Assembly (NCBI GenBank): GCA_030699445.1 | Contig: JAUYMO010000023.1 | Coordinates: 1-59,861 of the forward strand | Reading direction: 5' to 3' | DNA from: Candidatus Giovannonibacteria bacterium | Lineage (GTDB): Bacteria; Patescibacteriota; Minisyncoccia; UBA11713; 2-01-FULL-45-33 | DNA: 59,861 nucleotides | Part shown: one piece after another, positions 1 through 59,861 of the stretch | Position numbering within the stretch: position 1 is the first letter of the stretch | Layout of the letters: every line of letters starts with the position of its first letter | Notes under the pieces: generated by a model | Database searches by the model: none | Seen by the model: only the letters and a program-made list of their open reading frames with translations | What the model was told of the DNA's origin: nothing | Translations under genes and position numbers: made by a program

Positions 1-1
1 T

Positions 2-346
2 TCCATCTTCTACATAATTGGTATTTCAATAGCTATCAATGTTATTGTTGGCATTATCAATTGGTATTTTTATAATAGGAAATTAGCAATAATGCTTGGT
101 CTTTCTTTATTTCACCCTTTTGTGACAGCCTTGGTCGGGATTGGCGTGGCAATTTATCTTTTTATCAATGGCGCATTATTACTAGCAACGATTTCCGCTT
201 TTGTAGGGATATTCAGTTTTTTATTTTTGGAATTACATATAATCTTATATTCGTTTTTTGCTCAAAAATACAAAATGCATCCGAAATACGCTTTTGCTAA
301 GAGAGAATTCGGACACGTTTTTTCTTTTGAGGTCTCAAAAGAATAG
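2..346 (+). CDS. hypothetical multi-pass membrane protein, 5' end outside window
   Basis: The frame is open from position 2 to TAG at 344-346. The sequence is strongly hydrophobic (GISIAINVIVGIINWYF, LVGIGVAIYLFINGALLLATISAFVGIFSFLFL). No family recognised. Confidence 0.4.
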   Translation, partial: SIFYIIGISIAINVIVGIINWYFYNRKLAIMLGLSLFHPFVTALVGIGVAIYLFINGALLLATISAFVGIFSFLFLELHIILYSFFAQKYKMHPKYAFAKREFGHVFSFEVSKE

Positions 347-480
347 ATATTCTTATAGCATCCAAAGAATGTTAAAACGATAAACTAAAATCATAAAAAC
401 CGTCGTTATCACTGGGGCGAATCGGGGGATTTGACACACTCTCTTGTCTTTGCTAGGATTGAATAAGTCCATCATTTACG

Positions 481-1761
481 ATGGATTTTTTTACTAAAAA
501 TCATATGTTAGACATAAAAAATTTCAACGCGGCGCTGGACCAGTTGGCCGCCGAAAAAGGCATCTCCAAGGAAAAAATTCTGGAGACAATTGATATGGCC
601 CTGGCCGCCGCTTATAAAAGAGATTACGGCAAAAAGACGCAGTTAATCCGCGCGAAGTTTGATATCGCTACCGGCAAAGCCGAATTTTGGCAGGTAAAGC
701 TTGTCGTGGACGAATCCATGATTAAATCCGAAGAAGAAATCGCTGAAGAGGAAGCCGCGAAAATTGAAGGGCAGGAAATAAAAAGCGAGCGCCAGGAAAC
801 CAGAGAAGCTGCGCGGGAGGCCTTGGGCACAGATGGTGAAATTGGAATAGAAGGCGAAATCAGAAAAGTCCGCTTCAACGCCGACCGGCACATTATGCTC
901 GCCGACGCGAAAAAAACCAAAAAAGACGCCAAAATCGGCGACGAACTTACTTTTCCGCTGGAATCAAAAGAAGATTATGGAAGAATCGCGGCGCAAACCG
1001 CCAAGCAGGTTATTTTGCAACGCGTCCGCGAAGCCGAAAGGGATTCCGTTTTTGACGAGTTCAAAGAAAAAGAAGGCGAGGTTTTGAGCGGCATTGTGCA
1101 AAGAGTGGAGGGACGGCTGGTTTTTATGGATTTAGGAAGAACAATCGGCGTGCTCCCGCCGGACGAACAAGTGCGCGGCGAAAGATACAGAATCGGCGAA
1201 AGAATCAAAGTTTTGCTTTTGAAAGCCGAAAAAATGCCGCGGGGCCCGGGCGTTTATCTTTCAAGAAGCCATCCGAAATTAGTCGCGAAACTTTTTGAAA
1301 TTGAAGTTCCGGAAATCGCCTCGGGCGCGGTTGAAATAAAAAATGTCGCGCGGGAAGCCGGCAGCCGCACCAAAATCGCCGTTTCATCCAAAGAAGAAAA
1401 TATTGACCCGGTCGGCTCATGCGTCGGGCAGAGAGGTGTGCGCGTGACCACGGTTATTGCCGAATTGGGCGGCGAAAAAATAGACATCATCCCCTGGTCG
1501 GAAGATAAAGAAAAATATATTGCGTCCGCGATTTCTCCGGCAAAAACGCTGGAGGTGGAAATTGACGAAGATATAAAACACGCAAAAGTTACCGTGGCTG
1601 AAGACCAGCTTTCTTTGGCAATCGGCAAGGGCGGGCAAAATGTGCGGCTTGCCGCAAAACTCACGGGTTATAAAATAGATATCCGTTCGCGCACCGGCGA
1701 AACCGTCGCCGAAGCGACCTCCGAAGGCGAAGTTTCCGGGGAAGGGATTGCGGGGGAGTAA
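481..1761 (+). CDS. nusA: transcription termination/antitermination factor NusA
   Basis: NusA-like layout: N-terminal domain, TAKQVILQRVREAERD linker, S1 region (GIVQRVEGRLVFMDLG) and two KH regions (GSCVGQRGVRV, LAIGKGGQNVRLA). It has an acidic insertion after the N-terminal domain. Confidence 0.9.
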   Translation: MDFFTKNHMLDIKNFNAALDQLAAEKGISKEKILETIDMALAAAYKRDYGKKTQLIRAKFDIATGKAEFWQVKLVVDESMIKSEEEIAEEEAAKIEGQEIKSERQETREAAREALGTDGEIGIEGEIRKVRFNADRHIMLADAKKTKKDAKIGDELTFPLESKEDYGRIAAQTAKQVILQRVREAERDSVFDEFKEKEGEVLSGIVQRVEGRLVFMDLGRTIGVLPPDEQVRGERYRIGERIKVLLLKAEKMPRGPGVYLSRSHPKLVAKLFEIEVPEIASGAVEIKNVAREAGSRTKIAVSSKEENIDPVGSCVGQRGVRVTTVIAELGGEKIDIIPWSEDKEKYIASAISPAKTLEVEIDEDIKHAKVTVAEDQLSLAIGKGGQNVRLAAKLTGYKIDIRSRTGETVAEATSEGEVSGEGIAGE

Positions 1762-1871
1762 TTCTTAATTTTCTAATTTTTGAATTCTAAGTTTCAGCGC
1801 TATAGCGTTCAGATTTAGAATTTAAAAAAGGTTGGAAATTTTCAGCTACATCTATTATACTAATAACCATT

Positions 1872-3902
1872 ATGACCATAGAATATTTTGACCTAGGCAC
1901 GGGACTGTTCTCAAGACGTTTCGCGCTGGATTTGAGAGCGCAGGTGAAAAGAGCGCCCGAGGGTGATGAAAAAATGAAAGAAATCGCCGAGGCCATCCGC
2001 GTTGGGTCAAGCGCGTTTTTGAAAAGGCAATTTAAATCCGTATTTATAGTAGGCGCGCTCGTCGCCCTGCTTTTGTGGTTTTTTCTTGGCAAAAATATCG
2101 CAATCGGTTTTATAATCGGCGCTTTGGCATCTTCGCTCGCAGCTTACTTGGGAATGAAAACGGCTGTGATGGCAAATTCTAGAGTTGCCGAAGGCGCGAA
2201 ATCCGGTTTAAAAAAAGCTTTTTCTCTGGCGTTCAAAGGCGGCGCGGTTACCGGATTTTTAGTTGTGGGTTTGGGCCTTTTGGTTGTCGCCGGATTTTGG
2301 AATTGGATAAATGATTTGGCCGCCTTGGTCGGCGTCGGTTTCGGCGGCTCTTTGATTTCCGTTTTTTCCAGATTGGGCGGAGGAATTTACACCAAAGCGG
2401 CGGATGTCGGCGCGGACTTAGTCGGAAAAACCGAAGCCGAAATTCCGGAGGACGACCCGCGGAACCCCGCGGTGATTGCCGATTTGGTCGGCGACAACGT
2501 GGGAGACTGCGCCGGAATGGCGGCTGACCTTTTTGAGACATACGCCGTGACATTAATCGCCGCGATGCTTTTGGGCGGCGCGGTTTTTGCGGGAGCTGAC
2601 GCCGCGATTTTGCTTCCTTTATTTTTGGGCGGAGCCGCGATTTGGGCTTCTATAATAGGATTCTTTTTTGTTAAGGCGGCGGATGCTTCAAAAATAATGC
2701 TCGGGCTCTATAAAGGTTTAGTGGCAGCGGGAATTCTTTCGGCAATAGGTTTTTATTTCGCGATAAAAGAATTTGTAATCGCTCCGGGAACGGCCGAGAA
2801 CGGATTATTTAAAAACTTGGTAAAAATCCCCGGCAGTTCGTTTGATTATTTTTTGGCGTCTCTCTTGGGACTCATTGTTGTTTTAGGAATTGTTTTAATC
2901 ACGGAATATTACACGTCTAAAAAATTCCGCCCGGTAAAAGACATCGCCAAAAGCTCGCAATCGGGCCACGGCACGAATATAATAATTGGCTTGGCTTATT
3001 CTTTGGAATCAACCGCGCTTCCCGCTTTACTCATCGCTTTTTCCGCCTGGGGCGCGTATTATTTCGCGGGCCTTTACGGCGTGGCGCTTTCCGCGGTTTC
3101 TATGCTTTCCATGACCGGAATAATTGTGGCGATTGATTCGTTCGGCCCGATTACCGACAACGCCGGAGGAATTGCCGAAATGGCGGGCATGCCAAAAAGC
3201 GTCCGCGAAATTACCGATCCATTGGATGCCGTGGGTAACACAACCAAAGCCATCACCAAGGGCTACGCCATTGCTTCGGCGGGGCTCGCCGCGATGGTTT
3301 TATTTTCCGCTTACGCTTCGGAGTTAATTTCAAAAGGCGCCGGCGCGGTTTTCCAGCTTTCGGACCCTTTGGTCATAACCGGTTTATTTATCGGCGGAAT
3401 GCTTCCCTATATTTTCGGATCTCTTGCCATGCGCGCCGTGGGCAGCGCGGCCGGAGCGGTTGTTTTGGAAGTGCGGAGGCAATTTAAAGAATTGCCGGGC
3501 ATCATGGCGGGAACCCAAAAACCAGATTACGCCAAAACAGTGGACATTGTGACCGGCGCGGCTTTGAAAGAAATGATTTTGCCGGCGTTGCTTCCGATTT
3601 TAGTCACAATTTTGGTCGGATTTTTGCTCGGGCCGAAGGCCTTAGGCGGGCTTTTAATCGGCGTGATTCTTACCGGATTTTTTATGGCGATTTCAATGAC
3701 TTCGGGAGGCGCCGCCTGGGACAACGCCAAAAAATTTATTGAAGAAGGAAATTACGGAGGCAAGGGCTCGGAAGCGCACAAAGCCGCCGTCACTGGGGAC
3801 ACAGTCGGCGACCCATACAAAGATACCGCCGGTCCGGCGATAAATCCGATGATAAAAGTGGTCAACATCGTCGCCCTCCTCATAATTCCGTTTATAATTT
3901 AG
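1872..3902 (+). CDS. hppA: membrane-bound proton-translocating pyrophosphatase (H+-PPase)
   Basis: 676-aa polytopic protein with hallmark motifs [35 protein letters not shown] and [18 protein letters not shown]. Confidence 0.95.
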
Positions 3903-3905
3903 CTA

Positions 3906-3934
3906 TTGACTTTGTAATTTAACGGTGCTATACT
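3906..3934 (+). promoter_or_regulatory. sigma-70-type promoter (TTGACT-17-TATACT), copy 1 of a 33-bp perfect repeat
   Basis: ttgact at 3906-3911, a 17-nt spacer, tatact at 3929-3934. A GGAGG SD and the ATG at 3976 follow. The 33-mer 3903-3935 recurs exactly at 4681-4713. Confidence 0.6.
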
Positions 3935-3975
3935 AAAAACAGAATAAAACACAATAAACAAGAAAGGAGGAAAAG

Positions 3976-4413
3976 ATGACGTATGACAAGCTTGTCGCGA
4001 AAACGCTTAAAGAAATCAAAGAAAAAGTGATGCGGATGCCGGAAAATGCTGACGTTGACACGTTGCTCAAAATCTCCAAGCACGATGATGGGCACATTGA
4101 GTCGGTGGCAAGTTTTTTGAGCCTCTGGCTTTGGATCTGGGAACGCAAAGCAGTCTGTAAGGAGCGGGATCTTTTTTTTCTCCTCGGCATTCTCCAGTGC
4201 GACGCTTGCTGTGCGGCCTTGAGGGCTAGCCCCAGTAGCGTGGAAGCCTTTACCCGTGAAGACACAGGTGTTCAAAACCTGCTTAGCGACCGGATAAATA
4301 AGCTGACCGGCGCGCTTGCCTTGGCGGAAGATGCGCACGATGAGCTCAAGGTTAACATAATTAAAATACTACTAAGCAAGCTCGAAAAACAGCAGAAAGG
4401 AGAGATAAGATAG
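3976..4413 (+). CDS. hypothetical protein (145 aa), orphan
   Basis: ORF preceded by aaaggagg SD and a consensus promoter. No recognisable motif. Antisense ORFs across the same span were judged spurious. Confidence 0.5.
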   Translation: MTYDKLVAKTLKEIKEKVMRMPENADVDTLLKISKHDDGHIESVASFLSLWLWIWERKAVCKERDLFFLLGILQCDACCAALRASPSSVEAFTREDTGVQNLLSDRINKLTGALALAEDAHDELKVNIIKILLSKLEKQQKGEIR

Positions 4414-4469
4414 CCAAAGGGGCCCGGTAAAAACTGGGCTCTTTAAATTTTACAAATTATTATTTAGTG

Positions 4470-4559
4470 CTAACGGGATTTGGGATTGTAAAAAAGCACG
4501 ATCGCAAACATTATCGCGAAAGCGATTGCGGCGATAATGTATAAAGTTAAATCATTCAT
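4470..4559 (-). CDS. 29-aa hydrophobic peptide (MNDLTLYIIAAIAFAIMFAIVLFYNPKSR)
   Basis: Below the ORF-track cutoff. A single TM helix with a basic C-terminus. It starts 1 nt after the stop of a 28-aa hydrophilic ORF (4561-4647, minus). Speculative. Confidence 0.3.
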   Translation of the reverse strand: MNDLTLYIIAAIAFAIMFAIVLFYNPKSR

Positions 4560-4683
4560 TTTATTTATTTTTACCGCGCATCGCAACAACAAAAATTTCG
4601 GAAAGATAGCGAGAGAGACTACCCAACTGTTTTTCGTTAAAACCCATAGTTTTATAATACTAAGCTTGCAATAAAACGCACTA

Positions 4684-4712
4684 TTGACTTTGTAATTTAA
4701 CGGTGCTATACT
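4684..4712 (+). promoter_or_regulatory. sigma-70-type promoter, copy 2 of the 33-bp repeat
   Basis: Same 33-mer as 3903-3935, at 4681-4713. It is followed by ggtggaaaggag SD and the ATG at 4782. Confidence 0.6.
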
Positions 4713-4781
4713 AGAACCAGAGCAAGACTGGGTTTAAATTATTGTTGTTTTTCAAAACCGAAAGGTGGAAAGGAGAGAAAG

Positions 4782-5003
4782 ATGGAGAACATCGTAGGGA
4801 AAAAAGTTGTTTCCGCTGAGGTTCATCAGTCAGTATGCGATATAAACAAGATTATTGGCATTGGCAACGATGGAATTAATCACGTGTTGGGACTTTTTGC
4901 CAAATCTTGTGATGATGGCTACCTTGTCCTTAAGCTGGCTGATGGTGCTCCAGATATAATGTTCAGGCGCCACAGCGGGAATATCTCTATAACTGTTGGA
5001 TGA
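4782..5003 (+). CDS. hypothetical protein (73 aa), orphan
   Basis: ORF with its own promoter, SD and downstream terminator. No family recognised. Confidence 0.5.
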   Translation: MENIVGKKVVSAEVHQSVCDINKIIGIGNDGINHVLGLFAKSCDDGYLVLKLADGAPDIMFRRHSGNISITVG

Positions 5004-5023
5004 AAAACATCTCGTCTTTTTCG

Positions 5024-5055
5024 GGAGCTCACAAAATCGAGCTCCTTTCTTTTTT
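5024..5055 (+). terminator. rho-independent terminator
   Basis: Stem GGAGCTC / GAGCTCC followed by a T-run. Confidence 0.6.
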
Positions 5056-5084
5056 ATATTAATTTCTTATGTTAATCTCTATAA

Positions 5085-6167
5085 ATGGTCGGGAAACAAA
5101 AAATAACCGGACCGGCGTTTTTTATCGGAAAAGAAGGCGACGGATTAATTTCTTTCGGCTCGGGACAGCCCGACCTCCCGCCGCCCAAAGAAATTTTCAA
5201 GGGCTTGGAAAATCCCCGCCTTTTTAAATACGGGCTGATTCAAGGCGACAAAAAATTAAGAGAAGCTCTCGCTGGAGAATATCCAAAAGCTAAAGCAGGA
5301 AATTTTGTGATTACCAACGGCGCCTCGGAAGCTTTGGATTTGGCCATGCGTGTTTTGGCAAAAATGCCCGGCCAAAACAAAATCCTACTTTGCCGACCTT
5401 ATTACTATTCTTATCCGCCAATCGTAGAATTCGCCGGGCTCCAGCCAATTTACACCCAATTAAAAAACGGCCTGATTGATTTGGATGATTTCAAGAAAAA
5501 AATCAAAAAAGTAAAAGCTGTTTTAATCAACTCCCCATCCAATCCCACCGGCCGTGTGGAAACAATGGAAACTCTAAAAGCCATTGAGCGAATCACGAAA
5601 AAACTCGGCGTTTGGGTTATTTCCGACGAAGTTTACAAAGATTTAATTTACGGGCGCGAAAATTATCTGATAAAAGGCCGGCATGTGATCACCATAAATT
5701 CTTTTTCAAAAACCTACGCAATGTGCGGGTTGAGAGTCGGCTACCTTTATTCTCCGGACAGGGAATTTGTCCAAAAAATCACGGATATGAAAGTGCATAC
5801 TTCAATGAACACCAATTCCATGGGTCAGGCAATGGCGCTTTCCGCGATGCGCGCCCCGCGGAGTTATGTTAAAAATCAAGTCGCGATTTGGGAAAAAAGG
5901 CGCGACCTTATTTACGGCGGGCTTATAAAGCTCGGGTTTGATTTGTGGAAACCGGAAGGCGCTTTTTATGTGCTTCCAAAAATAAAAAATACCGAGAGCG
6001 CCTTGGGCGAGCTTTATTACAAATATAAAGTGATTGTTTACAACGGCGCCTGGTTCGGCGCGCCCGGAAGAATCCGGCTTTCCTACGCGCTGGATGAAAA
6101 GAAAATAGAAGAAGGCCTCCGGCGCATCAAAAAATTTTTAAAAGGAAAAGAGAGCTGGCTCAAATAA
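5085..6167 (+). CDS. class I/II PLP-dependent aminotransferase
   Basis: Aspartate-aminotransferase-like fold signature: NGASEAL, NSPSNPTG, SDEVY, and SFSKTYAMCGLRVGY carrying the PLP lysine. Confidence 0.85.
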   Translation: MVGKQKITGPAFFIGKEGDGLISFGSGQPDLPPPKEIFKGLENPRLFKYGLIQGDKKLREALAGEYPKAKAGNFVITNGASEALDLAMRVLAKMPGQNKILLCRPYYYSYPPIVEFAGLQPIYTQLKNGLIDLDDFKKKIKKVKAVLINSPSNPTGRVETMETLKAIERITKKLGVWVISDEVYKDLIYGRENYLIKGRHVITINSFSKTYAMCGLRVGYLYSPDREFVQKITDMKVHTSMNTNSMGQAMALSAMRAPRSYVKNQVAIWEKRRDLIYGGLIKLGFDLWKPEGAFYVLPKIKNTESALGELYYKYKVIVYNGAWFGAPGRIRLSYALDEKKIEEGLRRIKKFLKGKESWLK

Positions 6168-6256
6168 ATCCACAGCGCGACTTGCTTTTTTAAAGTGGCG
6201 GCAGTAAAGTAAAAAAAGACGGCAAATTTTAACTTCTTTCAAGAAAGGAGAAAAGC

Positions 6257-6394
6257 ATGAAGAAAAAGCTTGCAGATTTTCTCTTAGATGGGGTTATATT
6301 TTCAATTGGTTTAATAGTACTGGCGTTTATGTCCGTCTCGCGGACGATTATCAGGCTTTGCGGAGATGAAGCTAACGTGAGACTTCTGCATTAA
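6257..6394 (+). CDS. 45-aa small membrane protein, orphan
   Basis: aaaggag SD, then ATG at 6257. MKKKLADFLLDGVIFSIGLIVLAFMSVSR... has one TM helix. Below the ORF-track cutoff. Confidence 0.35.
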   Translation: MKKKLADFLLDGVIFSIGLIVLAFMSVSRTIIRLCGDEANVRLLH

Positions 6395-6428
6395 CAACGA
6401 TGGAGAAAGGAGAGGAGGGAAAAAGAAA

Positions 6429-6767
6429 ATGGGAGATGTGTTAAGATTTGATATTTCAAAAAAGAAATGGCGCCCTCGCGAAGCCTGTAGATTTTTTAGG
6501 CTAGTTGCGCACCCGCGCGCAGGAGCTCAAGAAATATATTATCGTTTCTGTGAAAAACAAAAGTTTATAAAAAAACCTGACCGCCGAGGTATTATGAGGC
6601 CGTGGAATCAAAAAGGGAAATATTTTGTCAGCACAGAAGATGAGATATTGGCTTTCAAGCGTTGCGAAAAAATCCACCCCTGCAGCCATTGCTCCAGATT
6701 CAGGCCAAAATTCCCTTTCCGCTTTAACAATATCGCGGTGCGCAAAGAGCAATCATCCCAACCTTAA
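6429..6767 (+). CDS. hypothetical basic Cys/His-containing protein (112 aa)
   Basis: Strong SD (aaaggagaggaggg), and a terminator directly after the stop. No family recognised. Confidence 0.45.
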   Translation: MGDVLRFDISKKKWRPREACRFFRLVAHPRAGAQEIYYRFCEKQKFIKKPDRRGIMRPWNQKGKYFVSTEDEILAFKRCEKIHPCSHCSRFRPKFPFRFNNIAVRKEQSSQP

Positions 6768-6792
6768 CCGCCCCATGTGGCGGTCTTTTTTT
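6767..6792 (+). terminator. rho-independent terminator
   Basis: Stem ACCGCC / GGCGGT followed by a T-run. Confidence 0.65.
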
Positions 6793-6824
6793 ACTTGTTG
6801 AAACATTAAAATAACCCTGCTAGT

Positions 6825-7484
6825 ATGAATTTTATGGATATGGAAGAAGACGATATGTATAATACCTATTTAATCCCGACGGTTATTGAAAAAGAGCAGT
6901 TCGGCGAGCGCGCCTACGATATTTATTCGCGGCTTCTTAAAGACCGCATTGTTTTTTTGGGCGGACCGATTATGGACCATGTGGCTAACACCATAATCGC
7001 CCAGTTTCTTTTTTTGGAATTGCAGGACCCTAAAAAAGACATATTTCTTTATATAAATTCTCCCGGCGGTTCGGTTTCGGCCACTTTGGCAGTTTACGAC
7101 ACGATGCAGCATATCAAGCCGGATGTTGCGACGCTTTGCGTCGGGTTCGCGGCTTCAGGTGCGGCGATACTTTTGGCGGGAGGCGCAAACGGCAAAAGAT
7201 ACGCCCTGCCCAATTCAGAAATTATGATTCACCAAGTTTTAGGGGCATCCGAAGGGCAGGCCTCGGACATCGCGATTGACGCCAAGCACATTGTGCATGT
7301 TAAAGAAAAAATAAATAAAATCTTGGCGCATCACACCAAGCAATCTCTTTCTAAAATAGAAAACGACGCCGACAGGAATTTTTATATGGATCCGGAGGAG
7401 GCCAAAAAATACGGCATCATTGACGAAATCGTGAAATCCAAAAATGTTCTCGGAAGAAATTCCAGAAACAATTCTAAAAAATAA
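6825..7484 (+). CDS. clpP: ATP-dependent Clp protease proteolytic subunit ClpP
   Basis: Motifs [40 protein letters not shown] (Ser) and MIHQ (His). A TTGAAA-17-TAGTAT promoter at 6798-6826 overlaps the first ATG, so the true start is probably 6834 or 6855. Confidence 0.9.
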
Positions 7485-7497
7485 TTTTGCGCCCATA

Positions 7498-7551
7498 GGG
7501 CCGACGTTACAGTCGGCCTCCCGACCCCCGACGCAAGGTCGGGGCGTCGGG
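7498..7551. repeat. two adjacent GC-rich hairpins (REP-like)
   Basis: GGCCGAC-GTTACA-GTCGGCC, then TCCCGACCCCCGAC-GCAAG-GTCGGGGCGTCGGGA. No T-run follows. A related TCCCGAC...GTCGGGA hairpin lies at 22570-22591. Confidence 0.6.
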
Positions 7552-7572
7552 ACTCAGTGATTAAACAATTTT

Positions 7573-7836
7573 ATGGCATTTGTTTATATATTAAAAAGTT
7601 TGCGAGATGCCAGGTTCTATATCGGCAGTACTACAAATTTGCAAGAAAGATTGAAACATCATTTTGGGGGATTCACTCCCAGTACAAAGAGTTTTGGAAA
7701 AATAGAACTTGTTTTTTCTCAAAAATATCCTAATTTGAAAGATGCCCGTTCTATAGAAAGAAAACTTAAAGCTTTGAAAAGAAAGGATTATCTTGAGAAA
7801 ATAATAAAAGACGGGAAAATCAACACGCGCCCATAG
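7573..7836 (+). CDS. GIY-YIG nuclease family protein (87 aa)
   Basis: FVYILKS...FYIGSTTNLQERLKHH matches the GIY-YIG/URI motif. The stop codon lies inside the first 10 nt of tRNA-Val. Confidence 0.8.
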   Translation: MAFVYILKSLRDARFYIGSTTNLQERLKHHFGGFTPSTKSFGKIELVFSQKYPNLKDARSIERKLKALKRKDYLEKIIKDGKINTRP

Positions 7837-7898
7837 CTCAGTGGTAGAGCGTTTGCATGACACGCAAAAGGCCTGAGGTTCGATCCCTCATGGGCGCA
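7827..7898 (+). tRNA. tRNA-Val (anticodon GAC)
   Basis: Hand-folded cloverleaf: GCGCCCA / TGGGCGC acceptor, anticodon loop ATGACAC, T-loop TTCGATC. No encoded CCA. Confidence 0.9.
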
Positions 7899-7900
7899 TA

Positions 7901-9037
7901 ATGAAACCGAAAAATAAAGAAACTAGCGGTCTGCGAACTTGGCTGGAGATTGACACCAAAAAAGTTGCGCGTAATTACCGACTTTTTCGCTCTTTGCTCC
8001 GGCAGAAAACCGCGCTGATGGCGGTTGTAAAATCCAACGCCTACGGCCACGACCTTTTTCAATTTTCCAAATTGATGGCCGGGCTCGGCGCCGATTGGCT
8101 TGGGGTGGACTCCATCGTGGAAGGCGAGGCGCTAAGAAAAACTGGGATTAAAATTCCGATTCTCGCGCTCGGTTACACTTTGCCGGAAAAATTCGCCGAA
8201 GCGGCGAAACAGAAAATCAGCCTGACAATTTCCACTTTCGCCGGCGTTAAAGAATTAAAAAAACATCGGGTGAAATTTCATTTGAAAATAGATACCGGCA
8301 TGCATCGCCAAGGTTTTTCGCCCAAAGAAATGCCGCGGGCGCTGAAAATTTTGAAACAAAATAAAATCGCGCCGGAAAATTTTGAAGGCATTTATACCCA
8401 TTTCGCCGCCGCCAAAAATCCCGCTTTCCCGGCCGATACCCAAAAACAGCTGGCACTCTTTAACGGCGCGGTTGAGCTGGCAAAGCGCGCGGGCTTCGCA
8501 CCGCTCGCGCACTCCGCCGCCACTTCCGGCGCAATTTTATTTCCCGAAGCCCATCTTGATATGGCGCGGATCGGCATCGGCCTTTACGGCCTCTGGCCTT
8601 CGCGCGAAACAGCGGCGGGTTTCGCAGAGAAATTAAATTTACAGCCGGTGTTGTCCTGGAAAACTATTATCAGCGAAATAAAAAATCTGCCGATGGGAAG
8701 CAAAATCGGCTACGATTTTACAGAAACATTGGCGCAACAGAGCCGAATCGCGGTTTGCCCGATCGGCTATTGGCACGGCTACCCCCGCGCGCTTTCCGCT
8801 GTCGGCCACGCGCTGGTGCGCGGGCAAAGAGCAAAAATATTGGGGCGCGTTTCAATGGACATGATTATTATTGACGTATCTAAAATAAAAAATGCCGCCG
8901 TGGGTGACACAGCGACACTGCTTGGCAAATCGGGCAAAGACGAAATAACGGCGGACGAACTGGCGGATTTATCCGGCACAACAAATTACGAAGCCGTTAC
9001 CAGATTAAATCCCCTGATTCGCAGGATTTACAGCTAA
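7901..9037 (+). CDS. alr: alanine racemase
   Basis: AVVKSNAYGHD (PLP lysine) and a C-terminal GRVSMDMIIIDV motif. It starts 3 nt after the tRNA-Val end. Confidence 0.9.
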   Translation: MKPKNKETSGLRTWLEIDTKKVARNYRLFRSLLRQKTALMAVVKSNAYGHDLFQFSKLMAGLGADWLGVDSIVEGEALRKTGIKIPILALGYTLPEKFAEAAKQKISLTISTFAGVKELKKHRVKFHLKIDTGMHRQGFSPKEMPRALKILKQNKIAPENFEGIYTHFAAAKNPAFPADTQKQLALFNGAVELAKRAGFAPLAHSAATSGAILFPEAHLDMARIGIGLYGLWPSRETAAGFAEKLNLQPVLSWKTIISEIKNLPMGSKIGYDFTETLAQQSRIAVCPIGYWHGYPRALSAVGHALVRGQRAKILGRVSMDMIIIDVSKIKNAAVGDTATLLGKSGKDEITADELADLSGTTNYEAVTRLNPLIRRIYS

Positions 9038-9915
9038 AACAAACGTGGGCGAGATTTTTCACGGCGTAAAAAGCGCCTCAATTTTATTTTTGCCCTTTCT
9101 TCCAACTGCCTGACCCGCTCGCGCGTTATGCCAAAACATTTTCCAATTTCTTCTAAAGTATAATCGCGGGCATATCCGATTCCGGAGCGCATTTTTAAAA
9201 TAATCGCGTCGCGCAAAGGCTTCAGCCCATCCAACCCGCGATTCATCAATTCCCGCACCTGATTTTCTTCCGCTAAAAATCCCGGCGAAGGCACCGTTTC
9301 GTCCGCAATAAAATCGCCGACTTCAGAGGCTTCATCGTCTCCAACTTGGGTATTTAAGCTGATCGGGTCTCTCACAGTGGCCAACGTATCAACAACCGTT
9401 TCCACCGGCAGTTGGAGTTTTTCAGCAAGCTCTTCCATTGTCGGCTTGCGCCCATATTGTTGGGCCAATGCGCCGAAAGCGCGATAAATTCTCTTAATTT
9501 TTTCAGTTTGGCCCACAGGAACTCTAATGGCGCACCCTTGGCCAATCAAAGCCCGCGCAATCCATGCTCTTATCCACGGACCGGCGTAGGTACTAAGCTT
9601 AATATCCAGCTTGTAATTGAATTTATCAACGGCTCTCATCAGCCCAAAATTGCCTTCAGATATTAAATCGGAAAAATCCATTGAAGGCTTTCTCGGATAA
9701 TGTTTAGCGATGTTAACCACCAAGCGCAGATTGGCTTTTATTATACTGCCGCGGATTTTAGCGGCTAGAGCAGAATTATCTTTCGCTTTTTTCAGCTCTG
9801 CAAACGCGGCTGCCTCTTCTTCTCTGCTTAAAAGAGGCGTCTGCCCGATTTCACGCAAATAAATATCAAGTGGGTCAATTTTTCGCTTTTTCATTTTTAC
9901 AGCGCCTCCTTTCAT
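9034..9915 (-). CDS. RNA polymerase sigma-70 family factor
   Basis: Region 2 (LISEGNFGLMRAVDKFNY) and region 4 HTH (YTLEEIGKCFGITRERVRQLEERA). Its 3' end overlaps alr by 4 nt, convergent. Confidence 0.85.
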   Translation of the reverse strand: MKGGAVKMKKRKIDPLDIYLREIGQTPLLSREEEAAAFAELKKAKDNSALAAKIRGSIIKANLRLVVNIAKHYPRKPSMDFSDLISEGNFGLMRAVDKFNYKLDIKLSTYAGPWIRAWIARALIGQGCAIRVPVGQTEKIKRIYRAFGALAQQYGRKPTMEELAEKLQLPVETVVDTLATVRDPISLNTQVGDDEASEVGDFIADETVPSPGFLAEENQVRELMNRGLDGLKPLRDAIILKMRSGIGYARDYTLEEIGKCFGITRERVRQLEERAKIKLRRFLRREKSRPRLF

Positions 9916-10012
9916 ATAAAGATCGCTAAAAATAGTCTAGCCTTTTTGCCAAAATTGGTCAATTCTGCTAACATATTTTTACGCTTGGATTTTTAACAAT
10001 TTTAAATTACCT

Positions 10013-10084
10013 GCCTGGGTAGCTCAGTGGTAGAGCGCTTGCCTGAAGAGCAAGGCGTCGGCAGTTCGATTCTGCCCCCAGGCA
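10013..10084 (+). tRNA. tRNA-Phe (anticodon GAA)
   Basis: Acceptor GCCTGGG / CCCAGGC, anticodon loop CTGAAGA, T-loop TTCGATT. No encoded CCA. Confidence 0.9.
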
Positions 10085-10135
10085 AAAAAAGTCGGCTGGC
10101 TTGACCACCATAATTTAAAGAGATAAGCTTAAAAT

Positions 10136-10396
10136 ATGCCCAAAGAAATAACTATTGATGATTTGGCGCGAATGGTGCAAGGAGGATTCAAGGAGGTTAA
10201 CGGTAAATTTAATGATGCGAATAAGCACCTCGTTCATATAGATGGAAGGCTGGATCATCTAGATGCCCGCATGGGTAGAATGGAAACAGATTTAGCAGAG
10301 ATAAAGGGTGAAATAGTTTATAAGTATGAATTTGAAGATTTATCAAGCCGGGTTAAATACCTTGAAACCAAGCTTGGCGTTGAAAGCGGAAAATAA
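10136..10396 (+). CDS. hypothetical coiled-coil protein (86 aa)
   Basis: Heptad-like sequence (LDHLDARMGRMETDLAEIKGE). No family recognised. Confidence 0.5.
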   Translation: MPKEITIDDLARMVQGGFKEVNGKFNDANKHLVHIDGRLDHLDARMGRMETDLAEIKGEIVYKYEFEDLSSRVKYLETKLGVESGK

Positions 10397-10611
10397 AAGC
10401 ATCGGCTCGCCTGCCCGCCTCCGGAGGGAACCATATTTTAGGAAAAGAAAATTTTTTAATCATGAAATTAAGAAACGAGAAACACCAGAGATGGTAATTT
10501 TTTGTCGCGCTTGACTTTCAACGCCAGACATGCTATTTTTACAACAGTACAAAAATTGAGTCACGGTGGCTCAATAATATGTTTTCAAACCAAAGAAAAG
10601 GGGGTGGTTAG

Positions 10612-10848
10612 ATGTATTACAAACTTGGAGACCAACGTGAGAAGGTACGTGAAGCATTTCCGCGAAAAATGCCTGAGTCGAGAAGTGGCAAAATAAATGT
10701 TGCCGCTGAGATTGTCTCGGAGTTCGCGCGACCCTGTGGTTCCTCGGATATCCATGTTTTCTATGTTGCGGCAGGGGTCATCATCTGCGAATCTAAAAAC
10801 GCAGATGATTTCATCAGGAAGTTCGACAAATTTACTCAATCACTTTGA
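10612..10848 (+). CDS. hypothetical protein (78 aa), orphan
   Basis: A TTGACT-17-TATTTT promoter starts at 10512, with an aaggggg SD and a terminator downstream. Confidence 0.45.
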   Translation: MYYKLGDQREKVREAFPRKMPESRSGKINVAAEIVSEFARPCGSSDIHVFYVAAGVIICESKNADDFIRKFDKFTQSL

Positions 10849-10868
10849 TTTTCTGCAACTCGAACCCA

Positions 10869-10908
10869 AGCCCTTTGCGAAGTATATTTTCGCTTAGGGC
10901 TCTTTTTT
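10869..10908 (+). terminator. rho-independent terminator
   Basis: AGCCCT..GCGAA-loop-TTCGC..AGGGCT followed by TTTTTT. Confidence 0.6.
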
Positions 10909-11072
10909 ATAAAATCATTGTTATATTTCTAAAAATCAATTATTCTTTAGATATTTACTCCGTAAGTTCTGAATTTATGCCACTAAATCCGCATGCCGGT
11001 AGGATCGCCGCTGAAGGCCGCGAAATGGGTTAGAACTATTTTTAAAATAGTGCACAAAAAAATAAAATATAC

Positions 11073-11144
11073 GCGCGCTTAGCTCAGTGGTAGAGCGACC
11101 CGTTTACACCGGGTAGGTCCGGGGTTCGATCCCTCGAGCGCGCA
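11073..11144 (+). tRNA. tRNA-Val (anticodon TAC)
   Basis: Acceptor GCGCGCT / AGCGCGC, anticodon loop TTTACAC, T-loop TTCGATC. No encoded CCA. Confidence 0.9.
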
Positions 11145-11185
11145 TAAAACTTGCTTTTTACGCCGGTTCGCGCTAGGATTAAAAT

Positions 11186-11428
11186 ATGAGAAGCAAAAAA
11201 GACCGCGAACTGGAGCTCAACCAAAACACGATAACTCTCGCGAATTTTATGGAATCTTACAACAAGAGCGTTCCTTTGGATTTTCCGAAAGTGTCGGCGA
11301 AAATATTGAAAGAATTTCAGGTATTGCATCCGGCGCTTTTTAAGCGCGGCGACGAATGGTCAATAGACAAGCACAGAAAAAAGCTGATGGATTGGCTCCC
11401 CTCCTACGCCGATTCCAAAATTTCTTAA
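11186..11428 (+). CDS. hypothetical protein (80 aa)
   Basis: ORF only. No motif recognised. Confidence 0.4.
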   Translation: MRSKKDRELELNQNTITLANFMESYNKSVPLDFPKVSAKILKEFQVLHPALFKRGDEWSIDKHRKKLMDWLPSYADSKIS

Positions 11429-11437
11429 ATTTAATTT

Positions 11438-13009
11438 TTACAAAATCTTCGGCAGTAAATTGACGCCGGTCATTTCTGCGGGCTGGCGGAGCGCCATTAA
11501 AGATAAAACCGTGGGCGCGATGTCGGTAAGCACGCCTTTGACCTCCATATAGCGCGAAAAAATTTCGCCGTCGGGACGCGGTGTTTGGTTTTTTAAATCC
11601 GCATCCACGACAAAAAACGGCACAGGGTTTGCCGTGTGCTTGGTGCGCTTCTCGCCCGAAGCCGAATAAACTTTTTCTTCGGCATTGCCGTGATCGGAGG
11701 TAATAATCGTAGCACCCCCCGCTTCTAAAATTTTTGAAATAATTTTTCCGACTGAAAAATCCAGCGCTTCAACGGCTTTCACCGTGGCGTCAAAATTCCC
11801 GGTGTGCCCCACCATGTCGCCGTTGGAAAAATTCACCAGAATAAAATCATATTTGCTCCAGTTTTCCAAAACCGTATCCGTGATTTTGGCAGCCGACATC
11901 TCTGGAGTCTGGTCAAAGCGGGCGGCTTTTGGAGAAGGAATCAAAATGCGCTCCTCGCCCGGATAAGGCGTTTCTTTTCCGCCGTTGAAAAAATATGTGA
12001 CGTGCGCGTATTTTTCTGTCTCGGCGATGTGCAGCTGTTTCAATCCCGCTTCGGAAATTATCCGCGCCAAGGGCCAAGAAACATCCATCGGCGGGAAAGC
12101 CACCTCCGCGGGAAAGCGCTTGTCGTACTCCGTCATTGTCACAAAAAAAAGATTATTTATTTTTTCCCGAGAAAATCCGGAAAAATTATTTAAAACAAAA
12201 GCGGAGGTCAGCTCACGCTCCGAGTCCTCCCTGTAATTGTAAAAAATCACCGCGTCCCCCGCTTCAATCCGGCCTTCTTTGTGGCCCAAAGACGCCGGCG
12301 GAATCAGCTCGTCCGTGATATTTTTTCCGTAAGACGCCTCAACATAATCAGGGGCGTTTTTAAAAATTTCGCCTTCGCCTAAAGTCAGGCATTTGTAAAA
12401 TTTTTCAATCCTGTCCCAATTTTCGTCCCTGTCTAAAGCAAAATATCTGCCGGTTACGGTCGCGATTTTTGCAAACGGATATCTGGCCGCGAGCCGTTCC
12501 TCCAGTTGTTTTAAAAATAAACCGGCTTCTTTTGTCGGGGCGTCTTTGCCGTCTGTAAAAAGATGGAGAAAAACCCGTTCCAATTTTTGCTGCGAGCAAA
12601 AATCCAAAAGCGCGTAAAGGTGGTCAATATAAGCGTGCACCGAACCAGAAGAAAGAAGGCCCATGATATGGAATTTGCCTCCGCCTTTTTTCGCGAAATC
12701 GGAAGCGTCCAAAAAAGCCCGGTTTTGAAAAAATGAGCCGTTGTGAATTGAGGTAATGATTCTCGGCAGATGATGATAAAGCGGTTTGCCCGCGCCGATG
12801 GTAAGATGCCCCACTTCGGAGTTGCCCTCTTCGCCCCACGGCAAACCAACGGCGACTCCGGATGCTTGGAGAGTCGTGAACGGAAAAAATTTTTCCAAAT
12901 CGCGGAAAGCCGGCATCTGGGCGTGCTTCCAGGTAGATTCCGGATTTCCAATATTTACCCCGAACCCGTCCAGCACCGCCAAAACAACTGGCTTATATTT
13001 CTTGGCCAT
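11438..13009 (-). CDS. gpmI: 2,3-bisphosphoglycerate-independent phosphoglycerate mutase
   Basis: VLDGFG, NSEVGHLTIGAG, FTDGKDAP and SDHGNAE motifs, in a 523-aa protein. Confidence 0.9.
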   Translation of the reverse strand: MAKKYKPVVLAVLDGFGVNIGNPESTWKHAQMPAFRDLEKFFPFTTLQASGVAVGLPWGEEGNSEVGHLTIGAGKPLYHHLPRIITSIHNGSFFQNRAFLDASDFAKKGGGKFHIMGLLSSGSVHAYIDHLYALLDFCSQQKLERVFLHLFTDGKDAPTKEAGLFLKQLEERLAARYPFAKIATVTGRYFALDRDENWDRIEKFYKCLTLGEGEIFKNAPDYVEASYGKNITDELIPPASLGHKEGRIEAGDAVIFYNYREDSERELTSAFVLNNFSGFSREKINNLFFVTMTEYDKRFPAEVAFPPMDVSWPLARIISEAGLKQLHIAETEKYAHVTYFFNGGKETPYPGEERILIPSPKAARFDQTPEMSAAKITDTVLENWSKYDFILVNFSNGDMVGHTGNFDATVKAVEALDFSVGKIISKILEAGGATIITSDHGNAEEKVYSASGEKRTKHTANPVPFFVVDADLKNQTPRPDGEIFSRYMEVKGVLTDIAPTVLSLMALRQPAEMTGVNLLPKIL

Positions 13010-13040
13010 AATATCCTCATTGTACCACTAAACCCAAAAT

Positions 13041-13062
13041 GTCAGAAGTTCAAGTTTTGACA
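13041..13062 (+). repeat. hairpin GTCAGAAGTTCAAGTTTTGACA, copy A (31 nt upstream of the RAYT-like gene)
   Basis: 7-bp stem GTCAGAA / TTTTGAC. Identical to 13261-13282. It contains TTGACA. Confidence 0.7.
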
Positions 13063-13092
13063 AAATATGGCGTTATAAGCTATTTTTAAAAC

Positions 13093-13764
13093 ATGCCTAG
13101 AGTTAAATTTGGTGAGGGCGAATATTATCATATTTTTAATAGAGGCGTAGACAAGCGCCAAATTTTTTCAAACGACGCTGATAGATGGCGTTTTCTTACG
13201 CTGTTATGTGTTTTGCAGGGAGAAAATTCTTTTCCGCAAATCGGCCGCATAGTGCCTTTTGTCAGAAGTTCAAGTTTTGACAATGAGATGTTCGACGGGA
13301 CTATAAAGACAAAATATGTGGAATTGGTAAGTTTTTGCCTAATGCCAAACCATTTTCATTTGAAAATACGTGAACTTAAAGAAGGTGGCGTCTCTAAATT
13401 TATGCAGCGTTTGCTGGGCGCTTATACCAAATACTTTAATATGCGCCATGGCCGCACAGGGCATTTATTCGGCAGCAGATTCCACGCGGTTCATATAGAC
13501 AGCAATAAATATTTAAATTATCTTTCTGCTTACATTCACTTAAATCCCCGCGAATTAAAAGAGTGGCGCGGCAAAGAAATAAAATATCCATGGTCCAGTT
13601 TTCAGGATTTTACTTTTAAGAATCGTTGGAACGCTTTTTTAAATACCTCAATTATTCTAGATCAGTTTGCCACAAGATCAGAATACAAAAAATTCGTAGA
13701 AGATACCCCCATTAAGGAGTTGCGCGAAAATTTACCGGAAGAATATCAGAAGTTCGAGTTTTGA
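13093..13764 (+). CDS. IS200/RAYT-like HUH Y1 transposase family protein (paralog 1)
   Basis: YHIFNRG, an HUH motif (PNHFHL), and YLSAYIHLNP (catalytic Tyr region), as in COG1943/RayT-type proteins. Confidence 0.75.
   Translation: MPRVKFGEGEYYHIFNRGVDKRQIFSNDADRWRFLTLLCVLQGENSFPQIGRIVPFVRSSSFDNEMFDGTIKTKYVELVSFCLMPNHFHLKIRELKEGGVSKFMQRLLGAYTKYFNMRHGRTGHLFGSRFHAVHIDSNKYLNYLSAYIHLNPRELKEWRGKEIKYPWSSFQDFTFKNRWNAFLNTSIILDQFATRSEYKKFVEDTPIKELRENLPEEYQKFEF
13261..13282 (+). repeat. same hairpin, copy B (inside the ORF, near codon 57)
   Basis: Exact 22-mer repeat of 13041-13062. It is translated as FVRSSSFD. Confidence 0.7.
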
Positions 13765-13766
13765 CA
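13746..13766 (+). repeat. same hairpin, copy C (overlaps the stop codon)
   Basis: TCAGAAGTTCGAGTTTTGACA, with 1 mismatch. It covers the TGA at 13762-13764. Confidence 0.65.
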
Positions 13767-13930
13767 GATTTGTGGAAACCGCCATTTGTGCTTGCACATT
13801 ACCCCGCTAACTTGACACGTATTTTTAATTATGCTACATTAATAGCGGGTTCAGAATGAGTCAAAAACCGAATCGGGAGAAAAATTTAAAAGCATTTCTT
13901 CCGTGTTCTTTTAAAAGAAAGGTGGGAGCA

Positions 13931-14185
13931 ATGATTCAATATGGACAAGCGCACACCAGTAAGGATAGGAGGACAAAAAAGACCTATGCCTCACATTCTG
14001 ATTGGTTAGTGAGGGTTCTGGATGAAAGAGAGTTTTCACACCATACTAGCGGGTACAAAATAGCCACAGTAGAAGGAAAAGTGGCTGTCATTTACCTAGA
14101 CGGCCAAGTGGTGCGTCTCTTCCTAGACGAATTTCGTAATAAGAAAGAGTTCCGCGCCCACATCCGCCTAATATTAAGTGCATGA
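13931..14185 (+). CDS. hypothetical protein (84 aa from the ATG at 13931; the ORF is open from 13856)
   Basis: A ggtggga SD sits 5 nt before 13931. A TTGACA-17-TACATT promoter starts at 13812. No family recognised. Confidence 0.4.
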   Translation: MIQYGQAHTSKDRRTKKTYASHSDWLVRVLDEREFSHHTSGYKIATVEGKVAVIYLDGQVVRLFLDEFRNKKEFRAHIRLILSA

Positions 14186-14196
14186 TTTAAAGTCGT

Positions 14197-14247
14197 GCCC
14201 TGCCGAATCAATCGAGCTTAGCTCGGTCAATCGCGCGGGGCTTTTTT
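14197..14247 (+). terminator. long imperfect hairpin followed by a T-run
   Basis: GCCCTGCCGAATCAATCGAGC-TTA-GCTCGGTCAATCGCGCGGGGC followed by TTTTTT. Confidence 0.55.
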
Positions 14248-14281
14248 ATTTATGTAAATATGCCCAATTCTCTTTACGCGG

Positions 14282-14310
14282 TTGACTTCTGAAACCGGGT
14301 TTGCTAGAAT
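14282..14310 (+). promoter_or_regulatory. sigma-70-type promoter for rny
   Basis: TTGACT, a 17-nt spacer, then TAGAAT. Confidence 0.55.
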
Positions 14311-14362
14311 TGGATTATAATTTTATTAACAATGCTTTTTAAGACAGAACAAAAACAGATAT

Positions 14363-15889
14363 ATGGATATACTTACGCTTGTAAAAGCGGCTATTGCGCT
14401 TGTCGCGGGAGCGGCAGCCGGTTACTTTCTGCGTCAAATCATCGCCCAGCAAAGGAAGGACACGCTGGAGCTTAAGGCCAAGCAAATATTACTAGACGCG
14501 AAAGAATCCGCCCAAAAAACACTGGACGAAGCCAAGTCGCGCGCCGAAAAAATCTTGGAAGAGGCCAAGCGCGAACAAAAAGAACAGGAAAAAGAACTCC
14601 GAAAAATTGAGGAAAGATTGGCGCACAAAGACGAGGTTTTGGAAAAAAAATCCGCGGAGCTGGATAAAGAAACGCAAAACCTCCAGGAAAAAGTTGAAAA
14701 AGTGAAAGTAATGAAAGAACAGCTGGAAGCGATTGAAACCCAGAAGCGCGAGGAGCTGGCAAAAGTTGCCGGGCTTACAGAAGAAGAGGCCAAAACGAAA
14801 ATCATAGAAGAAGTTGAGAAAAAACACTCCAACGATATTTTGGCGCGCATCCAAAAAATAGAGCAGTTCGGTTTGGAAACTTTGGAAAGGAAAGCTCGGG
14901 ATATTCTGGCTTCGGTAATCCAGCGCGTCGCCTCATCCACCGCTTCCGAAGTCACGGTCACTTCTCTTACCATCCCTTCGGACGATATTAAAGGAAAAAT
15001 AATCGGAAAAGAAGGCAGAAACATCCGGGCATTTGAAAGAGCGGCGGGGGTTGAGTTGATTGTTGACGATACTCCCGGCGTAATTATTATTTCAAGTTTT
15101 GACCCGGTCAGGCGCCAGATCGCCAGAGTCGCTTTGGAAAATTTGATTTTGGACGGGCGGATACAGCCCGCGCGGATTGAGGAGATGGTTGAAAAAGCCA
15201 AAGTTGAAATTGAAAAAATCATCAAAGACGCCGGCGAAAAAGCGGCTTATGAAGTCGGGATTTTGGATGTTGACCCGAGGCTTTTGATGCTTGTCGGCAG
15301 GTTAAGGTTCAGGACTTCCTACGGCCAAAATGTTTTACAGCATTCGGTTGAAATGGCGCATATTTCCGGAATGTTGGCTTCGGAATTGAAAGCCGACGTC
15401 GGCATCGCCAAAAAAGGCGCGCTTTTGCACGACATCGGAAAAGCCGTTGACCACGAAATTCAGGGAACGCACGTTGAAATCGGCAGGAGAATTTTGCAGA
15501 AATTCAACGTGGACATCCGCGTAATCCAAGCAATGCAGTCGCACCATGAAGAATACCCTTACGACACTTTGGAATCAATTATTGTGCAGACGGCGGACGC
15601 GATTTCGGCATCCCGCCCGGGCGCACGCCGTGATAGCGTGGAAAATTATCTAAAACGATTGGAAGATTTGGAAAGAATCGCAAATACTTTTCCGGGCGTG
15701 GAAAAAACTTACGCAATCCAAGCGGGCAGAGAAATAAGAGTTTTCATAACGCCGGATAAAATTACGGATTTGGAAGCCAAAAAAATGGCGAGAGACATCG
15801 CCGACCGCATTGAGTCCGAATTAAAATATCCCGGAGAAATAAAAGTGAACGTAATCCGCGAACTCCGCGCGATTGAATACGCCAGGTAA
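14363..15889 (+). CDS. rny: ribonuclease Y
   Basis: N-terminal TM helix, long coiled coil, KH domain (IIGKEGRNIRAFE) and HD domain (LLHDIGKAVDHE). Confidence 0.92.
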   Translation: MDILTLVKAAIALVAGAAAGYFLRQIIAQQRKDTLELKAKQILLDAKESAQKTLDEAKSRAEKILEEAKREQKEQEKELRKIEERLAHKDEVLEKKSAELDKETQNLQEKVEKVKVMKEQLEAIETQKREELAKVAGLTEEEAKTKIIEEVEKKHSNDILARIQKIEQFGLETLERKARDILASVIQRVASSTASEVTVTSLTIPSDDIKGKIIGKEGRNIRAFERAAGVELIVDDTPGVIIISSFDPVRRQIARVALENLILDGRIQPARIEEMVEKAKVEIEKIIKDAGEKAAYEVGILDVDPRLLMLVGRLRFRTSYGQNVLQHSVEMAHISGMLASELKADVGIAKKGALLHDIGKAVDHEIQGTHVEIGRRILQKFNVDIRVIQAMQSHHEEYPYDTLESIIVQTADAISASRPGARRDSVENYLKRLEDLERIANTFPGVEKTYAIQAGREIRVFITPDKITDLEAKKMARDIADRIESELKYPGEIKVNVIRELRAIEYAR

Positions 15890-15901
15890 ACGTTTCACAG
15901 C

Positions 15902-16741
15902 ATGAAACTCTTAATCTTCGGGGACGTGTTCGGGAAACTGGGAAGGGCGGGAGTAAAAATTATGCTACCGAAATGGCGGGAGAAATTTTCGCCGGATGTT
16001 GTTATCGCGAACATTGAAAATATCGCGCACGGAAAAGGAATCGGCATAAAACAAATCAACGAGCTAAAAGAAGCTGGCGTAAATATTTTTACCGGAGGCA
16101 ATCATTCGCTTGAAGGAAAAGATTTTGAAAAAGTTTTAAACGATGAAACTGTTCCGGTTTTGCGCCCCGCGAATATTCCTGCCTCACCGGCAGGCGGGCC
16201 CAACGCGCCGGGCAGGGGAGCTTTGGTTTACGAAGTGAAAACAACCGGCAAGAAACTTCTTGTAATAAATCTAATCGGCCAAGTTTTCATGAGGTCTGAA
16301 TATGAAAATCCGTTTCTGGCGGCGGATAAAATTTTAGAAGAATACGGCAATGAAACTCCTTACAAAATTCTGGATTGGCACGCGGACGCCACTTCCGAAA
16401 AAACCGTGATGGGCTGGTATCTGGACGGAAAAGTTTCGGCGGTTTTCGGCACGCATTCGCATGTGCCAACGGCCGACGCAAAAATTTTGCCCAAAGGCAC
16501 GGCGTATATTTCGGACATCGGCATGGTGGGACCGTTAAATTCAGTAATCGGCGTGGAAATTGAGCCGTCTATTAAAAGATTCAAAGATAAAATAAAAACC
16601 AAAATGGACCCGATTGAAAATGGCCCGATTGAGGTAAACGCGATTTTTGTTGAGTTGGAAGATGATACTGCTCGCAGTGAGCTTTGTCGAACTGTGGATA
16701 TCAGGCATTTGCGCGAAATCATTCCGGCGGGTAAGATATGA
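15902..16741 (+). CDS. ymdB: YmdB-family metallophosphoesterase (TIGR00282-like)
   Basis: LIFGDVFG, NIENIAHGKGI, DWHADATSEK and GTHSHVPTAD motifs, plus the conserved rny-ymdB pairing. It carries a palindromic element at 16178-16200. Confidence 0.85.
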   Translation: MKLLIFGDVFGKLGRAGVKIMLPKWREKFSPDVVIANIENIAHGKGIGIKQINELKEAGVNIFTGGNHSLEGKDFEKVLNDETVPVLRPANIPASPAGGPNAPGRGALVYEVKTTGKKLLVINLIGQVFMRSEYENPFLAADKILEEYGNETPYKILDWHADATSEKTVMGWYLDGKVSAVFGTHSHVPTADAKILPKGTAYISDIGMVGPLNSVIGVEIEPSIKRFKDKIKTKMDPIENGPIEVNAIFVELEDDTARSELCRTVDIRHLREIIPAGKI

Positions 16742-17031
16742 CAATGAATAAAGCACAATTAGCGGAAAAATTGCATGACATGCATGCAAAACAAGGCATG
16801 GACACCACTAAGAAACACTCCGACGAAGTGGTGGATTTTGTTTTTGACAGCATTACCGAGGCGTTAAAGAAAGGCGAAGAGGTTTCCATCGCCGGATTCG
16901 GCGTCTTTGCCACCAAGCAAAGAAAAGCCCGCACCGCAAGAAACCCCAGAACGGGAGCAACGGTGCAGGTGCCGGCCACAACCGTCCCCCGCTTCCGCGC
17001 CGGAAAAGGTTTGAAAGAGGCCGTAAAATAA
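16738..17031 (+). CDS. hup: HU family DNA-binding protein
   Basis: MNKAQLAEKL..., GFGVFATKQRKARTARNPRTG, VPRFRAGK. ATGA overlap with the ymdB stop. Confidence 0.9.
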   Translation: MTMNKAQLAEKLHDMHAKQGMDTTKKHSDEVVDFVFDSITEALKKGEEVSIAGFGVFATKQRKARTARNPRTGATVQVPATTVPRFRAGKGLKEAVK

Positions 17032-17053
17032 AAAGAAATCTTTTTAATTAAAA

Positions 17054-17078
17054 AGCTCCGCGATTGCGGAGCTTTTTA
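17054..17078. terminator. bidirectional hairpin terminator
   Basis: AGCTCCGC-GATT-GCGGAGCT, flanked by an A-run and a T-run. Confidence 0.7.
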
Positions 17079-17084
17079 ATTTTT

Positions 17085-17155
17085 TGCGGGATACCGGAAT
17101 CGAACCGGTGCCAAGAGTTTGGAAAACTCCTATTCTGCCATTAAACTAATCCCGC
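17085..17155 (-). tRNA. tRNA-Gly (anticodon TCC)
   Basis: The reverse complement folds: acceptor GCGGGAT / ATCCCGC, anticodon loop TTTCCAA, T-loop TTCGATT. No encoded CCA. Confidence 0.88.
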
Positions 17156-17203
17156 CTACGCCGGGCTTCGGCGGGCAAGCCCGCCAACTTTTTTGATTCT
17201 ATA

Positions 17204-17986
17204 TTATTTTCCCAAAAAGTAAATAAGGATATCTATAACAATCAGAACAATTATAATTACTTCCAAAAAGTTCGCGCGCTGGCTTTGAAGCGCGGTGAGC
17301 GCGAATTCCGAATTGCTCCGAGCGAATCCGATTTTATATTCAATATTGCGAAAGCGCGGGCGCAAATCAAAAATATCCGCGAGCTGCGAAAAAAGTGTCT
17401 CCAGCCGCTCATTCCCCCAGGTAACGTCTGGCTTGTCCAAAAGCGAAAGCTTGGTTATGACAAATTGGATAATGTTGTTGTTCTGCGCGACAAGCTGAAG
17501 TATTTCTTTTGTGTTTTTTGAAAATCTCCCCTTTTCCAAACCAACATTCATTGACTCAAGATTTGCCAAAATGCCATCCGTGATGTCTTCAATATATTCC
17601 AACGCGACGGACTGCGCCAAAATTCTTGCGGCGATTTCAACCTCGCCGATTCCCACCACCGGCAAATCAGCGGACTCTTCCATCACATTGAATTTGTGTT
17701 CGGTTTCGCGCAAAACATAATTGTCGTCGTATCCCGGCTTGGCGGGGCTCGTTAAAAATTTATTCAAAGATTTTTTAATGGAGAACTGCGTGTCCTTGGC
17801 GATATTGGCGAAAACAACCGCGCCGAAAGAAAAAATAAACAAAAATTCGCGCGGGCCCAAAAGATACGTCAAAAATTCGCGCCGGCGCCCGATTAAATTT
17901 TTGTCCAATTTATCCGCGGCTTTCGCCAAATTTATTTCTTTCGCCAGATAAATCGCCTCCAGATTGTATTCTTTATAATCCTGCAT
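17204..17986 (-). CDS. RMD1/DUF155 family protein
   Basis: Length, the FGAVVFANI core and a C-terminal TM helix resemble DUF155 proteins. Judged by eye only. Confidence 0.55.
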   Translation of the reverse strand: MQDYKEYNLEAIYLAKEINLAKAADKLDKNLIGRRREFLTYLLGPREFLFIFSFGAVVFANIAKDTQFSIKKSLNKFLTSPAKPGYDDNYVLRETEHKFNVMEESADLPVVGIGEVEIAARILAQSVALEYIEDITDGILANLESMNVGLEKGRFSKNTKEILQLVAQNNNIIQFVITKLSLLDKPDVTWGNERLETLFSQLADIFDLRPRFRNIEYKIGFARSNSEFALTALQSQRANFLEVIIIVLIVIDILIYFLGK

Positions 17987-18013
17987 AGCCCTATTATACC
18001 ACCTAAAAATAAA

Positions 18014-18039
18014 CCCCCCGCATGCGGGGGTTTTTTGTT
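18014..18039. terminator. GC hairpin flanked by A-run and T-run
   Basis: CCCCCGCATGCGGGGG with flanking runs, between tRNA-Pro and the DUF155 gene. Confidence 0.55.
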
Positions 18040-18171
18040 CGGCTTTTTCCTTTTTTTCTTTTTTCTCTTTTTTTCTTTTTTCTTGCTTTTAAGTTTGCAA
18101 TTCGTATAGTTATTCATAAAAGCCTCCCTCCTGTTAAAGAGATAGCATGACAATATATAAAAAACAACTTG

Positions 18172-18242
18172 TCGGGCTGCTGGGAATCGAACCCAGTCTC
18201 TCTGCTCCCAAAGCAGATGTACTGCCACCATACTCCAGCCCG
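18172..18242 (-). tRNA. tRNA-Pro (anticodon TGG)
   Basis: Acceptor CGGGCTG / CAGCCCG, anticodon loop TTTGGGA, T-loop TTCGATT. No encoded CCA. Confidence 0.88.
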
Positions 18243-18266
18243 CCTTCGGCGGGTAAACCCACTTCT

Positions 18267-18328
18267 ACAAATTCACGTTCTCAAGCATCCTAATCCTAGC
18301 TTTTTTGCGCGGAAAATCAAGGTAAATT
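18267..18328 (-). repeat. 62-bp remnant copy of the yraN 3' end
   Basis: 56/62 identical to 19602-19663. On the minus strand it still reads LDFPRKKARIRMLENVNL-stop but is preceded by a stop codon. Confidence 0.8.
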
Positions 18329-19073
18329 ATTTATCGAGCGAATTCCACATAAGTTCAAAGGCCGCTCGTTGCATTTGATTAATCTCTTTGCTTTCAATAA
18401 TTACGCCCATAAAATTTTCGCGATAAGATATAATTGCGATTTTATTCGCATAGATTTCCATATCTGCATTAAATTGAAATGGCGAATCTTTCACAATACG
18501 AATTTCTCGCAAATCTTGAACGGCTGTATTTTTCCAAGATCGAGCGGCTGGAGAATTGGAGGCAATGATGCGAATGCGAATTTTTCTTCTAACTCTTTCT
18601 TGTATGTAATAATCGGCATATTCTTGAGGCACCAGTTTTGAAAAATCAGAAAGTCCCGTATAACTAAAAATGATGTCGCCTTCTTTACAACTTTCAAGCG
18701 TATCCTCATAAAGATTTTTCATGCCCCCTACGCCCTCATAAAATGTAATGCGAGGCTTTAATGGAATAATATTTTGAATCGCGAGAAGCTCCGGCATCAA
18801 CTTATCAATAACATTTTCTTTTTCCTTTATACCGTTCTTCAGTGAGCGTGGGTCTTCCACAAAATAAACTTTTCGCTTTTTCTTGACGGTAGAAGTAACG
18901 ATGCCGCGGTTAATAAAATCCGGAAGGATATTATATACCGTCGTCCGTTTAATGCCGGCCTTTTTGGCAAGTTGCACAACAGACGCCTCGCCGAGCTCTA
19001 AAAGAGCTAAGTAAATCCGGGCCTCTTTCGGCTTTAGTCCAACATATTCAAGAGATTTTTCTATATTTGCCAT
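18327..19073 (-). CDS. TrmB-family transcriptional regulator
   Basis: N-terminal winged-helix motif LKPKEARIYLALLELGEASVVQLAKKAGIKRTTVYNIL. Confidence 0.7.
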   Translation of the reverse strand: MANIEKSLEYVGLKPKEARIYLALLELGEASVVQLAKKAGIKRTTVYNILPDFINRGIVTSTVKKKRKVYFVEDPRSLKNGIKEKENVIDKLMPELLAIQNIIPLKPRITFYEGVGGMKNLYEDTLESCKEGDIIFSYTGLSDFSKLVPQEYADYYIQERVRRKIRIRIIASNSPAARSWKNTAVQDLREIRIVKDSPFQFNADMEIYANKIAIISYRENFMGVIIESKEINQMQRAAFELMWNSLDK

Positions 19074-19177
19074 ACTATGTCTACTATTTTAGACATACTT
19101 TTATTATATCAAAAACCTTTAATATAAAGCAAATTTTAGATATATAGCTTAAAATGGCACTTTATTGTCTACATATA

Positions 19178-19206
19178 TTGACATCATTTCAATATTAGGA
19201 TATAAT
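19178..19206 (+). promoter_or_regulatory. consensus sigma-70 promoter (TTGACA-17-TATAAT)
   Basis: Exact consensus hexamers with a 17-nt spacer. It drives the 19282 ORF. The palindrome TATGTCTA-N6-TAGACATA at 19076-19097 is a likely TrmB-type operator. Confidence 0.65.
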
Positions 19207-19281
19207 GTGAGTAGAAAGTAAAGATAGCTCATTAAGATTAACGTAGGCCTAAAAAGCCGAATAACAACAAGGAGGAGAATA

Positions 19282-19494
19282 ATGCCTAGATATTTTGTTT
19301 CTGGGATATATGGCTGGGATTCTGTTTCCATGAGAGACTCATCTTTCGTAGAGGACGTCGAAATCGAGAAATCGATAAGCCGTAGAGAAGATCTGAAAAA
19401 AGTTGAAGAGTTTCTTAGAGATCTGTTTGAATCAAGGGATGGCAAGTCCGCTGGGTTTATCGAAATTCGTTCATTTAGTCTTTATATAACCTGA
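19282..19494 (+). CDS. hypothetical protein (70 aa), orphan
   Basis: aaggaggag SD, a consensus promoter and a downstream hairpin. No family recognised. Confidence 0.45.
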   Translation: MPRYFVSGIYGWDSVSMRDSSFVEDVEIEKSISRREDLKKVEEFLRDLFESRDGKSAGFIEIRSFSLYIT

Positions 19495-19599
19495 CATCAA
19501 AAGAAAGTGCCAGCCACACTTTCATTAATAAGGCAGGACGAGACCGCAGCGCAAAAACAAAAGCCCCGCGATGGAAACATCAACGGGCTTTTTTCTTTT

Positions 19600-19974
19600 T
19601 CACAAATTCACATTTTCCAGCATCCTAATCCTAGCTTTTTTACGCGTAAAATCAAGGAAAATTGCTACCACATCAATTTCAAAATCTTTGTCGTCCGCGA
19701 TTTTTCGTTCCGCGAGATAAGTTCTTATCGCTCGGGATAACCGCTGTTTTTTCCACGCCCGCACCGCATCCTCCGGCCGAAAGTTCGGATTGGAAATCGC
19801 TTTCACCTCCACAAAATGTAAAATCCCCTCTTTTTCTGCAATAATATCCAACTCGCCCCATTTTTTGCGGTAATTTCTTTCAACAATCTTAAATCCCCTC
19901 TTTTCCAAAAATCTGCACGCCAAGCCCTCCCCGATATTCCCGACTTTTTGCTTTTGCGTAATTTTCTTTGCCAT
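19600..19974 (-). CDS. yraN: YraN family endonuclease (UPF0102)
   Basis: GEGLACRFLEKRGFKIVERNYR..GELDIIA...HFVEVK is typical of UPF0102. Confidence 0.8.
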   Translation of the reverse strand: MAKKITQKQKVGNIGEGLACRFLEKRGFKIVERNYRKKWGELDIIAEKEGILHFVEVKAISNPNFRPEDAVRAWKKQRLSRAIRTYLAERKIADDKDFEIDVVAIFLDFTRKKARIRMLENVNL

Positions 19975-20027
19975 TTTGACAATTTTATAACAATTAGGTA
20001 GCGTATGCCATAGAAAGGACAGACAAA

Positions 20028-20303
20028 ATGCTTAATAAACTTGAAAAAATGACGCGAAAATTGTTTTGTCTTTGCTTCGCCAGCACTTTTGTATCCTTTG
20101 CTTTGGGTTTTATTTTAATAGACCAAATAGCATCCCTATATTTTGCCGAGTTGAACCCGTTACCGCGTTTTTTGCTTAATTTTTCCCTAACATCCGCCTT
20201 AAGCGTTGGTATTATGGAAGTAATTTTTGGGCGCATCATAGACCCAATAGCCACGGAAATAGTGGAGATGGAAGAACTGTTGGAAAAAGAAAGCAAAACT
20301 TAA
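20028..20303 (+). CDS. hypothetical membrane protein (91 aa)
   Basis: Two hydrophobic helices and an acidic tail. A terminator lies at 20306-20331. Confidence 0.4.
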   Translation: MLNKLEKMTRKLFCLCFASTFVSFALGFILIDQIASLYFAELNPLPRFLLNFSLTSALSVGIMEVIFGRIIDPIATEIVEMEELLEKESKT

Positions 20304-20305
20304 AA

Positions 20306-20331
20306 ACCAGCACCCCCGCTGGTCTTTTTTT
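20306..20331. terminator. hairpin terminator
   Basis: ACCAGC-loop-GCTGGT followed by a T-run, between two convergent genes. Confidence 0.6.
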
Positions 20332-20470
20332 ATAAAATATCCAAAATCTTTTCACGGAGACCATCAAATCCGCGACAGGACATTATGACGATGACATCGC
20401 CAGATCTCGCCTCCCGTTTCACATGAAACAGAAACCGTATGTTTCCCGTGAAACACTTCGTCTTACCTAA
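20330..20470 (-). pseudogene. mpl: C-terminal segment of the mpl-like ligase, in the +1 frame
   Basis: It translates to ...ARSGDVIVIMSCRGFDGLREKILDIL, matching the Mpl C-terminus (GD.ILVMSNGGFGGI..KLLD.L in E. coli Mpl as I recall it). The frame differs from 20463-21623. Confidence 0.6.
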
Positions 20471-21623
20471 GCGAGCCGGTTTTATACGGCTTATAAAGAT
20501 AAACAATGTCGGCATGCCGAAACGCCTTGATGTATTGTTTCTCAAAGATACGGTGCTTGGACGAGGCAGAACCCGGCTCAAACATAAGAAATAGTCGTCG
20601 CCGCGCTTTCACGCCTTTTGCGTGAAACTTTGTTTTAAGCATAATTAATGTTTCACGGACGGCAGTAGGATGGTGAGCATAGTCGTCAATCACGGTTATC
20701 CCATTTTTCTCACCAATAATCTCGGACCGCCTTTTCACTCCTTTAAAGCTGGCTATGGCTTTTTTGATTGTTTCATGTGAAACGCCAACGAATCTTGCTA
20801 CGGCAATAGCCGCTTGAGTATTTTTGGCCATATAGTCGCCGTGTTTAAGCCCAAACAGTTTCATGCCTGCCCGCCGAAGCTTTAGCGTAGGCGGGTGAAA
20901 CTTATTCACCAATTCCATCACATTTTTGTCATAGCGGTTGGCAACTAAAAGGCCGTTATTCGGTATCAGATTTATGAAACGCGCGAAAGCGTATTTATAG
21001 GCCTCGAGATCCTTATATATATCCACGTGGTCGAGCTCAATGTTGTTTACCACCCCTATAAATGGGCGATAATGCCAAAACTTAGGACTTTTATCAAAAA
21101 AAGCCGTGTCATATTCATCGCCCTCTAAAACAATGTATTCGCCCTTGCCGAGTTTAAAAGTGCCATTAAAGTTTCCCGTGAACCCGCCGACAAACACGGT
21201 TGGGTCCAAACCGGCGCATTCCAAAATCCAGGCGATTAGTGCGGTGGTAGTCGTTTTGCCATGCGTGCCGGAAATTACAATGGCTTTCTTTCCAAAAATA
21301 AACTCATCTAAAAGTATATCGGACATTGACCGATATCCGCCAACTGGCGGATGTCCGTTAGAAAGCACGTGCTCCAATTCCGGATTGCCCCGGCCAATAG
21401 TATTACCAACAATTACCACATCCGGCTTCCAATGTTTCATGTGAAACGCCGAATATGGCGTGAAAACCTTGATTTTCAATTTTTCCAGCATACTTTTCAT
21501 CGGCTCATACATTTCCTGGTCCGAGCCGGCAACTTCGTAGCCCTTCCTTTTTAAAAGCCCCGCCAAGCTTGCCATTGCCACTCCGGCAATGCCGATTAAA
21601 TAGTAACGTTTCCCCTTTATCAT
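20463..21623 (-). CDS. mpl: Mur ligase family, UDP-N-acetylmuramate:tripeptide ligase (Mpl)-like, ends prematurely
   Basis: GIAGVAMASLAGLL, GNTIGRGNPE, GTHGKTTTTA, EGDEYDTAFFDKSPKFWHY and NNIELDHVDIY. The stop follows ...CUU AGG UAA and the reading continues in the +1 frame. Confidence 0.8.
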   Translation of the reverse strand: MIKGKRYYLIGIAGVAMASLAGLLKRKGYEVAGSDQEMYEPMKSMLEKLKIKVFTPYSAFHMKHWKPDVVIVGNTIGRGNPELEHVLSNGHPPVGGYRSMSDILLDEFIFGKKAIVISGTHGKTTTTALIAWILECAGLDPTVFVGGFTGNFNGTFKLGKGEYIVLEGDEYDTAFFDKSPKFWHYRPFIGVVNNIELDHVDIYKDLEAYKYAFARFINLIPNNGLLVANRYDKNVMELVNKFHPPTLKLRRAGMKLFGLKHGDYMAKNTQAAIAVARFVGVSHETIKKAIASFKGVKRRSEIIGEKNGITVIDDYAHHPTAVRETLIMLKTKFHAKGVKARRRLFLMFEPGSASSKHRIFEKQYIKAFRHADIVYLYKPYKTGSLR

Positions 21624-21663
21624 TAATTAATAATAGGGGAAAATTTTAGAAAATTAAAAATCC

Positions 21664-22215
21664 CTAAAAGCTGGGACGCAGGATAAGCTCGCTGGGAATA
21701 TCCGGGTTAAAAGTAAATCCTCCTTGAGAAGTAATATTAAAATCGCCTCCAATTTTTAAGCTCAAAACCTCAATTCCTTTCCCATTATTTACAAGCATTT
21801 TGCTGTTATTTCCAAATTTAAGGACAAAATGTTGCTCTAAAATCGGGCTTAAAACCAGTTCGGCTACTGTGCCCTTGCCGTTAAAACCAGGGCTTGGCAA
21901 ACCGCAAGCGATATGAACAGTCCCAAGCTGGCTATCTATTTTTTTTGCAACAAACATGTCCTTTCTGCAAAAAGATTTCTCAATAATGATCTCTTTAACT
22001 TGGACCACGTTGGGGTCGTATTTAACTGTGGCTTCCAGGGCGTTGATAGGAACGCCAACCGTCGCTGCCATAAGCGCGACTTTTAAATCGTGATTGTCTC
22101 CAAAAAAGGCCTCGGTTTGGCTAAAACTGAAGTTTGCATAGGGTAAACTATCCAATTCAAAAGCCCGAACTGGTGTAGTTATTAAAAAATAAATTAAAAA
22201 CACAATCGCGAACAT
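21664..22215 (-). CDS. secreted cohesin-domain-like protein
   Basis: Signal peptide. The pattern INALEATVKYDPNVVQV...GLPSPGFNGKGTVAELV...LVNNGKGIEVL resembles cohesin-like domains common in CPR proteins, judged from memory. Confidence 0.5.
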   Translation of the reverse strand: MFAIVFLIYFLITTPVRAFELDSLPYANFSFSQTEAFFGDNHDLKVALMAATVGVPINALEATVKYDPNVVQVKEIIIEKSFCRKDMFVAKKIDSQLGTVHIACGLPSPGFNGKGTVAELVLSPILEQHFVLKFGNNSKMLVNNGKGIEVLSLKIGGDFNITSQGGFTFNPDIPSELILRPSF

Positions 22216-22302
22216 CCTGCGAATCTAGCACATCAAAGAAAATAAGTCAAGTGCAAAAATTGTGCCAAAGCTGTATAAAAGCTGTGCCTAAAAAATCCGT
22301 TT

Positions 22303-22373
22303 TGGACCCAGGGAGAATCGAACTCCCGCCTGCGCAATGCGAATGCGCCGTTATACCACTTAACTATGGGCCC
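22303..22373 (-). tRNA. tRNA-Ala (anticodon CGC)
   Basis: Acceptor GGGCCCA / TGGGTCC with the G3:U70 pair, anticodon loop TTCGCAT, T-loop TTCGATT. Confidence 0.88.
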
Positions 22374-22386
22374 TTACAAAGTCCTG

Positions 22387-22566
22387 TCGGGGTGTCCCGC
22401 TAAGCGGGATCTTCGCGCACCCTTGCCCCGTTAGAAAATTTACTTTCGGAGAGCCGAGAATCGAACTCGGGCCTTACGCACCCGAAACGTATGTACTACC
22501 ACTATACTACTCTCCGATGATTTTCTAACGGGGCGAACGCGCGTACTGCCGGTATACTACACCCCG
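22387..22566 (-). pseudogene. tRNA-Pro-like gene split in its anticodon loop by an insert that contains tRNA-Pro(CGG)
   Basis: 5' half is CGGGGTG-TA-GTAT-ACCGGCA-GTAC-G-CGCGT-TCG. 3' half is GGGT-GCGCG-AAGA-TCCCGC-TTA-GCGGGA-CACCCCG-A. Acceptor and anticodon stems pair, but the T-loop is only 3 nt. Confidence 0.5.
22446..22516 (-). tRNA. tRNA-Pro (anticodon CGG)
   Basis: Acceptor CGGAGAG / CTCTCCG, anticodon loop TTCGGGT, T-loop TTCGATT. It is flanked by the 14-bp inverted repeat CCCCGTTAGAAAAT / ATTTTCTAACGGGG. Confidence 0.88.
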
Positions 22567-22600
22567 ATTATCCCGACGCTGCGGTCGGGATTCGCTTCAC

Positions 22601-24082
22601 TCATTTAACATAATGCTTCTTTTTTATTTTTAAAACTTCTTCTTCTTCCAACCCTAATTGTTTTTTGCGGCCGGCTTCGGCGAGTTTTTTAAGCTCCGCG
22701 TCGGAAAGTTTGTTTAATTCTAAAACGCGCGTTTCCAGATATTCAGGCGTGTTTTTTTGCGGGTCTTCCAGCACCTCGTCAAAAATGGCGTTAAGCAAAA
22801 AACCTATGCGCATGCCCTGAGGAAGCCCCGCGAGCTCTTTTATTTTGTCGCCGTTTAACTTCATCATCTTAAGAGAAACCGGGTCTCTTTGCAATTTTTC
22901 CACCAAAAAACGGAAATGGCGCAATTTGTAGGGCTCGGCTTTGGGCACGCCCGAACCGATGCGGTCGCAGATGCGCACGCGGATTAAATCTTCCATATCC
23001 TCCGGCCCAACGCGCGAAATTAGGCGCCTGACTGATGATTCCGAAACTTCGTCAACGTTATAATAAAATAAGTGATAGCGCACGAGCTTTGTAACTTTTT
23101 CCGCGAAATCATTTCCGTATTTCAAGCGCGACAAAACTATCGCGGACATTCTGGCGCCGATTACTTCGTGGTTATAAAAAGTGGAATTGGGCCCGTCGCC
23201 CATTTTGGCGCGCGGTTTGCCGATGTCGTGAAATAGCGCGGACATTCTGACAACCAACGGCCATTTTTCTTTTGCCGCGTGGTCTAAAGCGCGCGAATTA
23301 TGCTCCCAGACGGTATAAATATGGTGCTTATTTTGGCCGATGCCGTAGCCCTCTTCAATTTCCGGTAAAAAAAGTTTTAAAATTCCTGCTTCGCGGAGCG
23401 CCTCAAGCCCCTCCGATGGCTTAGCCGACATGATGATTTTAGAAAATTCATCGCGGATGCGCTCCTTTGCTATCATTTTGAGCAAATTCGCCTTATTTTT
23501 CAACGCTTTTTCAGTTTTTGCTTCAATCGCAAATCCCAGCTCCGCGGAAAATCTTACGGCGCGCATTATGCGGAGGGCGTCTTCGGCGAATCTCTCTTCG
23601 GGATCGCCAACCGCGCGGATTATTTTTTTATCAAAATCTTTTTTACATTTGAAAGTATAATTTATTTGGAATTCGGACTTCCTAAGGAAGTCCGACTTCC
23701 TTAAATTCAATGCCATCGCATTTACCGTAAAATCCCTCCGCGCCAAGTCATCTTCCAATTTATCCGCGAATTTTATCTCGTCCGGGTGGCGCTTGTCTGA
23801 ATATTTTCCTTCTAAGCGGTACGGCGTGATTTCTATGGCGCGAAGTTTTGGATCTTCGGAGCCCGTAACAACGCTTACCGTCCCAAATTTATTTTCATAA
23901 AAACTTTTCGGGAAGAGCTCCTGTATTTTTTCCGGGCGGGCATTGGTTGTGATATCCCAATCCTGCGGAATTCTGCCAATTAAAAGATCGCGAACGCATC
24001 CACCGACAAGATACGCTTCAAATCCGGCGCCCTCTAAAATAGCGACAGCCGCTCTTATTTCTTTTGGAATAGTGAAATTCAT
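22601..24082 (-). CDS. cca: CCA-adding tRNA nucleotidyltransferase with HD domain
   Basis: GGCVRDLLIGR, DWDITT, RDFTVNAMA, ED.LRIMRAVRF and an HD domain (LFHDIGKP). It carries a palindromic element at 23674-23704. Confidence 0.9.
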   Translation of the reverse strand: MNFTIPKEIRAAVAILEGAGFEAYLVGGCVRDLLIGRIPQDWDITTNARPEKIQELFPKSFYENKFGTVSVVTGSEDPKLRAIEITPYRLEGKYSDKRHPDEIKFADKLEDDLARRDFTVNAMALNLRKSDFLRKSEFQINYTFKCKKDFDKKIIRAVGDPEERFAEDALRIMRAVRFSAELGFAIEAKTEKALKNKANLLKMIAKERIRDEFSKIIMSAKPSEGLEALREAGILKLFLPEIEEGYGIGQNKHHIYTVWEHNSRALDHAAKEKWPLVVRMSALFHDIGKPRAKMGDGPNSTFYNHEVIGARMSAIVLSRLKYGNDFAEKVTKLVRYHLFYYNVDEVSESSVRRLISRVGPEDMEDLIRVRICDRIGSGVPKAEPYKLRHFRFLVEKLQRDPVSLKMMKLNGDKIKELAGLPQGMRIGFLLNAIFDEVLEDPQKNTPEYLETRVLELNKLSDAELKKLAEAGRKKQLGLEEEEVLKIKKKHYVK

Positions 24083-24091
24083 AATTTTTTA

Positions 24092-24163
24092 CGCCCTCGC
24101 CAGGATTTGAACCTGGAATACATGGTCCGAGGCCATGCGTGATATCCGTTTCACCACGAGGGC
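24092..24163 (-). tRNA. tRNA-Arg (anticodon TCG), with C at position 33
   Basis: Acceptor GCCCTCG / CGAGGGC, D-loop with A20, anticodon stem CATGG / CCATG, loop CCTCGGA, T-loop TTCAAAT. Confidence 0.75.
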
Positions 24164-24195
24164 ATTTAAGCCCAATTTAGCATGTTTTTGGGCAC

Positions 24196-24224
24196 TTGAC
24201 AAGCGCCTTAGAAAGGAGTATAAT
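24196..24224 (+). promoter_or_regulatory. consensus sigma-70 promoter (TTGACA-17-TATAAT)
   Basis: Exact consensus hexamers with a 17-nt spacer. Confidence 0.65.
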
Positions 24225-24298
24225 GGGGACAGGAACGGTAGAAAAAATAAAATAGTGTCAGTAAAAATAATAGCCCAAATTTGGGCGGAGGAGAATTT

Positions 24299-24439
24299 AT
24301 GGATGGACTATTGGTGGTAGGATTTCTTGGCCTCGGTTCTGTACTAATTGGCATGGCAACGAACGGTCTCATCGGCGCCGGAGTTTTCTTCATAGGGCTT
24401 GCCGTATGTTTGACCATCGAACTAAACTCACCGAAGTAA
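24299..24439 (+). CDS. 46-aa small membrane protein, orphan
   Basis: ggaggag SD. MDGLLVVGFLGLGSVLIGMATNGLIGAGVFFIGLAVCLTIELNSPK. Below the ORF-track cutoff. Confidence 0.35.
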   Translation: MDGLLVVGFLGLGSVLIGMATNGLIGAGVFFIGLAVCLTIELNSPK

Positions 24440-24490
24440 ACTAGAGCATTTCTCACTCCCACACCTCAAAGGCCTAAAAACGGGCCGAGA

Positions 24491-24520
24491 CCCACCGTCC
24501 GCACGGTGGGTTTTCGTTTT
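24491..24520 (+). terminator. rho-independent terminator
   Basis: CCCACCGT-CCGC-ACGGTGGG followed by a T-rich run. Confidence 0.65.
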
Positions 24521-24543
24521 TTTACGCAACGCCGAAATGACTT

Positions 24544-24560
24544 GACGAGATGCGACCTCG
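24544..24560 (+). repeat. hairpin GACGAGATGCGACCTCG, copy A' (32 nt upstream of RAYT-like paralog 2)
   Basis: Identical 17-mer at 24748-24764. An inverted, 1-mismatch copy lies at 25271-25289. Confidence 0.7.
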
Positions 24561-24591
24561 ACATGGCTAGGAAACAGCGTATTATGGACAT

Positions 24592-25263
24592 ATGAGATTT
24601 GCTAAAGGCGAGTTTTATCACATTTACAATCGCGGGGTTGAAGGAAGAAATATTTTTATGGAAAGAGCGGATTATTTGCGATTCCTTCGCGGCTTAAAAG
24701 AATTTAACATTAATGGCAATACGAGGTTAGATCGCACAGCCGCTGCTGACGAGATGCGACCTCGTTCTCGTCAGAAACACACAGCATTAACATCAATTCT
24801 TGCCTATGTTTTGATGAAAAATCATATACATTTGTTGTTATATTGTATAAACGAAGAAAAGATGTCGCTTTTTCTGCAAAAAATTTTTGTTGGGCACACA
24901 ATGTACTTTAATACAAAATATCAAAGAACAGGCGTTCTCTTTCAGGGTAGATCAAAGTCTAAACATATTGACGACGATCACTATTTAAAACATCTAATTG
25001 ATTATATCCATTTAAATCCCTTAGATTATTCAATGCCCCAATGGCGAGAACACGGCATTAAAAATAGTTTGAGCACCAAAAACGAAATATTAAATTATCC
25101 ATGGTCAAGCGCAAAAAGCATAATAAATAACAAACCTAATCCGATTTTAAATGGAGAATTGGTCCGAGAGCTATTTCCTCATCCAAAAGAACTTTTAACG
25201 TCAGCGCTAGAATGGTCTTCAGAAAAATTTGAAGACGCAGCCGGCCTTTTAATTGAGCCTTAA
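24592..25263 (+). CDS. IS200/RAYT-like HUH Y1 transposase family protein (paralog 2)
   Basis: YHIYNRG, an HUH motif (KNHIHL) and HLIDYIHLNP. Same 223-aa length as paralog 1 but strongly diverged. Confidence 0.75.
   Translation: MRFAKGEFYHIYNRGVEGRNIFMERADYLRFLRGLKEFNINGNTRLDRTAAADEMRPRSRQKHTALTSILAYVLMKNHIHLLLYCINEEKMSLFLQKIFVGHTMYFNTKYQRTGVLFQGRSKSKHIDDDHYLKHLIDYIHLNPLDYSMPQWREHGIKNSLSTKNEILNYPWSSAKSIINNKPNPILNGELVRELFPHPKELLTSALEWSSEKFEDAAGLLIEP
24748..24765 (+). repeat. same hairpin, copy B' (inside the ORF, near codon 53)
   Basis: Translated as DEMRPRS. It also forms GACGAGA...TCTCGTC. Confidence 0.7.
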
Positions 25264-26136
25264 CTAACGTGACGAGGTCGCACCTCGTCGGCGGGCATGA
25301 AAAGCTTTATGGACTTCTTTTAATTGTTTGTCGGTAAAATGTGTGTAGATTTGCGTGGTGGAAATGTTGGAGTGGCCGAGCATAATCTGGACCGAACGGA
25401 GGTCGGCTCCGTTTTGCAATAAATCTGTGGCAAAAGCGTGGCGCAGGACATGCGGGGTGACTTTTTTGGCGATGCCCGCCTTAATCGCGTATTTTTTTAT
25501 CATTCGCTGGATTGAGCGCGGTGTCATCGGAAATAATTTATCGTTATCCACACTGCCGCGCTTTTCTAAATATTTTTTGATGGCCTCTTTGGCGCGGTCG
25601 GACAAAAAGACAACCCTAATCTTCCCGCCCTTTCCGCGGACGGAAAATTCGTCGCGTTTTAAATTAACATTATCAATTTTTAAATTGCAAAGCTCCGAAA
25701 TACGGAGTCCGGTTGAAAAAAAGAGTTCCAAAATCGCTTTGTCTCTTAAAATTTTCGCGGACTCGCCCTTGGGAGAGTCCAGCAATCTTTCCAAGTCGGC
25801 AATATCCAAAAGGTCTAATTCTCGCTGGGGAAGCTTGGCGAGCTCAATTTTTTCGGCATCCAGCGAATCAATATCTCTTTTCGCAAGATATTTCAAAAAC
25901 ATCCGGAGCGCGATGACATAATAATTCTGCGTATTTTTGTCCAAGTTCGCGCGGTTAAGATAAAGCCGGTATTTTCTTACTAACTCTTCGGTAATCTGGC
26001 CAGCAGAATCAATTTTTGAAAATTCAAAAAACCTTTTTAAATACCTGTCATAATTTTCTACAGTCTTCACGGCTCTCCCTTTTTCAATCTCTAGATATTC
26101 AAGAAACTCCTTCTTTAATTTTGCGACACTTTCCAT
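25264..26136 (-). CDS. tyrosine recombinase XerC/XerD family
   Basis: [31 protein letters not shown] and [14 protein letters not shown]. Confidence 0.88.
25271..25289 (-). repeat. same hairpin, copy C' (inverted, perfect 8-bp stem)
   Basis: GACGAGGT-CGC-ACCTCGTC, 8 nt after the RAYT-like stop. It encodes the last residues (RRGATSS) of the convergent xer gene. Confidence 0.7.
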
Positions 26137-26174
26137 ATTTTGATATTATCACACTTTATGCTATATTAAGTTCA

Positions 26175-26441
26175 ATGCTTAAATCCAAAGATAAAAAGAA
26201 GATAGTGGAGGCGCACCAAGTGCACGAAAAAGACACCGGCTCCGCCGAAGTGCAGGTGGCTTTGCTTTCCAAAAAAATTGACGAACTCACGGGCCATCTC
26301 AAAAAACACGCCAAAGACAACCATTCCAGAAGGGGGCTTTTGAAGATGGTTTCCAAAAGAAAAAAGTTTTTGGAATATTTATCAAAAACAAATAAACCAG
26401 GATACGAAAAACTTATTAAAAAATTAGGATTAAGAAAATAA
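26175..26441 (+). CDS. rpsO: 30S ribosomal protein S15
   Basis: [48 protein letters not shown]. The longer ORF from 26016 was rejected. Confidence 0.9.
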
Positions 26442-26947
26442 TGCCGGACATCAAACATAAAAATCAGAGGGTCGCGGTTTTCATAGACGCGCAGAATCTT
26501 TACCATTCGGCGCGAAGCTTATTCGGCGGGCGGGTGAATTTTAAAAATCTTCTGGCAGCGGCAGTGGGCGGAAGGCAATTAATCCGCGCTTTCGGATATG
26601 TGATAAGCACAAAAACCGGAGAGGAAAAGCCGTTTTTTGAAGCGCTTATAAAACTTGGCATTGAAACGCGCGAAAAGGAGCTTCAGGAATTTTTCGGCGG
26701 GGCGAAAAAAGCGGATTGGGATGTGGGGCTCGCGGTGGACGCAATCCGCACGGCGGAAATTGTGGACACGGTTGTCATCGCCTCCGGCGACGGCGATTTT
26801 ATCCCATTGGTTGAATATTTAAAAAATCAGGGCAGGCGCGTTGAAGTCATCGCTTTTGGCAGGTCTTCTTCCGGAAAACTCAAAGAAGCGGTGGACGAAT
26901 TCATTGACTTGGGCGAAGAACCGGGGAAATACATCATTAAAAAATAA
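26441..26947 (+). CDS. NYN/LabA-like domain protein
   Basis: VAVFIDAQNLYHSAR and VVIASGDGDFIPLVEYLK. Its ATG overlaps the rpsO stop (TAATG). Confidence 0.8.
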   Translation: MPDIKHKNQRVAVFIDAQNLYHSARSLFGGRVNFKNLLAAAVGGRQLIRAFGYVISTKTGEEKPFFEALIKLGIETREKELQEFFGGAKKADWDVGLAVDAIRTAEIVDTVVIASGDGDFIPLVEYLKNQGRRVEVIAFGRSSSGKLKEAVDEFIDLGEEPGKYIIKK

Positions 26948-27069
26948 CTCACCCCAAAACTCACATACATCGTTTTGTTACGATCGGAAGAAAATGATGT
27001 ATGTATAAAATTAAAAAAAACATGAAATAAAAAAAACCGCCGGGATTTCCGGATGGCTTAACGCTCTTG

Positions 27070-27249
27070 TCAGTTAATTGCCAAAAAGACAAACCAGAAA
27101 CCCCAAATTTCCAAAATCCACGCGAAACCGCCCATAAAATCCGCATTGTCGTTACCAAGCCTTCGTTTAATTGTATCGGCAAAGTAAAAATCTATGACAG
27201 GTAGGGCCAAGAAAACAAGTGCGAATAATATCGCAATCACATTATACAT
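27070..27249 (-). CDS. 59-aa small membrane protein
   Basis: aggggg SD. MYNVIAILFALVFLALPVIDFYF...FAWILEIWGFWFVFLAIN. Below the ORF-track cutoff. Confidence 0.3.
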   Translation of the reverse strand: MYNVIAILFALVFLALPVIDFYFADTIKRRLGNDNADFMGGFAWILEIWGFWFVFLAIN

Positions 27250-27339
27250 CCCAACACCCCCTTTTTGCTTTTAAGCTTATTATACTCTCAAAATCTTGTC
27301 AATAGTGACAATTTTGGGCGGGTAAGATAGGATTTTAAT

Positions 27340-27627
27340 ATGGTCACTCAAACCATAACAATAATTCCTAAAAAAATAACTGGAGGGCGAGAAGATATGG
27401 TTCTTTTGCCGCGCAGTGAGTTTGAAAAAATTCAAGAACGGCTGCAGAAGATGCCTTCATTAAAAGGTTACGAAACCGCAAACTACAAAAAAAAACAGTT
27501 TCGAGTTCCCGTTTATCAACTAAACGATAGGGCCGCGGCGCGTTTGGATAAAAATGTAAAAAGGGCATTGCAAGAATATAAAGCTGGGAAATTAACTCCT
27601 ATCCGGTCACTTGCTGATATAAAATAA
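27340..27627 (+). CDS. putative antitoxin (95 aa)
   Basis: It lies directly upstream of a RelE/YafQ-like ORF with a 5-nt gap. No motif recognised; the call rests on position only. Confidence 0.4.
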   Translation: MVTQTITIIPKKITGGREDMVLLPRSEFEKIQERLQKMPSLKGYETANYKKKQFRVPVYQLNDRAAARLDKNVKRALQEYKAGKLTPIRSLADIK

Positions 27628-27632
27628 TCAGC

Positions 27633-27893
27633 ATGAAAATTTATCTATCTTCTAATTTTGTAAGAAAATTTAAAAAACTCCCCGAAAACATAAAAGAAAA
27701 AGCCCGCAATCGCGAGGCAATTTTTAAATTAAACCCATTCGACCCTAGATTAGAAACGCACAAGCTTCACGGCAAACAAAGTAGCGAATGGGCCTATTCA
27801 ATTGATTACGGCTATCGCATAGCATTCGTTCTTCTAAAACATGGCGATGTGCTATACACCGATGTCGGCACGCACAACGAAGTTTATACATAA
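27633..27893 (+). CDS. RelE/ParE/YafQ-family type II toxin
   Basis: 86 aa. KKLPENIKEKA...NPFDPRLETHKLHGK...YRIAF...VGTHNEVY matches the family pattern. Confidence 0.65.
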   Translation: MKIYLSSNFVRKFKKLPENIKEKARNREAIFKLNPFDPRLETHKLHGKQSSEWAYSIDYGYRIAFVLLKHGDVLYTDVGTHNEVYT

Positions 27894-28038
27894 TAAAGCG
27901 TGGTTTTGCGGTGGCAGCTTTTGACATTTTTGCATCAATAATATAGTATCTAGAGTATTATTAATTAACATTGTTGGCCTTTGGATAGGTAGTCCGTGCG
28001 AAAACGCGGCCTAAAATCTGGAGGCCAGCCCAAGAAAT

Positions 28039-30207
28039 ATGCAATCAAAAAAATTTACGACGGAAGTCGGCGGAAGAACTCTTACCGCCGAATTTACTGA
28101 TTTAGCCCACCAAGCCAACGGGTCTTGTTTGCTCACTTACGGAGACACGGTTGTTTTAGCGACCGCCGTGCAAAATAAATCCATGCGCGAAGGAATAGAT
28201 TTTTTCCCGCTCACGGTTGACTACGAAGAGAAATTTTACGCCGCGGGGATGATTTTGGGCTCGCGTTTTATGCGCCGGGAGGGAAGAGCGTCGGACGAGG
28301 CAATTTTGGTTTCGCGCCTGATTGACCGCTCAATCCGCCCGTTATTTAACCAAAAAACCAGAAACGAAACGCAGGTAATTGTGCTCACCCTTTCTATTGA
28401 TGAAGATAACGACCCTGATTTGCTCGCGATTTTGGCGACATCTTTGGCGCTCGGCACTTCTAATATTCCTTGGGCTGGACCGATTGGCGCGGTGAGAATT
28501 GGCAAGGTGGATGGGAAGCTTGTTATAAACCCTGCTTATAAAGACCGCGAGGGCACGCCTTTGGACACGGTAATTTGTGGGATGAACGGCAAGGTCAATA
28601 TGATTGAAGCGGCCGCTCTTGAAATTTCTGAAAATGAAATGGCAGACGCACTCGCGCTCGCCGCCGCTGAAAACGACAAGCTTTGCGAATTTCAAAATAA
28701 AATCATAAAAGAAGTCGGCGTTCCGAAAGCGGAAATTAAAATCGCCGAAGCGCCGCCGGACATGCAAGCGGAATTCCGGAAAAAAATCGCGCCGAAACTT
28801 GAAGAAACAATTTACATCAAAGAAAAACTCAACCGCTACGAAGCGATGAACGCGCTAAAAGACCAGTGGCTGGAAGAATGCGAAGAAAATTTCGCCGACA
28901 CTCCGCATAATATCGCCGATTCTCTTTTTGAAGACGAAATTAACGACATTGTGCACAAAAATATTATAGAAAAAGAAAAGCGGCCTGACGGCAGAGGAAT
29001 AAAAGATTTGCGAGCGCTTTTCGCTAAAGCCGGAATTCTTCCGCGGACGCACGGCTCGGGAGTTTTTTACCGCGGAGAAACGCATATTCTTTCGGTGGCA
29101 ACGCTTGGCGCGCCATCGGACGTGCAGCTGATTGAAGGAATGGAAGTGCGCGCCAAAAAAAGATTCATGCACCACTATAATTTCCCTCCGTTTTCGGTGG
29201 GCGAAATAAAACCCATGCGCGGCCCCGGACGGAGAGATATCGGCCACGGAGCTTTGGGAGAAAAGGCCTTGCTCGCTGTGATTCCTCCCGTTGAAATTTT
29301 TCCATACACAATCCGCGTGGTTTCGGAAACGCTTTCGTCAAACGGCTCATCTTCAATGGGCTCGGTAACGGCCGGCTCGTTAGCGCTGATGGACGCGGGC
29401 GTGCCAATTAAAGCGCCTGTTTCCGGAATCGCCATGGGATTAATGTTAAAAGACGAAAACAATTACAAAGTTTTGACTGATATCCAAGGGCCGGAAGACC
29501 ATCACGGAGACATGGATTTTAAAGTCGCCGGCACAAAAGACGGAATCACCGCGGTGCAAATGGACGTGAAATTGGACGGGATACCGCTAAAAATATTGGG
29601 AGAGGCGTTTTTACAGGCAAAAGAAGCTCGCATTCAAATTTTGGAAGTCGTAACAAAAGAACTTCCCAAACACCGCGACGAACTTTCTCCTTACGCGCCG
29701 AGAATTTTAACCTTGCATATAAATCCGGATAAAATCCGCGACGTCATCGGTCCGGGAGGCAAGATGATTCAGTCAATCGTCGCCGAAACCGGCGCGGAAA
29801 TTGATATTGAGCAGGATGGAACCATTTTTATTACTTCGCCTAGCCAGGAAAGTTTGAAAGCGGCGGAAAATAAAATTATGTCGCTAACAAAAGAATTTGA
29901 AATCGGCGAAACATTCACCGGAACGGTCACAAGAATTTTTCCTTTCGGAGCAATGGTTGAAATCGCGCCGAAGCAGGAAGGGCTCGTGCACATTTCGGAG
30001 TTGGCGCCCTTCCGCGTAAACCAGGTCACGGATGTAGTTTCCCCCGGAGACGAAGTGCCGGTGAAAGTCATCGGAATTGACGACCAGGGGAGAGTCAACC
30101 TTTCAATAAAAGCGATAAAAGAATTGCCATTAAAATCGCATGACCAGCGCCGCGCCGGAGAAGACGAAGCCAGAAAACAAGCTCAAAGGAGACCGCCTAG
30201 GAGATAG
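28039..30207 (+). CDS. pnp: polyribonucleotide nucleotidyltransferase (PNPase)
   Basis: Two RNase PH domains (RPDGR, GHGALGEKAL, SNGSSSMGSV, EDHHGDMDFKVAGT), a KH domain (GPGGKMIQ) and an S1 domain. Confidence 0.95.
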   Translation: MQSKKFTTEVGGRTLTAEFTDLAHQANGSCLLTYGDTVVLATAVQNKSMREGIDFFPLTVDYEEKFYAAGMILGSRFMRREGRASDEAILVSRLIDRSIRPLFNQKTRNETQVIVLTLSIDEDNDPDLLAILATSLALGTSNIPWAGPIGAVRIGKVDGKLVINPAYKDREGTPLDTVICGMNGKVNMIEAAALEISENEMADALALAAAENDKLCEFQNKIIKEVGVPKAEIKIAEAPPDMQAEFRKKIAPKLEETIYIKEKLNRYEAMNALKDQWLEECEENFADTPHNIADSLFEDEINDIVHKNIIEKEKRPDGRGIKDLRALFAKAGILPRTHGSGVFYRGETHILSVATLGAPSDVQLIEGMEVRAKKRFMHHYNFPPFSVGEIKPMRGPGRRDIGHGALGEKALLAVIPPVEIFPYTIRVVSETLSSNGSSSMGSVTAGSLALMDAGVPIKAPVSGIAMGLMLKDENNYKVLTDIQGPEDHHGDMDFKVAGTKDGITAVQMDVKLDGIPLKILGEAFLQAKEARIQILEVVTKELPKHRDELSPYAPRILTLHINPDKIRDVIGPGGKMIQSIVAETGAEIDIEQDGTIFITSPSQESLKAAENKIMSLTKEFEIGETFTGTVTRIFPFGAMVEIAPKQEGLVHISELAPFRVNQVTDVVSPGDEVPVKVIGIDDQGRVNLSIKAIKELPLKSHDQRRAGEDEARKQAQRRPPRR

Positions 30208-30224
30208 CCATGTTAAAATAAATT

Positions 30225-31082
30225 ATGGCCGACGAGCCAAAAAAAATTCCAAATATAAGGACGCTAAAAACCGACGCCGAGATTTTTATGAAAGAGAAAC
30301 AAATCTCGCAGCTGGATATCGCGCGCGGGGCATACAGAGCCGGCAGAGATGTCCCGCGAACCGTCCCGGCGCAAAGTTTTAACTATAAAATAATAATTTT
30401 CGCGGGGCTTGCCGTGCTTATCGTGGGACTGGCGATTTTTTTCGCTTTCAGATTATTTTTTCCGGCCACTCCCGCCCCGCAAAGCGGGGCTGAAAAACCG
30501 ACCGCTAATTTTTTGCCGGTGGACGGAACCAAAGAAATAATATTTTCCGAAGCCAATCCGGGCGCGCTCTTAAGTGCGCTTTTGGAGGAGCGCGTAAAAA
30601 ATCTCCGCTTTGACACAGCGGTTTATTTGCCGATAAAAATCCTTAAAAACACCGGAGAAGAAAAATTTTTGGCGGCTCCGGATTTGGCGCGTTCGCTCGC
30701 CTGGCAGGCGCCGGCGGAATTTTTGGGCAATCTTCAGCCAGATTTCAATCTGCTCGCCGTTTACGGGCAAAATTCACGGGATATCGCGGTAATTTTAAAA
30801 ATAAAAAATTTCCCGAGCGCTTTAGCGTCGCTCTTTAATTGGGAAAAAACAATATGGCAAGATTTTAAACCATTTTTACAGACAGAGGATATAAAAAATA
30901 TTTCCCAATTCGCTTTCGCGGATGATTTAATAAAAAATAACGACGCGAGGGTCTTAAAAAATTCCCAAGGTAAAATAATTCTGGGATATTCAATTTTCAA
31001 CCACCAATATGTAATCATCTCCACCTCCCGCGAGGCGCTCTCAACAATCCTAGACCGCCTCATCGCTTTACCGCCAAGATAG
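30225..31082 (+). CDS. hypothetical membrane-anchored protein (285 aa)
   Basis: One TM helix (IIIFAGLAVLIVGLAIFFAF). No family recognised. Confidence 0.5.
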   Translation: MADEPKKIPNIRTLKTDAEIFMKEKQISQLDIARGAYRAGRDVPRTVPAQSFNYKIIIFAGLAVLIVGLAIFFAFRLFFPATPAPQSGAEKPTANFLPVDGTKEIIFSEANPGALLSALLEERVKNLRFDTAVYLPIKILKNTGEEKFLAAPDLARSLAWQAPAEFLGNLQPDFNLLAVYGQNSRDIAVILKIKNFPSALASLFNWEKTIWQDFKPFLQTEDIKNISQFAFADDLIKNNDARVLKNSQGKIILGYSIFNHQYVIISTSREALSTILDRLIALPPR

Positions 31083-31090
31083 TAGAGGTA

Positions 31091-31119
31091 TTGACACGCA
31101 ACCAAAAGGGTGCTATACT
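31091..31119 (+). promoter_or_regulatory. sigma-70-type promoter (TTGACA-17-TATACT)
   Basis: It shares ggtgctatact with the 3903 and 4681 promoters. Confidence 0.6.
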
Positions 31120-31172
31120 CTAAATTAGAACTAGAAAAATAGGCTCAGCAAATAAACTAAAGGAGGAGAGCT

Positions 31173-31571
31173 ATGGGACTAGACTTGACTCTGCTTCCCC
31201 TTGAGGGACCGAGAGAAATGGGCAACACATACGTACTCTGCCACGATCGCTTGAGCTTTGATCGCGCTTACGCCATCTTCGGGCAATTGACCGATTTATC
31301 CTATATTCGAGAGGGTGGACGGAGCGATATTCCGGAGAAGCCAACAATCAAGGCGCATCCGATTCCGCCGCAGATGTGGGTAAGGACCTACGAGGACGAG
31401 GGCATCGAGAAAACAAGAGAGGACAAGTATGGCGACGAGCTGGTGTTTGTCTACGCCCAGCAACTCAAGAAGCTGAAGATGCCAGACGATGCCTCGCCTA
31501 AGAACAAAGCCATCAAGGCTTTCGTGAACGCTCTCCCCGACGACACGCCCATAATCCTTTATTGGTCTTGA
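31173..31571 (+). CDS. hypothetical protein (132 aa), orphan
   Basis: aaaggaggag SD and a terminator hairpin at about 31592-31635. It looks more GC-rich than its neighbours by eye. Confidence 0.5.
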   Translation: MGLDLTLLPLEGPREMGNTYVLCHDRLSFDRAYAIFGQLTDLSYIREGGRSDIPEKPTIKAHPIPPQMWVRTYEDEGIEKTREDKYGDELVFVYAQQLKKLKMPDDASPKNKAIKAFVNALPDDTPIILYWS

Positions 31572-31682
31572 GATGCGCTGTTAGTTCAATTGTGAGCCGG
31601 AATGATCAAGTGATCGTTTCGGCTCATTTCTTTTTGTAACAATTTGCCTCCGAGATAAAATTTTGATAAAGTATAAAGAAAT

Positions 31683-31895
31683 ATGATTATTTTTACTGAC
31701 CACGCGCTTAGGCGGATGCGTGAAAGGAAAATTTCTAAAGCGCAAGTTAGCATGGTATTAGAGCATCCGGAATCTGCGGAATCAGAAGAAGGTAATATTA
31801 AAATACTTCGTAAAAAATTTGAAAACAGGGCTTTGGAGATAGTTATTGAAACTGGCAAAAACAAAATTATCGTGGTAACATTATATTGGTTATGA
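31683..31895 (+). CDS. DUF4258-like toxin candidate
   Basis: IIFTDHALRRMRERKIS...VVTLY pattern. It overlaps the next ORF. Confidence 0.55.
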   Translation: MIIFTDHALRRMRERKISKAQVSMVLEHPESAESEEGNIKILRKKFENRALEIVIETGKNKIIVVTLYWL

Positions 31896-32101
31896 AAATA
31901 CAATACGACAAACAAGCCGATGCCTTATACATCTATATCGGCGAAGGTAAAATAAAAAAGACCGTCAAAGCCGGTAAAAATACTCTGATTGATTTTGGAG
32001 AAAAAGACCGGGTTCTTGGAGTTGAATTTTATAAAATCTCCCGCTCCGCGCCGCAAGAAAAATTGCAAAGCATATCCGTGGAATTACCGGTTCACGCTTA
32101 A
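31892..32101 (+). CDS. DUF2283-like antitoxin candidate
   Basis: MKIQYDKQADALYIYI...LGVEF pattern. ATGA-type overlap with the preceding ORF. Confidence 0.55.
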   Translation: MKIQYDKQADALYIYIGEGKIKKTVKAGKNTLIDFGEKDRVLGVEFYKISRSAPQEKLQSISVELPVHA

Positions 32102-32103
32102 TT

Positions 32104-32463
32104 ATGGCACTGGATTTAGATTATTTTAGAAAACAATTGGAGGAAGAAAAAACGCGGTTGGAGGGGGAGTTATCAACAATCGCGCATAGGAATCCGGACG
32201 CGCCGGAGGATTGGACCGTGAGCCAGCCAGATATGAATGTTATGCCTGCCGCCAAAGAAGAGGTCGCGGACGTTGAAGAAGAATTGGAAAACGCGGCAAG
32301 CGTGGAATATAATTTGGAATCCCGCTTGCGGGATATTAATGAAGTGCTTGAGAAAATGCGCCAGGGAAAATACGGCGTCTGCGCCGTCGGTGGCGAGTTA
32401 ATTGACGAAGCAAGATTGCGCGCCAACCCAGCGGCGATTACTTGCGTAAAACACGCCAAATAA
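32104..32463 (+). CDS. DksA/TraR-family protein with a degenerate zinc finger
   Basis: Coiled-coil N-terminus. The C-terminal YGVCAVGGELIDEARLRANPAAITCVKH keeps only 2 of the 4 Cys positions. Confidence 0.55.
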   Translation: MALDLDYFRKQLEEEKTRLEGELSTIAHRNPDAPEDWTVSQPDMNVMPAAKEEVADVEEELENAASVEYNLESRLRDINEVLEKMRQGKYGVCAVGGELIDEARLRANPAAITCVKHAK

Positions 32464-32464
32464 T

Positions 32465-33049
32465 ATGTTTCAAATAGACCAAAAATTTCCGCATTTTTCT
32501 TTGGAGACATATAATCCGAAAAAGGATGAAGTGGGTAAAATTACCTTGAAAGACTTCGAAGAGGCCTGGTTAGTATTATTTTTTTATCCTGCGGATTTTA
32601 CATTTGTCTGCCCCACGGAACTTTTGGATTTAAACAAGCGGCATGAAGATTTCGCGAAAGAAAAAGCGGAGCTCGTCGGCGTCTCAACCGACACAGTTTT
32701 CACGCACAAGGCCTGGATTGAAACGGAAGAACTTTTGAAGGGCTTAAAATATCCGTTGGCGGCTGACCATAACGGAAAATTTTCAAGAGAACTTGGAATT
32801 TATGACGAAAATAACGGCATGGCCCAGCGCGCGGTTTTTATAATTGACCCGGACGGTATTTTGCGCGCCGTTGAGATTGTGGCGGACGCAATCGGCAGAA
32901 ATGCGTCCGAAATTTTGAGGAAATTAAAAGCTCTAAACTTCGTCCGCAAAAATCCCGGCCACGTCTGCCCTGCCTCTTGGGATGAAGGCGCGCAGACCCT
33001 ACAACCATCAATTAAAAAAGCAGGTAAGGTTTACAAAGAATGGCAGTAA
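32465..33049 (+). CDS. peroxiredoxin (2-Cys Prx/AhpC family)
   Basis: FFYPADFTFVCPTEL, and a resolving Cys in VCPASW. Confidence 0.9.
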   Translation: MFQIDQKFPHFSLETYNPKKDEVGKITLKDFEEAWLVLFFYPADFTFVCPTELLDLNKRHEDFAKEKAELVGVSTDTVFTHKAWIETEELLKGLKYPLAADHNGKFSRELGIYDENNGMAQRAVFIIDPDGILRAVEIVADAIGRNASEILRKLKALNFVRKNPGHVCPASWDEGAQTLQPSIKKAGKVYKEWQ

Positions 33050-34569
33050 AACTCCATTCGGCGGAAGTTGTTGGTTTGGAGGGAAAAATTATTGACGTGG
33101 AAATTGATCTCTCGCGCGGACTTTTTAGTTTCGCGATTGTGGGGCTCGCGGATAAGGCAATCGCCGAATCCAAAGAAAGAGTCTCCGCGGCGATAAAAAG
33201 CCTCGGGGCCAAGCCGCCTAACCAAAAAAACCAGCGAGTCACGATTTCTCTGGCTCCGGCGGATTTAAAAAAGGAAGGGCCGGCTTTTGATTTGCCCATA
33301 GCGCTTTCCTACCTTTTGGCCTCCAAACAAGCAAATTTTGAAACAAAAAATAAAATTTTTCTGGGCGAGCTCGCTTTAGATGGCGCCCTTCGCCCAATAA
33401 AGGGCTCTTTGGCCCTTGCCGAAACCGCCAAAAAGAAAGGATTTTCCGAAATATTTTTGCCCGCGGGAAACGGCGCCGAAGCGTCTTTAATTGAGGGCAT
33501 AAAAGTTTTTGAAGCCGCTTCTCTGGAGGAAATTTTAAACCATCTGGAAAATAAAGTTTTAATAAAAGAATTCCCGCCGACAAAATTTATAAAATCAGAA
33601 TTTTCTTTCACGACGGATTTTTCCGACATCCGCGGGCAGGAATCCGCAAAAAGGGGGTTAGAAATCGCGGCGGCGGGCTCGCATAACGCTCTTATGATAG
33701 GCCCGCCGGGCACGGGAAAAACCATGCTGGCGCGGGCGTTTTCCACAATTTTACCTCCGCTTTCCCGCGACGAAGCGCTGGAGGTCACAAAAATACATTC
33801 CATATCGGGCGCTTTGAAAGAAAATGAAACTTTAATCAGAGAGCGCCCTTTTAGAAATCCGCATCATACGTCTTCTTACATTTCGTTAGTCGGCGGAGGC
33901 AGTTATCCAAAGCCCGGAGAAATAACTTTGGCCCACAGGGGAGTTTTATTTTTAGACGAGTTCGCGGAATTTGAAAGGCGGGTGATTGAAGTTTTGCGCC
34001 AGCCACTGGAAGATAAAGTGGTAACAGTTGCCCGCGCTAAAGCCACCCTGACTTTCCCGGCGCAAATTATGCTGATTTTGGCGATGAACCCATGCCCTTG
34101 CGGAAATTTGGGTTCCAATAAAACCTGCATCTGCCCAACCTCGGCCATCAATCGTTATCAAAGAAAAATTTCCGGGCCGATTGTTGACCGGATTGATTTG
34201 TGGCTGGGTGTTTACGGCATTGAACATAAAAAATTGGAAGACGACCCGCCGGGAACCAGAAGAGAAAAGTCGGATGAAATACGCAAGCGCGTTGAGTATG
34301 CGCGGGAAACCCAGAAAAAAAGATTTGCCGGAAGCAAAATTATGACCAACTCTGAAATGTCCGTTCGAGATATTAAAAAATATTGCGTTTTGGACGACGA
34401 ATCAAAATCAATTTTACAGCAAGCCGCCGCTCGGCTGGATTTATCTCCGCGTTCTTACCACCGCGTCATCAAACTCGCCCGCACCATCGCCGATCTGGAA
34501 AACACAAAAGAAATAAAAAAAGAACATTTGCTGGAAGCTTTACAATACCGCCCGAAACAATTGGTATAA
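33040..34569 (+). CDS. comM: YifB/ComM Mg-chelatase-like AAA+ ATPase
   Basis: Lon-like N-terminal domain, Walker A (GPPGTGKT), LFLDEF, a CPCG..C.C motif and C-terminal SPRSYHRVIKLARTIADLE. Confidence 0.9.
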   Translation: MAVKLHSAEVVGLEGKIIDVEIDLSRGLFSFAIVGLADKAIAESKERVSAAIKSLGAKPPNQKNQRVTISLAPADLKKEGPAFDLPIALSYLLASKQANFETKNKIFLGELALDGALRPIKGSLALAETAKKKGFSEIFLPAGNGAEASLIEGIKVFEAASLEEILNHLENKVLIKEFPPTKFIKSEFSFTTDFSDIRGQESAKRGLEIAAAGSHNALMIGPPGTGKTMLARAFSTILPPLSRDEALEVTKIHSISGALKENETLIRERPFRNPHHTSSYISLVGGGSYPKPGEITLAHRGVLFLDEFAEFERRVIEVLRQPLEDKVVTVARAKATLTFPAQIMLILAMNPCPCGNLGSNKTCICPTSAINRYQRKISGPIVDRIDLWLGVYGIEHKKLEDDPPGTRREKSDEIRKRVEYARETQKKRFAGSKIMTNSEMSVRDIKKYCVLDDESKSILQQAAARLDLSPRSYHRVIKLARTIADLENTKEIKKEHLLEALQYRPKQLV

Positions 34570-34580
34570 AACAAAAGAAA

Positions 34581-34670
34581 TTATCTTGTTTTTTTTGTCG
34601 CAATCACCACCAAAGCTAAGGCAATGATTACCAGCGCGGCAAGTATGTAAGATTGAACCATAATGTCCAT
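34581..34670 (-). CDS. 29-aa hydrophobic peptide (MDIMVQSYILAALVIIALALVVIATKKTR)
   Basis: Same design as the 4470-4559 peptide. Inside comM-flank insert 1. Speculative. Confidence 0.3.
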   Translation of the reverse strand: MDIMVQSYILAALVIIALALVVIATKKTR

Positions 34671-34686
34671 ATTATTAATAATGAAA

Positions 34687-34866
34687 CTAATTTTTAATGA
34701 GGGCTATGCTAAAATACCAAGAAATTAAGGATAGAACCAACCCCATAGAAAGCGAGAATAAATTAGCTGTGCCAGCCACTAAAGGGCCTATGACAATTGA
34801 AGCAAATAAAACTTGCGCAATGTCCCGAGAAATATTCGATATGACATGAATCTTCCCGAATTCCAT
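34687..34866 (-). CDS. 59-aa small membrane protein
   Basis: MEFGKIHVISNISRDIAQVLFASIVIGPLVAGTANLFSLSMGLVLSLISWYFSIALIKN. Below the ORF-track cutoff. Confidence 0.3.
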   Translation of the reverse strand: MEFGKIHVISNISRDIAQVLFASIVIGPLVAGTANLFSLSMGLVLSLISWYFSIALIKN

Positions 34867-34919
34867 GAACTTATGGTAGCATAGGCTTATAAAATGTCCA
34901 CAATATTAGAAAAGATTTT

Positions 34920-34982
34920 GAAAACATAAAAAAAGAGCACCTCCTTGAGGCGCTCCAGTATAGGCCGAAACAGTTGATATAA
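34920..34982 (+). repeat. remnant copy 2 of the comM 3' end
   Basis: It reads KNIKKEHLLEALQYRPKQLI-stop, against EIKKEHLLEALQYRPKQLV-stop in comM. Many differences are synonymous. A stop codon lies just upstream. Confidence 0.8.
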
Positions 34983-35215
34983 ATGTATAGCTATGCTATG
35001 AATTTATCCACACACGATAACGGCTACAAATTGTTATAATAATTAAGTGCCTAATAAATGCGGGCACAGAAGGGGATAAAGGTTTTTGAATCACATTTAG
35101 GTTTTGGAGGCCTATAATGTTTGACGAATCCTAAATCTTGTAACTTCTTGGGCGTGGAATCCCTTAAAGCATCCCCTTCTGAGCTCGAACTTCCGAGACA
35201 TTTTTTATTTATTTT

Positions 35216-35611
35216 CTATTCACTCGGCGTATTATTTTCAAGGTTCTTTTCAGAAAGTTTTATATAAATAATTTTCCCGTGCTGATTATCAGTTAATTTT
35301 TCAGGAGTATATTTCCCCGCAAATTTTACTGGATCAATTCCGTAAGCCCGAATAAATGAGTGTGGAGCAACAGAAGCTGTTTTGCTACCGCTGTGCGTTA
35401 TCTTAAAGGCGCCCTCCTTCCTGTCTTTTCCAAAAGAAAAACCAACGGCCTTTTTTTCCTTATCGTAAAATATAGTAACAAATGAGTATTGAGACAAAGA
35501 CTCCTTCCTATAAAATCCGGCATTAAAAGAAAATCCACCAGCCTTATTAAGGCTAATAGTATAAGAAAATCTAGCTCCTATTTCTGTAAATTTGTTGAAT
35601 TGAAACTCCAT
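35216..35611 (-). CDS. hypothetical protein (131 aa)
   Basis: ORF inside comM-flank insert 2, bracketed by the inverted TTATCCACACAC 12-mers. No family recognised. Confidence 0.5.
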   Translation of the reverse strand: MEFQFNKFTEIGARFSYTISLNKAGGFSFNAGFYRKESLSQYSFVTIFYDKEKKAVGFSFGKDRKEGAFKITHSGSKTASVAPHSFIRAYGIDPVKFAGKYTPEKLTDNQHGKIIYIKLSEKNLENNTPSE

Positions 35612-35714
35612 GTTCTAATTGTATCATGCGCAATAAAAAAAACAATAGCAAGTGTGTGGATAAGTTTTTTTAAAACTAAAAGTCCTTGTTTATAAGGTGT
35701 TTTTAGAGCGAAAC

Positions 35715-35771
35715 ATAAAAAAAGAGCACCTGCTAGAGGCGCTCCAGTATAGGCCGAAGTCGCTAATTTAG
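35715..35771 (+). repeat. remnant copy 3 of the comM 3' end
   Basis: It reads IKKEHLLEALQYRPKSLI-stop. Confidence 0.8.
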
Positions 35772-36136
35772 ATAAACCCTTTAGGCGCGGCTTCTTGCTC
35801 TTCTTGGCACAGCGGGTTTTTTTCGCCAGCCAAATCACAGAATTTTTGCTTGGTCCTAGCCAGCTTTTCATCCGCGGCTTCGTTTTCGTCTATTATTTTA
35901 GAAAGCCGCTGCTTAATCTGGGTATTTTCAGCCAGCGTTGCTTGCCTCGCTTTAATCGCAAGCTCTATTAACTCCTCCTTATGGCTGATACCGAGGTCAA
36001 CTCTTTCCGAAAAAGCTTGTTTATATTCTTTTAACGCATTATTAAGTCGGGCTTGATGAACTAGCTTTGGAATAAAGCCTGTCAGCATACCAGCAACAAA
36101 AATAACGAACGCCCAAATAAGATATCTTTTAACCAT
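35768..36136 (-). CDS. hypothetical TM plus coiled-coil protein (122 aa)
   Basis: N-terminal TM helix, then a helical region. No family recognised. Confidence 0.5.
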   Translation of the reverse strand: MVKRYLIWAFVIFVAGMLTGFIPKLVHQARLNNALKEYKQAFSERVDLGISHKEELIELAIKARQATLAENTQIKQRLSKIIDENEAADEKLARTKQKFCDLAGEKNPLCQEEQEAAPKGFI

Positions 36137-36260
36137 CCGCGTCTCCTTTCGTGTTTTTTTCTTTTACTACTATACACCTTTCAACAAAAAAATAAAGCGC
36201 GCAGGGATGGATGTCTCCTTACGCGCTTAAAATTCGGAGGGGAAAAAGAATTGGAAGGGT

Positions 36261-36845
36261 TCAGCTCACAGTCGCGGCTGACCGTTTAAGCCCTGGCGTT
36301 TCCTTGTGGTCGCTTGCTGCTCTTTCGGCTTTCTCGGGAGCAACGATGGCATTGTTTTCACTACCCATCTTCGGCAGAGTGTAAAACAGATGCTCTACCA
36401 AAAACCCGAGTAGTGCCACGCTGATGCCAAAGACGATAGCCGCCATGACCGCATACTTATCGCTCATCTGGTCCTCGATATGGCTCACGAATACGCCGAA
36501 TAAATCTTTTGACCTGCCATCAATGAAAAGATACTCCGAGGGCGCGACAGCGCACAAATACACGAGTCCAGAGCAGAGTGCGGTCCAAAGAAAACGGCTG
36601 GCAATAGAACTCTTTTCCTGGTAGCGCACGCCGTTGTAGAGCACGGCGCCGAGACCTGCGAGAAATACCACTATTCCCATATTTAAGATGAGATAGCCGA
36701 GTTCGCGCGGGCCATACCAAGGAAGTAGAAGCGCGAACACAAAAGCGTCCTTATCAAGACTCGGTTCCACCGAGTTCCCGATTACGAGAACGAGCCAAGA
36801 GCTCAAAACGAACAAGACCCAGCGGGTCCACTTGTAGCTAAACAT
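36261..36845 (-). CDS. hypothetical polytopic membrane protein (194 aa)
   Basis: About 5 hydrophobic helices. No family recognised. Confidence 0.5.
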   Translation of the reverse strand: MFSYKWTRWVLFVLSSWLVLVIGNSVEPSLDKDAFVFALLLPWYGPRELGYLILNMGIVVFLAGLGAVLYNGVRYQEKSSIASRFLWTALCSGLVYLCAVAPSEYLFIDGRSKDLFGVFVSHIEDQMSDKYAVMAAIVFGISVALLGFLVEHLFYTLPKMGSENNAIVAPEKAERAASDHKETPGLKRSAATVS

Positions 36846-36937
36846 CTTTCACCTCCATAATTGTATTGTCACCAGCGAGTTATTCGCCAGCTTACTCTGC
36901 CTACCATTATACACCCGGGGGCTAAAAAAGTCAATAG

Positions 36938-37948
36938 CTAATAGATTTGCGCGGCGCCGCGGATTTCAAAGTGCACATGGCAGCCGGATGAATTGCCGGT
37001 AGAGCCTATACTCCCGATTTGCTGGCCTTGCTCCACATGGTCTCCAACTTTAACAATCACATAAGAAAGGTGGGCGTAAACGGTCTGCGTGCCATTGGAG
37101 TGAGCAATTACCACATATTTTCCGTATCCTCCGTTCCAGCCCTGGTTTCTGGCGACAATCACCGTGCCGCCTGCCGACGCGTAAACCGGAGTTAAACAAC
37201 TAGCCGCCAAATCCACACCGCTATTATTATATCCATGATACCCATGCGGGTTTGAAGCCGTCGCGCGCGAGTTTCGTCCTCCTACAATCGGGCGCATAAA
37301 ATACCCCGGCAACGACGGACTGCCGGATCCCCGCACGGGCGCGTATTGCGGCACCTCAATCTCAATGTCCGGAATAATGATGGTTATCCCTTCTTCCAAA
37401 GGCCCATTCGCGGGCAGATTGAATTCGGAATTAGCATTAATAATTTCCTGCGCGTCGCTTTTGAATTTTTTAGCAAGTGATTGCGCGGTGTCTTCTTTTT
37501 TCACAGTGTACGGAAAACCGCTTATCGGGAAAATTATCAGCGTATCGCCGGCTTTTACCAGATCGCCGTTTTTTAAGTTATTAGCCCAGTAAATATCTGA
37601 AACGCTTCTATTGAACATTTTGGCAATTTTTGAAAGGTTGTCTTCCGGCTGAACAGTATATGTAGTAATTTGGTCAAGCTTATAGGTTTCAAAATCTGCC
37701 AAACTCCCCATAGGGCCGATTACCGGAAAAAGAGAGGAATCTTCCACGATATTCATAACCGCGCCGCCGGTAGCCGCTTTGGGGTCAGCGGCGCTTGGGG
37801 CTTTCAGAAGCGGAAGGTTTTGAGAGTTATAAGAGGAGGCGTTGCTCTGGCCGCTGCCGAATAAATTACCTAAAAACGAGAAAAAGCCGGCGCGCGCGGC
37901 CGGGGCAAATGCCAAAAATAGCGCCAAAAAGACGCCCGAGGCGGGCAA
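36938..37948 (-). CDS. LysM-domain M23 family metallopeptidase
   Basis: Signal peptide, two LysM-like repeats (YTVQPEDNLSKIAKMF, YTVKKEDTAQSLAKKF) and an M23 core (HSNGTQTVYAHL, GSTGNSSGCHVHFEI). Apparent TTG start. Confidence 0.85.
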   Translation of the reverse strand: MPASGVFLALFLAFAPAARAGFFSFLGNLFGSGQSNASSYNSQNLPLLKAPSAADPKAATGGAVMNIVEDSSLFPVIGPMGSLADFETYKLDQITTYTVQPEDNLSKIAKMFNRSVSDIYWANNLKNGDLVKAGDTLIIFPISGFPYTVKKEDTAQSLAKKFKSDAQEIINANSEFNLPANGPLEEGITIIIPDIEIEVPQYAPVRGSGSPSLPGYFMRPIVGGRNSRATASNPHGYHGYNNSGVDLAASCLTPVYASAGGTVIVARNQGWNGGYGKYVVIAHSNGTQTVYAHLSYVIVKVGDHVEQGQQIGSIGSTGNSSGCHVHFEIRGAAQIY

Positions 37949-38192
37949 AAATAAGCCTTTAAGATGTGCCTTATTTAAAATTGTCTAAAAGTTTAAAAGC
38001 TAATTAATAGGCCTCGCCTAGCAAACCTGTCCGCCTTTGGCGGAAAAACCCTTATTTCAAGCCAAATTTGGGCTTCAATGCTCCCTATCCGACCATTAGG
38101 TTAATACTAGCATTTTGGGCGCCCCCAATCAATCCGGGTCAAAAAGATGTCCACAGCCCCGCTAAGCGGGGTAAAATTGCTATCATACGCTC

Positions 38193-39989
38193 ATGCTAGA
38201 TTTAGCGTTGTTAAATTCCAAACAAAAAGAGGCGGTGGAGGCCACAGAAGGGCCGGTTTTGGTTGTGGCGGGCGCCGGAGCGGGAAAAACCAAGGTCATC
38301 ACCGAGCGGATTAAATATTTAATTGAAAAAGATGTTCCACCCGAATCAATTTTGGCAGTTACTTTCACAAATAAAGCCGCGGGGGAGATGAAAAGCCGCG
38401 TGGCGCGTTCCGGCCCATTCATCGGCACTTTTCACGCTTTGGGGCTTTTAATTATCCGCGAAAACCTGAAAGGGCTAGGCATTGCCAAAAATTTTACTAT
38501 TTTAGACGAAGATGACGCCCTAAAACTCATAAAAGAATGCCTTTTGGAGTTAAAAATTGACCCGAAGCAATTTGACCCGTCCAGAATCAGAAATAATATT
38601 TCCCGCTTGAAAAATCAGATGATGACGGCGGATGAGTTTATTGAGGAAAGCGCATTTGGAAAAATACTGGGGAGAGTCTGGCGGCTTTATGAAGAAAAAA
38701 CCAAAGCGCAGAATTTGCTGGATTTTGACGATTTGCTTTTAAAGCCGGTTTTGCTTTTTAAAAAAGATGCCGAGGCGCTGAAAAAATATCAGGAGCGCTG
38801 GCGCTACATCCATATAGACGAATACCAGGATACAAACGAAGCGCAATATGTTTTGTCAAAAATGCTTGCGGAAAGTAGCCGCAATATTTTGGCGGTGGGC
38901 GACATTGACCAGGCAATCTACAGCTGGCGGGGAGCGGATTTTAAAAATGTTTTGAATTTCCAAAAAGATTATCCGGACGCCAAAGTTGTTTTTCTGGAAG
39001 AAAATTACCGCTCCACCGATATTATTTTGGAAGCGGCAAACGCCGTTATAACGCATAATAAATTCCGCATACCAAAAAATCTATGGACAAAAAGAACCGG
39101 CGAAAACCAAATCCGGATTTTTTTCGCGGAAGACGAAAAAAAGGAAGCGGAAATGGTCGCCAGCGAAATAAAATTCCTGAAAACAAAAATAAAATTGAGC
39201 GAAATGGCGGTTCTTTACCGCACCAACGCCCAATCGCGCGCCATGGAAGAAGTTTTTTTGGCGAAAAATATTCCTTATAAAATTACCGGCGGAGTGCGTT
39301 TTTACGAAAGGCGCGAAATAAAAGATTTAATAGCGTATCTAAGGCTTATTAGAAATCCGGAGAACGGATTGAGCTACAATAGAATCGCGAATGTCCCGCC
39401 GCGCAAAAAAAAGAAAATAGATTTTGACGCGCTTATAGAAAATTTACGTAACGATACTGACAATATAAACGCGCAAGAACTCCTAAAAAAAATTATTAGT
39501 AAAATAGAATATAGAGACTATATTGATGACGGAACGGAGAAGGGAAAAGAAAGATGGCAAAATGTGGAAGAGCTTCTGGGTCTCGCCCAAAAAATAGAAA
39601 ATTTGGATGAATTTTTGGAGCATATTTCTCTTTTTGCCATAGATGATAATTACGATAAAATTGAGGACCGCGTGAGTTTAATGACCATGCATTCAGCCAA
39701 AGGGCTTGAATTTGAAGCTGTTTTTGTGGTTGGCTTGGAAGAGGGGCTTTCCCCGCACACGCTTTCATTTGAACCGGAGGATTTGGAAGAAGAGCGCCGG
39801 CTTTATTACGTGGCCATAACCCGCGCCAAAACTCATCTCTATCTGACCGCGGCCGGGCGCCGGACTCTTTTCGGCGAGCGCGCGGCGAATATGCCTTCCA
39901 GATTTTTAAAAGAAATCCCCGAGCATTTGCTGGTTTATTTAAATAAACGGGAGGGCGAAGAAATAGAAGAAAATATTTATGTTGAATAA
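38193..39989 (+). CDS. uvrD: UvrD/PcrA/Rep-family DNA helicase (short, 598 aa)
   Basis: AGAGAGKTKV, DEYQDTN, VGDIDQAIYSWRGA, LEENYRS, TMHSAKGLEF and YVAITRAK. Confidence 0.9.
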   Translation: MLDLALLNSKQKEAVEATEGPVLVVAGAGAGKTKVITERIKYLIEKDVPPESILAVTFTNKAAGEMKSRVARSGPFIGTFHALGLLIIRENLKGLGIAKNFTILDEDDALKLIKECLLELKIDPKQFDPSRIRNNISRLKNQMMTADEFIEESAFGKILGRVWRLYEEKTKAQNLLDFDDLLLKPVLLFKKDAEALKKYQERWRYIHIDEYQDTNEAQYVLSKMLAESSRNILAVGDIDQAIYSWRGADFKNVLNFQKDYPDAKVVFLEENYRSTDIILEAANAVITHNKFRIPKNLWTKRTGENQIRIFFAEDEKKEAEMVASEIKFLKTKIKLSEMAVLYRTNAQSRAMEEVFLAKNIPYKITGGVRFYERREIKDLIAYLRLIRNPENGLSYNRIANVPPRKKKKIDFDALIENLRNDTDNINAQELLKKIISKIEYRDYIDDGTEKGKERWQNVEELLGLAQKIENLDEFLEHISLFAIDDNYDKIEDRVSLMTMHSAKGLEFEAVFVVGLEEGLSPHTLSFEPEDLEEERRLYYVAITRAKTHLYLTAAGRRTLFGERAANMPSRFLKEIPEHLLVYLNKREGEEIEENIYVE

Positions 39990-40770
39990 GCAAAAAAAGT
40001 TTTTGGGCCAGCATTTTCTAAAAAATAAAAAAATCTTGGAGGAGATGGCGCGCGCGGCGGAAATTTCTAAGAAAGATATTGTTTTGGAAGTCGGCCCGGG
40101 CTTGGGCTCGCTTACGGAAATTTTGGCGGAGCGCGCCGGAAAAGTAATCGCGATAGAAAAAGACAGGGATTTAATTCCTGTTTTGCGCGAGAAATTCAAA
40201 AATTATAAAAATGTTGAAATTATTGAAGGAGATATTTTAAAAATTAAATACCTCCCCTTGCCCCTCCTTGTAAAGGAGGGGATAAAACATTATAAAATTG
40301 TCGCCAATCTTCCATACTATATAACCTCGCGTTTTCTGCGCCTATTCTTGTCCCAAACCAGGTTTAGGTCAAAGCTGATGGTGCTTATGGTTCAAAAAGA
40401 AGTCGCCGAAAGAATTTTGGCGCGCGACGGAAAGGAATCTTTGCTTTCTCTTTCCGTAAAAGCTTACGCTAAAGCGGAAATTATACGGCGCGTTTCAAAA
40501 AATTTTTTCTCGCCTCCGCCAAAAGTTGATTCGGCAATAATTAAGCTAACCCCTTACCCCCAAACCCCCTTTCCCCTTCGTAAGGGGAAAGGGGGCGATG
40601 TTGAAAAAATTCTTGCCGTTGCTAAAATCGCCTTCCAGCAAAAACGCAAAATGCTCCGGCATTCTCTTTCGAGGTTCAACCTTAATAATTTAGAAGAATA
40701 TGGAAATAAGCGCCCGGAAGAACTTAGCTTTAAAGACTGGGTTCATATTCACACCCTAATTGTGCCGTAA
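39979..40770 (+). CDS. rsmA: 16S rRNA (adenine1518/1519-N6)-dimethyltransferase RsmA/KsgA
   Basis: LGQHFL, EVGPGLGSLT, ANLPYYITS and FSPPPKVDSA. Two GC hairpin elements lie inside the ORF (40251-40283 and 40550-40596). Confidence 0.9.
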   Translation: MLNKQKKFLGQHFLKNKKILEEMARAAEISKKDIVLEVGPGLGSLTEILAERAGKVIAIEKDRDLIPVLREKFKNYKNVEIIEGDILKIKYLPLPLLVKEGIKHYKIVANLPYYITSRFLRLFLSQTRFRSKLMVLMVQKEVAERILARDGKESLLSLSVKAYAKAEIIRRVSKNFFSPPPKVDSAIIKLTPYPQTPFPLRKGKGGDVEKILAVAKIAFQQKRKMLRHSLSRFNLNNLEEYGNKRPEELSFKDWVHIHTLIVP

Positions 40771-40785
40771 AAGTGATACAATTAA

Positions 40786-41808
40786 GTGGAAGAAATGGGC
40801 TATTTACCTTCAAAAAATTTCATAGCCCTTGTTTCCGCTGCCCTTGTTATTTTATTCACGGGTTGGTTTGTTTCGATGGTGTGGAATAGCGCCCCTGAAA
40901 CACTAAAAAGCCCTTCACAAGCCGCCGCCACTTCCTTTTTGGCGGCTTACCAGAACGCCAACCGCGACACAGACAACGACGGGCTGAAGGACTGGGAGGA
41001 AATTCTCTGGAAAACCGACCCAAACAAAGCCGACACGGACGGCGACGGCGCGCTTGACGGCCCAGAAGTTAAAGATGGCCGCGACCCGATGGTGGCGGGG
41101 CATAAATTGGCGAATAGCGCGTGGAATGATGTTTTAGAATCAAAAATTGAAGAAAACGCAAAAAGCAAGGAAGGAAAAACTATAACCAAGCTCGTGGCTG
41201 AAGAGTTTGCAAGTAATTATTTTCTTTCCAAGGGAGTGGAAGGAGATCTTTTGCAAAGCAGCGCTAAAAGCGACATAGCGAATTCCCTATCCGGAACAAT
41301 TGAAAAAGAAATAGCCGCGTATAAAGACGCTTTTTCTCTCAGTAATTTAAAAATCTCCCAAAATAGCGGCGGGGAATTTGCTAAAACATATTTAAATAAA
41401 ATTGGCGCGCTTCTAGAAAAAGAACCGGCGGGCACTCAAACCGCTGAACCTATAATTTTAAGGATGATTTTGGAAGAAAATAATTTTGAAAAAACGAAAC
41501 TTTTTGATCCTTATATTGAAGCTTATAAAAAATTGGTGGCGGATTTAAAAAATGTTTCGGCGCCAACCGCTTATAAAGAACTGCACCTTGAACTTATAAA
41601 CGCGCTCAACAACACGCGCCAGTCCGTAGAATTTATGAGGGGCGTAGAAAAAGATCCCGCAGGAACAATGATAGGTATTAGACTTTATATCACACAAGGA
41701 GAGAGAATAAAAAACTTTCTTATATCCATGAAAGACAGAATAGATAGTGAAAACATAACTTTTTTACAAAATGAGGGTGGGTATTTTTTCAATAAATACA
41801 CAAGATAA
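40786..41808 (+). CDS. membrane-anchored protein with thrombospondin-type-3-like Ca-binding repeats
   Basis: N-terminal TM helix, then DTDNDGLKDWEE...DTDGDGALDG (DxDxDG repeats) and a helical remainder. GTG start, or the ATG at 40795. Confidence 0.55.
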   Translation: MEEMGYLPSKNFIALVSAALVILFTGWFVSMVWNSAPETLKSPSQAAATSFLAAYQNANRDTDNDGLKDWEEILWKTDPNKADTDGDGALDGPEVKDGRDPMVAGHKLANSAWNDVLESKIEENAKSKEGKTITKLVAEEFASNYFLSKGVEGDLLQSSAKSDIANSLSGTIEKEIAAYKDAFSLSNLKISQNSGGEFAKTYLNKIGALLEKEPAGTQTAEPIILRMILEENNFEKTKLFDPYIEAYKKLVADLKNVSAPTAYKELHLELINALNNTRQSVEFMRGVEKDPAGTMIGIRLYITQGERIKNFLISMKDRIDSENITFLQNEGGYFFNKYTR

Positions 41809-41815
41809 AATTTTT

Positions 41816-43204
41816 ATGATATTGAAAAATAAAAAAATAATAATAGCGATTTTAATAACTCTAACGTTGTTTCCGCCAACATTTTTGGCGCCGAAAGCCA
41901 AGGCCTTAATAGTGCACGACCCCATACACACTGCCGTGAACCTTTCTTATTGGACTTTGGACTGGACAAAAGAGTTTGCTTTAGACAAAATCGGTTGGTA
42001 TATAGCCAAGCTTATGGTGCACGAAATTTCTCAATCCATTGTCCAATGGATCAGAACAGGTGGGCAGGGAGGCTCTCCACTTTTTGTCCGAGATTGGGAA
42101 GGATTTTTGTTAAACATTGCGGATAAAGCTGGCGGAAAAGTGCTTGAGCAATTAAAACTTACCGCGCTTTGCGAGCCCTTCGCGCTAAAGCTTCGGCTGG
42201 CTTTTGGCGTAGGCCGCAGTCCGATTCAGGAAAGGTTGCGATGCACAATTTCAGGCGTAGTTGGAAATTTGAATAATTTTTATAATGATTTTTCGCAAGG
42301 AGGCTGGCAAAGATGGATTGAAATAACCCAAACGCCGGCCAATAACCCTTATATGGCTTATTTCATCGCGCTTGATGCTAGACAAATGGCAGAAGCTTCA
42401 GCGGTAAACTCCGGCCGCAATGAAGCAATAGCGGCAGGAGGATTTTTGAGCCTTAAAAAATGCACCGTAACTCCGACTACTTTTTCGGTCACGGACGACG
42501 ACACCGGAGAAGAAAGCGAAGTTTCTTTTGATAAAGAAGATTGCCAAAACACAACGCCCGGAGCAATCGTAAACGACCAGCTTAAAAAAGTTTTCGGTTC
42601 GGAAATAGACCAGTTGAATATAGCCGATGAATTAAACGAGGTTTTGCTCGCCGCTGTGCAGCAATTAATACACACAATGCTTTTCTCCGCGGGCGGAGTT
42701 TATGAATCGGACGTCGCATCTTCCTACAAGGCGGCGGAAACAGACATTCAAAATCTTTCTGGCACGATAGAAAAAGTTTTGAAAATAGAAACAGAAATTT
42801 CCAGAGCCGAAATTATTTTAAATAAAACCGAGCGGGCGCTTTTTGCGACGCAGGATGAAATTATAGTTCTAACAAAACTCAAGGCGTGCCAAATCAATAA
42901 AAACGACAGCATATCCACCACCAATTCCAAAATAGCGTCTGCAAGTTCAACGGCGGAAATGCTTGAGACGAAAGTTAAAGAGCAAAAAGACCTGGTCGCG
43001 CTGATTAAAAACGACCGCGACAGAATCAGAAACGCTAAAAATGTATTGGAAATTGACCAGGCCTATCAAGACGCGACTTTTGATATAAGCAAAATCAGCG
43101 TACTGGAAGTAGCTCAAGCCGATTTTGACACGGCTTTGGAAAAGAAAACTCAAGCCGAAGACGATTTAGCCGTTTGCTTAAATCCTCCGGTAGTAAATCC
43201 ATGA
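41816..43204 (+). CDS. secreted protein with a C-terminal coiled coil (T4SS-like locus)
   Basis: Signal peptide MILKNKKIIIAILITLTLFPPTFLAPKAKA, with heptad-rich sequence in the last third of the protein. The ORF track extends to 41771, but 41816 fits a signal peptide. Confidence 0.55.
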   Translation: MILKNKKIIIAILITLTLFPPTFLAPKAKALIVHDPIHTAVNLSYWTLDWTKEFALDKIGWYIAKLMVHEISQSIVQWIRTGGQGGSPLFVRDWEGFLLNIADKAGGKVLEQLKLTALCEPFALKLRLAFGVGRSPIQERLRCTISGVVGNLNNFYNDFSQGGWQRWIEITQTPANNPYMAYFIALDARQMAEASAVNSGRNEAIAAGGFLSLKKCTVTPTTFSVTDDDTGEESEVSFDKEDCQNTTPGAIVNDQLKKVFGSEIDQLNIADELNEVLLAAVQQLIHTMLFSAGGVYESDVASSYKAAETDIQNLSGTIEKVLKIETEISRAEIILNKTERALFATQDEIIVLTKLKACQINKNDSISTTNSKIASASSTAEMLETKVKEQKDLVALIKNDRDRIRNAKNVLEIDQAYQDATFDISKISVLEVAQADFDTALEKKTQAEDDLAVCLNPPVVNP

Positions 43205-45996
43205 TTTTAAATAATAAAAAATTCATAACCATAATTTTCTCAATAGTGCTTTTGGGCGTGATGTTTAATTTCATCGCGGCGCCGTTGGCATTCGCAGTGA
43301 GCCACACAAACCCTCCCGCCCAGACCCAGCCACAAGTCGGAAGCCAAAAAAGCACGACGGCGCTAGATTATGCCTTTGCTTGGTCTTTAGAATCTTTCGC
43401 CGCCTTAGGAGCCGCAATCGGTCAAATCGTATCGCTATTTACATGGATTGGCGGTAAATTTTTTGATATTGCTGTTGATTATAATATTAACTTCGTGCAA
43501 GGAAAACTCGGCGCCATAATTATAGGCTGGGGGATTGTTAGAGACATAACCAACATTTTCTTCGTTTTGATTATTTTAGGCATCGCAATATCTACTATTC
43601 TCCGAATACAAGGCTACCAAGCCAAAGCATTGCTTCCAAAGCTTATCATCATCGCTCTGCTGATAAATTTCAGCTTAACTATCGGCCTGGTAATTATTGA
43701 TTTTAGCAATATTTTAGCTTTACAATTTTACGATAAGCTTAGGCCAAACAAGATTTCTATATCGGAGACTATTAACCAAATAACTAGACCGCAAAATTTT
43801 TATAATATAAATGCGCCGCCGAAAGACCAGCAGTTAACATTTGAGTTGCAGAAACCAGAAGAAGCGACTCCTTATATACTTCAAAACGGAAGCGCGCCTA
43901 ACAATACCCAAAATCAAGCTCCAGCCGCATTGCAAAATGGGTTGTGGAGTGGAACTATAAGCAGGCTTTTCGCGGGAAGTCCGGAGGCGTCAGCCGTTGT
44001 AGCCACTGCTGCTTGGGGAAATACTATTATGCTTTCTATTTTAGTATTTGTATTTTTCGTTGGCGGAGTTTTACTGCTCGTTCGCGCTGCAATTTTGGGA
44101 TTCCTTTTGGTGCTAGCGCCATTGGCTTTCCTGTTTTACATACTTCCCGACACTGAAACTCATTGGAAAAAATGGTGGAGCACTTTTATCCAGCACGTTT
44201 TCTTTTTTCCGTCTTTTCTGTTTCTTTTATATGTAGCAGTAAAATTTGTGGGCGATGCCACTAAAGGCATAGCGGCCTCGGAATTTTTGAGCAACCCCAG
44301 TCTAGTGTTTACTTATCTTTTGGCAATAATCATGCTGTTGACCGCGCTTATCTTGGGCCGAAGCATGGGTGTCTACGGAGCCGCCACGGCGATGAATTGG
44401 GCTACAAGCGGGAGAAAATGGCTCACGGGATTTGTTGGAGGAGTGGCAGCGAGGAATACTTTGGCGCCGATTGGCGAGCGTCTAAAACCCTTAGCGAACA
44501 GAGTCACGCGGGCATCGCCCTGGCTGGGAACTTACGCGCGCGGAGCCCAAGAATGGCTGGCTAAGCGCGGAGGCGCGCGCGACATGGCCGAAGACCAGGC
44601 AAAAGCCGCTTTGGCGCAGGCCAAAGGTACTTGGGGAGCGTCATTTGGAAAAGGAACTTTGCCAATGAGAGTGGGTATGCTGAAAGGTATGGATGAAAAA
44701 ACCCGCGGAGAATTTTTGGCGACGCTTCCAGGCCCTCTTCGCAAAACCGCGGACAATATTATCGCCTCGCCGCAGTTTACTTCCGCGGAACAAAAAGGTC
44801 TTGCCAAATCAAGAATGCAATATGAAATTAACCAAGCGCAACTTCAAGGAAACTTGAGCAACTTTATGGCAGGCAAAAGCGATGAGGATGCGCAAAAATA
44901 CTTTGGCGCTATGAGCGAGAATCAAAAAACCGCTTGGCTTGAAGAGGGGTATGGCAATCCGGCGACTCTTAATAAATTCGCCAAACTGACAACTGCCCAG
45001 CCGGGGCCCGAAGGAGGGCTGTCGCTGGAAGACCAGGAAAAATTCCGTCAGTCGCTTAGATCTGCTTCCGGACCGGCCGTATCCGCTTATGTTGAAAAAC
45101 TAACCGGAGACGCCAGAAAAGACGCGAGAACACAAACATTGAAAGCTCTTTCACCGGAACAACTGGCTTATCTTTATACCGAAGGAGATGACGCAAAAAG
45201 AACCGAACTTGACGGGCTTACAAAAACTCTAGCTCCCGATGTGCAGCAGAAATACAACGATGCCGCGGCTAAAATGCTTAATCAAAAACCTTCAGCCGAT
45301 TTGATAGCCGCTCTTCCCTCGCTTTCCGACGATATGACCGCGTCATTTATCCGCTCTCGCGGGGTTGACAACACAATTGATTTGATAAACGACACCGCTA
45401 CGCTGGAGCCGGTAAAAAGAAAATTATTTGGGGGTATAAAAAAAGCTGGGCTTAGCGGTCAGTATGCCAAAAAGCTAGACCCCATAACCAAAGTGAAATA
45501 TCTGGATTATGATGAATCTAAGTATGAAAATCCCAATGATTTTGAAAAGGATACGATTACATTTACTGAAGCCGTAGCCGTAGAAGTCAAAAACTCAACC
45601 GCTAGAGAGCTTGCTCAAAGAACATCCGCGAAAATTATAAGAGATAAAAACTTCAAAAATTCTCTGCTGAAAGGCGCTAGTATCGCACAGTTGGCCGCTT
45701 TGACAGACACTCCGGCTAAATCCGCGGCTCTAAAAGAGATATTAATTGAGGCGGCAGAAGATAAGAATTTATCCGCTGACAATATCGCCAAACAATTTAA
45801 AGCTAAAAATTTAAGCATACAATTGGGGGAACAGCTTGCCAATTTAAGAAGAAGACAAAAAGAAATGATGAATCAGCCGGAACGTCTGCTTTACTCGCAA
45901 ATTTTCGGAGATTTAGAGCCGGAACGCCCGAAACAACCACCGCAACCTCCTCCACGAAACGATTTTGAAGAATATAAACCACCACCTAAACCATAA
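43201..45996 (+). CDS. TrbL/VirB6-like polytopic membrane protein with a long C-terminal extension
   Basis: ATGA overlap with the upstream stop. Signal/TM helix, then at least 6 TM helices (GWGIVRDITNIFFVLIILGIAISTIL...), a roughly 500-aa soluble tail and a Pro-rich end. Family call by resemblance only. Confidence 0.6.
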   Translation: MILNNKKFITIIFSIVLLGVMFNFIAAPLAFAVSHTNPPAQTQPQVGSQKSTTALDYAFAWSLESFAALGAAIGQIVSLFTWIGGKFFDIAVDYNINFVQGKLGAIIIGWGIVRDITNIFFVLIILGIAISTILRIQGYQAKALLPKLIIIALLINFSLTIGLVIIDFSNILALQFYDKLRPNKISISETINQITRPQNFYNINAPPKDQQLTFELQKPEEATPYILQNGSAPNNTQNQAPAALQNGLWSGTISRLFAGSPEASAVVATAAWGNTIMLSILVFVFFVGGVLLLVRAAILGFLLVLAPLAFLFYILPDTETHWKKWWSTFIQHVFFFPSFLFLLYVAVKFVGDATKGIAASEFLSNPSLVFTYLLAIIMLLTALILGRSMGVYGAATAMNWATSGRKWLTGFVGGVAARNTLAPIGERLKPLANRVTRASPWLGTYARGAQEWLAKRGGARDMAEDQAKAALAQAKGTWGASFGKGTLPMRVGMLKGMDEKTRGEFLATLPGPLRKTADNIIASPQFTSAEQKGLAKSRMQYEINQAQLQGNLSNFMAGKSDEDAQKYFGAMSENQKTAWLEEGYGNPATLNKFAKLTTAQPGPEGGLSLEDQEKFRQSLRSASGPAVSAYVEKLTGDARKDARTQTLKALSPEQLAYLYTEGDDAKRTELDGLTKTLAPDVQQKYNDAAAKMLNQKPSADLIAALPSLSDDMTASFIRSRGVDNTIDLINDTATLEPVKRKLFGGIKKAGLSGQYAKKLDPITKVKYLDYDESKYENPNDFEKDTITFTEAVAVEVKNSTARELAQRTSAKIIRDKNFKNSLLKGASIAQLAALTDTPAKSAALKEILIEAAEDKNLSADNIAKQFKAKNLSIQLGEQLANLRRRQKEMMNQPERLLYSQIFGDLEPERPKQPPQPPPRNDFEEYKPPPKP

Positions 45997-46001
45997 ATAT
46001 T

Positions 46002-46709
46002 ATGGATGAAACAAATAAAAACATAGAAATAATGGAGCGATATAAAGACCTGCCGGAAGATATCCAGCAAGCTCTCTTTTCATCCGCGACTTCGGATGCG
46101 ATTTTAGCAATCGGCAAAAAAAATGGGCTGGCAATTGATAAAATCGGGGAGTTGGTTGATGAAACCGGTTTGGTAATGCTTGGAATCACTTCGCCTTCGG
46201 ATTATGTAAAAAATCTGGTGAGCCGATTAAGTGTAACGCAAGAAAAGGCGCGCGCCATCGCGGAAGAAATCAACCAAAAAGTTTTCCAGCCGGTAAGAGA
46301 GTCGCTGAAGAAGATTCATGGGTTGGCGGCAGAAAAGCCCACACCACCCCCCCCAGCCCCCCCCTTCGTAAGGGGGGGAGCTGAAGAAAAACCCCTTCCC
46401 CCTTACGAAGGGGGAAGGGAAGGGCTAGGGGTTAAAAAACCTCTCCCCAAACGCGAAGATATTGTCCCGCCGCCCAAAGCGCTTCCCAAACCGGAAATCC
46501 CGGAACCACTTCTAATCCCGCCGATTTTCGTTAAAAAATTTCCCGAGCCGATAGTTTCTAAACCCGATATTGTTCCTCCCGCGAAAGAACCGTTGCCGCA
46601 AGATTCTCTCGCGGCCAAAAGCGCGCTGGATAAAGAATTAAACGCTCCGCCATCACCGCGGCCACAGCAGTATAAAGAAAAAGACCCTTATCGTGAGATA
46701 ATAGAATAA
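46002..46709 (+). CDS. Pro-rich protein (T4SS-like locus)
   Basis: Globular N-terminal 105 aa, then a P-rich tail that includes two C-run/G-run hairpin elements (46357-46378 and 46393-46419). Confidence 0.5.
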   Translation: MDETNKNIEIMERYKDLPEDIQQALFSSATSDAILAIGKKNGLAIDKIGELVDETGLVMLGITSPSDYVKNLVSRLSVTQEKARAIAEEINQKVFQPVRESLKKIHGLAAEKPTPPPPAPPFVRGGAEEKPLPPYEGGREGLGVKKPLPKREDIVPPPKALPKPEIPEPLLIPPIFVKKFPEPIVSKPDIVPPAKEPLPQDSLAAKSALDKELNAPPSPRPQQYKEKDPYREIIE

Positions 46710-46710
46710 T

Positions 46711-47133
46711 ATGCAGCACCAAGTCCCACAATTTATAGATATAGAAGATAAAATTTTCGGGCCTTTAACGGCCAAGCAGTTTTTCTATATCTTGGGCGGC
46801 GCCGCTATTCTTTTTATAATGTACGTTTATCTTCAGCTTTGGCTGGTAATTATTCTTGGCGCTCCGGTCGCGGCGTTCGCCGGTTCTCTGGCGTTTTTGA
46901 AAATCAACGGCCAGCCATTTATTAAAATTCTTGGGAGCGCCATAGATTACGCTTCTTCGGCAAGATTATATTTGTGGAAGAAGAGCCCGCCGCGCGGGAA
47001 AACACTCGGTGTTTTTGGGGATTCAACACCGAGTGTTGAGGAGCGCGAGCGGGCTACAACCCCCAAACTCACCCAAAGCAAATTACAAGATTTATCCTGG
47101 TCCTTAGACATCCAAAAAAATATTAAACGATAA
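46711..47133 (+). CDS. PrgI-family (VirB3-analogue) membrane protein
   Basis: QVPQFIDIEDKIFGPLTAKQFFYILGG plus two TM helices, directly upstream of VirB4-like genes. It carries the 37-nt element at 47001-47037. Confidence 0.65.
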   Translation: MQHQVPQFIDIEDKIFGPLTAKQFFYILGGAAILFIMYVYLQLWLVIILGAPVAAFAGSLAFLKINGQPFIKILGSAIDYASSARLYLWKKSPPRGKTLGVFGDSTPSVEERERATTPKLTQSKLQDLSWSLDIQKNIKR

Positions 47134-47135
47134 AT

Positions 47136-47783
47136 ATGGCTAACGCTTTACCATCGCAAGACATTTTAAAGATAGAAGAAATCCGTGACGGCGTCATGGT
47201 TTTAAAAGACGGCTCTTTGCGCGCCGTGATGATGGCTTCTTCTTTGAATTTTTCCTTAAAAAGCGCGGATGAGCAGACCGCCGTCATTATGCAGTACCAA
47301 AATTTCCTGAACTCTTTGGATTTCACGGTGCAATTTTTTCTGGAGTCGCGAAAATTAAATATTGAGCCATATCTTGACACTTTAAAAGAAGCCGAGGCAA
47401 AACAAACCAACGAACTTTTGAAAATTCAGATAACGGAATATATAGAATTTATCCGCACCTTCGTCCGCGCGGCGAATATCGTGAGCAAAAATTTTTATAT
47501 TGTCGTGCCTTTCACTCCCGCGCTTTTTACGACGCCGAAGGAAGGGGTAAAAAGTTTGTTGGGAATTTTCGGAAAAAAATCCGCGGAAAATAAAAATCTG
47601 CCGCAGGATAAATTTGACGAATACAAAAATCAGCTCTGGCAAAGAGTGGACAGTGTAATTCAAGGCCTGGTGCGGACAGGCGTCAGGGCGGTTCCATTAA
47701 ACACCGAGGAATTAATTGAGCTTTTTTACAGCCTTTACAACCCGGGCGAATTAGAAAAAGGAAAGCCCCCGGCATTAACATAA
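47136..47783 (+). CDS. VirB4 N-terminal-domain-like protein (215 aa)
   Basis: ILKIEEIRDGVMVLKDGSLRAVMMASSLNFSLKSADEQ... resembles the N-terminal region of VirB4/TrsE-type proteins. No NTP-binding motif. Confidence 0.45.
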   Translation: MANALPSQDILKIEEIRDGVMVLKDGSLRAVMMASSLNFSLKSADEQTAVIMQYQNFLNSLDFTVQFFLESRKLNIEPYLDTLKEAEAKQTNELLKIQITEYIEFIRTFVRAANIVSKNFYIVVPFTPALFTTPKEGVKSLLGIFGKKSAENKNLPQDKFDEYKNQLWQRVDSVIQGLVRTGVRAVPLNTEELIELFYSLYNPGELEKGKPPALT

Positions 47784-47787
47784 ATTT

Positions 47788-49599
47788 ATGGCTTTTTTAG
47801 ATATCTTCAAGAAAAAAGAAAAAGAAACGGAAATCACGCCGGTTTTTCCGGAGGAAATTTACCGCGCCGGCGTTTTGGAATTAAAAGACGTCATCGCGCC
47901 CGCCGCTTTGGAGGTCACTGCCAACCACATGAGATTGGGCGAGAAGCTGATGCGGACAATTTTTATTTTTTCGCTTCCCAGATTCCTTTCATCCAACTGG
48001 TTTTCTCCAATAATAAATTTGGATAAGGTTTTTGACGTTTCCATATTCGTGCATCCGGTGAACACCGCCGCGGTTTTAAAAAAGCTCCAGCGGAAAGTCG
48101 CCGAAGTGCAGTCGCAGGTTTCCATCCGGCAGGAGAAAGGGCTTGTGCGCGATCCTGTTTTGGACACAGCTTTCCAGGATTTGGAGGCCTTGCGCGACAA
48201 GCTCCAGCAGGCGCAGGAAAGATTATTTAATTTTGGCCTTTACATCGCGGTTTACGGAAACACCATAGAAGAGTTGGACAAGGCGGAGACGGAAATAAAA
48301 TCCATGCTGGAATCGCGCCTGGTTTACGCCAAGCCCGCGCTTTTCCAGCAAAAAGAGGCGCTGGATTCCGTTTTTCCGCAGGCCTTGGACACTCTCGGCG
48401 TTAATACTTACCTGAATTCCTCTCCGGCATCCAGTATCTTTCCGTTTGTTTCTTTTGATCTCACTTCCAATAGGGGGATTCTTTACGGCATCAATTCGCA
48501 TAATAATTCGCTGATTTTATTTGACCGCTTCAGTTTGGAAAATTATAACTCGGTAATTTTCGCCAAAGCCGGCGCCGGAAAATCTTACACAACAAAGCTG
48601 GAAATACTGCGCTCGCTGATGTTTGAAACGGATGTCATCGTCATAGACCCGGAAAAAGAATACGAATATCTCGCCGAGGCGGTGGGCGGAAGATATTTTA
48701 ATATATCTTTGACCTCGCACCACCATATCAATCCTTTTGACCTGCCGATGCCGCGGGAGGATGAATCGCCAGCGGATGTTTTGCGCTCGCACATCATAAA
48801 TTTGGTCGGTCTTTTCAGAATTATGCTTGGAGGGCTCACGCCGGAAGAAGATTCCGTCATTGACCGCGCCATCACCGAAACTTACGCTTCGCGCGACATC
48901 ACGCCGGATTCTGATTTTTCAAAAGCCACTCCGCCGATACTTTCCGATTTGGAATTGGTTATCGCCAACATGGAAGGAGGCGAATCCTTGGCGCAGCGCC
49001 TGCGAAAATTTACCAAAGGCACCTGGGCGGGATTTATAAACCAGCCGACCAATGTTGATATCAACCAAAAATGCGTGGTTTTTTCCGTCCGCGACATGGA
49101 GGATGAATTGCGGCCGGTCGCGATGTATCTGATAATCCACTATATCTGGAGCGCCATACGCGCGAACATTAAAAAAAGATTACTGGTGGTGGACGAGGCA
49201 TGGTGGATTATGAAAAATGAAGACGGGGCGTCGTTTCTTTTCGGCATCGCCAAGCGCGCCAGAAAATATTATCTGGGACTTGCCACAATCACCCAGGACG
49301 TCGGCGACTTTTTAAATTCGCCCTACGGAAAACCTTTAATTACGAACTCTTCCATTCAAATTTTATTGCGCCAGTCTCCGGCATCAATTGACCTTTTAAA
49401 ACAAACTTTCAATTTAACAGACGAAGAAAAATTTTTGCTTCTTGAATCCGATGTCGGCGAGGGGTTATTTTTCGCGGGACTAAAACATGTCGCCATCAAA
49501 ATACTTGCTTCCTACACCGAAGACCAATTAATCACATCCGACCCCGCCCAGCTTTTGGCGATTAAAAAGGCGAAAGAGGATTTTAAGCAACAAACATAA
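47788..49599 (+). CDS. VirB4/TrsE-like type IV secretion ATPase
   Basis: Walker A in AKAGAGKSYTTK, Walker B in LLVVDEAWWIM, and a downstream ATITQDVGDF motif. 603 aa. Confidence 0.8.
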   Translation: MAFLDIFKKKEKETEITPVFPEEIYRAGVLELKDVIAPAALEVTANHMRLGEKLMRTIFIFSLPRFLSSNWFSPIINLDKVFDVSIFVHPVNTAAVLKKLQRKVAEVQSQVSIRQEKGLVRDPVLDTAFQDLEALRDKLQQAQERLFNFGLYIAVYGNTIEELDKAETEIKSMLESRLVYAKPALFQQKEALDSVFPQALDTLGVNTYLNSSPASSIFPFVSFDLTSNRGILYGINSHNNSLILFDRFSLENYNSVIFAKAGAGKSYTTKLEILRSLMFETDVIVIDPEKEYEYLAEAVGGRYFNISLTSHHHINPFDLPMPREDESPADVLRSHIINLVGLFRIMLGGLTPEEDSVIDRAITETYASRDITPDSDFSKATPPILSDLELVIANMEGGESLAQRLRKFTKGTWAGFINQPTNVDINQKCVVFSVRDMEDELRPVAMYLIIHYIWSAIRANIKKRLLVVDEAWWIMKNEDGASFLFGIAKRARKYYLGLATITQDVGDFLNSPYGKPLITNSSIQILLRQSPASIDLLKQTFNLTDEEKFLLLESDVGEGLFFAGLKHVAIKILASYTEDQLITSDPAQLLAIKKAKEDFKQQT

Positions 49600-49602
49600 T
49601 TT

Positions 49603-50037
49603 ATGGACGAAACAGCGACAAATTACGCGAATCTCCAGCAGGCCCGCAACGCGGACCAAGCCGCGGCGCCGGCCGCATCCGCTAAAGCAGCAGTCGCCAA
49701 AATGAGCGCGATTACAGCTACTTTATTTATTCTGGTAGCTTTGGGAATTGACGGTCTCCAGGTTCTTTTAATATCCATACCATACGCGGGTGTTGTGTTA
49801 AACTTGATAGTAAGCATATTTGCCTGGATGATTTTCTTCGTCTGGCTAAAAAGTTTGGGCATTTCCGGAAGTATTAAAAAAGATAAAGACCTTCAGAGAT
49901 TAATATTTCTTGCTTCAGCATTTGGGTTTGAACTTCTGCCGATTTTAGATTCACTTCCCGGGTGGACAGCTTTTGCTTTAGGGACGGTAATTATTGAATA
50001 CAGCGGCGAGATTTTAGAAAAAAAGAATGATAAATAA
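49603..50037 (+). CDS. small polytopic membrane protein (T4SS-like locus)
   Basis: Three to four TM helices after an Ala-rich N-terminus. Confidence 0.5.
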   Translation: MDETATNYANLQQARNADQAAAPAASAKAAVAKMSAITATLFILVALGIDGLQVLLISIPYAGVVLNLIVSIFAWMIFFVWLKSLGISGSIKKDKDLQRLIFLASAFGFELLPILDSLPGWTAFALGTVIIEYSGEILEKKNDK

Positions 50038-51013
50038 AATTTATAAAAATTTAATAATCATTTTGTTTCTAGTTTTAGCATCGCGCTCACATGCCCTATT
50101 ACTTTCTTCGCCAACCGATCTTACTCTAACCTTAAGTCCGGAATCGCCGCGAGCCGGCAGTAAATTTACGGCTGAAGTAAAAACGTTTGTCTTTGAGCCG
50201 GTCCGGGCAAATTTTAGATGGTTTTTAAACGGCAAAGAAATTGTTTCCGGACGCGGTATAGTAAAAGAAGCATTCACGGCAGGCACTTTGGGCGCCAATA
50301 TGACAATACGAGTAGTGGCAACTTCCGCCGAAGGAGATGTTTTTGAAACCCAAACCGTCGTCTCAATCGGCGATATAGATTTTATTCTCATCCCGCTCAC
50401 TTATACGCCTAGTTTTTACAAAGGAGCCGCTTTGCCTACGCCGGGGAGTTTATTAGAAATTTTTGCTGTCCCTCATATTTTCAAAGCCCAAAATCGGCTC
50501 AACTCTAATAACTTAATTTATGAGTGGAGCATAGACAACCAGCCACTGCCGGATAAATCCGGGGAAGGAAAAAATGCGCTTGCGGTGCAACTGGCCGATG
50601 TCAGCGGATCAGAATACGATGTTATGCTTAAAGTAAGCTCTTTGGACAGAAGCGCCATTTTGCAAAAACATATCTCAATTAAAACTTATGAGCCGGAAAT
50701 TTTATTTTACGAAACAAATTCGCTTACCGGATTGAAGCCCGCGGCGCTGAATTCTTTTTCGGGCAGGGCGGGAGATTCGTTTTCAATATTGGCGGAGCCC
50801 TTTTATTTTGATTTGGCGTCTTTGGCGCGCGCAAAATTTAACTGGAGTGCCGGCGGAGTGGCAGCCGAACCAAACGCAAAAAATCCGCTGCTTCTGGAAC
50901 TTGCCGCTCCGGCAAATACCGACTCGCAAACTGCTTTTAATTTAAAAATTGAAGACCGCAAAACGCTTTTCCAGCAAGCCGAAGCATTAATAAATATTTA
51001 CGCCACAAAATGA
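50027..51013 (+). CDS. secreted protein (T4SS-like locus)
   Basis: Signal peptide (LIIILFLVLASRSHA), with beta-rich-looking sequence. It overlaps the upstream ORF by 11 nt. Confidence 0.5.
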   Translation: MINKIYKNLIIILFLVLASRSHALLLSSPTDLTLTLSPESPRAGSKFTAEVKTFVFEPVRANFRWFLNGKEIVSGRGIVKEAFTAGTLGANMTIRVVATSAEGDVFETQTVVSIGDIDFILIPLTYTPSFYKGAALPTPGSLLEIFAVPHIFKAQNRLNSNNLIYEWSIDNQPLPDKSGEGKNALAVQLADVSGSEYDVMLKVSSLDRSAILQKHISIKTYEPEILFYETNSLTGLKPAALNSFSGRAGDSFSILAEPFYFDLASLARAKFNWSAGGVAAEPNAKNPLLLELAAPANTDSQTAFNLKIEDRKTLFQQAEALINIYATK

Positions 51014-51909
51014 AAAAGAAAATTTTAATGCCGATATTTTTATTCTCCCTTGCCGGCACGGCTTTGGCGTATAATTTGCTCCAGCCGCTTCCGGGCGTGG
51101 GACAGACTGTTGATACTTTCCCGAATTACATTGCTGGAATTATTCCTTTTATTTTGGGCTTGGCGGCGGTGCTCGCGGTGGTGGAAATTGTTATCGGAGG
51201 AATAGAATACGCCGTCACGGAAGCGATTGACTCCAAAGCTGACGCCAAAGACCGCATCACCCAAGCGATTTTGGGGCTTTTGCTCGCGCTCGCATCCTGG
51301 CTGATTCTTTGGACAATAAATCCAGCCTTGGTAAATTTGCATTTAACAATCCCTGAATTAATTTTGCCGACGCAAGACCAAACACAACAACAAACAGGAC
51401 CGCCGTGGACAGACCAAGAAAAACAAGTACAGCTTTCAACGAGGCCCGGAGGAACGGTAACGTGTTTTACATATAATCCCGCAATTAATAGGCGCGGAGT
51501 AAGAACATTTGGTGACAGCAGTAAAACAATAGATCAGCTTAATGCGCAATGCCAACAGCAATGCGTTCAAGCAGCGCAAACCACAGGAACTCAAGCAGAA
51601 TGCGTTGCAAGCACAAATCCAATAAATACTTCTCCAATCGTATTGCCATCGCAAGCGCATTGCACCGTTACCGGCCAATGTTCAGTAATCGGCACCGGAA
51701 ATTCTTGTACAAACGCTTCGGAATGTACGGTTACAACGGCACCGCCAGGCCAAAAAACTTATTGTATCTTAGATGCTGGGAATCAACCCCCGAACTGTAC
51801 TCTTCATCAAGAAATAGAACAATCGAGTTGTTCACAAGCATCTTGTCAGGTTGCAACACCATTAGGAAATGCTTGTCCGAATGCAACAGCTATTTGTGTC
51901 ATAAAATAA
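51010..51909 (+). CDS. T4SS-pilin-like protein with a Cys-rich C-terminal domain
   Basis: Signal peptide, two TM helices and LALASWLILWTINPALV, as in the CPR pilin-like family. About 165 C-terminal residues follow with 14 Cys and many Thr/Gln. ATGA overlap upstream. Confidence 0.6.
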   Translation: MKKKILMPIFLFSLAGTALAYNLLQPLPGVGQTVDTFPNYIAGIIPFILGLAAVLAVVEIVIGGIEYAVTEAIDSKADAKDRITQAILGLLLALASWLILWTINPALVNLHLTIPELILPTQDQTQQQTGPPWTDQEKQVQLSTRPGGTVTCFTYNPAINRRGVRTFGDSSKTIDQLNAQCQQQCVQAAQTTGTQAECVASTNPINTSPIVLPSQAHCTVTGQCSVIGTGNSCTNASECTVTTAPPGQKTYCILDAGNQPPNCTLHQEIEQSSCSQASCQVATPLGNACPNATAICVIK

Positions 51910-52159
51910 ATAGACAAATCATGGAAAATTTATTAACTATAAAGAAATCTAATAAAAAAATATGAAAGAATTTTTACAGCCAAACGAATCGCCGGCTAAA
52001 GACTTTGCTATCGTTATAGATTTTATTAAGAATTTAATGAAAAAAACGAACCCCGCCTAAGCGGGGTTCTCGGAGGCCGAAGCCAATGTGTACTGCCATT
52101 ATATCACCCGCAAAAACCTTGTCAATAGACTTATCCACAATATAAAATACAATAAATTT

Positions 52160-52873
52160 ATGAAAGAATCTTTTCAACCAAGTGAATCGCCGGAGAAAGA
52201 GAAGGGGTCTCTTTGGCAAACGTTTAGAGATATGAAAAACGCGGTGGCGTTCGCGGCGCTTTTGGCGTTCGCCGCTCCGGGGATTACCTCCGCCCAAGAA
52301 AAAGAAACTCGCCCGGAAGGAACAAAAATCAGCGATACGGAAAGGGGAATTGAAAAAATAAAAGAAGATGTTTTAAAAATCGCCGAGAGCTTGAAAATAA
52401 AAGGGCGAGAGGGAAAATTCGGGCAAACGGCAACTCGCAGGTGGGTTTCAGAAAATAAGGAGGTTATTGTCGCTGGTTACGAAAATGATGGCAAGGCGCG
52501 CTGGATAATTTTAGAGAATGAAAACGCGCAGATGAGATTTTTTGATATGTCGGCGGATGGCTCTGTGAATAGAGTTATTATTAACGATGAAAAATCGCCC
52601 GCCGGAAGAAAGGCAACCGATAATGATATAAAAACTTTTGTTTCTATGGATAAATTAGCCAAAGACGCACGCGTATCAGCTGATTTAATGCCGGAAAAAG
52701 CGCATGTGTACGAGCTCGGAAAAGAAAACAATGAGATTATACTGCGCGGAGTTGATTTTGAAAAAGGTGAGTCCGAAAAAGTAATCGGGCCGGAAGCAAA
52801 AAAGCTCGCGGAAAGAGTCCAAAACTTATTTAACGCGAAAGTCGCCCAACACAGCGCGGAGCTTGCGAAATAA
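52160..52873 (+). CDS. secreted hypothetical protein
   Basis: ATG at 52160 after a TTGTCA-16-TATAAA promoter. Signal-like AVAFAALLAFAAPGITSAQE. The ORF track starts at the GTG at 52088. Confidence 0.5.
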   Translation: MKESFQPSESPEKEKGSLWQTFRDMKNAVAFAALLAFAAPGITSAQEKETRPEGTKISDTERGIEKIKEDVLKIAESLKIKGREGKFGQTATRRWVSENKEVIVAGYENDGKARWIILENENAQMRFFDMSADGSVNRVIINDEKSPAGRKATDNDIKTFVSMDKLAKDARVSADLMPEKAHVYELGKENNEIILRGVDFEKGESEKVIGPEAKKLAERVQNLFNAKVAQHSAELAK

Positions 52874-52874
52874 A

Positions 52875-54101
52875 ATGGAAAATTTATTAACAAAAAGAAA
52901 TATAATAATCGCGGGGGTGGGAATAGTTATTCTCATCGGAATTTTGTTTTATTTTGGGTCAAAAAGCGGGACGCAGGGAACGGGAGGGGGGGGATTTTTA
53001 GGAACTATTTTTCCGTCTTCGGCGCCCTCCCCAACACTCGGTGTTGGCGGGCCTCAAACACCGAGTGTTTTGCCAGGCGGCGAACTGCCTCTAACCCCTC
53101 AAGCCGCCCAAAGTTTGCCTGTGGGCACATTAATTCGCTTGAGTGATGATAATATTTCTTCTCTTGTTGGAGTTGGCACAACGTCAGTCCGCTACCATAA
53201 AAATATTCCTGAAAATCTTGGGCATCTTTTTGAAAGGCGCGCGGACGGCGCGAGCGAAGAAAAAAGGATTTCCAATTTCACCATTCCGCAGGTTTTGCGC
53301 GTGGTCTGGGCGCCGGACGCCAAGCGCGCCGTGATTTTTTATAATTTAGATAATCAAATAAGAAAACTTTTGATTGATTACTCAACCACAACCCCAAAAA
53401 CGAATTTTCTTCCGGACGCCGTTTCGGATGTGGCTTTTTCTCCCGATTCCAAATCGCTGGCGTTTATAAATGATAGTGGTGACACCCAAAATATTTTTAC
53501 GGCAACGTCTGATTTTAAAAACCAAAGAAAAATTTTGGATAACGACATTCCTGGCCTGGAAATTTCCTGGCCGGCCGCGAACACAATCGCTTTAAAAACA
53601 AAATCATCCTACGCCGTGCGCGGATTTTTATACGCGGTTAATATAGGAAGCGGGGCATTTTCAAAAATCGCCGAAGGGCTGGGCTTGGACGCCATTTGGA
53701 ATAAAGACGGCTCGGGAGTGCTTTATTCCAGAAGCGACGCGGACGGCAATATATTGAACATTAAATTTTTGGACATAAAAACCGGCGCGGAAAAAGAATT
53801 TTCAGTAAAAACCATCGCTGAAAAATGCGCGTTTTTAAATACCTTAAAAAATATCGCTTACTGCGGAGTCCCCCGATTAAGCGCAGGCCGGATTACCGAA
53901 AAGCAGCCCGACGCATGGTGGCAGGGAAAAGTAAGTTTCCAAGATAATTTTGTTTCGCTGGACACCGCGACCGGCCAAAATTCTGTTTTTGTCCCGACTC
54001 CCACAGACATTACCCAGCCAAAACTGCTTTTAGACGATTCTTCCCTCCTTTTCCGCGACAAAACCTCCGGCAATCTTTGGAGCTTAAAATTGAAGCCTTA
54101 G
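52875..54101 (+). CDS. membrane-anchored TolB-like beta-propeller protein
   Basis: TM helix (IIIAGVGIVILIGILFYF), a Gly/Pro linker with the 37-nt element (53033-53069), and PD40-like repeats (VAFSPDSKSLAFINDSGD). Confidence 0.5.
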   Translation: MENLLTKRNIIIAGVGIVILIGILFYFGSKSGTQGTGGGGFLGTIFPSSAPSPTLGVGGPQTPSVLPGGELPLTPQAAQSLPVGTLIRLSDDNISSLVGVGTTSVRYHKNIPENLGHLFERRADGASEEKRISNFTIPQVLRVVWAPDAKRAVIFYNLDNQIRKLLIDYSTTTPKTNFLPDAVSDVAFSPDSKSLAFINDSGDTQNIFTATSDFKNQRKILDNDIPGLEISWPAANTIALKTKSSYAVRGFLYAVNIGSGAFSKIAEGLGLDAIWNKDGSGVLYSRSDADGNILNIKFLDIKTGAEKEFSVKTIAEKCAFLNTLKNIAYCGVPRLSAGRITEKQPDAWWQGKVSFQDNFVSLDTATGQNSVFVPTPTDITQPKLLLDDSSLLFRDKTSGNLWSLKLKP

Positions 54102-54111
54102 TTGTTAGAAT

Positions 54112-54139
54112 TTGACAAATTTATACAAAGGAGTATAGT
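54112..54139 (+). promoter_or_regulatory. sigma-70-type promoter (TTGACA-16-TATAGT)
   Basis: Hexamers at 54112-54117 and 54134-54139. Confidence 0.55.
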
Positions 54140-54174
54140 TAGGAAAGAAATCAACAAATCAATTGGAGGGGAAA

Positions 54175-54297
54175 ATGGGAAATTTTATCGCTTTGCATTT
54201 CAATGTCATAGTCGGCTTCGCGACATTAACTGTACTAGGCACTGTAGTGGGCCTTATTTTATACATTATTTACCCCCTTTTCCTCGGCGCTCCATGA
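54175..54297 (+). CDS. 40-aa small membrane protein, orphan
   Basis: ggagggg SD. MGNFIALHFNVIVGFATLTVLGTVVGLILYIIYPLFLGAP. Below the ORF-track cutoff. Confidence 0.35.
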   Translation: MGNFIALHFNVIVGFATLTVLGTVVGLILYIIYPLFLGAP

Positions 54298-54318
54298 TTA
54301 ATCGGGCGCCGTTTTTTT
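54285..54318. terminator. hairpin terminator between convergent genes
   Basis: CGGCGC...GCGCCG followed by TTTTTTT. Confidence 0.6.
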
Positions 54319-54790
54319 ACGCCAAATCAAGCGGTTTGATGACAACTCGCCGTTCCAAACCCTGGCCGGTTGATTCGGTCGCGATGTCCGGATATTCCTG
54401 CAGAACATAATGCACGATTCTGCGTTCGTAGGCGTTCATCGGACGCATCTCCATCGGTTTTTTAAAATAGCGGACGCGCTGGGCGTGCATGCGCGCCGCG
54501 TCTTTTATTTCCTCAATCTTTTTTTTATTGTAATCGTTGATGTCTATTAAAAACTGGAATTTTATTTCCGGAAATTTCTGCTCGTAAATTCTTTTTATAA
54601 CATGTGAAAGCGCGCTTAGATGCTTGCCGTTGTCGCCTATCAAAAGCGGAGCGTCCTGGGCTTTGATAATAAACCAGCTGTCCTCGCCGCCTTCTTGAAA
54701 TTCCAAGGAAAAAGAAAATCCCATCCGGCGAAGCAGAGTTTTAATGGAGCTTTCAACAAATTCTATTTGCGGTTTTTTATCCTCCTGCAT
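54317..54790 (-). CDS. jag: Jag/KhpB-type KH plus R3H RNA-binding protein
   Basis: R3H motif region YERRIVHYVLQEYPDIATES.G, and the conserved position next to yidC. Confidence 0.8.
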   Translation of the reverse strand: MQEDKKPQIEFVESSIKTLLRRMGFSFSLEFQEGGEDSWFIIKAQDAPLLIGDNGKHLSALSHVIKRIYEQKFPEIKFQFLIDINDYNKKKIEEIKDAARMHAQRVRYFKKPMEMRPMNAYERRIVHYVLQEYPDIATESTGQGLERRVVIKPLDLA

Positions 54791-55544
54791 GTGAAAGCGC
54801 CTCCTTCGCTTTTTTGCGAACGCGCGCTTCGTGCACTATAGCAAAAACATTCATGGCTGTCCAATATAGAGAAACCGCGGCCGGCAGTTTAAAGCCCAAA
54901 ATAAAAATAATAAATGGGAAAATGTAAAGCATCTGCCATTGCATCGCCTGCGCCATACCCGCCTGCCGGTCGGGCAGGTCACCTTTGGCGGGAGATGCGG
55001 ATTTGGGCGGCCCGCCTGCCGGCGAGGCAGGCATAGCCAGTTTTGCCTGCCAAAATTGTGAAAGCGCCGCTAAAGCGGCTAATCCAACATTCGCGCTGGT
55101 TAAAGAAATAAAACCTAAAAACATTGTATTTATATTTTCCGGTATTTTTAAAAAAGAATAAACATCGCCGGCCGGAAAAGGAAGCCCATACAAAAAAACC
55201 TGGTACATGGCAAAAAGTATCGGGAGCTGGATTAGCAGCATGCCAAATCCGGAAAGCGGATTTATGCCGTGTTTTTTGTAAAGCTCCATCAAAGCTTTGG
55301 CCTGGTCTTCTTTGTTTTTTTTGTCCGCGTAGATTTTTTTGACTTCCGGCTCAATAATTTTCATCGCGTTTTGAGTTTTGAGCATTTTATGCGTCATCGG
55401 AAACATCAGCGCCCTTATTATCACGGTGAGCAAAATAACCGCCAAACCCAAATCGTGCCCCGGAAGCACCGCGGTTAAAAAGATAAGCGCGTTTAAAATC
55501 GGCTTGTAAAAAAATATGTTAAAAAATATTTTGAGCCAGGACAT
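54777..55544 (-). CDS. yidC: membrane protein insertase YidC (short form)
   Basis: LAVILLTVIIRALMFPMTHK, ELYKKHGINPLSG and AVSLYWTAMNVF. It contains two palindromic elements (54958-54978 and 55011-55031). Confidence 0.88.
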   Translation of the reverse strand: MSWLKIFFNIFFYKPILNALIFLTAVLPGHDLGLAVILLTVIIRALMFPMTHKMLKTQNAMKIIEPEVKKIYADKKNKEDQAKALMELYKKHGINPLSGFGMLLIQLPILFAMYQVFLYGLPFPAGDVYSFLKIPENINTMFLGFISLTSANVGLAALAALSQFWQAKLAMPASPAGGPPKSASPAKGDLPDRQAGMAQAMQWQMLYIFPFIIFILGFKLPAAVSLYWTAMNVFAIVHEARVRKKAKEALSHAGG

Positions 55545-55857
55545 ATTTTATATCTTCTCTAATCTCCGTAAAAGATGGGGATTTTCTTTCCGATAATTTA
55601 ATAAAAAAAACAACATCCCGGCCAGCGGGAATTGTCTTTAAAAAACTTTTCGCGGCTTCGGCCATGCGCCTTCTGGCAAGATTTCTTAAAGCCGCGCCGC
55701 GATTTTTAGGCCCGGAAACTATAAAGGCAAAGCGGTTTATAAATTTCCCATTGCGAAAAACTTTTACCGAAACGATTTTTCCGCGGAAACTCCGCGTTTT
55801 TGACCTAAAAATTTTTGCCAAATCCGCACGGCCCAACCTTAACGCTTTTTTCAGCAT
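55519..55857 (-). CDS. rnpA: ribonuclease P protein component
   Basis: Basic 112-aa protein (FAFIVSGPKNRGAALRNLARRRMAE) in the canonical rpmH-rnpA-yidC order. Confidence 0.8.
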   Translation of the reverse strand: MLKKALRLGRADLAKIFRSKTRSFRGKIVSVKVFRNGKFINRFAFIVSGPKNRGAALRNLARRRMAEAAKSFLKTIPAGRDVVFFIKLSERKSPSFTEIREDIKYVLAQNIF

Positions 55858-55863
55858 AGCACA

Positions 55864-55998
55864 TTAAACCGCCAGGCGGTATCTGCCTTTTTGGCGCCTT
55901 CTGGCCAGCACGTTTTTGCCTGTTTTTGAGCGCATTCTCTTTAAAAATCCGTGCTTCTTGGCTCTTTTTCTTTTTTTGGGCTGATAAGTGACTGACAT
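55864..55998 (-). CDS. rpmH: 50S ribosomal protein L34
   Basis: [44 protein letters not shown], 44 aa. Not in the ORF track because it is under 60 aa. Confidence 0.9.
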
Positions 55999-56108
55999 AA
56001 TTTTTTAATTTTACAACAATTCCTGTTTTTTGCAATATTCACAACTCATCCACAATCTATTAACATCTTTTATGATGCAAAGTAAAACAATAGTTTTATA
56101 GTAAAACG
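55999..56108. other. oriC part 1 (rpmH-dnaA intergenic region)
   Basis: AT-rich, with the DnaA-box-like TCATCCACA at 56046-56054 (1 mismatch to TTATCCACA). Confidence 0.6.
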
Positions 56109-57473
56109 ATGACCAACGAAGAATTATGGAGCCGGGCGCTGACTGAAATAGAGCTTGCCGTGTCGCGGGCAAATTTCGTAACCTGGTTTAAAGACACCAG
56201 AATCCTTAATTTCGCGGAGGGCACAGTCACAGTCGGAGTACCCAACGGCTTTTCCAAAGAATGGCTGGAGAACAAATTTCACAAGTTTATTTTGAAATCC
56301 TTAAGGACACAGGCTCCGGAAATCCGCGCCATCAATTATTCCATAGCCACCCCGTCAACAACGGCAGCGGCTAAAATTAAATTTAAAAAAGAGCCCCCGC
56401 CGCTCCAGGAAGAACAGCTTGAATTTAAAGATTTTTATGTGGACCCGAGAACCAACCTTAATCCTAAATACACGCTTGATACTTTTATCGTCGGCTCATT
56501 CAACGAACTGGCCCACGCGGCGGCACAGGCTGTAATTAAAAATTTGGGCAGGGTTTATAACCCGTTATTTATCTACGGCGGAGTTGGCTTGGGTAAGACC
56601 CATCTCCTGCAGGCCATCGGCAACGCCGTGTGTAAAGAAAATCCCGGAAAAAAAGTGAACTATATAACTTCGGAAAAATTCAGCAACGAGCTTGTCAGCT
56701 CCCTGCAAAATAATTATGTCCATAATTTCAAGGAAAAATACAGGGAGTTTGATTTGTTGATTGTGGACGACGTCCAATTTTTCGCGGGGAAAACAAAAAC
56801 CCAGGAAGAATTTTTCTATACTTTTAACGCTTTGTATGAAGCCGGCAAGCAGGTTGTGTTTTCCTCCGACCGCTCGCCAAAATCCATTTCCGATATCGGC
56901 GAACGGCTGCAGTCGCGGATGGAGGCCGGGGTGATTATAGATATTTCGGAGCCGGAATACGAATCGCGCCTAGCCATATTAAAAGCCAAAATATTGGAGA
57001 AAAAAATTGATTTGCCTGAAACCACTATTGAACTTATGGCTTTGCTTATTCATAAAAATATACGCGAGCTGGAAGGGGCGTTAAACACTATAAACATCCA
57101 GTCCAAATACCAAAATCGCGTGCTCACTCAAGACGAGGTAAAGATTATTTTAAGCAAGAATATTAAGCCAAAAAACGCCGTAACGCCCACGCAGATAATA
57201 AAAACAGTGGCAGAATTCTACGATATTCAGGAAAAAGCCATATACGAACACACTAGAAAGACCGAGGTGGTAAAGCCAAGGCAGGTGGCCATGTATCTGA
57301 TCCGTGAGGATTTAAAAGGCTCTTATCCGTTTATCGGCCAGAAATTCGGCGGAATGGACCACACCACGGCAATCCACGCCTATGAAAAAATCTTGCGGGA
57401 ATTAAAAAGTGACGCTAAACTTGAAGATGAATTAAAATCAATTAGAAATAAATACCAAAATTTACAGAAATAA
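56109..57473 (+). CDS. dnaA: chromosomal replication initiator DnaA
   Basis: NPLFIYGGVGLGKTHLL, LLIVDDVQF, SDRSP, and C-terminal DNA-binding HTTAIHAYEKI. Confidence 0.95.
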   Translation: MTNEELWSRALTEIELAVSRANFVTWFKDTRILNFAEGTVTVGVPNGFSKEWLENKFHKFILKSLRTQAPEIRAINYSIATPSTTAAAKIKFKKEPPPLQEEQLEFKDFYVDPRTNLNPKYTLDTFIVGSFNELAHAAAQAVIKNLGRVYNPLFIYGGVGLGKTHLLQAIGNAVCKENPGKKVNYITSEKFSNELVSSLQNNYVHNFKEKYREFDLLIVDDVQFFAGKTKTQEEFFYTFNALYEAGKQVVFSSDRSPKSISDIGERLQSRMEAGVIIDISEPEYESRLAILKAKILEKKIDLPETTIELMALLIHKNIRELEGALNTINIQSKYQNRVLTQDEVKIILSKNIKPKNAVTPTQIIKTVAEFYDIQEKAIYEHTRKTEVVKPRQVAMYLIREDLKGSYPFIGQKFGGMDHTTAIHAYEKILRELKSDAKLEDELKSIRNKYQNLQK

Positions 57474-57610
57474 AATGTGCATTAAAAAATTAAAAATATT
57501 TACGCGGTTTATATCCACAGGTTATTTAAAAACTTAATTATAAAAATCCTTAAAATAAAACAGTTTTTAGAAAATTCACATATCCACAATATTTAATTAT
57601 AATAAATTTT
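57474..57610. other. oriC part 2 (dnaA-dnaN intergenic region)
   Basis: Very AT-rich 137 bp with two ATATCCACA boxes (57511-57519 and 57580-57588). Confidence 0.65.
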
Positions 57611-58714
57611 ATGAAGATCCAATGTTTAAATAAGAACTTAAAAGACGCGGTGGTAATCGCGGAAAGAAACACGTCAAAAAACCAAACATTACCTATTTTA
57701 AATTCCATACTTTTAGAAGCGAACAAAGAAGGGATAAAAATCAGGGCGACCAATTTAGAAACGGCGGTGGAAGTTTCTGTGTCTGGAAAAATCCAAGAAA
57801 CAGGCATCCTCGCTGTTCCGGCTAAAACCATCAGCGCCTTTTTGGCGAATATTGGAGATGAGCAGATAATTCTCCAAACCCAAAAAAACAACCTATTTAT
57901 AAAAACCAGCGAGATAGAAACAACTATCCGCGGCTATTCTTCGGAGGATTTTCCTATTTTTCCCAAACCAGAATCCCAGGAGGAGTTCGCGCTAACATCC
58001 CCGGAATTAAAGCAGGGGCTGTCTTCCGTGGCTATCGCTTCCAGTTTATCGGATATAAAGCCGGAATTGGCAAGTATATTTTTCAGTGTTTTTAAAAACA
58101 CTATAAAAATAGCCGCCACGGACTCCTTTAGGCTCGCGGAAAAAAATATTGTTTTAAAAAAACTGCGCGCTGAAAAAATGCTCTCCTTTCTTGTTCCCCA
58201 GAGGGCCGTCGGCGAAATTTTAAGGCTTCTGGAAAATGATGAAGATATTGAAATTGGGGTGAACAAGAACCAAATTATATTTTCCGGGCCAAATTATAAA
58301 TTTATATCCCGGCTCACGGACGGCAAGTTTCCGGATTACGAACAAATCATACCGAAAAAATTTAACGCCACCGCCGTGGTTAAAAAATCGGATATTTTAT
58401 CGCACATAAAATTGGCGGGGGTGTTCGTCGGAAAATTAAACGAACTTTCACTCGCTTTCAATCCGGCGAAAAAAGCGATTTTATTGAACACTTCCCATTC
58501 GGACGTTGGCGAACATTCCTCAATCGTGCCCGCTTCAGCACAGGGCGAAAACATCGCGGCGAAATTTAACTGGAAATATTTATTGGACGGAATTTCCCAA
58601 ATAAATAATGAATACGTGGAATTTAATATCAATAGCGATCAGTCCCCCCTGCTCATAAAAGGCAAAGGCGATGCGTCTTATCTCTATCTGGTTATGCCGA
58701 TGAGGGGAGTGTAG
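57611..58714 (+). CDS. dnaN: DNA polymerase III beta sliding clamp
   Basis: 367 aa. ATDSFRLAE, RLTDGKFPDYEQIIP, and a C-terminal LVMPMR. Confidence 0.92.
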   Translation: MKIQCLNKNLKDAVVIAERNTSKNQTLPILNSILLEANKEGIKIRATNLETAVEVSVSGKIQETGILAVPAKTISAFLANIGDEQIILQTQKNNLFIKTSEIETTIRGYSSEDFPIFPKPESQEEFALTSPELKQGLSSVAIASSLSDIKPELASIFFSVFKNTIKIAATDSFRLAEKNIVLKKLRAEKMLSFLVPQRAVGEILRLLENDEDIEIGVNKNQIIFSGPNYKFISRLTDGKFPDYEQIIPKKFNATAVVKKSDILSHIKLAGVFVGKLNELSLAFNPAKKAILLNTSHSDVGEHSSIVPASAQGENIAAKFNWKYLLDGISQINNEYVEFNINSDQSPLLIKGKGDASYLYLVMPMRGV

Positions 58715-58726
58715 TATAGAAGTAAT

Positions 58727-59861
58727 ATGTCTCAAAGCGAAGCTAAAGAAAAAATAAAGAACTTAATTGATAAGTACGAAAAAGTAAAAAACGCAGGGCG
58801 CTTAAGGTCTTACACAGAAGAAGAAACAAAAAAAGATTTTATTCTCCCGCTTTTTGAGGCATTGGGTTGGAGCGTTTTTGATAAGGAAGAAGTGTCGGCT
58901 GAAGAAAGCATTAAATCGTCCGGCAGAGTTGATTATGGTTTTTATTTGAACGGCCGTCCTAAGTTTTATTTGGAGGCTAAGCCGTTAAAAGCAGATTTAA
59001 ACAAAGAGGTTTTCGCAGATCAAGCTATTAAATACTCATGGAACCGAGGCGTAACTTGGGCTATATTAACTGATTTCGAAAATATAAAAGTATTTTGCGC
59101 GCAAGAGATAGATAAATATTTAGCCGCTAAATTCTTTTTTGAAATTCCCTACTCCCAATACTTGGAAAGATTCGATCAGCTTTGGTGGCTTTCCAAAGAA
59201 GCGTTCACGGAAGATATTTTGGATAAAGAAGCGGAGAAAGTTGGTAAAAAACTGCACAAGGTTCCGGTTAGCGAATTGCTTTATAAAGATTTAGGCAAGG
59301 CCCGCGATATATTAACCGAGACGCTAAGAATATGTAATTCAAACGTATCAAAAGATTTATTGGATGAAGGAGTCCAAAAACTTTTGAACAGGCTGATTTT
59401 TTTGAGAGTGGCAGAGGATAGAGGCATAGAGCCAAACATTTTAACAATATTGATGAGGGAAGCGGAGGCGCAAAAATCGAGCGGACAGATTTATAAGGCT
59501 ATGGTTTCAAAGTTCAGAGAGCTGGACAAAATATATGATTCAAATTTGTTTTCTAAACATCCATTTGAAGATTGGGAAGAATACGGCGGCGACACGGAAA
59601 AAGCAATTAAGATTTTGTACGGAAAAAAAGGATATTATGAGTATGATTTTAAAGCAATGCCGGCGGATGTTCTCGGAAGCGTTTACGAACACTATTTGGG
59701 CTATCGGCTGGCTCAATCAAAAAAGGGCGTTACTTTGGCTAAAGATGCCGGGAAACGGAAAGAACAGGGCATTTATTACACCCCCTCATATATAGTTGAT
59801 TACATCGTCAAAAATAGCCTTAAACCTGTTTTGGATAAATGCGGGAGCGTGGCCGATTTAC
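58727..59861 (+). CDS. type IIG/type I-like restriction-modification enzyme (N6-adenine methyltransferase), 3' end outside window
   Basis: Open frame to the window edge. HsdR-N-like N-terminus (EEETKKDFILPLFEALGW...VDYGF) and an EQGIYYTPSYIVDYIV motif typical of Eco57I/PglX-type gamma-class methyltransferases. Confidence 0.65.
   Translation, partial: MSQSEAKEKIKNLIDKYEKVKNAGRLRSYTEEETKKDFILPLFEALGWSVFDKEEVSAEESIKSSGRVDYGFYLNGRPKFYLEAKPLKADLNKEVFADQAIKYSWNRGVTWAILTDFENIKVFCAQEIDKYLAAKFFFEIPYSQYLERFDQLWWLSKEAFTEDILDKEAEKVGKKLHKVPVSELLYKDLGKARDILTETLRICNSNVSKDLLDEGVQKLLNRLIFLRVAEDRGIEPNILTILMREAEAQKSSGQIYKAMVSKFRELDKIYDSNLFSKHPFEDWEEYGGDTEKAIKILYGKKGYYEYDFKAMPADVLGSVYEHYLGYRLAQSKKGVTLAKDAGKRKEQGIYYTPSYIVDYIVKNSLKPVLDKCGSVADL

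Follow-up and report, generated by a model that had tools for sequence, protein, structure and literature searches.

Hairpin repeats inside two genes of a Candidatus Giovannonibacteria bacterium: probable intragenic relatives of BoxC/PIT and triplex-type elements

Introduction

Why do two genes of a Giovannonibacteria bacterium, one of them encoding the 16S rRNA dimethyltransferase RsmA (KsgA), each contain two hairpins with C-rich and G-rich arms within an intact reading frame, and are these hairpins copies of a repeat, products of the local sequence, or signals kept by the host? The question is raised by a stretch of 59,861 nucleotides (contig JAUYMO010000023.1 of assembly GCA_030699445.1), which we refer to as the window, and by an original prediction that regarded the hairpins as DNA elements translated inside their host genes. 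A search of the literature on CPR/Patescibacteria turned up neither elements of this kind nor RAYT/REP systems, which is weak evidence of absence given the incomplete index.

Results

Four perfect hairpins within two reading frames

All four C-run/G-run sequences are present in rsmA and in ORF 46002-46709 as originally described (Table 1), and the quoted peptides were confirmed, both ORFs reading through the hairpins in frame. In each of the four perfect hairpins a loop of 3 nt separates a C/T arm from a G/A arm, the stems of elements 1-4 measuring 9, 14, 9 and 12 bp, respectively, and the window holds no further such hairpins, the chance expectation being about 0.3-0.5. The window has 4 pyrimidine-arm/purine-arm hairpins whose loop is 3 nt and whose stem is at least 7, versus 0.53 in Markov simulations; for a C-rich version that tolerates imperfect stems, 4 were observed and 0.3 expected. 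The sequence CCTTNNNAAGG occurs 6 times versus 1.42 expected, a count reached in 0 of 100 shuffles. The folding energies of the four elements as DNA have z-scores of -3.1 to -4.8. The four hairpins are thus confirmed as real and non-random, a copy count that refers to one 60-kb contig of the genome.

Table 1. Positions and properties of the features discussed in the text.
Feature	Position	Strand	Description
RAYT-like Y1 (HUH) transposase gene 1	13093..13764	+	223 aa; Pfam Y1_Tnp 4.5e-11; own hairpin TGTCAGAAGTTCAAGTTTTGACA at 13040-13062 (5' flank), 13260-13282 (inside, codons ~56-64) and 13744-13766 (3' end)
Hairpin family GGAATTCGGACTTCC-TAA-GGAAGTCCGACTTCC	23668..23700	.	inside CCA-adding/poly(A) polymerase-family gene 22601-24082 (-)
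RAYT-like Y1 transposase gene 2	24592..25263	+	223 aa; 35% identical to gene 1; own hairpin GACGAGRTGCGACCTCG at 24544-24562, 24748-24766 (inside) and 25271-25289 (3' flank, inverted)
rsmA (KsgA, 16S rRNA dimethyltransferase)	39979..40770	+	263-aa ORF; Pfam RrnaAD 5.3e-58; host of elements 1 and 2
Element 1, rsmA site 1	40251..40281	+	perfect 9-bp stem; -9.5 kcal/mol, z -3.5; mirror box CCTCCCC 40251-40257, linker TTG, C arm 40261-40269, loop GTA, G arm 40273-40281; arms CCCCTCCTT-GTA-AAGGAGGGG (40261-40281); peptide YLPLPLLVKEG
Element 2, rsmA site 2, linker between domains	40550..40595	+	perfect 14-bp stem; -17.1 kcal/mol, z -4.8; box CCCCTTACCCCC 40550-40561, linker AAA, C arm 40565-40578, loop CGT, G arm 40582-40595; arms CCCCCTTTCCCCTT-CGT-AAGGGGAAAGGGGG (40565-40595); peptide TPYPQTPFPLRKGKGG
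ORF with Pro-rich linker	46002..46709	+	no Pfam match; host of elements 3 and 4
Element 3	46347..46378	+	perfect stem 46358-46378; -11.6 kcal/mol; triplex-motif scan match; C8 box 46347-46354, linker AG, C8TT arm 46357-46366, loop CGT, AAG7 arm 46370-46378; peptide PPPPAPPFVRGG
Element 4	46393..46431	-	perfect 12-bp stem; -14.0 kcal/mol; minus-strand triplex-motif scan match; C arm 46393-46404, loop ACG, G arm 46408-46419, linker AA, degenerate G box GGGCTAGGGG 46422-46431; arms CCCTTCCCCCTT-ACG-AAGGGGGAAGGG (46393-46419); peptide PLPPYEGGREGLG
Inverted short-hairpin doublet AAAACAC-TCG-GTGTTTT + TCAACAC-CGA-GTGTTGA	46999..47039	.	inside PrgI-like ORF 46711-47133

Known structured RNAs do not account for the hairpins: at the gathering score Rfam returned tRNAs and nothing else over the whole window, and at permissive E-values the two element regions gave chance-level miRNA matches only. 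Intrinsic terminators were rejected as well, there being no sense-strand terminator call at any element; the sole terminator match at the elements lies on the antisense strand (46420-46392).

A third block with probable mirror symmetry

Most copies of the element carry a third block that appears to be the mirror image of the C arm. Such an arrangement is that of the intrastrand triplex motif (Holder et al. 2015, PMC4666352), which is defined as a pyrimidine block, a complementary purine block and a third mirror block in consecutive order, with stems of 6-15 nt, loops of 1-6 nt and at most 1 mismatch once the stem exceeds 7 nt. All four elements have the three blocks. Element 1 forms 7/7 triads (9 with 1 mismatch) with loops of 3 and 3, element 2 forms 11/12 triads, the blocks of element 3 are C8/C8/G7, and element 4 fits on the minus strand alone, where it has 7 triads including 1 mismatch and is degenerate at full length (7-8/10). 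A scan for the motif gave 3 matches in the window, element 1 among them, versus 0 in 40 Markov shuffles, and missed element 2 purely through its loop limit.

The mirror box of element 1 matches at 7/7 positions (shuffle p 0.0055), and among the copies the third block fits better as a mirror than as a direct repeat in 6 cases, and the reverse in 2, the remaining 7 being ties (Fisher p 4e-5), in a crude shuffle test in which the two arrangements are often indistinguishable because many arms are nearly mirror-symmetric. Clear mirror cases with asymmetric arms are element 1 of the window and copies in L089 (10/10), L086, L044 and L094, while the 5' box of copies in L001 and L094 forms Watson-Crick pairs with a box on the 3' side. 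The mirror box is moderately supported. Element 4 matches the family layout solely as the reverse complement, and its orientation is uncertain because L026 has an older element whose GGGGCTAGGGGAGG part is homologous to this G box. The original prediction was silent on the third block, as it was on the two RAYT-like genes and on the other hairpin families at shared loop sites that are described below.

One DNA unit in several genes, frames and orientations

That these are discrete DNA elements, not conserved protein features, was borne out by comparison with other loci, where one DNA unit is read in frames that differ from place to place. Readings of this kind are PLLVKEG versus PPPYQGG, and PLRKG, PFVRG or PPYEGG, with 2-3 frames used for the same unit, and they support the view that the conserved unit is the DNA and not the peptide. 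Copies exist, as anticipated, in other genes and in other genomes, including one that lies in the tsaD gene of L089 and whose mirror box matches at 10/10 positions; those in Patescibacteria loci are intragenic and those in Chloroflexota and other loci mostly intergenic.

The idea that the element inserts in either orientation is also supported, since the unit CCTCCCC/CCCCTCCTT/AAGGAGGGG occurs both ways relative to the host gene: with its mirror box it is found in rsmA, at site 1 in the window and at site 2 in L082, as well as in the ORF 46002-46709 orthologs of L094 and L026, where the box is on the opposite side. The argument first offered for it, namely that an ACG loop as opposed to CGT marks an inverted copy, does not hold, because at the orthologous rsmA site of L088 the loop is flipped with the flanking box on the same side. 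Loops flip between orthologs, and we rejected loop orientation as a marker of insertion.

None of the copies seen breaks the reading frame or contains a stop codon, a count biased by the fact that copies were found via called ORFs. Arms composed of C/T only or A/G only have no stop codon in any frame, and elements of this class should therefore be easily tolerated inside ORFs. As far as the compared sequences allow such a judgement, the four hairpins are dispersed repeat elements and not products of the local sequence.

The host loops and their turnover among relatives

The nearest homologs of the rsmA product carry the name Giovannonibacteria RsmA. In its AF2 model (mean pLDDT 82.5), both element sites are low-confidence loops flanked by conserved secondary-structure elements: element 1 lies between strands E79-83 and E104-110 in a block with pLDDT of about 63, and element 2 has pLDDT of 60-66, with residues 201-205 below 50. 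Checked against 40 RsmA orthologs, the two segments proved hypervariable, in agreement with the expectation that they are not conserved as protein. The accompanying statement that KsgA has no such segments fails at site 1, through which B. subtilis KsgA (6ifs) aligns gap-free; at site 2 the same protein shows an 8-residue gap and no more. Since 6ifs is ungapped at one site and only 8 residues short at the other, the elements occupy or extend loops common to all KsgA.

Conservation at the nucleotide level is quite another matter. In comparisons with L081 and L083, the 11 codons of rsmA that are best conserved as nucleotides are those of element 2 (0.94-1.0, gene median 0.76), and this element is identical at 30-31 of 31 nt between genomes with 69-70% rsmA identity and third positions at 51%, all this in a stretch that encodes a loop highly variable at the protein level. 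Its exact 21-mer core is also found in three contexts unrelated to rsmA, which share a 5' AACCCCTTT box that the query did not include.

Among relatives, the orthologous sites for the two rsmA positions hold unrelated perfect hairpins or none, and these states are spread as a patchwork over the RsmA tree; site 2 of L092 holds the own hairpin of RAYT-like gene 1. Both rsmA sites are, on this comparative reading, hotspots of turnover. Clean-boundary empty sites or target duplications were not seen in the nearest genomes (L092, L081, L083, L001); the closest relatives, about 72-78% identical, are too diverged for clean junctions, and the sites resemble replaced cassettes, not simple insertions.

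The second host, ORF 46002-46709, lies upstream of genes for PrgI-like, TraC-like and TraG/VirB4-like ATPase proteins and has orthologs in L002, L003, L006, L092, L094 and L026. A homolog of element 3 is located in the same linker of the L026 ortholog (L026:17787-17816), and element 3 was not found in the orthologs of L003, L002, L006 and L092.

Other hairpin families and two RAYT-like genes

The C/G-arm hairpins are not the only ones of their sort. In 272 kb of Giovannonibacteria-like DNA there are 35 perfect triloop hairpins with a stem of at least 9, versus 2.4 expected, and 31 of the 35 lie within long open frames. The GGAATTCGGACTTCC-TAA-GGAAGTCCGACTTCC family, which the window carries in its CCA-adding/poly(A) polymerase-family gene, also occurs at L005:2152-2185 and L089:6757-6790. 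The inverted doublet in the PrgI-like ORF, to which a copy at 53031-53047 is related, belongs to the AACAY-NNN-RTGTT class, as do hairpins inside or beside RAYT-like genes.

The window encodes two Y1 (HUH) transposase paralogs, with the HUH motifs NHFH and NHIH, and gene 1 is syntenic in L089/L090. We call both 'RAYT-like' because they score under the curated cut-off: gene 1 reaches 38 bits against the NCBIfam model of REP-associated tyrosine transposases, the cut-off being 80. The C/G-arm hairpins flank neither gene in the window, both genes carrying other hairpins. Among 122 close and 148 representative members of the RAYT-like family (about 270) there is no internal segment encoded by a C/G hairpin, and neither these proteins nor the genes of the window linked an enzyme to the C/G class. 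The tetranucleotides GTAG, CTAC, CGTC and GACG are absent from all four elements and from the DNA beside them; the hairpin of RAYT-like gene 2 does start with GACG and end with CGTC.

Discussion

We consider it probable (at roughly 0.65) that the four sites are intragenic copies of a known REP-like repeat of the BoxC/PIT/triplex type, which is tolerated in protein loops and is one class among several. The kind of repeat is known; what is unusual is its location within protein loops instead of between genes. According to this explanation, the elements would occupy surface loops and linkers that tolerate extra residues in a compact Giovannonibacteria-like genome, and the ribosome would read them through as peptides that are first Pro-rich and then rich in Gly, Lys, Arg and Glu, as the intact frames suggest. 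Several short REP-like hairpin classes seem to use the same loop positions in conserved proteins of the clade and to take each other's place there. The elements could be spread, as hairpins of single-stranded DNA, by an enzyme of the Y1/HUH (RAYT-like) type or by some comparable activity, and they may fold as triplexes. Ribosomal bypassing or splicing of the hairpins, which we also considered, is unlikely, as the copies seen keep the frame and have no stops (copies from called ORFs being favoured).

The closest match in architecture is offered by the BoxC/PIT elements (Hoyne et al. 2000, as cited in Holder et al. 2015, PMC4666352) and the intrastrand triplex motif. There too, a C-rich block is followed by a complementary G-rich block after a loop of 3-6 nt and a third block mirrors its neighbour, as the third block here appears to do; the stems are 7-12 nt long and G/C-rich, several copies per genome occur far above the scrambled expectation, on either strand and sometimes as close pairs, and the motifs are tied to variable loci and have no known mobilising enzyme. 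The differences are that the window has 0 matches to the TMECO/BoxC consensus of E. coli (CCCTCNCCC...GGGNGAGGG...GGGNGAGGG), that the hairpin stems are longer and perfect, and that the E. coli K-12 motif is always intergenic, whereas the elements of the window and of other Patescibacteria loci are intragenic and in frame. The likeness to a triplex is here one of sequence.

REP/REPIN-RAYT systems share with the window the dispersed palindromes of 20-40 nt that form stem-loops, the lineage-specific families, the inverted doublets and the vertically inherited, low-copy Y1/HUH genes (two paralogs, one copy each) that are syntenic and flanked by their own hairpins. A documented minority of REPs in other bacteria is intragenic and, like the hairpins here, encodes loop residues in conserved proteins, UvrD-type helicases included (Di Nocera et al. 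2013, PMC3733652). By contrast with REPs, which are mainly extragenic, the hairpins described here are mostly intragenic; the C/G hairpins have neither a GTAG nor a CGTC tag and are not those that flank the RAYT-like genes, whose products are below the family cut-off, and each RAYT-like gene has a hairpin copy in its own coding sequence. A more far-reaching proposal is that of an intragenic version of REPIN-RAYT in Parcubacteria, in which domesticated Y1/HUH proteins, encoded by genes that each include a copy of their own hairpin, maintain several hairpin and triplex families mainly in protein-coding genes, with recurrent loop sites, cassette replacement and nucleotide constraint, and in which the elements are functional (for example, in local variation or as replication/transcription signals) and not merely tolerated; we regard this as rather unlikely.

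Another possibility is that the host selects the elements as structural signals for pausing of transcription or translation at domain boundaries, for mRNA stabilisation or for local instability and variation, their repeat nature being secondary. The nucleotide conservation of the elements above that of the surrounding gene would fit such a role, as would the presence of the element pair both in the window and in the distant L026, the location of site 2 exactly in the linker between the two KsgA domains and the link between triplex motifs and genomic instability (PMC4666352). However, close relatives thrive with no hairpin or with quite different ones at these sites, the units also occur in the intergenic DNA of other bacteria, and orientation relative to the mRNA is mixed, the purine-type triplex being impossible in RNA (PMC4666352), so that we think selection of this kind an improbable main cause.

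The hairpins could also have arisen on the spot if template switching during replication copied a C-run of Pro codons into its reverse complement, the product being tolerated in loops. Perfect hairpins are documented to arise by template switching (PMC10710096), the two segments that host the elements are rich in Pro, the sites resemble replacements by DNA of similar length more than clean insertions, and the loop flips at an orthologous site show that arm-to-arm processes do happen. A local event would nevertheless not give identical units with a flanking box that recur in either orientation in other genes, at sites without homology and in genomes that are unrelated; the high identity across genomes would not be expected from independent events, and a mirror-symmetric block cannot be produced by templated copying. 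We find a local origin very improbable on these grounds. Protein-level selection for flexible Pro/Gly-rich linkers with incidental DNA palindromy, to which the disorder-type peptides and low AF2 confidence would correspond, is close to refuted by stems that are perfect even at third codon positions and by one DNA read in different frames, and the peptides, unconserved among orthologs, also speak against it; an assembly artefact is very improbable in view of the recurrence of the elements in independent assemblies from different samples.

Tolerated repeats of the BoxC/PIT/triplex type, our preferred reading, have counterparts elsewhere. Rickettsia palindromic elements (RPE) and the mitochondrial GC clusters or hairpin elements of fungi, sponges and placozoans are likewise selfish palindromes that lie in frame within conserved genes of reduced genomes and are tolerated in surface regions of proteins. 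RPE-1 elements are roughly 100-150 bp long. The elements described here measure 21-46 nt; their frames are intact and free of stop codons, as a translated insertion of the RPE type would require. They also occur in a CPR bacterium that lives free or as an episymbiont, in contrast to organelles and to bacteria confined to the inside of host cells.

If the preferred reading is true, selfish palindromes persist in the most streamlined bacterial genomes inside essential genes and not between them, and triplex-type motifs, hitherto described as intergenic, extend into coding DNA. The elements would then be a major source of insertions and length variation in CPR proteins, and much of the odd Pro/Gly/Lys-rich "linker" sequence of CPR would be translated repeat DNA, which bears on annotation, alignment and phylogeny. 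Target choice and repeated use of the same targets by hairpin repeats would become tractable at the two rsmA sites, and the RAYT-like genes with their own internal hairpins would point to a testable enzyme-substrate pair.

C/G hairpins in the window

Four hairpins with a C-rich left and a G-rich right arm (C/G hairpins, elements 1-4; Table) had been proposed in the original prediction, and all four sequences were confirmed exactly at their positions. Each is a perfect hairpin with a 3-nt loop, a C/T-only left arm and an A/G-only right arm, and each is in frame within its host ORF, which is either rsmA (the gene of the KsgA 16S rRNA dimethyltransferase) or ORF 46002-46709. No other hairpin of this composition exists in the 59.9 kb, which has a G+C content of 44% (Markov simulations expect 0.3-0.5), and CCTTNNNAAGG occurs 6 times compared to 1.4 expected. 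As single-stranded DNA, the elements fold with -9.5 to -17.1 kcal/mol (z -3.1 to -4.8). The nearest relatives of the window RsmA are proteins named Candidatus Giovannonibacteria (CPR/Patescibacteria).

Homopolymer runs (C8, C8, G7 at 46343-46378 and 46410-46431) lie inside the ORF of the secretion/conjugation-like locus and could permit slippage, hence a frame shift. In the 46343-46431 region GGGGGAAGGGAAGGGCTAGGGG matches a four-tract G-quadruplex pattern, i.e., a fold alternative to the hairpin. The antisense of element 4 (46392-46420, minus strand), where TTTTTCTT comes next, was called terminator-like; such calls across the region numbered 11 versus 11.4 by chance, so there is no overall excess.

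Table. Genes, hairpins, boxes and terminators in the window and in comparison loci from other genomes or assemblies (L numbers)
Feature	Position	Sequence or description
Element 1	40261-40281	CCCCTCCTT-GTA-AAGGAGGGG, in rsmA; mirror box CCTCCCC-ttg-CCCCTCC (asymmetric arms)
Element 2	40565-40595	CCCCCTTTCCCCTT-CGT-AAGGGGAAAGGGGG, in rsmA
Element 3	46357-46378	C8-TT-CGT-AA-G7, in ORF 46002-46709
Element 4	46393-46419	CCCTTCCCCCTT-ACG-AAGGGGGAAGGG, in ORF 46002-46709
rsmA	39979-40770	Pfam RrnaAD 5e-58
ORF 46002-46709	46002-46709	no Pfam match; upstream of PrgI-like, TraC-like and TraG/VirB4-like ATPase genes
RAYT-like gene 1	13093-13764	223-aa Y1/HUH protein, Pfam Y1_Tnp match
RAYT-like gene 2	24592-25263	223-aa Y1/HUH protein, Pfam Y1_Tnp match
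RAYT-like genes with hairpins	window 13040-13766, 24544-25289; L017:9226-9978; L038:4871-5638; L089:9946-10672; L095:9959-10668	
rsmA site 2, L001		GCCCCCCTTA-AGG-TAAGGGGGGC
rsmA site 1, L003 and L092		GGCGGTTAAACCGCC-AAGT/ACTT-GGCGGTTTAACCGCC
rsmA site 2, L003 and L004		ACTTAGACGT-CCG-ACGTCTAAGT
rsmA site 2, L005		TTGTCAAACAT-TGG-ATGTTTGACAA
rsmA site 2, L011		TGTTGAACAT-TGA-ATGTTCAACA
rsmA site 2, L094		two hairpins of C/G type
tsaD, L089	6205-6231	CCCCCTCTCCTT-CGC-AAGGAGAGGGGG
tsaD, L089	6585-6607	ACTTAGACGT-CCG-ACGTCTAAGT
tsaD, L089	6757-6790	GGAAGTCCGGCTTCC-AAGT-GGAAGCCGGACTTCC
Dispersed family	L001:8452-8482, 9665-9695; L094:98-128; L078:2791-2819; L079:13699-13724	ACCCCCACACCAA-NNN-TTGGTGTGGGGGT
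Mirror box, L089		CCTCTCCCCC-ag-CCCCCTCTCC (10/10)
Mirror box, L086		CCCCTTT-gaa-TTTCCCC
Mirror box, L044		TCCCTCT-tac-TCTCCCT
Mirror box, L094 and L026		G-box GGGGAGG downstream
Ordinary terminators	window 17046-17081, 18011-18034; L089:13170-13195, 15033-15058	

Dispersal of the C/G hairpins

Judging from sequence comparisons, the C/G hairpins are dispersed units of which the conserved entity is the DNA. The arms of element 1 are found again in L082 rsmA (site 2, plus a decayed copy at site 1) and in the L094 and L026 orthologs of ORF 46002-46709, and tsaD of L089 is the site of a further C/G copy. An exact scan of metagenome contigs with the 21-nt core of element 2 returned two rsmA copies and three non-rsmA contexts, the latter with a common 5' AACCCCTTT box that is absent from the query. 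One DNA unit is read in several frames (PLLVKEG versus PPPYQGG; PLRKG, PFVRG or PPYEGG). The rsmA genes of the window and of L081 or L083 are 69-70% identical in nucleotides and 51% identical at third codon positions; in the block of element 2, 30-31/31 are identical, the highest conservation of any 11-codon stretch in the gene. A pair homologous to elements 3 and 4 is present in the same linker of L026, where protein identity is only 40%, and both elements are absent from the closer relatives L002, L003, L006 and L092. Dispersal, frame changes and DNA conservation together speak against a local origin of the hairpins and against selection on the peptide; they favour either recent spread or exchange or a constraint acting on the DNA itself.

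Turnover at two loops of RsmA

Alignment of 40 RsmA orthologs (60-78% identity) places the main indel hotspots at the two hairpin-bearing positions, site 1 between GDIL and NLPYY and site 2 between KVDS and AFQQKRK. In orthologous rsmA DNA, these sites carry differing perfect hairpins among relatives (Table); L002 has none at either site, and L001, L005 and L011 have none at site 1. The hairpin states form a patchwork on the tree made from the remainder of the protein, and families from these sites reappear, with flipped loops, in other genes (L005:20275, L004:13475). Overall, 272 kb of Giovannonibacteria-like DNA contains 35 perfect triloop hairpins (stem >=9) compared to 2.4 expected, 31 of them within long open frames; in more distant loci (1.18 Mb) 42/76 are intragenic.

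The proposal that KsgA has no such segments is only partly right because B. subtilis KsgA (6ifs) is ungapped through site 1, and at site 2 its gap spans 8 residues. The rsmA elements thus fill variable loops and are not novel added segments. In the AlphaFold2 model of the window RsmA (mean pLDDT 82.5), site 1 is located between strands 79-83 and 104-110 (block pLDDT ~63) and site 2 between strand 185-192 and helix 208-220 (pLDDT 60-66, <50 at residues 201-205).

A third, imperfect rsmA hairpin, TGTCCCAAAC-CAG-GTTTAGGTCA at 40349-40371, is read LSQTRFRSK in a loop of normal length. Its pairing is kept in relatives despite changes in both arms; L006, L092 and L094 have TGTCCGAAAC-TAA-GTTTCGGYCA, and in other orthologs segments of the NPPAGG or TECWLC type are found there. 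In L006, a frameshift at a T-run ~40 nt upstream of the site-2 hairpin breaks rsmA (8748-9466) in two, which may reflect a pseudogene or an error in the assembly.

The tsaD gene of L089 (5842-6990, minus strand) holds three distinct hairpin families, and several Patescibacteria have the ACCCCCACACCAA-NNN-TTGGTGTGGGGGT family in frame within their UvrD-type helicase and PNPase genes. The PrgI-like ORF contains at 46999-47039 two 7-bp hairpins arranged as a REPIN-like inverted doublet, AACAC-TCG-GTGTT and its reverse complement, with a third copy of this type at 53031-53047. Ordinary terminators of the clade look unlike the repeat hairpins (A-tract, G/C hairpin, T-tract, intergenic) and are probably bidirectional.

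Orientation and the third block

A perfect C-arm/G-arm hairpin has its C arm first on either strand, so its orientation is marked by loop and flanks only. The ACG versus CGT loop, previously taken as an orientation marker, proved unsuitable: at the orthologous rsmA site the loop is ACG in L088 and CGT in the window, and the box (the extra block beside the arms) stays on the same side. Insertion in either orientation itself holds, since the three-block unit of element 1 is found both ways round relative to the host gene. For element 4, orientation is weakly supported, since part of an older L026 element is homologous to its downstream G box.

In most co-oriented copies there is an A-rich lead, and a pyrimidine box that is the mirror of the C arm lies 1-5 nt before that arm. 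Asymmetric arms make the mirror relation clear in element 1, L089, L086, L044, L094 and L026 (Table). This three-block order is the one required for an intramolecular triple helix and is that of the published BoxC, PIT/intrastrand triplex motif (PMC4666352). A scan with criteria comparable to the published ones gave 3 motifs in the window versus 0 in 40 shuffles, with no match in the window to the E. coli consensus. Mirror outnumbered direct repeats 6:2 with 7 ties (Fisher p 4e-5, crude shuffle test). Since many arms are themselves close to mirror-symmetric, since the test is crude, and since the 5' box Watson-Crick pairs with a 3' box in L001 and L094, triplex folding is a reasonable reading and not a result.

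Intrastrand triplex motifs (Holder et al. 2015, PMC4666352) are plentiful in some Enterobacteria and Cyanobacteria and have been tied to unstable loci, with no known enzyme to mobilise them; in E. coli K-12 they are always intergenic, whereas the four window elements are inside ORFs. Triplex-type motifs were intragenic in Patescibacteria loci and mostly intergenic in Chloroflexota and other loci.

Relation to known systems

Apart from the loop argument and the supposed lack of a KsgA segment at site 1, the interpretation in the original prediction was largely right. The elements are triplex-type, REP-like palindromes, both known classes; new are their mainly intragenic position, their turnover at recurrent loop sites and the CPR lineage. 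Rickettsia RPEs are the classic, longer case of intragenic palindromes. Intragenic REPs encoding loop residues, including those of UvrD-type helicases, occur in several bacteria (Di Nocera et al. 2013, PMC3733652). In the literature searched, whose coverage is incomplete, neither these elements nor RAYT/REP are described from CPR bacteria.

Candidate machinery

Two Y1/HUH proteins resembling REP-associated transposases (RAYT-like; Table) are encoded in the window. They are 35% identical to each other, and their top NCBIfam match is the REP-associated tyrosine transposase (~38 bits, cut-off 80). The Y1 family is very large (36,335 representatives at E <= 0.001) and common in Patescibacteria. 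Three copies of a gene-specific hairpin accompany each gene, one in the 5' flank, one internal (+155 to +182) and one at the 3' end, and this layout is repeated in RAYT-like genes of L017, L038, L089 and L095. In L092, rsmA site 2 carries the hairpin of RAYT-like gene 1, exactly at the position of element 2, and thus enzyme-associated and C/G hairpins have common landing sites. None of the Y1 family members inspected carries a C/G hairpin; a RAYT-like Y1 enzyme is thus a candidate for mobilising the C/G class.

The internal copy, at the same relative place before the HUH motif, varies together with the copies in the flanks; across the wider Y1 family the residues encoded here are V-K-H-R-M-F-D or similar, corresponding to GTCAAACAT-NNN-ATGTTTGAC. 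In a related genome, gene 1 is syntenic between the iPGM and RNase Y genes. Its distance to the RNase Y gene is ~600 nt (13765-14362) versus ~130 nt in the syntenic L089. Directly next to the 3' hairpin of gene 2 is a gene for a XerC/XerD-type tyrosine recombinase (25264-26136, minus strand; Phage_integrase 6e-45).

Follow-up and report, generated by a model that had tools for sequence, protein, structure and literature searches.

In Patescibacteria, a type IV secretion system (T4SS) without a relaxase but with VirB2-like pilins has been described near dnaA, ksgA, rnpA and rpmH, and many CPR genomes encode homologues of the type IV coupling protein (T4CP) at a long distance from virB4 (Quinonero-Coronel et al., 2025, PMC12102498). 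Southlakia (Saccharibacteria) cannot grow as an epibiont without its T4SS and pilin genes (Wang et al., 2023, PMC10633639), and tubular structures have been reported at a parasite-host interface (bioRxiv 10.64898/2026.06.21.733656). The closest known counterpart of the locus considered here is this Patescibacteria-clade T4SS, studied experimentally as SEML1_0006-0019 in Ca. Southlakia epibionticum ML1 (PMC10633639, PMC12102498). Thus, the system itself was already described in 2023-2025, and its unnamed accessory genes are what remains for new work. An earlier sequence-only reading of this DNA stated rightly that T4SS-like genes had been noted before, but it understated reports of an origin-proximal, relaxase-less, pilin-bearing locus (PMC12102498) and of its essentiality (PMC10633639). 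Here, we describe a locus in a 59,861-nt stretch of DNA from Candidatus Giovannonibacteria (contig JAUYMO010000023.1; the window), which very probably encodes a resident, vertically inherited, non-conjugative T4SS-like system of Patescibacteria working by the mechanism proposed below.

Between positions 40786 and 54101, an ORF survey finds 12 non-nested, tightly packed ORFs, all on the plus strand (Table 1); the thirteen counted earlier are reached only by including a 32-aa fragment (51963-52061). The close junctions described in that reading were confirmed: g2 and g3 share an ATGA overlap (43201/43204), gaps of 1-5 nt follow (45996/46002, 46709/46711, 47133/47136, 47783/47788 and 49599/49603), and two further junctions overlap (50027/50037 and 51010/51013). 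Judging from this spacing, g1-g12 may form one operon. A 250-nt gap lies downstream of 51909, the true ATG of the following ORF being at 52160. The module is flanked by uvrD-rsmA on one side and jag-yidC-rnpA-rpmH/dnaA-dnaN on the other. A distance of about 2 kb from oriC had been proposed: it holds for dnaA, which starts at 56109, 2 kb beyond the locus end with rpmH, rnpA, yidC and jag in between, oriC itself being presumed to lie nearby. All 12 ORFs are intact and the GC content of the locus is not deviant.

Table 1. ORFs of the locus, with window positions and assignments.
ORF	Positions	Strand	Assignment
g1	40786-41808	+	Membrane-anchored; TSP3 DxDxDG calcium-binding repeats; ~200-aa C-terminal domain
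g2	41816-43204	+	Secreted/anchored; ~280-aa Cys-containing N-domain, then variable coiled coil
g3	43201-45996	+	Extended VirB6/TrbL-like polytopic protein (orthologue profile)
g4	46002-46709	+	Cytoplasmic, without TM; ~105-aa N-domain, Pro-rich linker, C-terminal DPY(R/K)E
g5	46711-47133	+	PrgI/VirB3-like small membrane protein (Pfam PrgI)
g6	47136-47783	+	TrsD-like; VirB4 N-terminal domain as separate polypeptide
g7	47788-49599	+	VirB4-family ATPase without N-domain
g8	49603-50037	+	Small polytopic membrane protein, 3-4 TM segments (KD scan)
g9	50027-51013	+	N-terminal anchor/signal peptide, then three tandem Ig-like beta-sandwich domains
g10	51010-51909	+	VirB2-type T4SS pilin core with hypervariable C-terminal extension
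g11	52160-52873	+	Lineage-specific membrane/secreted protein; variable insert
g12	52863-54101	+	TM-anchored TolB-like beta-propeller, conserved Cys pair

Homology shows a core consisting of a VirB4 ATPase with a TrsD-like N-domain in trans, PrgI/VirB3, an extended VirB6 and a VirB2-type pilin. The g7 product has Walker A (AGAGKSYT, aa 261) and Walker B (LLVVDEAW, aa 465) motifs and matches NCBIfam conju_CD1110 (E = 1.6e-108; 363.9 bits, cutoff 325), Pfam P-loop_TraG, AAA_10 and DUF87, and the PDB entries 4ag5 (E = 1.3e-41) and TrwK (E = 7e-9); matches to the DNA-import ATPases CedB (2.9e-10) and CedD (8.9e-4) are weak. Its identity is 70-97% across 80 species. Because g7 spans positions 184-732 of the 752 in the CD1110 profile and g6 covers positions 2-119 (2.7e-7), and because 75 loci encode g6 as an ORF of its own (median 217 aa), VirB4 is split in two here. 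In addition, g6 matches TrsD (5.8e-6), and its orthologues match VirB4 N-regions (44/45) and TrsD (39/45) and have PF26593 TraC-like on record. Pfam PrgI is matched by g5 (E = 4.3e-11; 43.6 bits, cutoff 27), which is present in 73 loci. In g3, about seven hydrophobic segments in aa 1-390 (KD scan) are followed by a charged, Cys-free tail of ~540 aa that varies in length among genomes; the length range is 519-1252 aa. The window's own g3 has no VirB6 match in Pfam or NCBIfam; a profile of 51 orthologues finds TrwI/VirB6 (7o3v_F; residues 136-317) as its sole PDB match (E = 7e-4), Pfam TrbL is matched by 17 of the 51 (best 1.2e-10), and one orthologue (L083) has TrbL_3/TrbL on record.

The sole pilin-like ORF of the window, g10, has a core composed of a signal peptide and two hydrophobic helices (aa 30-105), and then a hypervariable extension of ~190 aa with 14 Cys. 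It matches PF18895 slightly under the cutoff (E = 2.2e-5); of 51 orthologues, 46 match PF18895 and eight match TrbC/VirB2. In relatives whose VirB4 is at least 84% identical, the orthologues measure 157-450 aa. The long C-terminal domain might not fit the helical packing of VirB2-type pilins, and in one relative (L064) a g10-type module anchors a lysozyme-like domain; thus, this "pilin" could be a membrane anchor instead of a filament subunit. The sequence-only reading had recognised a VirB4/TrsE-type ATPase, a PrgI/VirB3-like protein, a TrbL/VirB6-like polytopic protein with a soluble tail and a pilin-like protein, all of which are borne out, the third through the orthologue profile only; g6, for which it could name no family, is the TrsD-like N-domain.

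The conserved module opener, g1, is found in 39 loci, directly 5' of g2 every time; its reading as a TM protein with Ca-binding repeats stands, with a single N-terminal TM segment and a match to Pfam TSP3_bac (E = 1.3e-9). The conserved module end, g12, precedes jag/yidC immediately in all of the 60 loci that have it and was likewise correctly seen as an anchored propeller: it has an N-terminal TM segment, and its orthologue profile matches TolB structures (E = 2.7e-8 to 1e-6). Neither g2 nor g4 has a match in Pfam, NCBIfam or PDB. The g2 profile reaches 5,694 clusters at 50% identity (3,384 with E <= 1e-30), a very large, secreted, uncharacterised family, whose distant members occupy the same module position; in the AF2 model, the C-terminal coiled coil is confident and the N-domain has pLDDT < 50. 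In g4, the N-domain is conserved, the linker variable and the terminal DPY(R/K)E invariant (alignment A11), this motif being restricted to ORFs at the g4 position in 63 loci, once per locus and twice in L064. Present in 75 loci, g9 gives an AF2 model with pLDDT 89.7, for which the best Foldseek matches (NCAM Ig1-3, SGBP-B, SbsB, Hoc and SiiE) are all tandem Ig-like arrays, with no NTF2/VirB8 fold among the 50 matches listed; some relatives carry PF06832. A frequent but non-universal member is g8, without a match in family searches: 46 comparable multi-TM ORFs occupy the virB4-g9 interval in about 45 of 75 loci, and in 17 loci virB4 and g9 adjoin with no g8-like ORF. Although counted earlier among the partners, g11 is a lineage-specific insert detected in a single locus (L032) and probably not a core part of the machine; the spacer before it contains a hairpin and an incomplete second copy of the 5' end of g11. 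Conserved Cys occur in g2, the g10 tail and g12, and the VirB6 tail and g4 contain no Cys at all, which, together with N-terminal TM/signal segments, suggests that the former three are extracytoplasmic. By their conserved synteny, g1, g2, g4, g9 and g12 are putative machine parts. What is new here is the annotation of these accessory genes: the triple-Ig protein, the TolB-like propeller, the TSP3 protein, the g2 family and the DPYRE protein.

Does the locus belong to a mobile element? A Pfam scan of every ORF of at least 100 aa outside longer assigned ORFs found no relaxase, VirD4/TraG coupling protein, VirB11 or VirB9/10 in the 60-kb window, as had been read from the letters; a few short minus-strand ORFs left out of it (e.g., 35768-36136) are far under relaxase or coupling-protein size. 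A relaxase or coupling protein could still be encoded elsewhere in the genome. Searches for a flanking integrase and att-like or direct repeats also agreed in finding none. Within the locus, neither a VirB8-like (NTF2) nor a VirB1-like subunit was found, and an M23/LysM peptidase encoded 3 kb upstream could act as wall hydrolase for the machine. Synteny, which the same reading had proposed to map across CPR genomes, was judged in some 40 Paceibacteria genomes with sufficient flanking sequence: essentially all 37 loci of at least 20 kb, and two distant contigs, retain the order uvrD-rsmA-g1..g7-(g8)-g9-g10-g12-jag-yidC-dnaA-dnaN, which is common to dozens of species in several candidate phyla-level groups. 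The closest relatives of the window copy are Candidatus Giovannonibacteria MAGs, and its organisation is typical of Paceibacteria. Since VirB4 identity exceeds that of DnaA in 39/39 paired loci (median 73% vs 52%), the locus appears to be under strong purifying selection; since the order is kept, the GC content is not deviant and flanking repeats or integrase are absent, it is taken to be resident and vertically inherited. The earlier view of a resident envelope machine rather than a conjugative element is thus supported by the core homologies, by 60 kb free of these mobility genes and by the widely kept order.

VirB4, PrgI/VirB3, an extended VirB6, a TrsD-like protein encoded on its own and a VirB2-like pilin (PF18895) are common to the ML1-type system and the window. 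Both loci lack a relaxase and T4CP nearby, are chromosomal, adjoining dnaA/dnaN/rnpA/rpmH/ksgA, and have an exported Ig-like protein adjacent (SEML1_0005, PEGA/Ig-like, in ML1). However, the saccharibacterial locus encodes two VirB6-like proteins, an NTF2-like protein, three lysozyme-like domains and six short pilins in tandem, whereas the single pilin of the Paceibacteria-type locus bears a long, variable, Cys-rich tail and its operon includes no hydrolase. The Paceibacteria-type locus also adds g1, g2, g4 and g12, none of which is discussed in PMC12102498 or PMC10633639. The VirB4 clade is nested in the monoderm MPF-FATA class (pGO1/pIP501 Trs/Tra, pCF10 Prg and the C. difficile CTn CD1110 family, the type matched by the window VirB4 above cutoff). 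With this class the locus shares TrsD, PrgI and VirB6-like proteins and the absence of the VirB7/9/10 outer core and VirB11; only MPF-FATA systems have a relaxase, T4CP, VirB1-like SLT/CHAP hydrolase, VirB8-like NTF2 proteins and surface adhesins, and they are mobile and without VirB2 pilin, whereas the locus has a pilin and is chromosomally fixed. R388 Trw and Agrobacterium VirB (MPF-T) likewise have VirB2, VirB3, VirB4 and VirB6, but in the window, from a monoderm cell, homologues of VirB5, B7, B8, B9, B10, B11 and D4 were not detected, VirB6 has a cytoplasmic-type tail and the N-domain of VirB4 is encoded on its own. The DNA-import systems ComB of H. pylori and Ced of archaea are also VirB4-based, relaxase-free, chromosomal and resident; however, ComB keeps VirB7-10 homologues and Ced uses CedA/CedA1/CedA2 with CedB, and these partners were not found in the window.

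The proposed mechanism is as follows: by analogy with R388 and other solved T4SSs, VirB4/TrsD hexamers would dock on VirB3 and on a VirB6 platform at the cytoplasmic membrane and would provide the energy to extract VirB2-type pilin subunits and polymerise them. The polymer would form a filament or conduit across the wall, its variable Cys-rich tail facing outward to meet the host cell. The TSP3 protein, the g2 family, the triple-Ig protein and the TolB-like propeller would build a wall-spanning extracytoplasmic scaffold replacing VirB8/VirB1 and the diderm core, and g4 may be a cytoplasmic adaptor or substrate docking via its C-terminal peptide.

What does such a machine move, and in which direction? 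A ComB/Ced-like machine importing host DNA/RNA or other macromolecules into an epibiont that cannot make nucleotides is a tentative possibility. It is the hypothesis preferred in PMC12102498, a 2026 preprint ties VirB4 to host-RNA feeding (bioRxiv 10.64898/2026.06.21.733656), the window resembles ComB in having no relaxase or T4CP, and VirB4 has some similarity to CedB and CedD. However, those scores are far below the conjugative VirB4 match, equivalents of ComB7-10 (VirB7/9/10) were not found, and no component of the module was recognised as a nuclease or nucleic-acid-binding protein; moreover, comEC is dispensable in Southlakia although the T4SS is essential, and therefore the essential step is something other than import via ComEC. 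C-terminal signals are typical of T4SS substrates, and the disordered linker of g4 and its invariant terminus, the latter found only at that position, would suit a cognate substrate or adaptor of a machine that injects effector or toxin proteins into the host bacterium, or delivers them onto it. Wang et al. (PMC10633639) suggested protein export or an alternative role, but this direction is likewise a tentative possibility: most effector translocators need a coupling protein (Ptl and Brucella VirB are exceptions), none was found in the window, no effector-like genes were recognised beside the locus, and the role of g4 is putative. A functionless, decayed or domesticated ICE remnant lying near the origin by chance, which the conjugative type of VirB4 and the IS200-like transposase genes and one tyrosine recombinase elsewhere in the window might recall, is effectively ruled out by synteny and conservation beyond that of DnaA, with 12 of 12 ORFs intact, no flanking direct repeats and the recombinase 15 kb off among housekeeping genes. 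For the resident, non-conjugative system preferred here, the putative role is most likely an exchange of macromolecules between the epibiont and the bacterial host it depends on.

The T4SS-like locus, which lies between uvrD-rsmA and the dnaA region, consists of twelve non-nested ORFs of the plus strand as counted by an ORF scan of the window, numbered here g1 to g12 in order (see table). Thirteen had been counted in the sequence-only reading, a number that is reached only by including a 32-codon fragment behind the pilin-like gene. The tight packing described for 41816-51909 is as claimed, with ATGA overlaps at 43201/43204 and 51010/51013 and elsewhere gaps of 1-5 nt. A spacer of 250 nt follows g10, and the true start of g11 is the ATG at 52160. 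The genes surrounding the locus are the canonical set of an origin region, oriC itself being putative: near-consensus DnaA boxes lie ahead of dnaA and, twice, within the dnaA-dnaN spacer, the window holds 22 DnaA boxes against 10 expected with no single spacer holding the concentration, and the GC skew of the window gave no placement of oriC. Just upstream of uvrD is a divergent gene for a LysM and Peptidase_M23 protein, which is found at the same position in five of the virB4-bearing loci of relatives (L024, L052, L062, L067 and L083). This peptidase may remodel the wall as a partner of the T4SS, or may simply be a hydrolase of cell division.

Features of the T4SS-like locus and of its surroundings in the window
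Feature	Coordinates	Strand	Remark
IS200/Y1-transposase-like ORF	13093-13764		223 aa
IS200/Y1-transposase-like ORF	24592-25263		223 aa; abuts recombinase gene
Xer-type tyrosine recombinase	25264-26136	-	only one in window, amid housekeeping genes
comM	33040-34569
63-nt repeat, first copy	34509-34571		spans 3' end of comM
63-nt repeat, second copy	34922-34984		perfect DnaA-box nonamer adjoining, at 35004
63-nt repeat, third copy	35711-35773		perfect DnaA-box nonamer adjoining, at 35655
LysM + Peptidase_M23 protein	36938-37948	-	divergent from uvrD
uvrD	38193-39989		upstream of locus, overlaps rsmA/ksgA
rsmA/ksgA	39979-40770		3' end 15 nt ahead of g1
Palindrome, copy 1	40573-40587		in rsmA
g1	40786-41808	+	bacterial TSP3 calcium-binding repeats (Pfam)
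g2	41816-43204	+	N-domain with Cys, coiled-coil tail
g3	43201-45996	+	VirB6/TrbL-like
g4	46002-46709	+	C-terminal DPY(R/K)E
Palindrome, copies 2 and 3	46361-46375, 46399-46413		in g4
g5	46711-47133	+	PrgI/VirB3
Hairpin, copy 1	47001-47037		in g5
g6	47136-47783	+	TrsD-like, separate VirB4 N-domain
g7	47788-49599	+	VirB4-family ATPase
g8	49603-50037	+	small polytopic protein
g9	50027-51013	+	predicted triple Ig-like protein
g10	51010-51909	+	VirB2-like pilin candidate
Spacer	51910-52159		after pilin-like gene
Partial duplicate of g11 start	51933-52002		70 nt; matches 52131-52200
32-codon ORF	51963-52061		arises from the duplicate
Hairpin with T-run	52048-52069	-	strong
Predicted promoter	52125 to 52098	-	perfect TTGACA-16-TATAAT, extended -10
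DnaA box	52131		perfect
g11	52160-52873	+	lineage-specific
g12	52863-54101	+	TM-anchored TolB-like propeller
Hairpin, copy 2	53033-53069		in g12
jag (R3H), yidC		-	downstream of locus
rnpA	55519-55857	-
rpmH	55864-55998	-
dnaA	56109-57473	+
dnaN		+	next after dnaA

The putative motor of the system is encoded by g7, the VirB4-family ATPase recognised in the sequence-only reading. Among curated models it fits the Firmicute CD1110 VirB4 family of NCBIfam best (363.9 bits; cutoff 325). It also matches P-loop_TraG (E = 1.2e-22), AAA_10 and DUF87 in Pfam; its best solved relative is the C-terminal domain of a Firmicute VirB4 (PDB 4ag5, E = 1.3e-41), followed by TrwK of R388, and its Walker A (aa 261) and Walker B (aa 465) are both intact. 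The CD1110 model is shared out between two neighbouring genes, g6 covering positions 2-119 and g7 positions 184-732. g6 also matches the NCBIfam family TrsD, a homologue of the VirB4 N-domain, and among its orthologues 44 of 45 match VirB4 N-regions and 39 of 45 match TrsD, all with scores below the cutoffs of the full-length models, as expected of a fragment. A profile of g6 gave no useful match in PDB. Separate g6 and g7 ORFs of stable size (medians 217 and 606 aa) occur in 75 loci, which rules out that virB4 was split at 47783/47788 by a frameshift or an error of sequencing; g6, missed earlier, is therefore the VirB4 N-domain in the form of a separate, conserved polypeptide.

The other recognisable parts also stand. 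g5, two genes upstream of virB4, is a PrgI/VirB3 protein (Pfam PrgI, 43.6 bits; cutoff 27). The window copy of g3 alone matches no Pfam or NCBIfam model; a membrane-domain profile of 51 orthologues retrieves TrwI, the VirB6 of R388, as its sole PDB match (E = 7e-4), and 17 of the 51 match Pfam TrbL (best 1.2e-10). Since about seven hydrophobic segments precede a charged tail of about 540 aa without Cys, g3 is an "extended VirB6". g10 has the layout of VirB2, a signal peptide and two hydrophobic helices, and its window copy falls just under the cutoff of the pilin family PF18895 (24.9 against 26.6 bits); of 51 syntenic orthologues, 46 match PF18895 (best 8e-11) and eight match TrbC/VirB2 (PF04956 family). 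It is the pilin-like component near virB4, and no further pilin paralogue was found in the window. Among relatives with VirB4 proteins at least 84% identical, its C-terminal extension varies in length between about 50 and 340 aa. In a Parcubacteria relative (L064, 14579-15829 of that locus) a PF18895 pilin-like module is fused to a C-terminal lysozyme-like SLT_3 domain, and a second pilin-like gene comes after it; the PF18895 module can therefore anchor a VirB1-like hydrolase. The variable extension and this fusion are consistent with a variable host-contact surface; they are also consistent with the "pilin" module of g10 being a membrane anchor and no filament subunit.

Is the locus a resident of the chromosome or the remnant of an integrative and conjugative element (ICE) left near the origin? 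As had been claimed, no relaxase (MOB), coupling protein (VirD4/TcpA), VirB11 or VirB9/10 was found in the 59.9 kb window when ORFs of at least 100 aa not nested in longer assigned ORFs were scanned with Pfam, excepting a few short minus-strand ORFs (35768-36136, for example) too small to matter. Besides two IS200-like genes and, 15 kb off, one Xer-type recombinase, all unrelated to the T4SS locus, the scan turned up only housekeeping genes. Nor is the locus bounded by an integrase or att repeats: direct repeats flanking the locus were searched for and none was found, and the GC content of the locus is unremarkable. A scan with one genome per species gave 388 VirB4 relatives. The best 80 of these all come from metagenome or single-cell assemblies, every taxon-named one belongs to Patescibacteria/Parcubacteria, and the closest are from Candidatus Giovannonibacteria (90-97% identity). 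In essentially all 37 loci of at least 20 kb the order is uvrD-rsmA-g1-g2-g3-g4-g5-g6-g7-(g8)-g9-g10-g12-jag-yidC-dnaA-dnaN, and two contigs reached through distant g2 homologues carry the same module, annotated as TrbL, PrgI, TraC-like and VirB4. VirB4 identity ranges from 70 to 97% with a median of 73%, and the same-genome medians are 52% for DnaA and 37.5% for DnaN; VirB4 is more conserved than DnaA in 39 of 39 paired loci, a comparison slightly biased by the ranking of these loci by VirB4 similarity. An ICE remnant is therefore untenable, as position and gene order are shared by essentially all loci with enough flank and VirB4 is conserved above DnaA. The lack of mobility genes in the window and the kept gene order support the resident, non-conjugative machine proposed from the sequence.

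Several repeats were observed in and around the locus. The palindrome CCCCTTCGTAAGGGG occurs in three copies (0.11 expected) and the hairpin AACACTCGGTGTT-N11-AACACCGAGTGTT in two (0.05 expected), both families lying inside coding sequence in poorly conserved linkers. Such palindromes occur in different genes of close relatives (L001, 8627-8663; L032, 8502 and 14592; L005, 15480; positions within those loci), which suggests in-frame insertion of small mobile palindromic elements akin to the Rickettsia palindromic elements. The spacer behind the pilin-like gene, with its hairpin, minus-strand promoter, DnaA box and partial duplicate of the g11 start, could represent a tiny unit with an antisense or terminator function, or the scar of a gene insertion. 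Upstream of the locus, a 63-nt segment is present in three direct copies (71-86% identical), and the comM-to-M23 interval has different genes in L083. The three copies resemble att-like repeats belonging to small insertions at the 3' end of comM, and no matching copy was found beyond the T4SS locus.

In g2 an N-domain of about 280 aa, conserved and containing Cys, is followed by a coiled-coil tail that varies. Pfam, NCBIfam and PDB hold no relative of g2, and a search with its profile yields 5,694 clusters at 50% identity, which points to a large uncharacterised family. A VirB5-like protein or a wall hydrolase, considered for g2 from its position just upstream of VirB6, found no support, as profiles of 42 and 53 sequences gave only coiled-coil noise in PDB; only two of 43 family members match DUF4141, weakly, and an AlphaFold2 (AF2) prediction from 13 sequences did not model the N-domain successfully. 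g4 lacks a TM segment; its N-domain of about 105 aa is conserved and leads into a hypervariable Pro-rich linker and an invariant DPY(R/K)E motif, usually in the form DPYREPIE at the extreme C-terminus. Found in 63 loci, the motif is confined to ORFs at the g4 position, with one copy per locus except for two in L064, and looks like a short docking peptide; the g4 profile gave no useful match in PDB. For g8 no Pfam family was found; about 45 of 75 loci have comparable multi-TM ORFs in the interval from virB4 to g9, and in 17 loci the two genes abut with no g8-like ORF between them. In the AF2 model of g9 (pLDDT 89.7) an N-terminal helix precedes three Ig-like sandwiches in tandem, and the Foldseek matches listed are tandem Ig arrays (NCAM, SGBP-B, SbsB, Hoc and SiiE), with no NTF2 fold among them. 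This confident model rules out a VirB8/TcpC-like protein, for which the N-terminal TM and the length of about 330 aa had made g9 a candidate. g11 was seen in one other locus only (L032), and the propeller of g12 matches TolB by profile (E = 2.7e-8). No ORF of the locus matches an SLT, CHAP or lysozyme model of Pfam or NCBIfam, so that neither the VirB8-like NTF2 nor the VirB1-like SLT/CHAP subunit of monoderm systems was found at the locus; both components are rare in CPR too (PMC12102498).

The system is already known, and the sequence-only reading repeats published work almost point by point. In a survey of 3,035 CPR genomes, VirB4 was found in 2,417 as a clade nested in MPF-FATA, with TrsD, PrgI/VirB3, VirB6 and VirB2-like pilins near virB4, relaxases almost always missing and coupling protein genes distant from it; in Paceibacteria and Microgenomatia virB4 lies close to dnaA, dnaN, rnpA, ksgA and rpmH (Quinonero-Coronel et al., 2025; PMC12102498). 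Tn-seq of Southlakia has revealed that the T4SS with its pilin array is indispensable for growth as an epibiont, and the coupling protein and relaxase were noted to be missing there as well (Wang et al., 2023; PMC10633639). A 2025 review ranks the Patescibacterial systems as a recognised T4SS subtype. The main text of the survey contains no TolB, propeller or TSP3; the g2 family and the DPYRE protein go unnamed in that paper, and genes without annotation are drawn grey in its Fig. 6 (PMC12102498).

Sequence comparison establishes the homologies and the conservation of a predicted VirB4-based T4SS. By analogy with solved T4SS architecture, the VirB4/TrsD motor would be seated on VirB3 and on a platform of VirB6 and would power the building of a filament or channel from the VirB2-type protein. 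A cytoplasmic location is expected for g4 and for the VirB6 tail, which is free of Cys; the Cys-bearing, signal-anchored g2, the g10 tail and g12, together with g1 and g9, would lie outside the membrane, where they plausibly form a wall-spanning part replacing the VirB8/VirB1 and adhesins of Gram-positive systems. What does the machine transport? It may import host macromolecules or export effectors, import being rated slightly higher because the organism is auxotrophic and a coupling protein is absent. Of the partners of ComB/Ced-type uptake, VirB9/10 had no match in the Pfam scans of the window, and the score for CedB was no more than 39 bits (cutoff 700). We consider it possible, with somewhat less than even confidence, that the unnamed conserved genes encode subunits dedicated to a T4SS architecture specific to Paceibacteria. 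In such an architecture, g2 would be a stalk or tip component in the role of VirB5/VirB8; the triple-Ig g9, the TolB-like propeller g12 and the TSP3 protein g1 would build a wall-spanning sheath; g4 would be a cytoplasmic tether or cargo, its DPYRE peptide docking on the split VirB4/TrsD; and the hypervariable Cys-rich tail of g10 would set host specificity.

The locus is a clean, complete module of the Paceibacteria type and no new kind of system, and its remaining interest lies in five conserved accessory genes, one of them ending in a sharply conserved peptide. Few machines have been proven essential for epibiotic life in this very large uncultivated radiation; the Patescibacterial T4SS is among them, and the conservation of VirB4 above DnaA underlines its centrality to these cells.

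Follow-up and report, generated by a model that had tools for sequence, protein, structure and literature searches.

A palindromic doublet carried in frame by genes of Candidate Phyla Radiation bacteria: a probable REPIN-kind element with a cognate Y1 HUH transposase clade

The detailed study of a short repeat that occurs twice in a 59,861-nt stretch of DNA (the window) has led us to a palindromic element that resides inside protein-coding genes. Based on our results, these doublets are probably non-autonomous elements of the REPIN kind, and their hairpin is probably the cognate of a parcubacterial clade of Y1 HUH (IS200/RAYT-type) transposases; we infer their mobility. As Y1 genes are flanked by the same hairpin that forms the arms of the element, a small transposase-driven mobile element is the most likely explanation. 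Our sequence comparisons also support the view that the repeat is a DNA-level palindrome carried in frame by two unrelated genes, and not a conserved peptide motif.

An exact search of the 59,861 nt placed AACACTCGGTGTT at 47001-47013 and 53033-53045, and AACACCGAGTGTT, its reverse complement, at 47025-47037 and 53057-53069, which bears out the initial annotation in its claim of exactly two AACACTCGGTGTT-N11-AACACCGAGTGTT doublets (47001-47037 and 53033-53069). No further exact match to the 13-mers exists in the 59,861 nt beyond these four, and no other site in the whole window comes within one mismatch of them; equally many matches were reached in 0 of 100 shuffled windows. The spacers differ as had been described (TTTGGGGATTC in copy 1, GGCGGGCCTCA in copy 2), and both copies are indeed read in frame as TLGV..TPSV: ORF 46711-47133 translates across copy 1 as ..KTLGVFGDSTPSV.. 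and ORF 52863-54101 across copy 2 as ..PTLGVGGPQTPSV.., the peptides that span the elements being TLGVFGDSTPSV and TLGVGGPQTPSV. The hairpin attributed to each 13-mer is present (5-bp stem and 3-nt loop, -1.9 kcal/mol as DNA; consensus AACAC-YSR-GTGTT), and the two 13-mers, each self-complementary, are reverse complements of one another, as claimed, and are paired with the 11-nt spacer between them. The 37-mer folds into a 13-bp hairpin of -13 kcal/mol (z -6.1 and -5.5 for the two copies). The sequencing runs that contain the window sequence are DNA only and are kept as contigs; among these independent Logan contigs, copy 2 is reproduced with zero differences, and contigs end within copy 1; word depth rises there about 3x, as is expected for a multi-copy repeat.

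The 37-nt palindrome had been taken for the whole unit. It is real, but it makes up the core of a longer hairpin (about 70 nt), in which a 5x5 purine mismatch (GGGAA/GAGGA) separates the outer arms from two 13-nt arms around an 11-nt loop. The parts of the two copies, with + strand letters for copy 2, are:

46984-47056, + strand: copy 1, whole element (fold -29.5 kcal/mol, z -8.1; covariance model E 2.9e-26)
46984-46995, + strand: copy 1, left outer arm AGCCCGCCGCGC
46996-47000, + strand: copy 1, GGGAA
47001-47013, + strand: copy 1, arm H1
47014-47024, + strand: copy 1, loop TTTGGGGATTC
47025-47037, + strand: copy 1, arm H2
47038-47042, + strand: copy 1, GAGGA
47043-47055, + strand: copy 1, right outer arm GCGCGAGCGGGCT
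53018-53084, - strand: copy 2, whole element (fold -22.7 kcal/mol, z -5.4; covariance model E 1.1e-21)
53018-53027: copy 2, outer arm TTCGGCGCCC
53028-53032: copy 2, TCCCC
53033-53045: copy 2, H1 (+ strand)
53046-53056: copy 2, loop GGCGGGCCTCA
53057-53069: copy 2, H2 (+ strand)
53070-53074: copy 2, TTGCC
53075-53084: copy 2, outer arm AGGCGGCGAA

Copy 1 has its purine shell on the coding strand (orientation A) and encodes SPPRGK-TLGV-FGDS-TPSV-EERERA; copy 2 has it on the minus strand, in orientation B with respect to its gene, and encodes SSAPSP-TLGV-GGPQ-TPSV-LPGGE, with a loop of the subfamily GGYGGGCYKCA that is also found in stretches L055, L058, L061 and L176. A covariance model of the 81-nt family recovers exactly two members in the window, copies 1 (+) and 2 (-). 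The outer arms are copy-specific yet complementary, and the GGGAA/GAGGA mismatch is conserved: across copies, 84% of the outer-arm cells are paired and 10/10 pairs covary, a level that 0/500 shuffles reach and that compares with 33-44% in slid controls. The repeat had also been considered separate from a CCCGCC family, which does not hold here, the CCCGCC beside copy 1 being an outer arm of the same element; likewise, GCGCC/GGCGG beside copy 2 is the outer arm of the copy 2 element. Members of the family range from 31 to 75 nt, and their flanks follow context, with GGGAA/GAGGA in the shelled family, TGTYM/KRACA near Y1 genes and variable flanks in the 31-nt family. No direct repeat flanks the 31/37-nt core or the shelled element, and a classical MITE with terminal inverted repeats and a target-site duplication was rejected on this ground.

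The host genes, and two doublets of other arm families found in the same window, are:

46711-47133, + strand: host gene 1, PrgI-family membrane protein (140 aa) in a T4SS-like cluster (PF12666, 43.6 bits)
52863-54101, + strand: host gene 2, membrane-anchored protein, likely start ATG 52875
23668-23700, - strand: doublet of another arm family (GGAAGTCGGACTTCC / GGAAGTCCGAATTCC), in-frame RKSDF-L-RKSEF
46360-46414, + strand: doublet of a third arm family (CCCCCTTCGTAAGGGGG N21 CCCCCTTACGAAGGGGG), in-frame PPFVRGG..PPYEGG, ORF 46002-46709

Copy 1 had been assigned to the C-terminal tail of a PrgI-like protein. The host is PrgI-like, but the site is not simply a tail; it is a hypervariable linker, bounded by LYLWKK and PKLTQSKLQDLSWSLDIQ, that joins the PrgI domain to a conserved motif at the C-terminus. 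For host gene 2, the ATG at 52875 is the likely start because homologues begin MENLLTKRN, and copy 2 lies in a low-complexity linker about 20 aa past the N-terminal TM helix. The beta-propeller identity proposed for this host is reflected in PD40-type matches of some homologues only, the window protein being without a Pfam match. Both window copies lie 20-32 aa downstream of a TM helix, which prompted the idea of a translational pause about 30-40 aa after such a helix; this was rejected, a helix being found at most 60 aa upstream in 14/116 hosts compared with 10% of random positions. The doublet at 23668-23700 is carried by the ORF of the CCA-adding enzyme (22601-24082), directly after RRDFTVNAMA, and the orthologue in L098 has a TLGV element at this very site. 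In the same way, orthologues of ORF 46002-46709 in L003 and L083 have an exact TLGV doublet instead of the third-family one.

These exchanges are part of a wider turnover at orthologous sites, with series found in PrgI, the propeller-type protein, EF4 and the CCA-adding enzyme. The initial annotation had proposed a comparison of orthologues; for both host proteins, this comparison showed the site empty, occupied by the same element in flipped orientation or occupied by a different palindromic doublet, and in neither protein did an orthologue encode TLGV..TPSV from non-palindromic DNA. A conserved peptide motif was rejected, since the peptide of one orientation is the reverse-complement reading of the other's and orthologues have other doublets or none. 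In EF4, the empty site reads IPPP, 5-8 aa and RALIFD in most relatives, some of them 80-81% identical, and a patchy subset is 12-25 aa longer, with TLGV, TPGF, KSDF or DVGRPSGRPTS doublets; comparison with solved EF4 structures places a 13-aa insertion where the G domain meets domain II. The left outer arm consists here of native codons; the right one reads as the native IP(P/S)P codons in reverse complement and follows their lineage-specific synonymous differences (L006 CCG..CGC/GCG..CGG, L189 CCA CGC/GCG TGG, L011 CATCGCCCC/GGGGCGATG). Loops flip independently of shell orientation, the PrgI gene of L083 has nested shells, and linker length in PrgI and the propeller protein is roughly conserved, not simply increased. 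Lineages in which the orthologous proteins share no more than 27-54% identity still have the 26 arm nt exactly alike.

Scans of the collection (CPR assemblies) gave 195 instances of the exact doublet; its carriers are 66 stretches from genomes and over 120 from metagenomes, nearly all CPR. Single MAGs have 9-15 exact copies; these numbers, like that of two copies in 60 kb of window, are counts of exact or model-found copies. Open frames of at least 150 codons contain 144 of the 195 doublets, spread over 53 host protein families that include EF4/LepA, UvrB, LeuRS and GatB, and the elements sit at linkers and domain junctions. The favoured frame, which is used in 125/144 in-ORF doublets, gives the Gly/Ser/Thr/Pro-rich peptide TLGV-x4-TPSV. 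Both DNA orientations are translated (xRGK-TLGV-FGDS-TPSV-EERx and the reverse-complement xRSS-TLGV-ESPK-TPSV-FPRx), and all four combinations of shell and loop orientation occur. An identical 47-nt core, GGGAA-H1-loop-H2-GAGGA, recurs in many non-homologous genes, often with the outer arm GCCTCGC. The viral genomes of IMG/VR contained no exact doublet. Rfam returned only tRNAs for the whole window at the gathering threshold and only chance miRNA-like matches for the element region at E<=10, and a literature search for palindromic or in-frame repeats in CPR/Patescibacteria found nothing relevant.

The window also has two Y1 HUH transposase genes, each accompanied by three copies of its own hairpin:

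13093-13764, + strand: Y1 HUH transposase gene 1 (IS200/RAYT-like, 223 aa; NHFHL, YIHLNP; PF01797, 43.4 bits); own repeat CAGAAGTTCAAGTTTTGAC at 13043-13061 (upstream), 13263-13281 (internal, in frame) and 13747-13765 (3' end)
24592-25263, + strand: Y1 HUH transposase gene 2 (223 aa; NHIHL, YIHLNP; PF01797, 20.5 bits, under the cut-off of 23); own hairpin GACGAGGTCGCACCTCGTC at 24544-24562, 24748-24766 (inside the ORF) and 25271-25289

Of each RAYT type, a genome has a single copy, which is inherited vertically. In alignment, the two window paralogues share 36% identity. Neither is of the AACAC type, both bearing other hairpins, and no dispersed copies of their hairpins occur across the window. 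In other stretches, the AACAC hairpin is associated with a Y1 gene at five independent loci: in L028, L066 and L078 it is found inside the Y1 ORF and at its 3' end, and the scan of L136 and L181 showed it solely upstream; a doublet adjoins the Y1 gene in L028, L066, L078 and L181. The protein encoded by L028:184-915 is a Y1_Tnp protein (PF01797, 33.8 bits vs a cut-off of 23). Each Y1 paralogue counted has a private hairpin type (11 types), in 2-3 copies per gene and mostly in all three positions, namely about -40 to -100, within the ORF, and +630 to +690. Three Y1-associated hairpin types serve elsewhere as in-frame doublet arms:

L105: KPGF
L108: GAAGCCGAGCTTC
L039: CTTGGAAG..CTTCCAAG, with one core mismatch

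The in-frame doublet of the L039 type is located in L058, a contig of the same MAG, and here a doublet arm type, other than AACAC, is found with its matching Y1 hairpin within one MAG. As for the enzymes, H87, H89, Y147 and N151 are invariant in 10 Y1 sequences, and PF01797 scores over its cut-off in 5/6 proteins, the exception being window gene 2. Their sole NCBIfam match is the REP-associated tyrosine transposase NF047646, at 27-41 bits vs a cut-off of 80, and a sequence search of the PDB brought up TnpA-REP (4er8, E 0.086) and ISDra2 TnpA (2xm3, E 0.027) as matches of about equal weakness, with TnpA-REP no closer than ISDra2 TnpA. An AlphaFold model of window Y1 gene 1, made without an alignment, was unusable (pLDDT 33). 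Apart from one identical tandem duplicate of the Y1 gene in L028, no identical multi-copy transposase genes were seen. Homologues of the window protein fall into 8,164 clusters at 50% identity (E<=1e-10), and there is about one Y1 gene per 30-70 kb in the DNA examined. Because Y1 genes are this frequent anyway, their proximity to doublets is unusable, and we dropped enrichment near doublets as an argument; the transposase argument rests on hairpin identity and position.

A probable mechanism would be that the two inverted REP-like hairpins fold into one long hairpin in single-stranded DNA, and that the Y1 enzyme binds hairpins on single-stranded DNA and then cuts and rejoins them, which would move doublets and swap arms at resident sites. 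Selection would retain only frame-preserving insertions in tolerant loops, and fold-back copying or conversion within the hairpin could create or keep the complementarity of the outer arms. The analysis revealed neither a mobility event nor an excision junction, and no rule for target sites. Some of our findings weigh against a REPIN-kind element: if a complete element were simply cut and pasted, a left arm of native codons, as in EF4, would not be expected; that doublets are read almost exclusively in one of two open frames is accounted for by assumed selection alone; the window has no Y1 gene of the AACAC type; no GTAG/CGTC tag stands next to the hairpin; two Y1 genes occur in 60 kb with doublets that are mostly intragenic; and the Y1 proteins score far under the NCBIfam RAYT cut-off. 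A more specific proposal, which we put forward tentatively, is that a large and diversified parcubacterial Y1 HUH family with private hairpins maintains the in-gene doublets and may rewrite them in place, through arm swaps, loop flips and palindromes made from native codons. The hairpin within the ORF of a Y1 gene could also be a self-regulating site.

Dispersal, in-frame residence, both orientations and patchiness require no particular enzyme, and these could also be the marks of a selfish in-frame palindromic repeat, similar to the Rickettsia palindromic elements, that spreads by another route and for which Y1 genes are hosts and not mobilisers; the window is without the cognate Y1 gene, and Y1 ORFs bear an in-frame hairpin like any host gene. 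We find this unlikely, however, since private hairpins in 2-3 copies per Y1 gene, at stereotyped positions and of 11 types, have the architecture of IS200/RAYT units and not that of random colonisation, and it is by a Y1 gene with its cognate repeat on the flanks that REP/RAYT systems are defined (PMC3337134). The repeat might instead arise locally, by template switching or fold-back synthesis together with hairpin conversion at tolerant linkers, with no transposition and with gene conversion making copies alike. The right arm of EF4, mirroring native codons and their lineage-specific synonymous changes, the independent loop flips, the nested shells of L083 and the roughly constant linker length in PrgI and the propeller protein would all fit such an origin. 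It is nevertheless very unlikely, as local processes cannot recreate one sequence repeatedly, the same 47-nt core being found in many non-homologous genes, and conversion between sites that share 13-47 nt still requires an initial dispersal.

The strong covariation of pairing, the persistence of the element at one site in orthologues of several genomes and the exactness of the 26 arm nt between distant lineages could be taken as signs of a host function at each site, be it an mRNA or DNA structure (pause, processing, attenuation), a DNA site for uptake or binding, or a linker module that lends flexibility. Against this, both orientations are used, so that the RNA differs (purine vs pyrimidine internal loop), close relatives are without the element, the host genes are functionally unrelated, and the FGDS/ESPK variants are reverse-complement readings of one DNA and not one peptide motif; in addition, the TM-helix pause failed its test and no Rfam family matches. 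DNA uptake sequences typically occur about once per kb, and an uptake sequence or binding-site array was rejected for its low density (two elements per 60 kb, the four 13-mer matches in 59.9 kb all lying in doublets). We therefore regard a host function as highly improbable.

If the doublets are REPIN-kind elements with a cognate Y1 clade, REPIN/RAYT-type systems, so far intergenic and mostly from Proteobacteria, would extend to the Candidate Phyla Radiation, and such elements would be able to persist inside the coding sequence of very gene-dense genomes. In-frame palindromes in housekeeping genes, of the kind found in Rickettsia, would be linked to a concrete enzyme family. Should rewriting in place prove true as well, the REPIN-RAYT relationship would be shifted from intergenic space to the loops of housekeeping proteins, and would offer a candidate mechanism for RPE-type "coding palindromes", whose mobiliser was never identified. 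For those who annotate or align CPR proteins, many short, hypervariable G/S/T/P-rich insertions (TLGV..TPSV, KPGF..KPGF, KSDF..KSDF) would have a DNA-level origin, and assembly contig breaks at these repeats would be explained. Finally, the series of empty, flipped and arm-swapped orthologous sites can serve as a natural record of the turnover of hairpin elements.

Among known systems, IS200/IS605 elements and PATE-type MITEs share with our data a Y1 HUH gene between subterminal hairpins; like IS200/IS605, the CPR system has no classical terminal inverted repeats and no target-site duplication, and as in PATE-type MITEs, its short derivatives are hairpin ends only. In contrast to IS200/IS605, the CPR Y1 paralogues are diverged, have private hairpins and a third hairpin inside the ORF, and the derivatives reside in coding sequence. 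Mitochondrial double-hairpin elements and GC clusters are also short, dispersed, composed of two hairpins and sometimes in frame within protein genes; they belong to fungal and algal organelle genomes, are unrelated in sequence to the CPR element and, to our knowledge, have no associated transposase. RPEs (Ogata et al., 2000, 2002; summarised in PMC10969869) are about 100-150 bp long, restricted to Rickettsia and without a known mobilising enzyme. The likeness lies in an in-frame palindrome in unrelated, often housekeeping genes at fold-compatible positions, in the addition of a conserved peptide and in the small, gene-dense genome; the CPR element differs in its length (31-75 nt, from a 13-nt hairpin) and hosts, in being read in both orientations, in arm swapping at orthologous sites and in its link to a Y1 transposase.

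The closest comparison is with REPINs, which are REP doublets that form hairpins and are found with REP-associated tyrosine transposases (Bertels and Rainey; PMC3116915, PMC3337134, PMC5581495). REPINs of the classical kind lie outside genes, and a replicon has about 1-2 of their RAYTs (PMC3337134, PMC5581495). The CPR element is distinct in being intragenic and in frame, in its length of 31-75 nt vs about 90 nt, and in its host phylum, CPR/Patescibacteria and not Proteobacteria. Its transposase bears a hairpin in frame within its own ORF, Y1 paralogues seem to be frequent, with 2 in 60 kb, and the proteins, of about 220 aa, are well under the equivalog cut-off and by that model fall outside RAYT membership. 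GTAG or CGTC tags, tetranucleotides conserved at one palindrome end, mark the REP superfamilies (title of PMC3733652), and no such tag stands beside the CPR hairpin in the shelled, Y1-associated or 31-nt families. What the two systems have in common is the build itself: inverted, short, imperfect palindromes with a short spacer form one long hairpin, compensated changes keep the pairing, and copies per genome may run into the tens. In related genomes, moreover, a Y1 HUH paralogue with the HUH and Tyr motifs, whose only NCBIfam match is the RAYT model, is tied to and flanked by its own hairpin type.

Our analysis demonstrates that the 37-nt double palindrome reported in the initial annotation is real, lies in frame in two genes with the coordinates, hairpins and reading frames described there, and is part of a larger feature. 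The 13-mer AACACTCGGTGTT and its reverse complement (arms H1 and H2) occur at 47001-47013/47025-47037 and 53033-53045/53057-53069, and at no further exact site in the window; the sole other site within two mismatches is 5600-5612, with two, and none of 100 shuffles matched the count. Folding gives each 37-mer a 13-bp hairpin with an 11-nt loop, and each 13-mer alone a small hairpin. Copy 1 is read as KTLGVFGDSTPSV in the PrgI-family gene (ORF 46711-47133) and copy 2 as PTLGVGGPQTPSV in the gene of a propeller-type protein (ORF 52863-54101). These hosts belong to a T4SS-like cluster comprising a PrgI family protein, a VirB4/TraG-type P-loop ATPase and a T4SS pilin. The VirB4/TraC-like ATPase is split into two adjacent ORFs, 47136-47783 (N-terminal, weak TraC_F_IV match) and 47788-49599 (P-loop part), which tblastn matched separately, at adjacent positions, in four related stretches (L083, L080, L106, L111).

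Collection scans of genomes and metagenomes for the exact arms, spaced anywhere from 1 to 30 nt apart, supplied related copies, and their aligned flanks revealed the layout: a variable outer arm, GGGAA, H1, a loop (most commonly TTTGGGGATTC), H2, GAGGA and the reverse complement of the outer arm. The palindrome thus stands, and 37 nt as its full extent does not. Because the element around copy 1 extends past 37 nt with outer arms, the adjoining CCCGCC, previously taken for a different family, is its own outer arm.

Elements and transposase genes in the window
46984-47056, copy 1, whole element; purine shell (GGGAA/GAGGA mismatch) on the coding strand
53018-53084, copy 2, whole element; shell on the strand opposite to coding
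23668-23700, minus strand, KSDF-type doublet (RKSDF-L-RKSEF), in frame in ORF 22601-24082, directly after RRDFTVNAMA
13093-13764, Y1 gene 1 (HUH transposase of IS200/RAYT type); repeat-bearing span 13043-13765
24592-25263, Y1 gene 2; repeat-bearing span 24544-25289

The outer arms vary from copy to copy and pair inside each copy: pairing extends to 84% of cells across 56 sequences, and 10 of 10 pairs have changed on both sides, a level attained by none of 500 shuffles and falling to 33-44% when the partner is slid. Spacers are mostly 5, 8, 11, 14 or 17 nt, so that both arms stay in one frame, and all four shell/loop orientation combinations are present, meaning that loop flips are independent of the shell. 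A covariance model built for this family found exactly copies 1 and 2 in the window (E 3e-26 and 1e-21), and Rfam held no match for the element. In public runs (Logan) the contig is present solely as DNA contigs, which reproduce copy 2 and are interrupted inside copy 1; short-read assemblies fail to bridge this repeat. In run X1, word depth in the Logan contigs is ~29 across copy 1 vs 8-10 in adjoining sequence (window 46827-47053), and several contigs stop inside copy 1 with differing continuations.

The exact doublet was found in 66 genome and more than 120 metagenome stretches, nearly all from CPR/Patescibacteria assemblies (including Giovannonibacteria, Kaiserbacteria and Vogelbacteria), with up to 9-15 exact copies in a single MAG; the viral collection yielded no exact doublet. 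Open frames of at least 150 codons contain 144 of 195 doublets, 125 of these 144 use the TLGV..TPSV frame, and their hosts span 53 protein families. Both DNA orientations are translated, as xRGK-TLGV-FGDS-TPSV-EERx or in the reverse-complement reading xRSS-TLGV-ESPK-TPSV-FPRx, and the unrelated hosts are, as we take them to be from conserved motifs, mostly housekeeping enzymes (EF4/LepA, LeuRS, UvrB, a Mur ligase, GatB, methionine aminopeptidase, a NifS-like protein, Val/IleRS, RecR, SerRS and the CCA-adding enzyme). A function shared at the peptide level is thereby excluded, and the pattern speaks for a DNA element that has dispersed and that loops tolerate. A TM-pause hypothesis for the doublets was also tested and is unsupported, and a single-sequence structure model of Y1 gene 1 gave nothing informative.

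Orthologous sites reveal turnover. The PrgI element lies in the linker between LYLWKK and PKLTQSK, where the close relative L139 carries the window's element, L174 the same element reversed, L080 the arms AACATCCGATGTT/AACATCGGATGTT (four coordinated substitutions) and L083 the arms GAAACCTGGTTT/AAACCAGGTTTC within a second shell; in distant homologues the linker is plain and Lys/Glu-rich. In the L083 orthologue (3162-3617), a complete element with KPGF arms and a coding-strand purine shell is nested within a further CTCCTC...TTCCC shell that has outer arms of its own, which suggests that an existing element was inserted into or grew. Relatives of the propeller-type protein at 81-84% identity have no recognisable doublet, and others carry TLGV, KPGF, TPGV, TSDV or PPYEGG doublets at that site. 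The EF4 alignment is clear-cut: most of the 120 closest homologues read IPPP, 5-8 residues and RALIFDFEY, and a patchy subset has 12-25 extra residues, with TLGV, TPGF, KSDF or DVGRPSGRPTS doublets. Against solved EF4 structures, L006 EF4 carries 13 additional residues where the G domain meets domain II. The same protein has a second insertion of ~23 aa (FPISNFQFPNNKLKIENSKIENS; residues ~80-102, ahead of the DTPGH motif), missing in the L011 orthologue and the solved structures, which may be another repeat family. At the CCA-adding enzyme site, the window gene has the KSDF-type doublet vs a TLGV element in the L098 orthologue. Arm types tend to match among loci of one genome (TLGV in both T4SS genes of the window, KPGF in both of L083).

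The window also holds in-frame CCCCCTT/AAGGGGG-family doublets or palindromes at 46360-46414 (ORF 46002-46709) and 40565-40595 (ORF 39979-40770), with peptides PPFVRGG..PPYEGG and TPFPLRKGKGG; the kindred SPPYEGG and SPPYQGG occur at PrgI and propeller sites in other genomes. ORF 39979-40770 further contains a single KPGF-type hairpin-like sequence, CCCAAACCAGGTTTAGG (40352-40367), one mismatch away from the L105 Y1 gene's hairpin.

In some loci the 13-mer (the AACAC hairpin, AACAC-YSR-GTGTT) stands single with a lengthened stem (TGTYM-AACACYSRGTGTT-KRACA). In L028 such hairpins flank and interrupt a 244-aa Y1_Tnp/IS200-like ORF (PF01797, 33.8 bits, cut-off 23) with HUH and YxHxNP tyrosine motifs. 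There (Kaiserbacteria MFLD01000011, L028 111-2400) gene and hairpins form a tandem pair of identical units that repeats every 1,136 bp, either a true duplication, whole-unit mobility or an assembly effect. The AACAC hairpin accompanies Y1 genes at five independent loci (L028, L066, L078, L136, L181; detected upstream only in L136 and L181), and a doublet adjoins the gene in four of the five. Homologues of the L028 protein occur at ~20 loci among those compared, plus two in the window, and a hairpin scan found gene-specific copies around most Y1 genes (two to three per type, 11 types counted) at set positions, namely 40-100 nt ahead of the gene, in frame within the ORF and at its 3' end. The two diverged window genes each have three private-repeat copies, upstream, in frame and 3'; their hairpins differ from the AACAC type, for which the window has no Y1 gene, and are not dispersed locally. 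The repeat of gene 1, TGTCA-GAAGTTCAAGTTT-TGACA, has the outer stem of AACAC-type hairpins around a non-palindromic 13-nt core. The window's first 25 kb also contain eight tRNA genes (7827-24163). The correspondence extends to other arms: one Y1 gene's hairpin, CCAAACCAGGTTTGG, equals the KPGF arms, another, GCGAAGCCGAGCTTCGC, a further doublet arm type, and a third, CTTGGAAG..CTTCCAAG, recurs with one core mismatch as an in-frame doublet within an ORF of 870 aa, carried by a different contig from the same MAG. Aligned Y1 proteins have invariant histidines and tyrosine, their family numbers 8,164 clusters (50% identity, E<=1e-10), and some members carry the AACAC-hairpin peptide KHRVF/KHSVF/QHSVL internally.

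The feature is most likely a Y1-transposase-associated hairpin doublet living in frame in genes. IS200/IS605 TnpA and TnpA-REP are Y1 HUH enzymes that bind single-stranded DNA hairpins, next to which they cleave and rejoin the strand. The direct observations are the anatomy, the dispersal, the statistics of frame and orientation, orthologous-site turnover and the hairpin-transposase correspondence; no transposition event was seen, and from the known behaviour of those enzymes we infer that a Y1 enzyme would move doublets and could swap arms at resident copies, selection then keeping solely the insertions that leave the frame intact and lie in tolerant loops. In EF4, native IP(P/S)P codons make up the left outer arm, and their reverse complement, lineage-specific synonymous differences included, forms the right one. 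These arms exceed simple transposition and suggest a palindrome extended or homogenised by fold-back copying or within-hairpin conversion.

Our search of the literature on CPR palindromic repeats found nothing relevant. REP/REPIN-RAYT systems are defined by a private hairpin flanking each Y1 paralogue and by doublets of that hairpin dispersed elsewhere (PMC3337134; PMC5581495), and both associations are seen in related genomes. Unlike in those systems, the doublets are intragenic, the GTAG/CGTC tag is absent and Y1 paralogues seem common; the proteins lie far from curated RAYTs, and their only NCBIfam match, REP-associated tyrosine transposase, is far under its cut-off. For these reasons, and because the cognate Y1 gene is absent from the window, we class the element as REPIN-like in its working and outside the described REPIN/RAYT groups. 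By residing in frame it also resembles the Rickettsia palindromic elements (PMC10969869).
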